A stretch of DNA of 23,265 nucleotides from Elainellaceae cyanobacterium (GCA_051117555.1 JBNPEG010000063.1:67880-91144), one strand, 5' to 3'; positions 1 through 23,265 are shown, numbered from the stretch's first letter. The notes: generated from the sequence alone by a model not told the origin. A program made the numbers and translations.

Positions 1-81
1 CCCGCCCCCAGCCCTGACCCGTCACCTGCCCCCAGCCCTGACCCATCACCTGCCCCCAGTCCCGATCCATCTCCCGCCCCG
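1..81 (+). repeat. 24-bp coding tandem repeat (PAPSPDPS), three full copies plus a partial copy, truncated by the window edge
   Basis: cccgcccccagccctgacccgtca / cctgcccccagccctgacccatca / cctgcccccagtcccgatccatct / cccgccccg. Confidence 0.9.
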
Positions 82-1626
82 ATTTCCAATCCTGACCCTG
101 CCCCGACTCCCAGCCCAGCCCCGACCACGTCCCAAAAAGGTGACATCTATGTTTCACAGGGCGAGTCTATTAATGCAGCCATTAGCAAGGCAAAAGCAGG
201 CGATGTCATTGTGCTAGGAGATGGACGCTATTACGAGTCAGTGAATGTCAATAAATCTGTCACCTTAAAAGCTGCAAATCCAGGTAAGGCAATTATTGAT
301 GGGGGTACGTCTCAAGACTTTGATTGGTATAAGTCAGGAAATGAGTGGCGTGCCAAGGTGCCCTGGAACCCCAACCACCTTGTGATTGGCGACATGAGTA
401 CCATGCGAATGGGCAATAACCTGAAAAATAAAGGATTCCAGGGTGGTTTCTACTACAGTGGCGGTGAAATCCGGGTGCGCCTGGGTGAATTGGCGGTTGA
501 CCCAGATACGGTACCCGTCAGCATTCAACGGAAAGATGGAGCCAATACGGGCATTACGATTGGTGCGGACAATGTCAGCGTTGAAGGACTGCAAATTCGC
601 TCCCATTCTCACCACGGAATCAAGGTGAATGGTGGCGCTGATAATTTTGTCGCTCGCAATAACTTCATTTTGGGGTCGCGCACCGGAATTGATGTTCCAT
701 CGGGGACACGCGGACACGTGATCGAAAAGAACGAGATTAGCAACTACCCGCTCTATACGCAGTCTCGTGAGAGCTACGACACAATGGTGAAGATCTACCA
801 CAACAAAAAAGATGGTGGCATCTTTGATTCTGAAACGACATCCATCCGCTTTGGTTCAAAAGATACCGTTGTCAAAAACAACTATGTCTACGAAATGATG
901 GATGGGATGCAGCCTCGAACCATGGGCGGCAGTAGCGCATCTGAGCGCACTGAGATCTCCAATAACCTAGTGATGAACTCGCGAGATGATGGTGTCGAAT
1001 TTGATAGTACTGGCCCTCAAAATATGCGATTCCACAATAATGTGGTGTTGAATGGTCTGACGCTACTAGCGCCATCACCCATCAATGAAGGTCCCGTTGA
1101 CATCGATCACAACTTACTACTGTCGACCAATGAAGGGGGTATCGAAGAAAAAGGTGTCATCTTCAAATTTGATGGTCGGTGGTCAAACGATATTCACCGT
1201 AATATGAGCATCGTTCAGAATACTGTTCGGTCAGAAGATTCAGATATGGGTCTATGGTGGACAAGTCCGAAGGGCAGTCAGAACACGATTGTGGCAAATA
1301 ACATTATTGACATCAATAATGGTCAGATCAATCGTGACTTCCCGTTCCCAGAATCAAGCAATCTTCGTAGCCGAAATGTTGGCTTCCAGAGTACAAACGG
1401 TCAGTGGGATTTACGCTTAAACAGCAATTCAAAGGCACGTGATTTTGCCAATGGGTCGCACGATAAGTTCCATTCTGCCCCGGACGGCAAGCCTGATGCC
1501 GGTGCGATCGAGTATGGCTCAAACTGGACATTTAATGACGTGGGTGTGAGCTGGGCCAGTAAGAATGCATCGTGGCGTCCTAAGTTGCCGTCTGTCATTA
1601 ATCCCAATATGGTCGGTTTGGACTAG
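1..1626 (+). CDS. 5'-truncated protein with a Pro/Ser/Asp-rich linker and a right-handed parallel beta-helix (pectin lyase-like fold) domain, probably extracellular
   Basis: Frame 1 is open from base 1 (PAPSPDPSPAPSPDPS...KGDIYVSQGESINAAISKAKAGDVIVLGDGRY) into the 211..1626 ORF, so the true start lies upstream of the window. It has a typical beta-helix N-cap (SINAAISKAKAGDVIVLGDGRY), repeated Asn-ladder strands (NVSVEGLQI, NFVARNNFI, HVIEKNEI, TVVKNNYV, TEISNNLV) and a C-terminal PDAGAIEY motif. Confidence 0.8.
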   Translation, partial: PAPSPDPSPAPSPDPSPAPSPDPSPAPISNPDPAPTPSPAPTTSQKGDIYVSQGESINAAISKAKAGDVIVLGDGRYYESVNVNKSVTLKAANPGKAIIDGGTSQDFDWYKSGNEWRAKVPWNPNHLVIGDMSTMRMGNNLKNKGFQGGFYYSGGEIRVRLGELAVDPDTVPVSIQRKDGANTGITIGADNVSVEGLQIRSHSHHGIKVNGGADNFVARNNFILGSRTGIDVPSGTRGHVIEKNEISNYPLYTQSRESYDTMVKIYHNKKDGGIFDSETTSIRFGSKDTVVKNNYVYEMMDGMQPRTMGGSSASERTEISNNLVMNSRDDGVEFDSTGPQNMRFHNNVVLNGLTLLAPSPINEGPVDIDHNLLLSTNEGGIEEKGVIFKFDGRWSNDIHRNMSIVQNTVRSEDSDMGLWWTSPKGSQNTIVANNIIDINNGQINRDFPFPESSNLRSRNVGFQSTNGQWDLRLNSNSKARDFANGSHDKFHSAPDGKPDAGAIEYGSNWTFNDVGVSWASKNASWRPKLPSVINPNMVGLD

Positions 1627-1813
1627 TTTGAATTGGCTGTGACTGAGAATTGTCGCGACAATACATAGTCTCAGTTGCTATCAAGCTTCAGGGTGACATT
1701 TCCAACTCGTGTGCATGCCTATGTTCAGCCTATCTACGACATCCGCAAGAGCTTTGAATTCAATTCTTGCGAGTATAGGTAGGTAACTAGAGCAGTACTG
1801 AGCAGTATGGCGG

Positions 1814-1850
1814 GCGATCGCTCCTTTTACCTGTAGGGAGCGATCGCTTT
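1814..1850 (+). terminator. Hairpin built from two HIP1 sites, possible intrinsic terminator
   Basis: gcgatcgctcc (1814-1824) pairs with ggagcgatcgc (1837-1847), followed by only TTT. Confidence 0.4.
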
Positions 1851-1933
1851 CATATGCAATGGGACGGCAATACCCACCAAAAGGGAGTGAACACCGATCT
1901 CAGGGATTGGTATAGGATTTTTAGAATGAGGAT

Positions 1934-1997
1934 GAGTCAGGAGTTTTGAGTCATGAGTGTCTAGGTTTGAATAAGTCCAACTCAAAACTCAGCACTC
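1934..1997. repeat. Imperfect inverted repeat of short heptamer-like units upstream of clpB
   Basis: gagtcaggagttttgagt (1934-1951) versus actcaaaactcagcactc (1980-1997). The 11-bp core gagttttgagt/actcaaaactc is perfect. Confidence 0.6.
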
Positions 1998-2025
1998 GAC
2001 TGGAAACTCTATTCCTGTATTGCCT

Positions 2026-4647
2026 ATGCAACCCACTAATCCAAATCAATTTACTGAAAAAGCTTGGGAGGCGATCGCTCGCACTCCTGATATTGCTAAG
2101 CACGCTCAGCAGCAGCAGATTGAAACCGAGCACCTGATGCGATCGCTGCTTGAGCAAGAAGGTTTAGCCGCTAGCGTATTTAACAAAGCGGGCGTCAATG
2201 TGCAAAAACTGCGCGACTATACAGAGCAGTTTATCAACAGCCGCCCCAAAGTATCCGGAGGCACCTCTGTATATCTGGGGCGATCGCTCGATGCGTTACT
2301 CGACCGAGCTGACGAGTCGCGCAAACGCTATGGAGATGATTATATTTCCATCGAACACCTCCTTCTGGGGTACGCTAAAGACGATCGATTTGGTAAAGCT
2401 CTCTTCCAAGAATTTAAACTAAGTGAAAAGACGCTGAGAGAAACCATCGAACAGATCCGAGGGAATCAAAAGGTGACTGACCAAAATCCTGAAGGGAAAT
2501 ATCAAGCCCTAGAAAAGTATGGGCGCGATTTGACGCAGTTTGCTCGTGAAGGCAAGCTCGACCCCGTCATCGGGCGAGACGATGAAATTCGTCGCACGAT
2601 TCAGATTCTATCTCGCCGGACTAAAAACAACCCGGTGCTCATCGGGGAGCCGGGTGTTGGTAAGACGGCGATCGCTGAGGGGTTAGCCCAACGTATCGTC
2701 AGCGGTGACGTGCCCGAATCTTTGCGCGATCGCAAGCTGATTGCTCTGGATATGGGTGCGCTAATTGCGGGTGCCAAATATCGCGGTGAATTTGAAGAAC
2801 GATTGAAAGCCGTTCTCAAGGAAGTGACTGACTCCGAGGGTCAAATCATCATGTTTATTGATGAGATTCACACCGTCGTAGGTGCCGGTGCGACCCAAGG
2901 CGCAATGGATGCGGGCAACCTGCTGAAGCCAATGCTGGCGCGAGGCGAGCTACGATGCATCGGGGCGACAACGCTTGATGAATATCGCAAATATATCGAG
3001 AAGGACGCAGCGCTAGAACGGCGATTCCAGCAGGTTTATATCGATCAGCCCAGCGTAGAAGATACGGTTTCGATTTTGCGGGGTCTGAAGGATCGCTATG
3101 AAACTCACCACAACGTCAAGATTGCCGACAGCGCTTTAGTGGCTGCTGCCTCGCTCTCGACGCGATATATCAGCGATCGCTTCTTGCCTGACAAGGCCAT
3201 TGACCTCGTTGATGAGTCGGCTGCCAAGCTGAAAATGGAAAGCACCTCTAAGCCTGAAGAACTAGACGAGGTCGACCGCAAGATTCTTCAACTCGAAATG
3301 GAACGACTGTCGTTGCAGAAAGAGGTTGATCCGGCATCGCTCGAACGGCGTGAACGGCTTGAGAAAGAACTCGCCGATCTCAAGGAAGAACAGTCTGCAC
3401 TCAATGCACAATGGCAGGCAGAGAAGGAAGTCCTCGATCAGCGCAGCAAGCTCAAACAGGAAATCGACCATATTGTAAATGTCGAAATTCCTGAAGCGGA
3501 GCGAAACTATGATCTCAATCGGGCGGCTGAACTTCGGTATGGCAAACTAACTGATCTCCAGCGTCAGTTAGAAGAGACTGAATCCAATCTGTCAGAGGTC
3601 CAAAAGAGCGGGCGATCGCTCCTCAGAGAAGAAGTGACTGAAGCAGACATTGCCGAAATCATTTCGAAGTGGACGGGCATCCCGGTCAGCAAGCTCGTCG
3701 AGTCTGAGATGCAAAAGCTGCTATATCTCGAAGATGAACTGCATCAGCGAGTGGTCGGTCAAGATGAAGCCGTGACTGCCGTGGCTGACTCGATTCAGCG
3801 ATCGCGGGCAGGGTTGGCAGATCCTAATCGTCCGACTGCGAGCTTTATCTTCCTCGGACCCACTGGCGTCGGCAAGACCGAATTGGGCAAAGCCCTTGCA
3901 GCGTACCTGTTTGACACCGAAGAAGCGATGGTGCGCATTGACATGTCCGAATACATGGAGAAACACTCTGTCTCACGCTTAGTGGGTGCGCCTCCCGGAT
4001 ATGTGGGCTATGACGAAGGTGGGCAGCTTACTGAAGCCATTCGTCGCCGTCCCTATTCAGTTGTGCTCTTTGATGAGATCGAGAAAGCCCATCCTGATGT
4101 GTTCAACATCATGCTGCAAATCTTAGATGACGGACGAGTCACCGATTCGCAAGGGCACACGGTTGACTTCAAGAACTCCATCATCATTATGACCAGCAAC
4201 ATCGGGTCGCAATATATTCTCGACCTGGCAGGCGATGACGCTCGATATGATGAGATGCAGAGCCGAGTCATGGATGCGATGCGCAATAGCTTCCGTCCAG
4301 AGTTCCTCAATCGCATCGACGAAATCATCATCTTCCACAGTCTCAAGAAGGAGCAATTGCGAGAAATCGTTAAGTTGCAAGTTCAGCAATTGTCGAAGCG
4401 CCTCGATGACAAGAAAATGTCGCTGCGTCTCACCGATTCTGCGCTTGACTTCTTAGCTGAGGTGGGCTATGACCCAGTCTATGGTGCTCGTCCGCTGAAG
4501 CGAGCCATTCAGCGTGAGCTTGAAACCCAAATTGCCAAATCAATTCTGCGGGGCGAGTTTCACGACGGCGACACCATCTATGTCGATGTAGAAAATGAGC
4601 GGTTGTCGTTTAAGCGGCTTCCGGCTGAATTGGTGACAGCGCAATAA
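2026..4647 (+). CDS. clpB: ATP-dependent chaperone ClpB
   Basis: N-terminus [17 protein letters not shown] is typical of cyanobacterial ClpB. Two AAA+ modules (GEPGVGKT with [14 protein letters not shown] with LFDEIEKAH), a coiled-coil middle domain, the GYVGYDEGG loop and [10 protein letters not shown] at 2026 is preferred over TTG at 2020. Confidence 0.97.
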
Positions 4648-4692
4648 CAATGTGTGGCAGGACAGCACGTAGATCCGTAACCGTCCATTAAA

Positions 4693-4785
4693 TATAGCCC
4701 CACGGCCTCAGGTTTGTGTGGTGAGCCCCCGCGGCGCGGGGCTCCCACACGTTCTAACGTCCTAACGCGAAAGCGTACGGTTATA
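4693..4785 (+). mobile_element. ~93-bp miniature inverted-repeat element with a central GC-rich hairpin (copy 1 of a family also found at 8835-9068)
   Basis: Termini tatagccccacg / cgtacggttata are imperfect inverted repeats. Internal hairpin gtgtgg-t-gagcccc...ggggctc-ccacac (4716-4750). Colinear with the reverse complement of 8835-8876 joined to 9018-9068. Confidence 0.7.
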
Positions 4786-4962
4786 CCATCTTGAATCAAG
4801 CGATCGCAGCAGGTGTTTCACCACAAGAATCTACAATACTAGTGATGATCTAGTTGCGAATGCTGACGAGCGATCGCACTATGGGGTAACTCATAACACG
4901 TGAAGTAACCCATCTCATTGTCTTCAAAACGCCTCTTGGCATCAAACGGAGCACCCTCAACC

Positions 4963-5319
4963 ATGGCGATCCAAATCTACGGCATCCCCAACTGCGGGAC
5001 ATGCAAAAAAGCATTGGCTTGGTTAGACAGCAACGGAGTTGATTACGAATTTATCAACACCAAAGAACATCCCCCCACTCGCGACACGATTCAAGCCTGG
5101 GTAGAGGCTTTAGGGTCCAAACCCATGCGAAATACATCGGGGCAATCCTATCGAGCATTGGGCGAAGACAAGAAAGAATGGCCAGATGAGCAATGGGTTG
5201 ACGCCTTTGCAAACGACGTGATGCTGCTCAAGCGCCCACTGTTCGTAAAAGACGGCACAGCGGTCTTAGTTGGGTTTCGCGCAAAAGACCAGGAGATTCG
5301 AGAGAAATTGGGTATGTGA
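4963..5319 (+). CDS. ArsC/Spx/MgsR (YffB-like) family thioredoxin-fold protein
   Basis: MAIQIYGIPNCGTCKKA with a CxxC motif, plus NTSGQSYR and LLKRPLF motifs. ATG at 4963 is chosen over the upstream TTG. Confidence 0.88.
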   Translation: MAIQIYGIPNCGTCKKALAWLDSNGVDYEFINTKEHPPTRDTIQAWVEALGSKPMRNTSGQSYRALGEDKKEWPDEQWVDAFANDVMLLKRPLFVKDGTAVLVGFRAKDQEIREKLGM

Positions 5320-5386
5320 CGATAAAATGCAGCAATCTCGTCTGCGATAAAGTGTGAGAGTGCGTGTTACAAGACGAGAGGGGCAT

Positions 5387-5761
5387 ATGGCTGAAGCCAG
5401 TAACGTATTAGGAACGACACTCGAACTCTGTTGTTCATCTCCCATGACGGGGTTCTATCGAGATGGTATGTGCAACACCGGAGCCGGTGACTTTGGTGCT
5501 CATGTGGTGTGCGCTCAAATGACTGACGAGTTTTTAGAATTTACGAAATCAAAAGGCAACGATTTAAGCACCCCGATGCCTGCATTTAATTTTCCGGGAT
5601 TAAAACCGGGCGATCGCTGGTGTTTGTGTGCGTCTCGCTGGAAGGAAGCCCTTGACGCAGGAGTCGCGCCCCCCGTGATGCTTGAAGCTACTCATGCATC
5701 AGCGTTGGAATATGTGTCAATGGCTGAGTTAAAAGACTACGCCCTCGACCTCCCGAGCTAG
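5387..5761 (+). CDS. DUF2237 family protein
   Basis: NVLGTTLELCC-SPMTGFYRDGMC, HVVCA, GNDLSTP, FPGLKPGDRWCLCASRW and LEATH. A GAGAGGGG RBS-like sequence precedes the ATG at 5387. Confidence 0.9.
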   Translation: MAEASNVLGTTLELCCSSPMTGFYRDGMCNTGAGDFGAHVVCAQMTDEFLEFTKSKGNDLSTPMPAFNFPGLKPGDRWCLCASRWKEALDAGVAPPVMLEATHASALEYVSMAELKDYALDLPS

Positions 5762-5802
5762 TTGAGTTAGTTGGGGTGACTAACCCAAAAGCCGTAGGAT
5801 GT

Positions 5803-5818
5803 TGTATAGCCTGATACA
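5803..5818 (+). promoter_or_regulatory. Candidate NtcA binding site
   Basis: TGTA-tagcctga-TACA matches GTA-N8-TAC with T/A flanks and ends about 63 bp upstream of the Rieske oxygenase ATG. There is no perfect TAN3T -10 box at the canonical 22-nt spacing. Confidence 0.5.
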
Positions 5819-5880
5819 TTATCAATTCGTTAGACAGTGTATCTCAGTGGCAGATTCTCTATTTGCACTGGGCTAGGCTT

Positions 5881-6918
5881 ATGCTGGTTACTCGTCAACC
5901 CATCCTGAAACGGTTTTGGTATCCTGTCATTCCAACAGCAATGCTGGCTGAAAAGCCAGGAGGGTTTGAGCTATTAGGTCAAAAGATTGTGATTTGGCTA
6001 GATGACAACGGCATGCCAGCCGCTGCCGCCGATCGGTGTTGTCATCGGTCAGCTCAACTGTCGAAAGGTAGCCTCAGGAATGGCACCATCGTTTGCCCGT
6101 ATCATGGGTGGACATTTGACAGCACGGGGAAATGCCTCAAGGTGCCTCAGCTCAACGAGCAAGACCCAATTCCCAAAACCTATCAAATCAGGGCGTATCA
6201 GTGTCAAGAGCGCTACGGCTACGTGTGGGTGTGTTTGGGCGACCCGATTCAGCCCATTCCTGACATACCGGAAGCGAATGATCCTGATTTTCGACTGATT
6301 CCTGAATTTTATGAACCGTGGCGCTGTGCTGGGCTACGAGTGATGGAAAACGAGTTTGACCTTGCCCATCCCACATTTGTACACACAACAACGTTTGGCA
6401 GTACAGAGCATCCGATTCCCGACGAGATGGATCTGATAGAAACTGACTACGGAATTCGCGTCAGCGCCAAGCTAGGCGTTGTCAATCCTAAACTCCAGCA
6501 AAAGAATCTCAAGATGGATGCAGGACAAACCTTCAGAACGCTTGATATGGACTGGTTTATGCCGTTTACGTGCAAACTGCGAATTAACTATCCCAACGGG
6601 CTAGTTCATATCATTGTGAATACGACGACTCCCATCAATGATTCGTCGTCTCAAATCGTCCAATTTTGCTTGCGAAATGACACCGAAGCCGAAACAAAAG
6701 CGGTTGATGCGATCGCCTTTGATCGAGCCGTCACCCTTGAAGACAAAGCGATTTTAGAAACGACCGACTATGACGTGCCGCTCGAATCTCGATTTGAACA
6801 GCACATGATGACAGATAAGCCGGGGCTGATGATGCGCCGAAAGTTTGCAGCACTGCTCAAAGACTATGGTGAAACTGAACAAACGTTGAAGACGAGTGTG
6901 TCTTCGTCATCCAACTAG
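5881..6918 (+). CDS. Rieske non-heme iron oxygenase alpha subunit (VanA/demethylase-like)
   Basis: Rieske ligands CCHR...CPYHGW, mononuclear iron motif ENEFDLAHPTFVH and the distal EDKAILE. ATG at 5881. Confidence 0.9.
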   Translation: MLVTRQPILKRFWYPVIPTAMLAEKPGGFELLGQKIVIWLDDNGMPAAAADRCCHRSAQLSKGSLRNGTIVCPYHGWTFDSTGKCLKVPQLNEQDPIPKTYQIRAYQCQERYGYVWVCLGDPIQPIPDIPEANDPDFRLIPEFYEPWRCAGLRVMENEFDLAHPTFVHTTTFGSTEHPIPDEMDLIETDYGIRVSAKLGVVNPKLQQKNLKMDAGQTFRTLDMDWFMPFTCKLRINYPNGLVHIIVNTTTPINDSSSQIVQFCLRNDTEAETKAVDAIAFDRAVTLEDKAILETTDYDVPLESRFEQHMMTDKPGLMMRRKFAALLKDYGETEQTLKTSVSSSSN

Positions 6919-8795
6919 GGCGACTTTTTCCTCAGCGACTTTGCCATCTTATAAGCAGCCTTCAAGAAATGCAGCAGTTGGACGCTGATGCGATTGGGGA
7001 GGAGGTTTTGCCGTTCAAGGTCTAGCAGCTTAAATTTTACGATCAGCGCCATCAAATACGGAGACGTTTTCGGAATCGACGGCACATCGTCTTGATTTGA
7101 AAACACCACAAAGACTGAGTTGGCATATACCGGACGAAGCGACTGCATCACCCATGCCAGAGAAGGTGGATCGACTTCATCCAGTAATCCCTTATGCACC
7201 ACGACCCATTTCAGCCCGGTTTTATTCGCAAACGGCATTAAGTGACTGCGATAGTGATTGGGAAAGCGTTTGATAAATTCGGTCGGAGCAACCACCTTAT
7301 CGTAGGGCTGAAGGGAGTGCTCGATAAAGCGGGCGACTTCAACCCAGTTGGGGTCATCACCGGGGAACTGATAGTGAGCATATTCTTCAGTAGCGGGTTG
7401 AGCATGAACCGGAAAGATCTGTACTCGGTGGAATGCAAGCCCAACCTTGCGTGCATCATCTTGGGACGGATCGAGCCGAACGGTACGATTCACGGTGAAC
7501 CGAAATCGAGTCAGCGCACTGCGTTCTAGAATTGGTTTAGGAATCACGCCTTGCAACACGGCTAGCGTACCTCGCTTGAGAATGGGTTCTAGCTCAATCG
7601 AATCCCCATTGACCTCTAGCACTAGGCTATCCAAGATGTCGGGAGCAGCCGCATTGATGATGCGAAGCCGAATCATCAAATCATCCTGACTAGACAGCGG
7701 AAAGTCTAGCGTCGAAACAGGGGACGGGCCGCTCCAGCGAAAGGGAGTTCCGCCGGTATCTAAGCCATCCTGCAAATGCCATCCAGAGCCGGCTCCTTCC
7801 CTGAGATGCCATCCTATCCCTGAAATGGCACGATTGAATGCAAAATCGACGGACTGACGAGGCGTGGGGTTGGATTGAATCCAACGCTGCTCGTAATGCT
7901 TTTCAAGCAACGGAATCAGCACGCCTAGATCGAGGGGCTCTGCCTGAGTGGATAGGATTTTGAGATCGGCATGAATGGGGCTATCGAACGTTGTTTGCAA
8001 ATCGTCGAGCATGGCATACATATGCTCTTGAAAGATGGCCTGAGCATGGTCATAAAGCTGAGAATCGAGCTGATTGAGCGTTAAGACTGCATCAATGATC
8101 TCTGGTGAAAGGTCATTCCGGCGCAGCTTTTTAGGGGCTTTATTTAACTCGCGTGACTGCACAAGGGGATACCACCCAAAGATGTAAGACAGCAGCAGCA
8201 GCGAATCTTGAAATCGCTCGGCTAGGCCGATAAACGCAAACTGATCGAGACGGTCTTTGGCAATCCGAAGCAGCTCATCGTCACTGAGATCGGGTGCAGT
8301 TCCTAAGATGCCTCTGGCGGGAAATCGATCGCGCTGCTTGATCTCCTCAAGACCGAGATCAAAGGCAATACTGCGAGTTTGTAAATTTGTGATCGCTAAC
8401 CGTGTTTCGGGATGAACGATAAAATCTTTGAAGCTCATGTTGTGAGCCGTCACGATTTTATTGAGGCGATCGCGCGGTTCTCTGCGGATATGCTCGTAGT
8501 GGGAGACTGCTCTCTCGATTGGATCTCTCAATACGGTGATATGAACCGGCGGTTTGCCAATAAATTTATGAATCGAATAGCCAAAATGACCTCGAAGAAA
8601 CCGATACTGCTGGAAGCGGTCGGGAGAGTTTTTAGCAATTTTTAGAAGCTGTCGCCAGAATCGAGCCGGACAGATAGCATCTGGGTCAAATTTTTCATCA
8701 AGCGTAAAATACAGCGTTGTTCCCGCAGTTTTTTGAATATGCAGGAAATAGAGCTGATCATCCTCATGCAACTGATATTGAATGTGCGTGCTCAT
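6915..8795 (-). CDS. Multidomain sulfotransferase (Sulfotransfer_2-like N-terminal domain), paralog A
   Basis: 5'-phosphosulfate-binding loop YFLHIQKTAGTT, RGHFGY, 3'-phosphate-binding motif VLRDPIERAVSHY and LNQLDSQLY, followed by about 350 aa of extra domains. Confidence 0.85.
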   Translation of the reverse strand: MSTHIQYQLHEDDQLYFLHIQKTAGTTLYFTLDEKFDPDAICPARFWRQLLKIAKNSPDRFQQYRFLRGHFGYSIHKFIGKPPVHITVLRDPIERAVSHYEHIRREPRDRLNKIVTAHNMSFKDFIVHPETRLAITNLQTRSIAFDLGLEEIKQRDRFPARGILGTAPDLSDDELLRIAKDRLDQFAFIGLAERFQDSLLLLSYIFGWYPLVQSRELNKAPKKLRRNDLSPEIIDAVLTLNQLDSQLYDHAQAIFQEHMYAMLDDLQTTFDSPIHADLKILSTQAEPLDLGVLIPLLEKHYEQRWIQSNPTPRQSVDFAFNRAISGIGWHLREGAGSGWHLQDGLDTGGTPFRWSGPSPVSTLDFPLSSQDDLMIRLRIINAAAPDILDSLVLEVNGDSIELEPILKRGTLAVLQGVIPKPILERSALTRFRFTVNRTVRLDPSQDDARKVGLAFHRVQIFPVHAQPATEEYAHYQFPGDDPNWVEVARFIEHSLQPYDKVVAPTEFIKRFPNHYRSHLMPFANKTGLKWVVVHKGLLDEVDPPSLAWVMQSLRPVYANSVFVVFSNQDDVPSIPKTSPYLMALIVKFKLLDLERQNLLPNRISVQLLHFLKAAYKMAKSLRKKSP

Positions 8796-8834
8796 AGATT
8801 ACTTAATTGATGGCCATTTATATAAATCATTTAT

Positions 8835-9068
8835 GCCTTACGCGCTCGCGTTAGGTCGCTGAACGTGTGTAGATCTCCTGATTGACTGATAAATCTGCTC
8901 TTGTAGGCTGGGTTGAACAAAGTGAAACCCAACGCCAGTCTAGGTTTCGTTGGTTTACGCTGTTGCTACCAACCTACGCGAGAATCATAGTTTTAAGAGT
9001 TTCGTCAGTCAATCAGGTAGATCCCGCGCGGCACGCGGGATCTACACACAAATCTGAGCCCGTAGGGC
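8835..9068 (-). mobile_element. Hairpin-containing miniature element (copy 2), interrupted by a nested MITE and overlapping the 3' end of sulfotransferase B
   Basis: Termini gccttacg / cgtagggc are flanked by TAT on both sides. Removing 8877-9017 and one duplicated target copy restores the hairpin gtgtgtagatcccgcg-cggca-cgcgggatctacacac and homology to 4693-4785. Confidence 0.7.
8877..9017. mobile_element. 141-bp MITE with 13-bp perfect terminal inverted repeats and an internal GTAG-type REP pair
   Basis: TIRs cctgattgactga (8877-8889) and tcagtcaatcagg (9005-9017). Flanks tagatct / tagatcc form a 6-of-7 direct repeat. Internal gtaggctgggttgaac...aacccaac ... gttgg...ccaacctac (8903-8977). 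Confidence 0.8.
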
Positions 9069-10862
9069 TATAGTCAACGTTTTCAGACGTTTGATGATCA
9101 TTGTTTTTGTGAACGCCCGAACATGAGTTGACAAATATCCCAGTGAATTCAGATCAGTACGCTTGGAAAAAATAATAAAAACAGGATTAGCAAACACAGG
9201 CTTAAACGCCTTCATTAGCCAAGCTAGCTGGTTTAAATCGGTCATTTGCAGATTTTCCTTATGAAATAAAACCCAGTCTATTGGAGGTCGATCCACTAGG
9301 CGATCGCCCTCTGCTTGAAACTGCTGAGGAAATATGCGAATAAATTCACCCGGAGCTATTATTCTTTCCTGGCTTTTGATGTGTTGTTTGACAAATTCAG
9401 CCGCCTCGATCCACCCCAAATCATGGTCGGGGAATGGCAGTAAAAACGACGTGCATTGCTTATCCTCTGACTGAGGCACATCCGGAAAAATCTGAACTCG
9501 ATGCAGGGCAACTCCAACCTGCCGAGTATCCAGATTATTAGAGTCAATAGACTGTAACGTCCGGGTTTCAGGAACCTTAAATGTCAGGCGAATAAAATCG
9601 CGAGTATCATCGAACTGATTGGCTTGAATAGAGCTCTGAAGAATTGTCAAGGTTTCTCTAACTAGAATCGCACGTAGGAAAAGACGTTGATTATTAGCGC
9701 TAATTTCGAGGCTCTCTAGGGGGTCAGGCAAGACCGAATTAATCATCCAAAATCGGACAATAAATGGGGCGGCATTCTGTAATCGAAAATCTAGTGTTGA
9801 GATGGGGGTAGGGCCAGTCCAGCGAAAGGCAATTACGTGTTGATTGTCGCCTTCTCGCTGATGCCATCCATGCCCGTGAATGGGCTGTGATGCAACAAAA
9901 TCGACTGACATCTGAGGTGGTGTATCCTCAACAAATCGGCGCTCATAATGCTGAATCAACGATGGGATGAGTCCATCAGCATGTGCGAAGCCCTCATTAT
10001 GATTAGCGATCTCACCGGTGAGATCGCGAGGATGACTTGAATCAGATATCAAAGTTTGTACCATCTGCTGAAAGCTGCGTTTAAATAGATGGGTTGCGTA
10101 GTCATATAGCTCAATATCCAGTCGATTCAGCTCCCGTGCCTCGTCCAATACATCAGGAGAGACATCCGGCCGACGCCGTTGAGGTGCTTGATTAAGCCGT
10201 TCAACCGGCTCGAACGGATACCAGCCAAAAATGTAAGACAGCAGCAGCATTGAATCTTGAAAGTGCTCAACCAGCCCCACAAAGGCAAATTCATCGAGCC
10301 GTTGCTTGGCGATCGCCAGCAGTTCATCATCGGGCATCTCCAGAAGAGTCATCTCGGTGATGCCATCCAGACCGCATGGGGTTGTGGCATGGCGATTACG
10401 GGCGCGAATATGGGGCGATCGCACATCCATATCCATAACCAGACTGCGAGTTTGCAAATTTGCAACCGTACATCGCGTATCAGGGCTGCGAATAAAATCA
10501 GCCAAGCTCATGGTCTGTGACGCAACAAACTGATGAAAAAAATCGTAGGGGTGACGGCAGACACTTTCGTAGTACGAAATAACCCGATCGATAGGATTTC
10601 TCAGCACCGTAATATAGACAGGCTTTTTGTCTAACACCCAATGAATGGGATAGCCAAAATGTCCTCTAAAAAATCGATAGTTATTACGGGACTCAGGTGA
10701 AAGATCGAGCAACTCTGACCAAAATCGAGCCGGACAAATGTCATCCAGCTCAAACTTGCCATCCAGGAGATGATACAGCGTCGTTCCTGCTGTCTTAGGA
10801 ATGTGCAGGAAATAAAGCAAATCATGAGGCTGTAGCCGATACTCAAGGGCAGAAGATTTCAT
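9042..10862 (-). CDS. Multidomain sulfotransferase (Sulfotransfer_2-like N-terminal domain), paralog B
   Basis: YFLHIPKTAGTT, RGHFGY, VLRNPIDRVISYY and LNRLDIELY. Colinear with paralog A over nearly the whole length. Confidence 0.85.
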   Translation of the reverse strand: MKSSALEYRLQPHDLLYFLHIPKTAGTTLYHLLDGKFELDDICPARFWSELLDLSPESRNNYRFFRGHFGYPIHWVLDKKPVYITVLRNPIDRVISYYESVCRHPYDFFHQFVASQTMSLADFIRSPDTRCTVANLQTRSLVMDMDVRSPHIRARNRHATTPCGLDGITEMTLLEMPDDELLAIAKQRLDEFAFVGLVEHFQDSMLLLSYIFGWYPFEPVERLNQAPQRRRPDVSPDVLDEARELNRLDIELYDYATHLFKRSFQQMVQTLISDSSHPRDLTGEIANHNEGFAHADGLIPSLIQHYERRFVEDTPPQMSVDFVASQPIHGHGWHQREGDNQHVIAFRWTGPTPISTLDFRLQNAAPFIVRFWMINSVLPDPLESLEISANNQRLFLRAILVRETLTILQSSIQANQFDDTRDFIRLTFKVPETRTLQSIDSNNLDTRQVGVALHRVQIFPDVPQSEDKQCTSFLLPFPDHDLGWIEAAEFVKQHIKSQERIIAPGEFIRIFPQQFQAEGDRLVDRPPIDWVLFHKENLQMTDLNQLAWLMKAFKPVFANPVFIIFSKRTDLNSLGYLSTHVRAFTKTMIIKRLKTLTIALRAQICV

Positions 10863-10895
10863 TCAAACTAGACTCATTTTGTCTCGCAGACTAGA

Positions 10896-11022
10896 TATAG
10901 CAATCCTAAATCATTCATGAAATGGGAGTGCGGGCATCTTGCCCGCGTTGGCAACGCCTCTCCATCAGGAGAAGCGAGACGCTCGCACTGGAAATGCTTA
11001 CAAATCATTTGGGATTGCTATA
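10896..11022. mobile_element. 127-bp MITE with TA-flanked terminal inverted repeats and internal REP-like palindromes
   Basis: tatagcaatcctaaatcatt ... aatcatttgggattgctata. Internal gcgggcatcttgcccgc and gcgagacgctcgc hairpins are bracketed by agtgcg / cgcact. Confidence 0.8.
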
Positions 11023-11027
11023 GGTAC

Positions 11028-12365
11028 TTAAAGACATCGAGAATATACATCAAGCAGGCGTTTACTATAGTTTTCTTGGCTAAAGTGTTGTGCCCTTTCT
11101 TTCCCAGCATTTGAAAGAGACAATTGGAGCGCTTCATCTTGCAATAATTTCTCTAGCGTTTCGCGCATATTTCTCATGTCGTACGGATCGACATATAATG
11201 CTGCATCGCCGCAAATCTCCGGCAAAGACGACGCATTGGACGTAATCACCGGACACCCGAACGACATTGCTTCGAGGGGCGGAAGCCCAAAGCCTTCATA
11301 TAGAGACGGAAAAACAAAACAGGTTGCCCCAGAATAGAGATATCGCAGGTCTTCGCTGCTGACATATTCTAATAACTTGACTTTTCGTTGAGCCTGTCGT
11401 TGCCCAAAGATAGCATCAATTTTGCCAATTTCATTCGCCCATAACCACCCGCGTTTGCCTACAATCACCAGAGGGATTTTGGTGTCGATTCCTGAAAATG
11501 CATCGATTAACCGACCCACATTTTTCTTAGGTTCAATGGCACCTACGAAGAGAATATAATCCTTAGGTTTAAGCTTAAATTTCTTGAGGTACTCAGGGAG
11601 AACCTGTTCTTCATTTTGTGAGAATGGCCGGAGCGCAATGGGCTGATACGTCACTCGAACCTTGTCTGGATCGACATCAAAAATAGACAAGATATCGTGT
11701 TTAGAATTTTCTGACACCGTTGCGATTAGATCTGAATGTTTGATGGCATCCTGAATCAACTTATAGAACATCTTTTTGTTGTCTAATGTTGTATACGGAA
11801 GCCGTAGGGGAATCAGGTCATGAATGGTGGTAATCTTTTTGGTTCCTTTCACCCGAACGGGTAATGGATAGGTTGCATGAAAAATGTCGACCTTTTTAGG
11901 AATTGAAACGCTTGATGATAATTCTAAAAACTTAAACAACGAATTAGAATTTTGGTAGCAACCGGCTAAATTAAAGACTTCTACCGAGTCAATAAAACTA
12001 GCAACTGAATTAATAAAACTACTATTTACCGGGCTTTTGACAACGATGCCCTTGGTGTTGATGGGCATCGCCTTTCGAGGAATTCCTCCTGCTGTCAAGG
12101 CTGCATTGGTAAACCATTTAGCGGCTTTGAACGCGCTGAATCGTTGAAGAAGACCGGGTTCTTCAGTCAAAACATCGAAGAATAAAATTTCATCGAGGGT
12201 GGGATTATTGGTGTTGCTAATTTCTCGACTAAAGAGAATATCAACCCCAGCTCCAAGCTGCTTTAACGTTTTAATGAGGCTAATTCCATAGGTTTTGATT
12301 CCGGTTCCTTGGATGAGTTGGAGATTGTATCCATCCACCAACACGTTGACGTCATTCAGATTCAT
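11028..12365 (-). CDS. Glycosyltransferase family 4 (GT-B fold, mannosyl/rhamnan-type)
   Basis: GTGIKTY, TTIHDLIPL, ATVSENSK, LFVGAIEPKKN and FPSLYEGFGLPPLEAMSFGCPVITSN (EX7E motif). Confidence 0.92.
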   Translation of the reverse strand: MNLNDVNVLVDGYNLQLIQGTGIKTYGISLIKTLKQLGAGVDILFSREISNTNNPTLDEILFFDVLTEEPGLLQRFSAFKAAKWFTNAALTAGGIPRKAMPINTKGIVVKSPVNSSFINSVASFIDSVEVFNLAGCYQNSNSLFKFLELSSSVSIPKKVDIFHATYPLPVRVKGTKKITTIHDLIPLRLPYTTLDNKKMFYKLIQDAIKHSDLIATVSENSKHDILSIFDVDPDKVRVTYQPIALRPFSQNEEQVLPEYLKKFKLKPKDYILFVGAIEPKKNVGRLIDAFSGIDTKIPLVIVGKRGWLWANEIGKIDAIFGQRQAQRKVKLLEYVSSEDLRYLYSGATCFVFPSLYEGFGLPPLEAMSFGCPVITSNASSLPEICGDAALYVDPYDMRNMRETLEKLLQDEALQLSLSNAGKERAQHFSQENYSKRLLDVYSRCL

Positions 12366-12453
12366 AGTTATCTCAAGCCCATGATGTAATAACTAGCAAC
12401 TTAGCGCGTAGGGTGCGATCGCCCGGTAATGGGTTGAATAGAGCAGCTCAGGT

Positions 12454-13770
12454 TCAAGGGGTGGGTTCTGGCTGCCGCTCATGGCTCGATCGCCACGAGG
12501 ATGGCATATAGATTAATCCACGAGTTGTCTTTGGCGCCGTTACGTCGTGACTCGATATGACTGTTAAAGCGGCAGCATTATCAGATTTGAACAACAGCGT
12601 ATCACCGTCCGGAGACGACTCGGTTAGCGTAACATGAACCTTGTGTCGTCCTTGGCGAAGCAATAGCTCTGGAATAATGCAATCGATGTAGCTCTCTCCG
12701 TGTGACTCTAAATATGCATCAGCCTGATGAAATGATGATTCAAAACTGCTGATGCAAATCTGATCGCCGACGGTCAGCAGTTGCACCACTGATTTGAGGG
12801 TTTGAATGCGCCGATGTGCGACAAATCGAATCCGAATAATCAGGGTTTCTAACGTGCGGAACTGCTCTTGAGATATTCCAATTGTGTTGAGCAGTTCTAT
12901 CCCAATTACGTCAAAAAATTCAGGTTCCTGATGATGAACAGTTGCTTTGGATTTGGCGCGGTTCGAAAGCCGTCGTTTCCTCCGTTTCATGCGAGGCGGC
13001 AGTTCATTATCCGGGAGTTCATAAAACTGCTCGCAGACTTCAACAGCAGGACCAATGGCTTTGGTCACACCTTTATGCAACAGCAACGCTCGATGGCAGA
13101 GCTGCTCAACTTTTGGCACCAGATGCGACACAAATACAATAGTGGCTCCCGAACTGACAATTTCTTCCATGCGCTGGAAACATTTGTCCTTAAAGCGCCA
13201 GTCACCCGTTGCTAAGACCTCATCGAGGAGTAAGACATCAGGCTCTACCAGATTAACTGCAACCGAAAACCCCAATCGCCCTTTCATTCCTGAACTGTAG
13301 GTCTTGACGGGCGCGTCAATAAAATCGCCGATGTCAGCAAAGTCAAGAATTTCATCGAGTTTGTGATCGACGTCTCGCTTTGGAATTCCCAGGATGGCGG
13401 CGTTGGTATAAATATTTTCTCGCCCGGTCAGGAGGGGTTGAAAGCCTGCCCCTAAGGTAATCAGGGCTCCCACCCTGCCTCGCAGCGTGATTTTTCCTTG
13501 GGTGGGTTTCAGAAGGCCATGCAGCAGCTTGAGTAGAGTAGTTTTTCCAGAACCGTTAACGCCGATAATGCCGAATGCCTCTCCTCGCTTTAACTCAAAG
13601 TTGACATCAGTCAATGCCCAAAATTCTTTTTTACGAAGAGTCGTGCTGGGGTTACGCTTTAGCAGCAGTTCGTCGGCGAGGTCTTGCAAGCCATACCGGA
13701 GCGATCGCTTCAAATCTTTGCAGTATTTCTTTGAAACCCCTTCTACACTTACTGTAATTTCGTCATACAT
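12454..13770 (-). CDS. wzt: Polysaccharide ABC transporter ATP-binding protein with a C-terminal extension (Wzt_C-like)
   Basis: FWALTDVNFEL, Walker A GVNGSGKTT, GAGFQPLLTGREN, signature YSSGMKGRLGF, Walker B LLLDEVLATGD and VSH, plus a ~150-aa beta-rich C-terminal domain. Confidence 0.92.
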   Translation of the reverse strand: MYDEITVSVEGVSKKYCKDLKRSLRYGLQDLADELLLKRNPSTTLRKKEFWALTDVNFELKRGEAFGIIGVNGSGKTTLLKLLHGLLKPTQGKITLRGRVGALITLGAGFQPLLTGRENIYTNAAILGIPKRDVDHKLDEILDFADIGDFIDAPVKTYSSGMKGRLGFSVAVNLVEPDVLLLDEVLATGDWRFKDKCFQRMEEIVSSGATIVFVSHLVPKVEQLCHRALLLHKGVTKAIGPAVEVCEQFYELPDNELPPRMKRRKRRLSNRAKSKATVHHQEPEFFDVIGIELLNTIGISQEQFRTLETLIIRIRFVAHRRIQTLKSVVQLLTVGDQICISSFESSFHQADAYLESHGESYIDCIIPELLLRQGRHKVHVTLTESSPDGDTLLFKSDNAAALTVISSHDVTAPKTTRGLIYMPSSWRSSHERQPEPTP

Positions 13771-13785
13771 TCAGATATCACTCCC

Positions 13786-14649
13786 TTAGCGCTCAATCAA
13801 AATCGGAATCGCGACACGGTATATGACCCATCCCACCAGCAGGAGCACCAACGCAATGACGGCAATGAAGACAAAAAAGATGGGATTGTTTAACTGCCCT
13901 TTCAGAGTGAGATCAATCGTACCGCTTAGCAATGGGGTCACAGGATTCAAATCCACCAGCATGGTGTAGGGCCAATTTTCAGGAGGGGGATACACCACAG
14001 GAGTCAGAAAAAACCAAAACCGAGTCAGGAACGGCATAGCCGACGCGACATCGGTGTAAAGGCTACCGACAGGCACAAGAAATAGCCCCAATCCAATGCC
14101 CAAAAACATGAGTAAGAGAGCTGCAAACGGAGCGAGAAGAATGCCCCACGTCACCTGGATCTGGAACCCAACGAAGACAACCGCTAGCACTAAAAACTGA
14201 ATCGCTTGGTCAAACAGCAATTCACCCACGGCGGCTAACAATAACCCCTCAATCGGCATTCGAATGGTCGTCAACAACTGTTTGCCGTCTCGCATCGCTT
14301 TGAGAGGGAGCTCAAAGCTTCTGGCAAACAAGATCCACAGAGCCGTCGCAAACATGACATAAATTGGATATGGAATCGACGTATCGCGAATGGCGATTAC
14401 GCCACTGTTTTTCAGCGCTGTCGATGTCGCCGCGACGATGATGGGCGGCAAGAATGCCCAAAGTGGACCCAAGGCAGCCTGCCGATAGCGAATGCTGATG
14501 GCTTTGTAGAGTAGCTGCCAGGCAAGCTCTCTAGAGTTCAGCAAGTCTTGACCCATTTGCTTAATAAGCACGCTGGGTCGTCGTAGCTGACTCTCTGGAG
14601 TAAAGACAATAATCTCCTGCGAAGCGTTTGCGTCCCGTTCCAGATGCAA
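13786..14649 (-). CDS. wzm: Polysaccharide ABC transporter permease
   Basis: RYRQAALGPLWAFLPP, FFLTPVVYP and LNPVTPL motifs with about six hydrophobic segments. The TTG start is preceded by GAGGAGG at 7-nt spacing. The gene lies directly upstream of wzt. Confidence 0.92.
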   Translation of the reverse strand: MHLERDANASQEIIVFTPESQLRRPSVLIKQMGQDLLNSRELAWQLLYKAISIRYRQAALGPLWAFLPPIIVAATSTALKNSGVIAIRDTSIPYPIYVMFATALWILFARSFELPLKAMRDGKQLLTTIRMPIEGLLLAAVGELLFDQAIQFLVLAVVFVGFQIQVTWGILLAPFAALLLMFLGIGLGLFLVPVGSLYTDVASAMPFLTRFWFFLTPVVYPPPENWPYTMLVDLNPVTPLLSGTIDLTLKGQLNNPIFFVFIAVIALVLLLVGWVIYRVAIPILIER

Positions 14650-14872
14650 TGCGTTTCCTCCTCACGTCTTGGCGTTACATCAGCGTCACATCGTCGCATG
14701 TTAATTTTTTGAGACATGCTGGAGACGATAATACTCTATTCATTGCGTCCGGAAAACATTCGGGACAGAGGAGAAGACTCGACTGAATGTCTGATACGGT
14801 ATCTTATAGCGATTCGTCTCGGCTCGTTGTTTCGGGTGCGATCGCCCTTTCTGTGGTGTTCTCGTTAGGTCA

Positions 14873-15997
14873 ATGAGAGTAGCGGTTGTTCATGAGTGGT
14901 TGGTTAACTATGCCGGATCAGAACGGGTTGTAGAGCAAATTCTCTCCCTGTATCCTGATGCTGCACTCTATAGCCTGGTTAACTTTTTAGACGACTCCTC
15001 AACCGACTTTATTCATCATCGGTCAGTCCATACGTCATTTATTCAAAATCTGCCGTTTGCGACGCGCTCATTTCGCAGCTATTTACCGCTGATGCCCCTC
15101 GCGATTGAGCAGCTAGACGTGTCTGGCTACGATGTCGTAATTTCGAGCAGCCATGCCGTTGCGAAGGGCGTCATCACCCGAGCTGACCAGCTTCACATTA
15201 GCTATGTGCATACTCCGATTCGCTATGCCTGGGATTTGCAACACCAATATCTGCACGGAGCAGGGCTAAAGCACGGAATCAAAGGGGCGATCGCCCGTCT
15301 CATCCTGCACTATCTGCGGCTTTGGGATCTTGCCAGCGCCAACCGAGTCGATTATTTTGTTGCCAATTCGCATTATGTTGCCCGCCGCATCTGGAAAACG
15401 TATCGTCGCAGGGCTACGGTGATTTATCCGCCCGTTGCAGTGCAGCGGTTTGATCCTCATTGTCAGCGAGAAAATTTTTACTTCGTGCTCGCGCGCTTTG
15501 TGCCGTATAAGCAGGTTGAGCTGATTGTAGCGGCATTCGTTCGCTTGGGCTTGCCCCTCGTCGTCATGGGAGACGGCCCCGATGAACGCAAGCTTCGTCG
15601 CCTGGCTGCACCCAATATCCGGTTTCTTACCCCCCAGTCTGAGACAGTCGTCGCTAGCTATATGGCGCGATGTAAAGCTTTTGTGTATGCGGCAGAAGAA
15701 GATTTTGGCATTGCTGCCGTTGAAGCTCAAGCAGCGGGTGCGCCAGTAATTGCGTTCGGCAAAGGAGGCGTCACAGAAACGGTGATTCCTGGAAAGACCG
15801 GACTCTTTTTTGAAGAACAATCCGTCGAGAGTTTGATCAAGAGCATTAAAGAATTTGAATCCGGCGTCCATCAATTTAATCCGGATTATGCCCGACACAA
15901 TGCTGAACGATTCGCATCGGAACGATTCTGTCAAGAATTTTCTCAGTTCGTAGAACAAAAATGGACACATTTTCGGCGGGGTGATGGCATACAGTAG
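14873..15997 (+). CDS. Glycosyltransferase family 4 (WbaZ-like)
   Basis: MRVAVVHEWLVNYAGSERV, ISSSHAVAKG, YVHTPIRYAWD and EEDFGIAAVEAQAAGAPVIAFGKGG. Confidence 0.92.
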   Translation: MRVAVVHEWLVNYAGSERVVEQILSLYPDAALYSLVNFLDDSSTDFIHHRSVHTSFIQNLPFATRSFRSYLPLMPLAIEQLDVSGYDVVISSSHAVAKGVITRADQLHISYVHTPIRYAWDLQHQYLHGAGLKHGIKGAIARLILHYLRLWDLASANRVDYFVANSHYVARRIWKTYRRRATVIYPPVAVQRFDPHCQRENFYFVLARFVPYKQVELIVAAFVRLGLPLVVMGDGPDERKLRRLAAPNIRFLTPQSETVVASYMARCKAFVYAAEEDFGIAAVEAQAAGAPVIAFGKGGVTETVIPGKTGLFFEEQSVESLIKSIKEFESGVHQFNPDYARHNAERFASERFCQEFSQFVEQKWTHFRRGDGIQ

Positions 15998-16008
15998 TAG
16001 CGTGAGGA

Positions 16009-17466
16009 GTGAAAATTCGCATGCAGCTTAACCGCACGTTACGTCCGACTATTAAGGCGCTGACAGTTTCTACCCTGTCTTGGCCCACCATTGCGCTGAT
16101 GATGGGGGCCGATCTGATCGGGCTAGTCGTTTCTGGGATACTCAGCGTCCATCTTGGGCAGTTTTTTGATGGCCCCGATGTCAATCCTGAAATCTATTGG
16201 CAGCTTTGGCCTGTTTTGGGGCTTTTTATTTTGTCCTACGCGACATTTGGGCTCTATCCAGGGGTTGCGATTAGCCCAGTCGACGAATTGCGATGGATTA
16301 GCGTTTCGACGACGCTCATTTACCTAGTCTTGGGGTCTGCAATTTTCTTATTCCGTGAGGGAGAAATCTATTCGCGGGGTGCGTTCCTATTAGCGTGGGC
16401 GTTGTCGCTGTTTTTGGTGCATTTAAGCCGAGCATTGGTGCGATCGCTGTTTGCCTCCAAACGATGGTGGGGATATCCCGTAATTGTATTGGGCGCAGGC
16501 AAAACAGGTGATATGGTCATCCGGACGCTACAGCGTCGACCCCGTATTGGTCTAAAGCCGGTTTTGGTGCTGGATGATGACCCGAATAAGCGCGGCACCT
16601 TGCACGATGTGCCCGTTGTCGGAGGCGTTGAATTGGCCCCTCGATTGGCTCGGATTCGTCGCATTCCCTACGCCATTGTGGCGATGCCTGGAGTCCCGCG
16701 CGATCGCCTCCTCAACCTGCTCGAACGATATGGTCAGACGTTTGCTCATCTGCTGATCATTCCCGATTTGTTTGGGTTTTCGAGTTTGTGGGTGGCGGCT
16801 AAAGATCTAGGTGGCGTCTTAGGGCTCGAAGTCCGGCAGCAATTGCTGCTGCCAGGTCCACGGATTGCCAAGTTTTGTATTGATTTATCCTGTACTCTGA
16901 TTGGCGGAACGCTGCTGCTGCCTCTACTAGGGCTAATCATTATTTTGATTCGAATCGATTCACCCGGGCCTGTCTTCTATGGGCAGATCCGCATTGGGCA
17001 GCGCGGGCGAAAATTTAAAGCGTGGAAATTTCGCTCAATGGTGCAGAATGCAGACAAAGTTTTATCTGACTACCTCCAGCAGCATCCCGAACTGCGAGAC
17101 GCCTGGGAAACACATCACAAACTTCGAAAAGACCCCCGTGTGACCCGCGTGGGGAAGTTCTTACGGCGAACCAGCCTTGACGAACTGCCTCAACTCTGGA
17201 ATATTTTGCGAGGAGAAATGAGCCTCGTCGGCCCTCGTCCTATTGTGGATGAAGAACTCTGGCGATACGGAGATAAGTTTACGCTCTATACAAAGGTAAC
17301 GCCTGGCCTAACAGGGCTCTGGCAAGTGTCTGGGCGCAATGACATCACCTATGAAGAGCGGGTTAACCTAGACGCCTATTACGTCCGCAACTGGTCAGTT
17401 TGGCTCGATATCTACATTTTGATGCGTACCGTTTGGGTGGTGTTCGTTGGAGAAGGCGCATACTAG
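16009..17466 (+). CDS. wbaP: Undecaprenyl-phosphate hexose-1-phosphate transferase (WbaP-type initiating enzyme)
   Basis: Four N-terminal TM segments, a Rossmann-like VIVLGAGKTG and a catalytic domain (KFRSM, DPRVTRVGKFLRRTSLDELPQLWN, SLVGPRP, PGLTGLWQVSGRN). The start may be GTG 16009 or ATG 16021. Sugar specificity cannot be read from the sequence. Confidence 0.9.
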   Translation: MKIRMQLNRTLRPTIKALTVSTLSWPTIALMMGADLIGLVVSGILSVHLGQFFDGPDVNPEIYWQLWPVLGLFILSYATFGLYPGVAISPVDELRWISVSTTLIYLVLGSAIFLFREGEIYSRGAFLLAWALSLFLVHLSRALVRSLFASKRWWGYPVIVLGAGKTGDMVIRTLQRRPRIGLKPVLVLDDDPNKRGTLHDVPVVGGVELAPRLARIRRIPYAIVAMPGVPRDRLLNLLERYGQTFAHLLIIPDLFGFSSLWVAAKDLGGVLGLEVRQQLLLPGPRIAKFCIDLSCTLIGGTLLLPLLGLIIILIRIDSPGPVFYGQIRIGQRGRKFKAWKFRSMVQNADKVLSDYLQQHPELRDAWETHHKLRKDPRVTRVGKFLRRTSLDELPQLWNILRGEMSLVGPRPIVDEELWRYGDKFTLYTKVTPGLTGLWQVSGRNDITYEERVNLDAYYVRNWSVWLDIYILMRTVWVVFVGEGAY

Positions 17467-17476
17467 TGACGACCCG

Positions 17477-18796
17477 ATGCAATCTTCGCTGGGCTTGCGG
17501 CGCTGCCGAGCGCTGTTTCGCGTTAGCTTGATAGCGCTTCCCTATCTGTTTTATCCCAGTCTGCTGGGGCTCCTCGTTACCCTTATTGGCGTGCTTGTCG
17601 TTAAAGACCGCAGGCGATCGCTCGATCCCCTCACTCAAGCCAGTCTGATTGGCATCAGCATTCTTCTGGTGATCAGCAGCATGCTTGCCGTGAATCCAGG
17701 TGAAGCTTTCTTGCAGCTCAGCAATTTTCTGCCCTTCTTTTGGCTGTTCGCAACCTTGCCTACCTTAATTGGCACCTTCACTCGCTTAGAGCAGATTGCC
17801 ACTGATTTGGTGATTGCGGCGTTGCCAATTCACATCGTGGCTGCTGCTGAATATGTCCTCAAAGCATCATGGCTTCCCACAGAGCTAAGCCAGTGGTCAG
17901 TGGTCGACGCCATTCGCGCTGCTCCCCACAGGGGACGAGCGATGGTCATGTTTGACCACCCCAATACGTTAGCCAGCTATCTGGTGATTATTTTTGGGCT
18001 AGGGCTAGGACTTACTCTAAAGCGTCTCTTCTATGACAGCCCTCAAGAGAACAAGCCGTCTTTGCTGGGGTTCCGTCGTCCGGTGTCTAACCCACTTCTC
18101 TACCTAGCCACTGGCTTTAATCTATTGGGTTTGTTTGCATCGGGTTCGAGAAATGGATTGCTAGTTGCTATCTCTCAAATCATAGTTTTTGGACTTCTTG
18201 CAAAAGCCAAGCGCGTCATTTTGATTATTGGAACCGTGATGGTTTTTGGCATCATTGCCGGAACCGCCTGGTTGGGTTTGGGGCATCGCCCCCGTGCGAT
18301 TATCAACCTCGCAGACGACCCGCGCATCGGCATCTGGAAGATTGCGCTCGACTTAATTCGAGAACGCCCCTGGTTTGGATGGGGGTTGGGACATTTCAAG
18401 GTGCTCTATCCTCCCCGCCTGATTGACCCTACTTACCAGGAGGTGTTCCACCCGCACAATATCTGGTTGCTGCTCGGATCTGAAGCCGGATTGCTTGTGA
18501 TGATCCTGCTTACGGTGATGGTAGGCTACATTCTCTATCGAGGGATTCGTCTGCTGCGATCGCCCCGTCTCCCCCTCTCAGCCCACTGGATCATGATTGC
18601 CTATTTCCTAGCATTTGGGGGATGCGTGGTATTTGCCCTGTTTGATGTCACGTTTTACGACGCTCGCGTGAATGTGCTAAATTGGCTTGCTCTAGCCGGG
18701 ATCTATACACCCACCATCGTGGGCAATCAAGGGAACCATCGAGCGGGCAATCAGCTAGGTAAGCGATCGCCATCCACCCATTCCGAGCTTGATTGA
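17477..18796 (+). CDS. O-antigen ligase (WaaL/Wzy_C) family membrane protein
   Basis: Multiple TM helices with FDHPNTLASYL, SGSRNG, RIGIWKIALDLIRERPWFGWGLG and HPHNIWL. ATG at 17477 follows the wbaP stop by 10 nt. Confidence 0.85.
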   Translation: MQSSLGLRRCRALFRVSLIALPYLFYPSLLGLLVTLIGVLVVKDRRRSLDPLTQASLIGISILLVISSMLAVNPGEAFLQLSNFLPFFWLFATLPTLIGTFTRLEQIATDLVIAALPIHIVAAAEYVLKASWLPTELSQWSVVDAIRAAPHRGRAMVMFDHPNTLASYLVIIFGLGLGLTLKRLFYDSPQENKPSLLGFRRPVSNPLLYLATGFNLLGLFASGSRNGLLVAISQIIVFGLLAKAKRVILIIGTVMVFGIIAGTAWLGLGHRPRAIINLADDPRIGIWKIALDLIRERPWFGWGLGHFKVLYPPRLIDPTYQEVFHPHNIWLLLGSEAGLLVMILLTVMVGYILYRGIRLLRSPRLPLSAHWIMIAYFLAFGGCVVFALFDVTFYDARVNVLNWLALAGIYTPTIVGNQGNHRAGNQLGKRSPSTHSELD

Positions 18797-18840
18797 TGAG
18801 AATGGTTCAAATACTTAGCAAACGTGGCAACACAAACGGC

Positions 18841-19125
18841 TTAATAGTTGTAGCGTTCTTCAAGATAGATTCGAACTTCATCTTCTGAGCTCAGTGTCCA
18901 CGAACGATCTGTCATCGGATCAAATACATGCCAATATTGATTACCGTGGCGATCGCGCGTTGCCCATATGCGTGGCTCGTCCCGATTCTCAAATGAATTT
19001 ATCAGAGTTTTCCAACCGTGGCGAAATGCCGATCCTAACTCCGCAAATTTTTTGAAAATATAGCGATCAAAATGTGGCCGGGAATTGGCATTTGTTTTTT
19101 TCAAAAATTGGGTTGAGCTTTTCAT
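18841..19125 (-). CDS. Small conserved-type cyanobacterial hypothetical protein
   Basis: ATG-started 94-aa ORF. The C-terminus EPRIW...RHGNQYWHVFDPMTDRSWTLSSEDEVRIYLEERY resembles a cyanobacterial hypothetical family as I recall it; this was not searched. Confidence 0.7.
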   Translation of the reverse strand: MKSSTQFLKKTNANSRPHFDRYIFKKFAELGSAFRHGWKTLINSFENRDEPRIWATRDRHGNQYWHVFDPMTDRSWTLSSEDEVRIYLEERYNY

Positions 19126-19371
19126 CTTTTTAACCTTTTAATTCATTTTAATGCGGGCTTAATCACCCTCGATTCCAATCTAGCCAGTTCATCCAAGTTA
19201 TTCAAACCATAGGTTTCATGAATTCTATGAATAGAACTCATAGATGAGTGATACAACCCATCAGCGCTTTCTAGGAATGCAGAACCATGACACGAATTCC
19301 TCAATCAAATCGACTTTCATAGACCTGCTTAATGGCTTGAATCAAGAGGAGGCTTTTAGGTCCAGAAATGG

Positions 19372-19626
19372 TTATCTCTCTGGTGGGTCTGCATCGGTCA
19401 AGGTATATAAAATGTCTCGAATTAAATCGACCGTATCTGCATCTGATGCCCATTCTCGATGAGGGTTTTGACGAAAACAGGTCTGGATAGACGGCAGGGT
19501 GTCGAAAGCGGGATATTGGGGAGAATCTATGTGGATCAAGAAGATTGTCAGCGGTGGGGCTGATGGGCGAATGCGCTGCTGTTCATTCACCTTGCATAGT
19601 TCTTCAAGGATGGCGGGGTGCTGCAT
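19372..19626 (-). CDS. Possible small hypothetical protein or gene remnant
   Basis: 84-aa ATG-started ORF with no recognisable motif. The frame stays open upstream to the MITE boundary at 19677. Confidence 0.3.
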   Translation of the reverse strand: MQHPAILEELCKVNEQQRIRPSAPPLTIFLIHIDSPQYPAFDTLPSIQTCFRQNPHREWASDADTVDLIRDILYTLTDADPPER

Positions 19627-19677
19627 CGCGCTGGCTAGGAGAAACAGGCAATAGTCTAGCTGAGCCTGCGATTCTAA

Positions 19678-19938
19678 GAGGATGTTTGAAAAGTCTTGTT
19701 CCTTGTTGCCTTGGCGACTAAAGTTCTCTTGACAGAGACGCTTTCCTTCGGAACGCTACGCGAACGCGTTACATGTCGCTTGCGAAACGCAGGCTACACG
19801 GACAAAACCTGCCTCCGCAGGTTCTAAACTCGTGGTTTTGCTAGAGTCCGCGTAGGCGGACTTTATTTGTGTAGGCGCGGTTTACTCTTCGAGAAGCCGC
19901 AAGCGTCTATAACCGCCAGACCCTTTTCAAACATCCTC
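19678..19938. mobile_element. 261-bp MITE with 16-bp perfect TIRs and a TAA target duplication
   Basis: gaggatgtttgaaaag (19678-19693) and cttttcaaacatcctc (19923-19938), with TAA at 19675-19677 and 19939-19941. Internal palindromes aacctgc..gcaggtt and agtccgc..gcggact. No transposase ORF. Confidence 0.85.
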
Positions 19939-20018
19939 TAATATTGAATCTGAACTTGAATCGGATCTTATGTTGATTTTCTTAAACTAAAAGAAGAACT
20001 GATGCTCAGATAACCGCT

Positions 20019-20678
20019 ATGACGCTTCAACCTGCCCAACGAACTAAGTTAGACGAATCAGATGACGCCCTATTCTACAGCTACCCCCGATTTGTCACTC
20101 ATGTGGATGAGGGATTTATTCAACACCTCGTCGAACTATATCGGGAACGGCTCAAACCCCACACGCGAGTTTTTGACATGATGAGCAGTTGGGTTTCGCA
20201 TCTGCCCGACGATGTAGAATTTGAACATGTTGAAGGGCATGGAATGAATGAAGAGGAGCTTGCCCGCAATCCCCAACTGGATCACTATTTTGTCCAAAAT
20301 TTAAATCAAAATCCGATTTTTCCACTAGCCGATCAATCATTTGACGCAGTGTTGAATACGGTATCGATTCAATATTTGCAGCACCCTGATCGAATCTTTG
20401 CAGAAATCTATCGCATTCTAAAGCCGGGCGGAATCGCAATCATTAGCTTCTCAAATCGGATGTTTTACCAGAAGGCAATTCAAGCATGGCGCGACGGGTC
20501 TGAACGCGACCGAGCCGAATTGGTCAAACGCTATTTCAGCACCGTTTCTGGCTTTAGCACCCCCGAAGTGATTATCCGTCAGCCATCGGTTCCTAGTTTC
20601 TTACAATATCTCGGTATACCGGGAGGCGATCCGTTTTATGCGGTGATCGCCTATCGAACTGCCCCTTCAGCGATTTGA
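20019..20678 (+). CDS. Class I SAM-dependent methyltransferase (Methyltransf_11-like)
   Basis: DDALFYSYPRFVTHVD, FDMMSSWVSHLP, GHGMNEEEL, SFDAVLNTVSIQYL and RILKPGG..IISFSNR. Confidence 0.88.
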   Translation: MTLQPAQRTKLDESDDALFYSYPRFVTHVDEGFIQHLVELYRERLKPHTRVFDMMSSWVSHLPDDVEFEHVEGHGMNEEELARNPQLDHYFVQNLNQNPIFPLADQSFDAVLNTVSIQYLQHPDRIFAEIYRILKPGGIAIISFSNRMFYQKAIQAWRDGSERDRAELVKRYFSTVSGFSTPEVIIRQPSVPSFLQYLGIPGGDPFYAVIAYRTAPSAI

Positions 20679-20749
20679 CGGTGATCTCAAAGACAATGAT
20701 GGGTTGATATCCAAGCAATCCTGGGAATACGTGATCGAGATCACGGAAA

Positions 20750-20767
20750 TTTGTGAAGAAATGTAAA
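20750..20767 (-). promoter_or_regulatory. Candidate HLR1 (RpaB-binding) element upstream of hli
   Basis: The minus strand reads TTTACATT-tc-TTCACAAA, matching the (G/T)TTACA(T/A)(T/A)-N2 direct repeat with one mismatch. It lies 37 bp upstream of the hli ATG. Confidence 0.6.
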
Positions 20768-20804
20768 TAATTGAGAGTAAGCCGCTAGCTAGAGGATTCA
20801 AATC

Positions 20805-20948
20805 ATGGAAAACCAAGAACCAAAATTTGGCTTCACCGAATTTGCAGAGACATGGAATGGCCGATTGGCAATGATTGGCTTTGTGCTAGCCATCATCGGT
20901 GAACTCGTCACTGGGCAGGGGTTGTTAGCGCAAATGGGGATTTTGTAA
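20805..20948 (+). CDS. hli: High-light-inducible protein (Hli/Scp, one-helix CAB-like), 47 aa, absent from the ORF track
   Basis: Translated by hand as MENQEPKFGFTEFAETWNGRLAMIGFVLAIIGELVTGQGLLAQMGIL*, which contains the ExxNGRxAM chlorophyll-binding motif. An AGAGGA RBS lies upstream. Confidence 0.95.
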   Translation: MENQEPKFGFTEFAETWNGRLAMIGFVLAIIGELVTGQGLLAQMGIL

Positions 20949-21019
20949 ATCGGAAGCGCGTGAATTATCTGATGCCAGATATGACGCTGCCGTTCCTCTT
21001 TTATTGGTTTGATTGAATG

Positions 21020-21047
21020 AGGTATCCCACCAGGGATACTTTTTTTT
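21020..21047 (+). terminator. Rho-independent terminator downstream of hli
   Basis: Stem gtatccc-acca-gggatac followed by eight T. Confidence 0.75.
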
Positions 21048-21114
21048 GGAATGTAGCGGTGTACTTGACGCAATTGCAAATTGCTATAAGCGAAGGCAAA
21101 GCCTGAATATTCGC

Positions 21115-21429
21115 TTATGGAGAGTTTACCGGATGATGAAACTGATACTTCAACCGCAAGTGCTCTTCAATGGCGATCGCCTCGTTAATGCCTGAAATAA
21201 CCTCTGGATGGGCTGCAACATATTGGTCTATCTCATCAGGGGTTGGCACATTGGTTTGATAAGGAACGCCCCGATACTTGAGATTAAGGCTAGACTGCGG
21301 AACGTTTTTAGCGTGCCAGTCTTGAATAGTGTAAGACACACCTCGATATGTTGCGGCAGTTTTAGAATCGTGTCTCTCAACTAATGGAGGAGTATAGTCG
21401 TAAGACACACCACGATATTTAAGTTTCAT
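21115..21429 (-). CDS. DUF4278 domain protein
   Basis: MKLKYRGVSY...ATYRGVSY...LKYRGVPY repeats. A GAGGTGG RBS-like sequence precedes the ATG at 21429. Confidence 0.85.
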   Translation of the reverse strand: MKLKYRGVSYDYTPPLVERHDSKTAATYRGVSYTIQDWHAKNVPQSSLNLKYRGVPYQTNVPTPDEIDQYVAAHPEVISGINEAIAIEEHLRLKYQFHHPVNSP

Positions 21430-21491
21430 AAAAACCACCTCACCTATGGGTGTAGCCAGTTTGATTCCATTTATTGACTGGAGAGAGCCTG

Positions 21492-21524
21492 ACAGTTATC
21501 AAACAGTTATCAAACAGTTATTAA
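21492..21524. repeat. 11-bp tandem repeat, three copies
   Basis: acagttatcaa acagttatcaa acagttattaa. Confidence 0.85.
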
Positions 21525-21631
21525 TCTGATATTGATCTGACATGCCTAATCTGACAACAAAATGCAGTGAATCAGCGTCAGCAACTGTCAGCCGTTTAGA
21601 CCAGATTCATTTAGCAGCGATGAGAGTAAGT

Positions 21632-21696
21632 TCTAGTTGAAGCGTCTAGTTCAAATATCTACTTCAACGATGAATCTGGGCTTCAACGATGAATCT
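21632..21696. repeat. Degenerate 13-bp tandem repeat running into a 16-bp direct repeat
   Basis: tctagttgaagcg / tctagttcaaata / tctacttcaacga, then cttcaacgatgaatct at 21662-21677 and 21681-21696. Confidence 0.7.
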
Positions 21697-21843
21697 TGAT
21701 CGTCTTGCTTTTCATCTTCTCCTACTTCTATTTTAAGACAAGATTACTTTTGCGCTCCGTTCTCAAGATCTCTCTCTTTCTAACGTTTCTAGAATCAATG
21801 GGTATCCCTCATTCTTAAATCAGAACTATCTAGAGAAAGCACC

Positions 21844-22638
21844 ATGGATCTACAACTCGCAGACAAGACTGCTCTCGTCTCAGGTTCAACGGCTGGCATC
21901 GGCTATGCGATCGCCGCCCGGTTAGCAACAGAAGGGGCATCTGTCATTATCAATGGTCGTGCCCAAGAGCGAGTCGATGGAGCTATCTCTCAAATTCAAT
22001 CTGATGGAATATCGGGCAAACTGATGGGCATTGCAGCAGATCTGAGCACAGCCGACGGCGTAACGCAAGTCGTTCAGCGCTATCCACAGGTCGACATCCT
22101 AGTCAATAATCTCGGTATTTTTGAGCCTAAGCCGTTTGAGCAAATTGCGGACGATGACTGGGAAATGATGTTTCAAGTCAATGTGATGAGCGGTGTGCGT
22201 TTGTCGCGGGCGTATTTGCCAGGGATGCGCGATCGCAACTGGGGGCGAATTATTTTTATCTCCAGCGAGTCAGCGGTTCACATTCCGGAAGAGATGATTC
22301 ACTACGGCATGACCAAAACGGCTCAAATTGCGATCGCACGAGGCATTGCAGAAACCACGGCGGGCACAGGCATCACTGTAAACTCCATTCTTGGAGGACC
22401 GACAATGTCTGAAGGTGTGCACGAGTTTGTAGAAAAGATGGCCGATTCTCAGGATAAACAGATGGAAACGGTAAAAGACGAATTCTTTCAAACAGCCCGT
22501 CCATCATCGTTACTTCAGCGATTCATTGAGCCTGACGAAGTTGCTAATCTCGTTGCCTATGTTGCCAGTCCACTATCATCGGCCACCAACGGTGCCCCCT
22601 TACGCGTTGACGGCGGGGTGGTGAGAGCTGCTCTGTAG
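21844..22638 (+). CDS. Short-chain dehydrogenase/reductase (SDR) family oxidoreductase
   Basis: SGSTAGIG (GxxxGxG), DILVNNLG, catalytic YGMTK (YxxxK) and LRVDGG. Confidence 0.92.
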   Translation: MDLQLADKTALVSGSTAGIGYAIAARLATEGASVIINGRAQERVDGAISQIQSDGISGKLMGIAADLSTADGVTQVVQRYPQVDILVNNLGIFEPKPFEQIADDDWEMMFQVNVMSGVRLSRAYLPGMRDRNWGRIIFISSESAVHIPEEMIHYGMTKTAQIAIARGIAETTAGTGITVNSILGGPTMSEGVHEFVEKMADSQDKQMETVKDEFFQTARPSSLLQRFIEPDEVANLVAYVASPLSSATNGAPLRVDGGVVRAAL

Positions 22639-22917
22639 GTCGCCAGGGGATAGCACACGTCTATTGGGGTGAATGAGAGTGCTGCTCACTCCGATCGCAT
22701 TAGGATGGTATACCCTCAACGCTATGACTCAGCGCGGGAATAAGCAGACTACTCATATACAAGTAGAGAAACATCCAAACTGCTTTCCTGGAGCGATCGC
22801 CCTCTATTTACAAGGTAGGCAATGCCAGCAAGCAGTCTATCAAGGATTGCAATCCCGTCCATAGAGAGACGTAATTCTTTCCCTAACTCGATAAGGTCAA
22901 ACATGGAGTTATGAGAT

Positions 22918-23208
22918 ATGGCTATGGCGGGAGAATCTAAAACAACAACGGATCACAAGATAATCAAACAGTGGGTCGAATCGCGGGGTGGATACCCGGC
23001 AACCGTCAAAGCCACCGGGGATACCGACGATCCTGGGGTGTTGCAGATTGATTTCCCAGAATATGGTGATGAAGAGTCGCTAGAGCGCATTCACTGGGAT
23101 GCTTTCTTTGAAAAATTTGAAGACAAGCAGCTTGCATTTCTCTACCAAGATCAACTCAGCAGTGGTGAAGAAAGCCGATTTTTCAAATTTATTAGCCGAA
23201 ATGACTAA
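22918..23208 (+). CDS. Small acidic conserved hypothetical protein
   Basis: TTTDHKIIKQWVESRGGYPATV...GVLQIDFP...WDAFFEKFE..LAFLYQ...SRFFKFISR. A GGAG RBS-like sequence lies upstream. The start is 22918 or 22924. Confidence 0.8.
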   Translation: MAMAGESKTTTDHKIIKQWVESRGGYPATVKATGDTDDPGVLQIDFPEYGDEESLERIHWDAFFEKFEDKQLAFLYQDQLSSGEESRFFKFISRND

Positions 23209-23265
23209 ATCGCTCTGTATGTGTTGTCGATTTTGTTGCAATTCGTTCCCATTCAACGAATGCGG

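What the first reader, a model, noticed from the sequence alone, without database searches (positions are those of the whole stretch)
6915..18796. Candidate pathway for a sulfated, Wzm/Wzt-exported, ligase-transferred surface glycan
Seen: two divergent arms around a 223-bp gap. The minus arm is wzm, wzt (with C-terminal domain), GT4 and two sulfotransferases. The plus arm is GT4, wbaP-type transferase and an O-antigen ligase-family gene. Established: WbaP-type enzymes prime undecaprenyl phosphate, Wzm/Wzt flip finished chains and WaaL-family enzymes ligate them. In E. coli O9a/O8, WbdD caps the chain with methyl-phosphate or methyl and the Wzt C-terminal module reads the cap. The characterised cyanobacterial sulfated exopolysaccharide synechan uses a Wzx/Wzy-type system. 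Inference: this locus makes a sulfated O-antigen or protein/S-layer glycan by the ABC route, and sulfation may act as the chain-terminating cap or export signal. No Wza/Wzc/KpsD/KpsE or PAPS-synthesis genes are in the window. Whether the two arms act in one pathway is unproven.
Basis: partly seen in the sequence, partly recalled or inferred. Interest (0 to 1): 0.78.

Follow-up and report, generated by a model that had tools for sequence, protein, structure and literature searches.

The report
Sulfated surface-glycan ABC-export locus, cyanobacterium
A filamentous cyanobacterium carries a gene set that most likely builds a lipid-linked sugar chain, adds sulfate to it inside the cell, pumps it out through an ABC transporter and attaches it to a surface acceptor; this is a variant of a pathway type already predicted for cyanobacteria, not a new kind of system.

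Summary
The two 'sulfotransferases' are old paralogs (41% identity) of an uncharacterised three-domain family. It has a heparan-sulfate-2-O/6-O-sulfotransferase-like catalytic domain with intact PAPS motifs, a CBM35-like jelly roll and a small alpha/beta 'X' domain. Wzt carries a diverged Wzt_C-type carbohydrate-binding domain.

Comparative genomics supports one pathway. The modules are linked in different combinations in four cyanobacterial families. In one complete genome the only Wzm lies beside GT4b-WbaP-Wzy_C and the only Wzt beside the sulfotransferase. The three-domain sulfotransferase and GT4a co-occur exactly, in 9 of 41 genomes.

The plus arm is more widespread. It may be a shared prime/adapt/ligate module.

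'Sulfate as chain-terminating cap' is not excluded but is the weaker reading. There is no coiled-coil ruler, there are two to three retained paralogs, and one lineage has a CBD-less Wzt. Sulfotransferase genes in ABC-type clusters of cyanobacteria are already noted in print (PMC8205485), and this scan has seen comparable loci elsewhere. Moderate interest.

The parts
6915..8795 (-). ST1. Three-domain sulfotransferase: catalytic domain ~1-270, CBM35-like jelly roll ~310-465, X domain ~476-595, basic C-terminal helices 579-624.
   Evidence: Pfam PF03567 above cut-off. Model pLDDT 84.9. Foldseek hits HS 6-O/2-O-sulfotransferases and CBM35/XBM. PAPS motifs and His aligned to HS6ST/HS2ST.
9042..10862 (-). 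ST2. Paralog of ST1 with the same three domains.
   Evidence: 41% identity over 597 aligned positions, E 9e-151. PF03567 34 bits and PF06990 29.2 bits. The ST2 lineage has its own ortholog in G003.
11028..12365 (-). GT4a, a retaining GT4-family glycosyltransferase and the constant partner of the three-domain sulfotransferases.
   Evidence: PF00534 116 bits. Orthologs occur in exactly the 9 of 41 genomes that hold the three-domain ST. It lies adjacent to an ST in G000, G002, G003, G005 and G031.
12454..13770 (-). Wzt: ABC nucleotide-binding subunit (~48-252) plus a C-terminal carbohydrate-binding-type domain (~285-438).
   Evidence: The NBD is closest to Aquifex aeolicus Wzt, 6amx/7k2t, E 1e-58. 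Wzt_C scores 22.4 bits, sub-threshold. The CTD model's top Foldseek hits are Wzt CBDs 2r5o, 8dky, 6o14 and 5hnp. Orthologs carry a precomputed PF14524 label.
13786..14649 (-). Wzm, the ABC-2 permease.
   Evidence: PF01061 40 bits. 44% identical to the second Wzm of the genome on C204.
14650..14872 (.). 223-bp divergent intergenic region.
   Evidence: ORF coordinates. No consensus promoter-like site was reported inside it. The same divergent layout is present in G002 and G039, and as Wzm only in G019.
14873..15997 (+). GT4b glycosyltransferase, first gene of the conserved GT4b-WbaP-Wzy_C operon.
   Evidence: PF00534 84.6 bits. It lies with the WbaP ortholog in G002, G003, G005, G013, G019, G031, G037 and G039 at 64-93% identity.
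16009..17466 (+). WbaP-type polyprenyl-phosphate hexose-1-phosphate transferase (priming enzyme).
   Evidence: TIGR03022 547 bits above the 403 cut-off; PF02397 222 bits. Orthologs at E<=1e-100 in 15 of 41 genomes.
17447..18796 (+). Wzy_C-family membrane protein, a candidate WaaL-type ligase or O-oligosaccharyltransferase. The likely true start is the ATG at about 17477.
   Evidence: PF04932 58.5 bits. It is not IctB (43 bits, cut-off 366). The other three Wzy_C genes of the genome are IctB or lie in Wzy-type EPS clusters.

Best explanation
The locus encodes a second ABC-transporter-dependent glycan pathway of this cyanobacterium. WbaP puts a hexose-1-phosphate on undecaprenyl phosphate. GT4b adds an adaptor sugar and GT4a extends the chain. 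The cytoplasmic, PAPS-dependent sulfotransferases ST1 and ST2 hold the glycan with a CBM35-like module and each sulfate a different position. Wzm/Wzt, whose C-terminal domain binds the finished glycan, export it. The Wzy_C-family protein then transfers it to a periplasmic acceptor: lipid A-core is most likely, a surface protein is possible. The minus arm (Wzm-Wzt-GT4a-STs) is the glycan-specific export and tailoring cassette. The plus arm (GT4b-WbaP-Wzy_C) is an older, more widespread prime/adapt/ligate module that may also serve the genome's other Wzm/Wzt cluster. Shown here: gene identities, folds, catalytic motifs and comparative linkage. Inferred: order of steps, substrates, sulfation sites and acceptor.
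For: Sulfotransferases. The family profile hits HS 6-O-ST (E 2.7e-20) and HS 2-O-ST (1.3e-10). The PKTxGTT, RxPxxRxxS and 'GH' motifs align to those enzymes, and T27, R68, H70, R90 and S98 are invariant in 44 sequences. Fold matches to HS6ST/HS2ST and to CBM35/XBM have probability 1.0. There is no signal peptide or TM segment in the sequence, and an APS kinase is in the genome.

Exporter. The Wzt NBD is closest to A. aeolicus Wzt. The CTD fold's top hits are Wzt CBDs.

Coupling.
- G002 has the same layout.
- G039 has MT-TPP-GT4a-Wzt-Wzm <> GT4b-WbaP-Wzy_C, and G013 matches it across two contig ends.
- G003 has Wzm-Wzt-GT4a-ST-ST-ST.
- G005 and G031 have ST >< GT4a.
- G019 has Wzm <> GT4b-WbaP-Wzy_C and Wzt-ST 270 kb apart. 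These are the only Wzm and the only Wzt-type NBD found there.
- GT4a orthologs occur in 9 of 41 genomes, the same 9 that hold the three-domain ST. All 9 also hold the WbaP ortholog, which occurs in 15 of 41.

Several sulfation sites. The ST1 and ST2 lineages each have an ortholog in G003.

Shared module. Of four Wzy_C genes in G000, one is IctB (598 bits) and two sit in Wzy/OPX-type EPS clusters. A canonical Wzm-Wzt(Wzt_C 47 bits) cluster with five GTs but no ligase within the 20 kb scanned lies on C204.
Against: There is no chemistry: sulfate on any glycan of this organism is unproven. Only two single-module GT4 enzymes are present, so a long polymer is not assured. The arms are unlinked in G003, G005 and G031, and the plus arm occurs in six genomes without the ST/GT4a pair. 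It can therefore work without the minus arm. The genomes compared are kin and the four families may be close, so co-occurrence overstates independence. The Wzy_C protein scored far below the RfaL model (20 bits, cut-off 277) and matched no solved chain at E<=10, so ligase versus polymerase versus protein OTase is unresolved. The Wzt_C Pfam score is below its cut-off and the CTD model is only moderately confident (pLDDT 68). Gene calls in relatives come from my own simple ORF picker.
Confidence: 0.55

Rival explanations
1. One reading: sulfate is the non-reducing-end cap. One ST terminates chain growth, and the Wzt C-terminal domain reads the sulfated end and licenses export, as methyl, phosphomethyl or Kdo do in E. 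coli O8/O9a and Klebsiella O12/O4/O7.
For: Wzt has a CBD-type domain. Per PMC11231755 (passages read), every terminated OPS studied has a CBM on Wzt. The STs are the only non-glycosyl tailoring enzymes in the cassette in G000, G002 and G003. In G039/G013 the orthologous cassette has a TPP enzyme downstream of GT4a (plus an FkbM methyltransferase in G039) in the slot that holds STs here. Their Wzt CTD is only 39-40% identical, against 79% for the NBD. The ST carries a CBM-like domain, as predicted for the Klebsiella O7 terminator ORF6.
Against: There is no coiled-coil ruler: the model has only two short terminal helices, while the abstract of PMC11231755 calls the coiled coil characteristic of terminators. 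Two to three anciently diverged STs are kept in tandem, more than a single cap needs. In G019 the Wzt directly upstream of the ST is NBD-only, 278 aa. G039 and G013 keep three-domain STs elsewhere. No multi-module polymerase is present. Faster divergence of a peripheral domain is expected anyway.
Confidence: 0.2
2. The two arms are separate systems that happen to be neighbours. GT4b-WbaP-Wzy_C makes or ligates another glycan, and the Wzm-Wzt-GT4a-ST cassette uses a different priming enzyme (the genome has five Bac_transf genes).
For: The cassette stands alone in G003. GT4b-WbaP-Wzy_C stands without Wzm/Wzt within about 10 kb in G005, G031, G037 and G011. There are five PF02397 genes in G000. 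WbaP-type primers are classically paired with Wzx/Wzy routes (own knowledge).
Against: The same divergent juxtaposition is seen in f1 and f11, and Wzm alone sits beside the plus arm in f17, where it is the genome's only Wzm. All 9 ST/GT4a genomes hold the WbaP ortholog. No Wzx was found next to the plus arm in the loci scanned. A WbaP homolog with Wzm/Wzt and a Wzy_C transferase is an established combination in Geobacillus S-layer glycosylation (PMC2943079, passages read).
Confidence: 0.2
3. Same pathway, other destination. The glycan is O-linked to an S-layer protein, pilin or other surface protein by the Wzy_C protein acting as an oligosaccharyltransferase. Alternatively it is released as capsular or extracellular sulfated polysaccharide.
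For: The gene content matches the G. stearothermophilus slg system: WsaP = WbaP homolog, Wzm/Wzt, WsaB with a Wzy_C domain. The second-best NCBIfam hit of the Wzy_C protein is a putative O-glycosylation ligase (33.6 bits, below cut-off). Sulfated polysaccharides of cyanobacteria are known as EPS/CPS, and an ABC-type cluster was proposed for a sulfated CPS (PMC8205485).
Against: No acceptor protein gene, TPR partner, KpsE/KpsD or OPX/PCP gene is in the window. The other Wzy_C genes of the genome are accounted for otherwise, which leaves this one as the candidate LPS ligase. In G003 a PagL-like lipid A deacylase gene lies next to GT4b-WbaP, a weak hint only.
Confidence: 0.25

Closest known systems
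ABC-transporter-dependent O-polysaccharide systems with a CBD-bearing Wzt (E. coli O9a/O8, Klebsiella O12/O4/O7, Aquifex aeolicus WzmWzt)
   Same: Wzm permease. A Wzt NBD closest in sequence to A. aeolicus Wzt. A C-terminal jelly-roll domain whose best fold matches are the Wzt CBDs 2r5o, 8dky and 5hnp. GT4-family transferases, tailoring enzymes in the same cassette, and a ligase-family gene.
   Different: The primer is WbaP-type, not WecA-type. There is no multi-module polymerase and no coiled-coil terminator. The tailoring chemistry is sulfation. The word stem 'sulf' has 0 occurrences in the main text of PMC11231755. The census of terminator chemistries it cites (Mann et al. 2019, Glycobiology) could not be read.
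Geobacillus stearothermophilus NRS 2004/3a S-layer glycan (slg) pathway
   Same: A WbaP homolog (WsaP) combined with Wzm/Wzt and a Wzy_C-domain transferase (WsaB). A non-carbohydrate modification made in the cytoplasm before export (PMC2943079).
   Different: That system is Gram-positive, makes a rhamnan, uses a methyl cap from a domain of the polymerase WsaE, and has an S-layer protein gene in the cluster. Here there are no rhamnose genes, no target protein gene, and free-standing sulfotransferases.
Synechocystis xss (synechan) cluster and the ABC-type sulfotransferase clusters catalogued with it (Maeda et al. 2021, PMC8205485)
   Same: Cyanobacterial glycan locus with two sulfotransferases, one of them of the PF03567 class. 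[quoted passage not shown]
   Different: xss is Wzx/Wzy/PCP-dependent with eight GTs and makes a free EPS. This locus has Wzm/Wzt, two GTs, a ligase-family gene, and sulfotransferases with extra CBM-like and X domains. I could not see the figure supplement that lists the ABC-type clusters, so this exact locus type may already be drawn there.
Animal heparan sulfate 2-O- and 6-O-sulfotransferases
   Same: Closest solved relatives of the catalytic domain by profile and by fold, with shared PAPS-binding and His motifs.
   Different: 18-21% identity. The bacterial proteins add a CBM35-like domain and the X domain. They are predicted to be cytoplasmic enzymes acting on a lipid-linked glycan.

Membership tests
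Wzm/Wzt ABC-transporter-dependent glycan pathway | ABC-2 permease plus Wzt-type NBD encoded together | tested here: met
   PF01061 40 bits and PF00005 77 bits; the genes are 15 bp apart. The NBD's best PDB matches are A. aeolicus Wzt, then TarH/TagH.
Wzm/Wzt ABC-transporter-dependent glycan pathway | Polyprenol-phosphate priming enzyme and cytoplasmic glycosyltransferases | tested here: met
   WbaP TIGR03022 547 bits above cut-off; two GT4 genes. That they feed this transporter rests on synteny.
Wzt_C carbohydrate-binding domain (PF14524) | Match to the family model above its gathering score | tested here: not met
   22.4 bits and 25.3 bits against a cut-off of 30.4. The G003 ortholog scores 26.2 bits. 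Orthologs carry a precomputed PF14524 label.
Wzt_C carbohydrate-binding domain (PF14524) | Jelly-roll fold like solved Wzt CBDs | tested here: met
   Model pLDDT 68. Foldseek ranks 1-3 and 5-10 are Wzt CBDs (2r5o, 8dky, 6o14, 8dl0, 5hnp, 5hno), probability 1.0, TM 0.46-0.54. Moderate confidence.
Polymerase-terminator (capped) O-PS systems of the WbdD/WbbB type | Terminator protein with a coiled-coil molecular ruler | tested here: not met
   The ST1 model has only helices 579-595 and 601-624 after the X domain. The feature is as stated in PMC11231755.
Polymerase-terminator (capped) O-PS systems of the WbdD/WbbB type | Export requires the terminal cap, read by the Wzt CBD | not testable with these tools
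   Needs binding and export assays.
PAPS-dependent carbohydrate sulfotransferase (Sulfotransfer_2, HS2ST/HS6ST-like) | Family model above cut-off, 5'-PSB and 3'-PB motifs, catalytic His, fold | tested here: met
   PF03567 26.7 and 34.0 bits against a cut-off of 22. Motifs aligned and invariant. Fold match. Activity and acceptor not testable here.
WbaP / polyprenyl-phosphate hexose-1-phosphate transferase | Full-length match to TIGR03022 above cut-off | tested here: met
   547.1 bits against 403, covering residues 34-485. The sugar specificity (Gal or other) is not established.
WaaL O-antigen ligase | Wzy_C domain, plus evidence that it ligates rather than polymerises | tested here: inconclusive
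   PF04932 58.5 bits. RfaL model 20 bits against 277. No PDB sequence match at E<=10. No Wzx beside it, and the other Wzy_C genes are assigned elsewhere.
xss-type (Wzx/Wzy) sulfated EPS cluster | Wzx flippase, Wzy polymerase, PCP/OPX | tested here: not met
   None of these domains is in the window ORFs. Clusters of that type lie elsewhere in G000 on C52 and C120.

The most novel reading that the evidence does not exclude
Sulfate is a new chain-terminating and export-licensing cap. A CBM-bearing sulfotransferase without a coiled-coil ruler ends the chain, and the diverged Wzt C-terminal domain recognises the sulfated non-reducing end. The cap chemistry would be swapped between lineages: STs in f1, with methyl as the guessed alternative in f11, where the slot holds a TPP enzyme plus, in G039, an FkbM methyltransferase. 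The Wzt domain would diverge with it. This would add a fourth cap chemistry and a ruler-free terminator architecture to ABC-dependent glycan assembly.
Probability: 0.2. Interest if true: 0.75.

Novelty: new variant of a known kind. Interest (0 to 1): 0.45.

Why it matters
Bacterial sulfated surface glycans are barely characterised outside the Wzx/Wzy-dependent synechan. A compact, comparatively well-delimited ABC-route cassette (Wzm, Wzt-CBD, one GT4, two to three sulfotransferases) with its likely primer and ligase gives a small, testable gene set for making and exporting a sulfated lipid-linked glycan.

The three-domain sulfotransferase family has 110 relatives. Its CBM-like and X modules also occur on methyl-, pyruvyl- and glycosyl-transferases and on Wzy_C proteins. 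This points to shared substrate-handling modules among glycan-tailoring enzymes.

The locus also offers a direct test of whether sulfate can serve as an export cap.

Tried and rejected
- Complex prediction of GT4a with ST1 residues 305-626 gave no answer (score 0.00, controls not run). It is neither for nor against binding.
- The look-up of sequencing runs listed no RNA holder: 4 DNA metagenome runs hold part of the stretch, best share 0.42. Read laying was therefore not used and nothing is known on expression.
- The promoter/terminator scan was no better than shuffles: 12 promoter-like sites against 16.4 expected, 14 terminator-like against 12.8.
- A word-based homolog search with the Wzt CTD returned only 4 proteins, so the CTD alignment for folding was shallow (8 rows).
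- Protein-atlas feature hits for the X domain (DUF2079, scores 0.81-0.83) are below the level at which they mean anything. Its structural hits to GT-C-type membrane proteins (TM 0.42-0.49) are leads only.
- The Wzy_C protein gave no match to solved structures by sequence.
- The census paper on terminator chemistries (Mann, Kimber, Whitfield 2019) is not held. A full-text search for its title phrase together with 'sulfotransferase' found 0 papers. Whether that census already lists sulfotransferase terminators stays open.
- Considered and rejected: an xss-type Wzx/Wzy system (no Wzx, PCP or OPX here).
- Considered and rejected: the Wzy_C gene as IctB (43 bits against a cut-off of 366; the real IctB is on C54).

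Full report
OBSERVATION. The window is G000:C189:67880-91144. ORF listing and Pfam/NCBIfam scans confirm every element of the finding at the stated coordinates.

- Minus strand: ST1 (6915-8795), ST2 (9042-10862), GT4a (11028-12365), Wzt (12454-13770) and Wzm (13786-14649).
- A 223-bp gap at 14650-14872.
- Plus strand: GT4b (14873-15997), WbaP (16009-17466; TIGR03022 547 bits, cut-off 403) and a Wzy_C-family gene (17447-18796; PF04932 58.5 bits).

The flanks are unrelated housekeeping genes: ClpB, ArsC-like, DUF2237 and a Rieske oxygenase upstream; a small methyltransferase, DUF4278 and an SDR downstream. No OPX, PCP or PAPS-synthesis gene is in the window. An APS kinase lies on contig C22.

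THE SULFOTRANSFERASES. ST1 and ST2 are 41% identical over 597 aligned positions, so they share a full-length architecture of about 600 residues. Pfam sees only the N-terminal ~260 residues.

A search of 5.8 billion proteins gave 110 relatives. Almost all are unnamed or called 'sulfotransferase family 2 domain-containing'. The names given are mostly cyanobacterial (Elainellaceae, Leptolyngbyaceae, Oculatellaceae).

A 44-sequence alignment (A1) gave a confident model (pLDDT 84.9).
- The profile matches heparan sulfate 6-O- and 2-O-sulfotransferases (E 2.7e-20 and 1.3e-10).
- The PAPS 5'-phosphosulfate loop (hIpKTaGtT), the 3'-phosphate motif (LRxPixRviS) and the 'GH' catalytic motif align to them. 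They are invariant or nearly so in the family.
- Foldseek places the middle domain (~310-465) with CBM35 and xylan-binding modules (7ehg, 2w1w, 2w47; probability 1.0).
- The last ~150 residues form a small alpha/beta 'X' domain plus two basic helices.

An exhaustive HMMER search with residues 305-626 found 762 representative clusters at E<=1e-3, 237 at 1e-10 and 32 at 1e-30. I hand-picked 45 of the best 150 for unusual length or domain position and scanned them with Pfam.

| Pfam result | Number of 45 |
|---|---|
| Sulfotransferases (one of these also has a pyruvyl-transferase domain) | 10 |
| Methyltransferases (4 FkbM, 2 Methyltransf_11) | 6 |
| Wzy_C proteins with the CBM-like domain at the C-terminus | 3 |
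| Glycosyltransferases | 4 |
| Pyruvyl transferase | 1 |
| Radical-SAM protein | 1 |
| No Pfam match | 20 |

Both accessory domains are therefore mobile modules of glycan-tailoring enzymes. In this genome a 420-aa FkbM methyltransferase with the X domain at its N-terminus lies 17 kb upstream (C189:49272-50534).

THE EXPORTER. The Wzt NBD is most similar to Aquifex aeolicus Wzt (E 1.6e-58), then to TarH/TagH. The C-terminal ~150 residues match Pfam Wzt_C below threshold (22-25 bits).

A model built on 8 sequences is of moderate confidence (pLDDT 68). Its best fold matches are the solved Wzt carbohydrate-binding domains of E. coli O9a, A. aeolicus and the O12 system.

Against the orthologs in G003, G039 and G013, the NBD is 89%, 79% and 79% identical. 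The C-terminal domain is only 55%, 40% and 39% identical.

The genome has a second, canonical Wzm-Wzt pair (Wzt_C 47-48 bits) on C204, beside four GT2 and one GT4 gene. The window therefore holds an additional exporter, not the only one.

ARE THE ARMS ONE PATHWAY? I searched 40 relatives plus the genome itself.

| Gene | Genomes with a match (of 41) |
|---|---|
| Full-length three-domain ST (E < 1e-40) | 9: G000-G003, G005, G013, G019, G031, G039. Four further genomes have only weak or catalytic-domain-only hits. |
| GT4a ortholog (E <= 1e-60) | exactly the same 9 |
| WbaP ortholog (E <= 1e-100) | 15, including all 9 |
| Window-type Wzm (57-98% identity) | 6: G000-G003, G013, G039 |

GT4b-WbaP-Wzy_C, or parts of it, is a conserved operon in families f1, f3, f9, f11 and f17.

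The modules are joined differently in different lineages.
- G002: as in the window.
- G039: FkbM-MT, TPP enzyme, GT4a, Wzt, Wzm <> GT4b, WbaP, Wzy_C, with the STs on another contig.
- G013: the same, apart from the methyltransferase, split over two contig ends.
- G003: trpA ... Wzm-Wzt-GT4a-ST-ST-ST ... lepA. GT4b-WbaP is on contig C48. The Wzy_C ortholog, with one internal TGA, is on C108.
- G005 and G031: ST convergent with GT4a. In G005, GT4b-WbaP-Wzy_C lies about 96 kb away on the same contig; in G031 it is on another contig.
- G019 (one complete contig): an ABC-2 permease divergent from GT4b-WbaP-Wzy_C, and a 278-aa NBD-only Wzt directly upstream of the ST 270 kb away. These are the only Wzm (E<=1e-10) and the only Wzt-type NBD (E<=1e-40) found in that genome.

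A transporter whose two subunits are split between the two modules is the strongest single argument that the modules cooperate.

Also in G019, the GT4a ortholog is an 853-aa fusion of the X domain, a GT2 domain and the GT4 domain.

Against obligatory coupling: the arms are apart in G003, G005 and G031, and six genomes have the WbaP ortholog without ST/GT4a. These genomes are relatives, so the counts are not independent trials.

ROLE OF THE PLUS ARM. G000 has four Wzy_C genes.
- C54 is IctB (598 bits, cut-off 366).
- C52 lies among three GT2 genes, a Sulfotransfer_3 gene and two GT4 genes.
- C120 lies beside OPX- and PCP-like genes.

The window's copy is the remaining candidate for a WaaL-type ligase. 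I saw no ligase within the 20 kb scanned around the C204 Wzm/Wzt genes. Together with its wider distribution and high conservation (WbaP 59-98% identical across the 14 other genomes that hold it), this suggests the plus arm is a shared prime/adapt/ligate module. The minus arm would be one glycan-specific export and tailoring cassette that plugs into it. This is inference.

CAP OR DECORATION?

For a cap:
- Wzt has a CBD. In the Klebsiella/E. coli prototypes every terminated O-PS goes with a CBM on Wzt (PMC11231755, passages read).
- The slot after GT4a holds STs in f1, but a TPP enzyme (plus an FkbM methyltransferase in G039) in f11, where the Wzt C-terminal domain is most diverged.

Against a cap:
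- That paper describes a coiled-coil ruler as characteristic of terminators, and the ST model has none.
- The ST1 and ST2 lineages each have their own ortholog in G003, which has a third ST as well. A third ST-GT4 pair is kept on another contig in G000, G002 and G003. That is more enzymes than one cap needs.
- The G019 Wzt has no CBD.
- There is no multi-module polymerase.

I put the cap reading at about 0.2 and multi-site decoration of a short or modest chain as more likely.

LITERATURE.
- Maeda et al. [quoted passage not shown] They suggest an ABC-type cluster for a sulfated CPS of Arthrospira. None was tested. I could not see the figure supplement.
- A sulfotransferase-domain ORF next to wzt is recorded, unexplained, in Aeromonas salmonicida, whose O-antigen shows no sulfate (PMC4483657, passages).
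- The WbaP + Wzm/Wzt + Wzy_C-transferase combination is established for Geobacillus S-layer glycosylation (PMC2943079, passages).
- Full-text searches for sulfotransferase + Wzt + cyanobacteria found 2 papers.
- Sulfotransferase + O-antigen + chain termination + ABC transporter found 2 papers.
- Sulfated + O-antigen + sulfotransferase + lipopolysaccharide + Wzm found 1 paper.
- I read passages in three of these papers (PMC4390846, PMC4483657, PMC11231755) and saw no sulfate cap or this ST family. The others (PMC12267927 and the review PMC11976392) I saw only as search listings. The Mann et al. 2019 census could not be read.
- This scan has noted sulfotransferase-rich Wzm/Wzt loci before on other DNA.

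VERDICT. The pathway reading and the coupling of the arms are supported by comparative genomics. The cap idea is possible but not favoured, and the acceptor is unresolved. The locus is a new variant of a known kind of system. Its value is a compact, testable gene set and a previously undescribed three-domain sulfotransferase family.

Noticed in passing
window 1-1626 (+): Right-handed beta-helix protein, open at the window's start (PF13229 30 bits). It has a weak, sub-threshold N-terminal hit to chondroitinase B (17.8 bits), a lyase of a sulfated glycan. It lies 5 kb from the locus. Relation unknown.
   Followed up: no
window 18841-19125 (-): 94-aa ORF with no family, convergent with the Wzy_C gene. 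It is kept next to the Wzy_C ortholog in G002 (87% identity) and in G003 on contig C108 (45%), although G003 has lost the rest of the linkage.
   Followed up: partly
window 20019-20678 (+): Class I SAM methyltransferase (PF08241). Its G003 ortholog (73% identity) lies about 5 kb from the third ST-GT4 pair on G003:C64. This is a possible further tailoring enzyme of the system.
   Followed up: no
G000:C146:1440-4381 (L024): Third three-domain sulfotransferase paralog (619 aa) directly beside a different 356-aa GT4. The pair is kept in G002:C68 and G003:C64. ST-GT4 pairs look like a repeated unit.
   Followed up: partly
G000:C52:409-8512 (L051): A separate cluster of three GT2 genes, a Sulfotransfer_3 gene, a Wzy_C gene and two GT4 genes on a short contig. 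The genome has at least one more sulfated-glycan locus, of the Wzy type.
   Followed up: no
G019:C1:1616950-1619511 (L046:4951-7512): 853-aa fusion of the X domain, a GT2 domain and the GT4a ortholog. A Rosetta-stone hint that the X domain works with GT4a.
   Followed up: partly
G000:C189:49272-50534 and 56730-58827 (L042): FkbM methyltransferase with the X domain at its N-terminus. GDP-mannose 4,6-dehydratase and a GDP-fucose-synthase-like epimerase lie 9-18 kb upstream of the window. These are possible donor-sugar and tailoring genes.
   Followed up: no
G003:C108:4807-6048: The Wzy_C ortholog of G003 has one internal TGA. This could be a pseudogene, a sequencing error or a split gene, in the one lineage where the arms are fully unlinked.
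   Followed up: no
proteins P0136, P0184, P0175, P0178: Large proteins (1037-1458 aa) with three to five copies of the CBM-like domain. Most have no Pfam family; one has a radical-SAM/SPASM N-terminus.
   Followed up: no
G003:C48:10375-11391 (L036): A PagL-like lipid A 3-O-deacylase gene lies convergent with GT4b-WbaP in G003. This is a weak hint that the plus arm is LPS-related.
   Followed up: no
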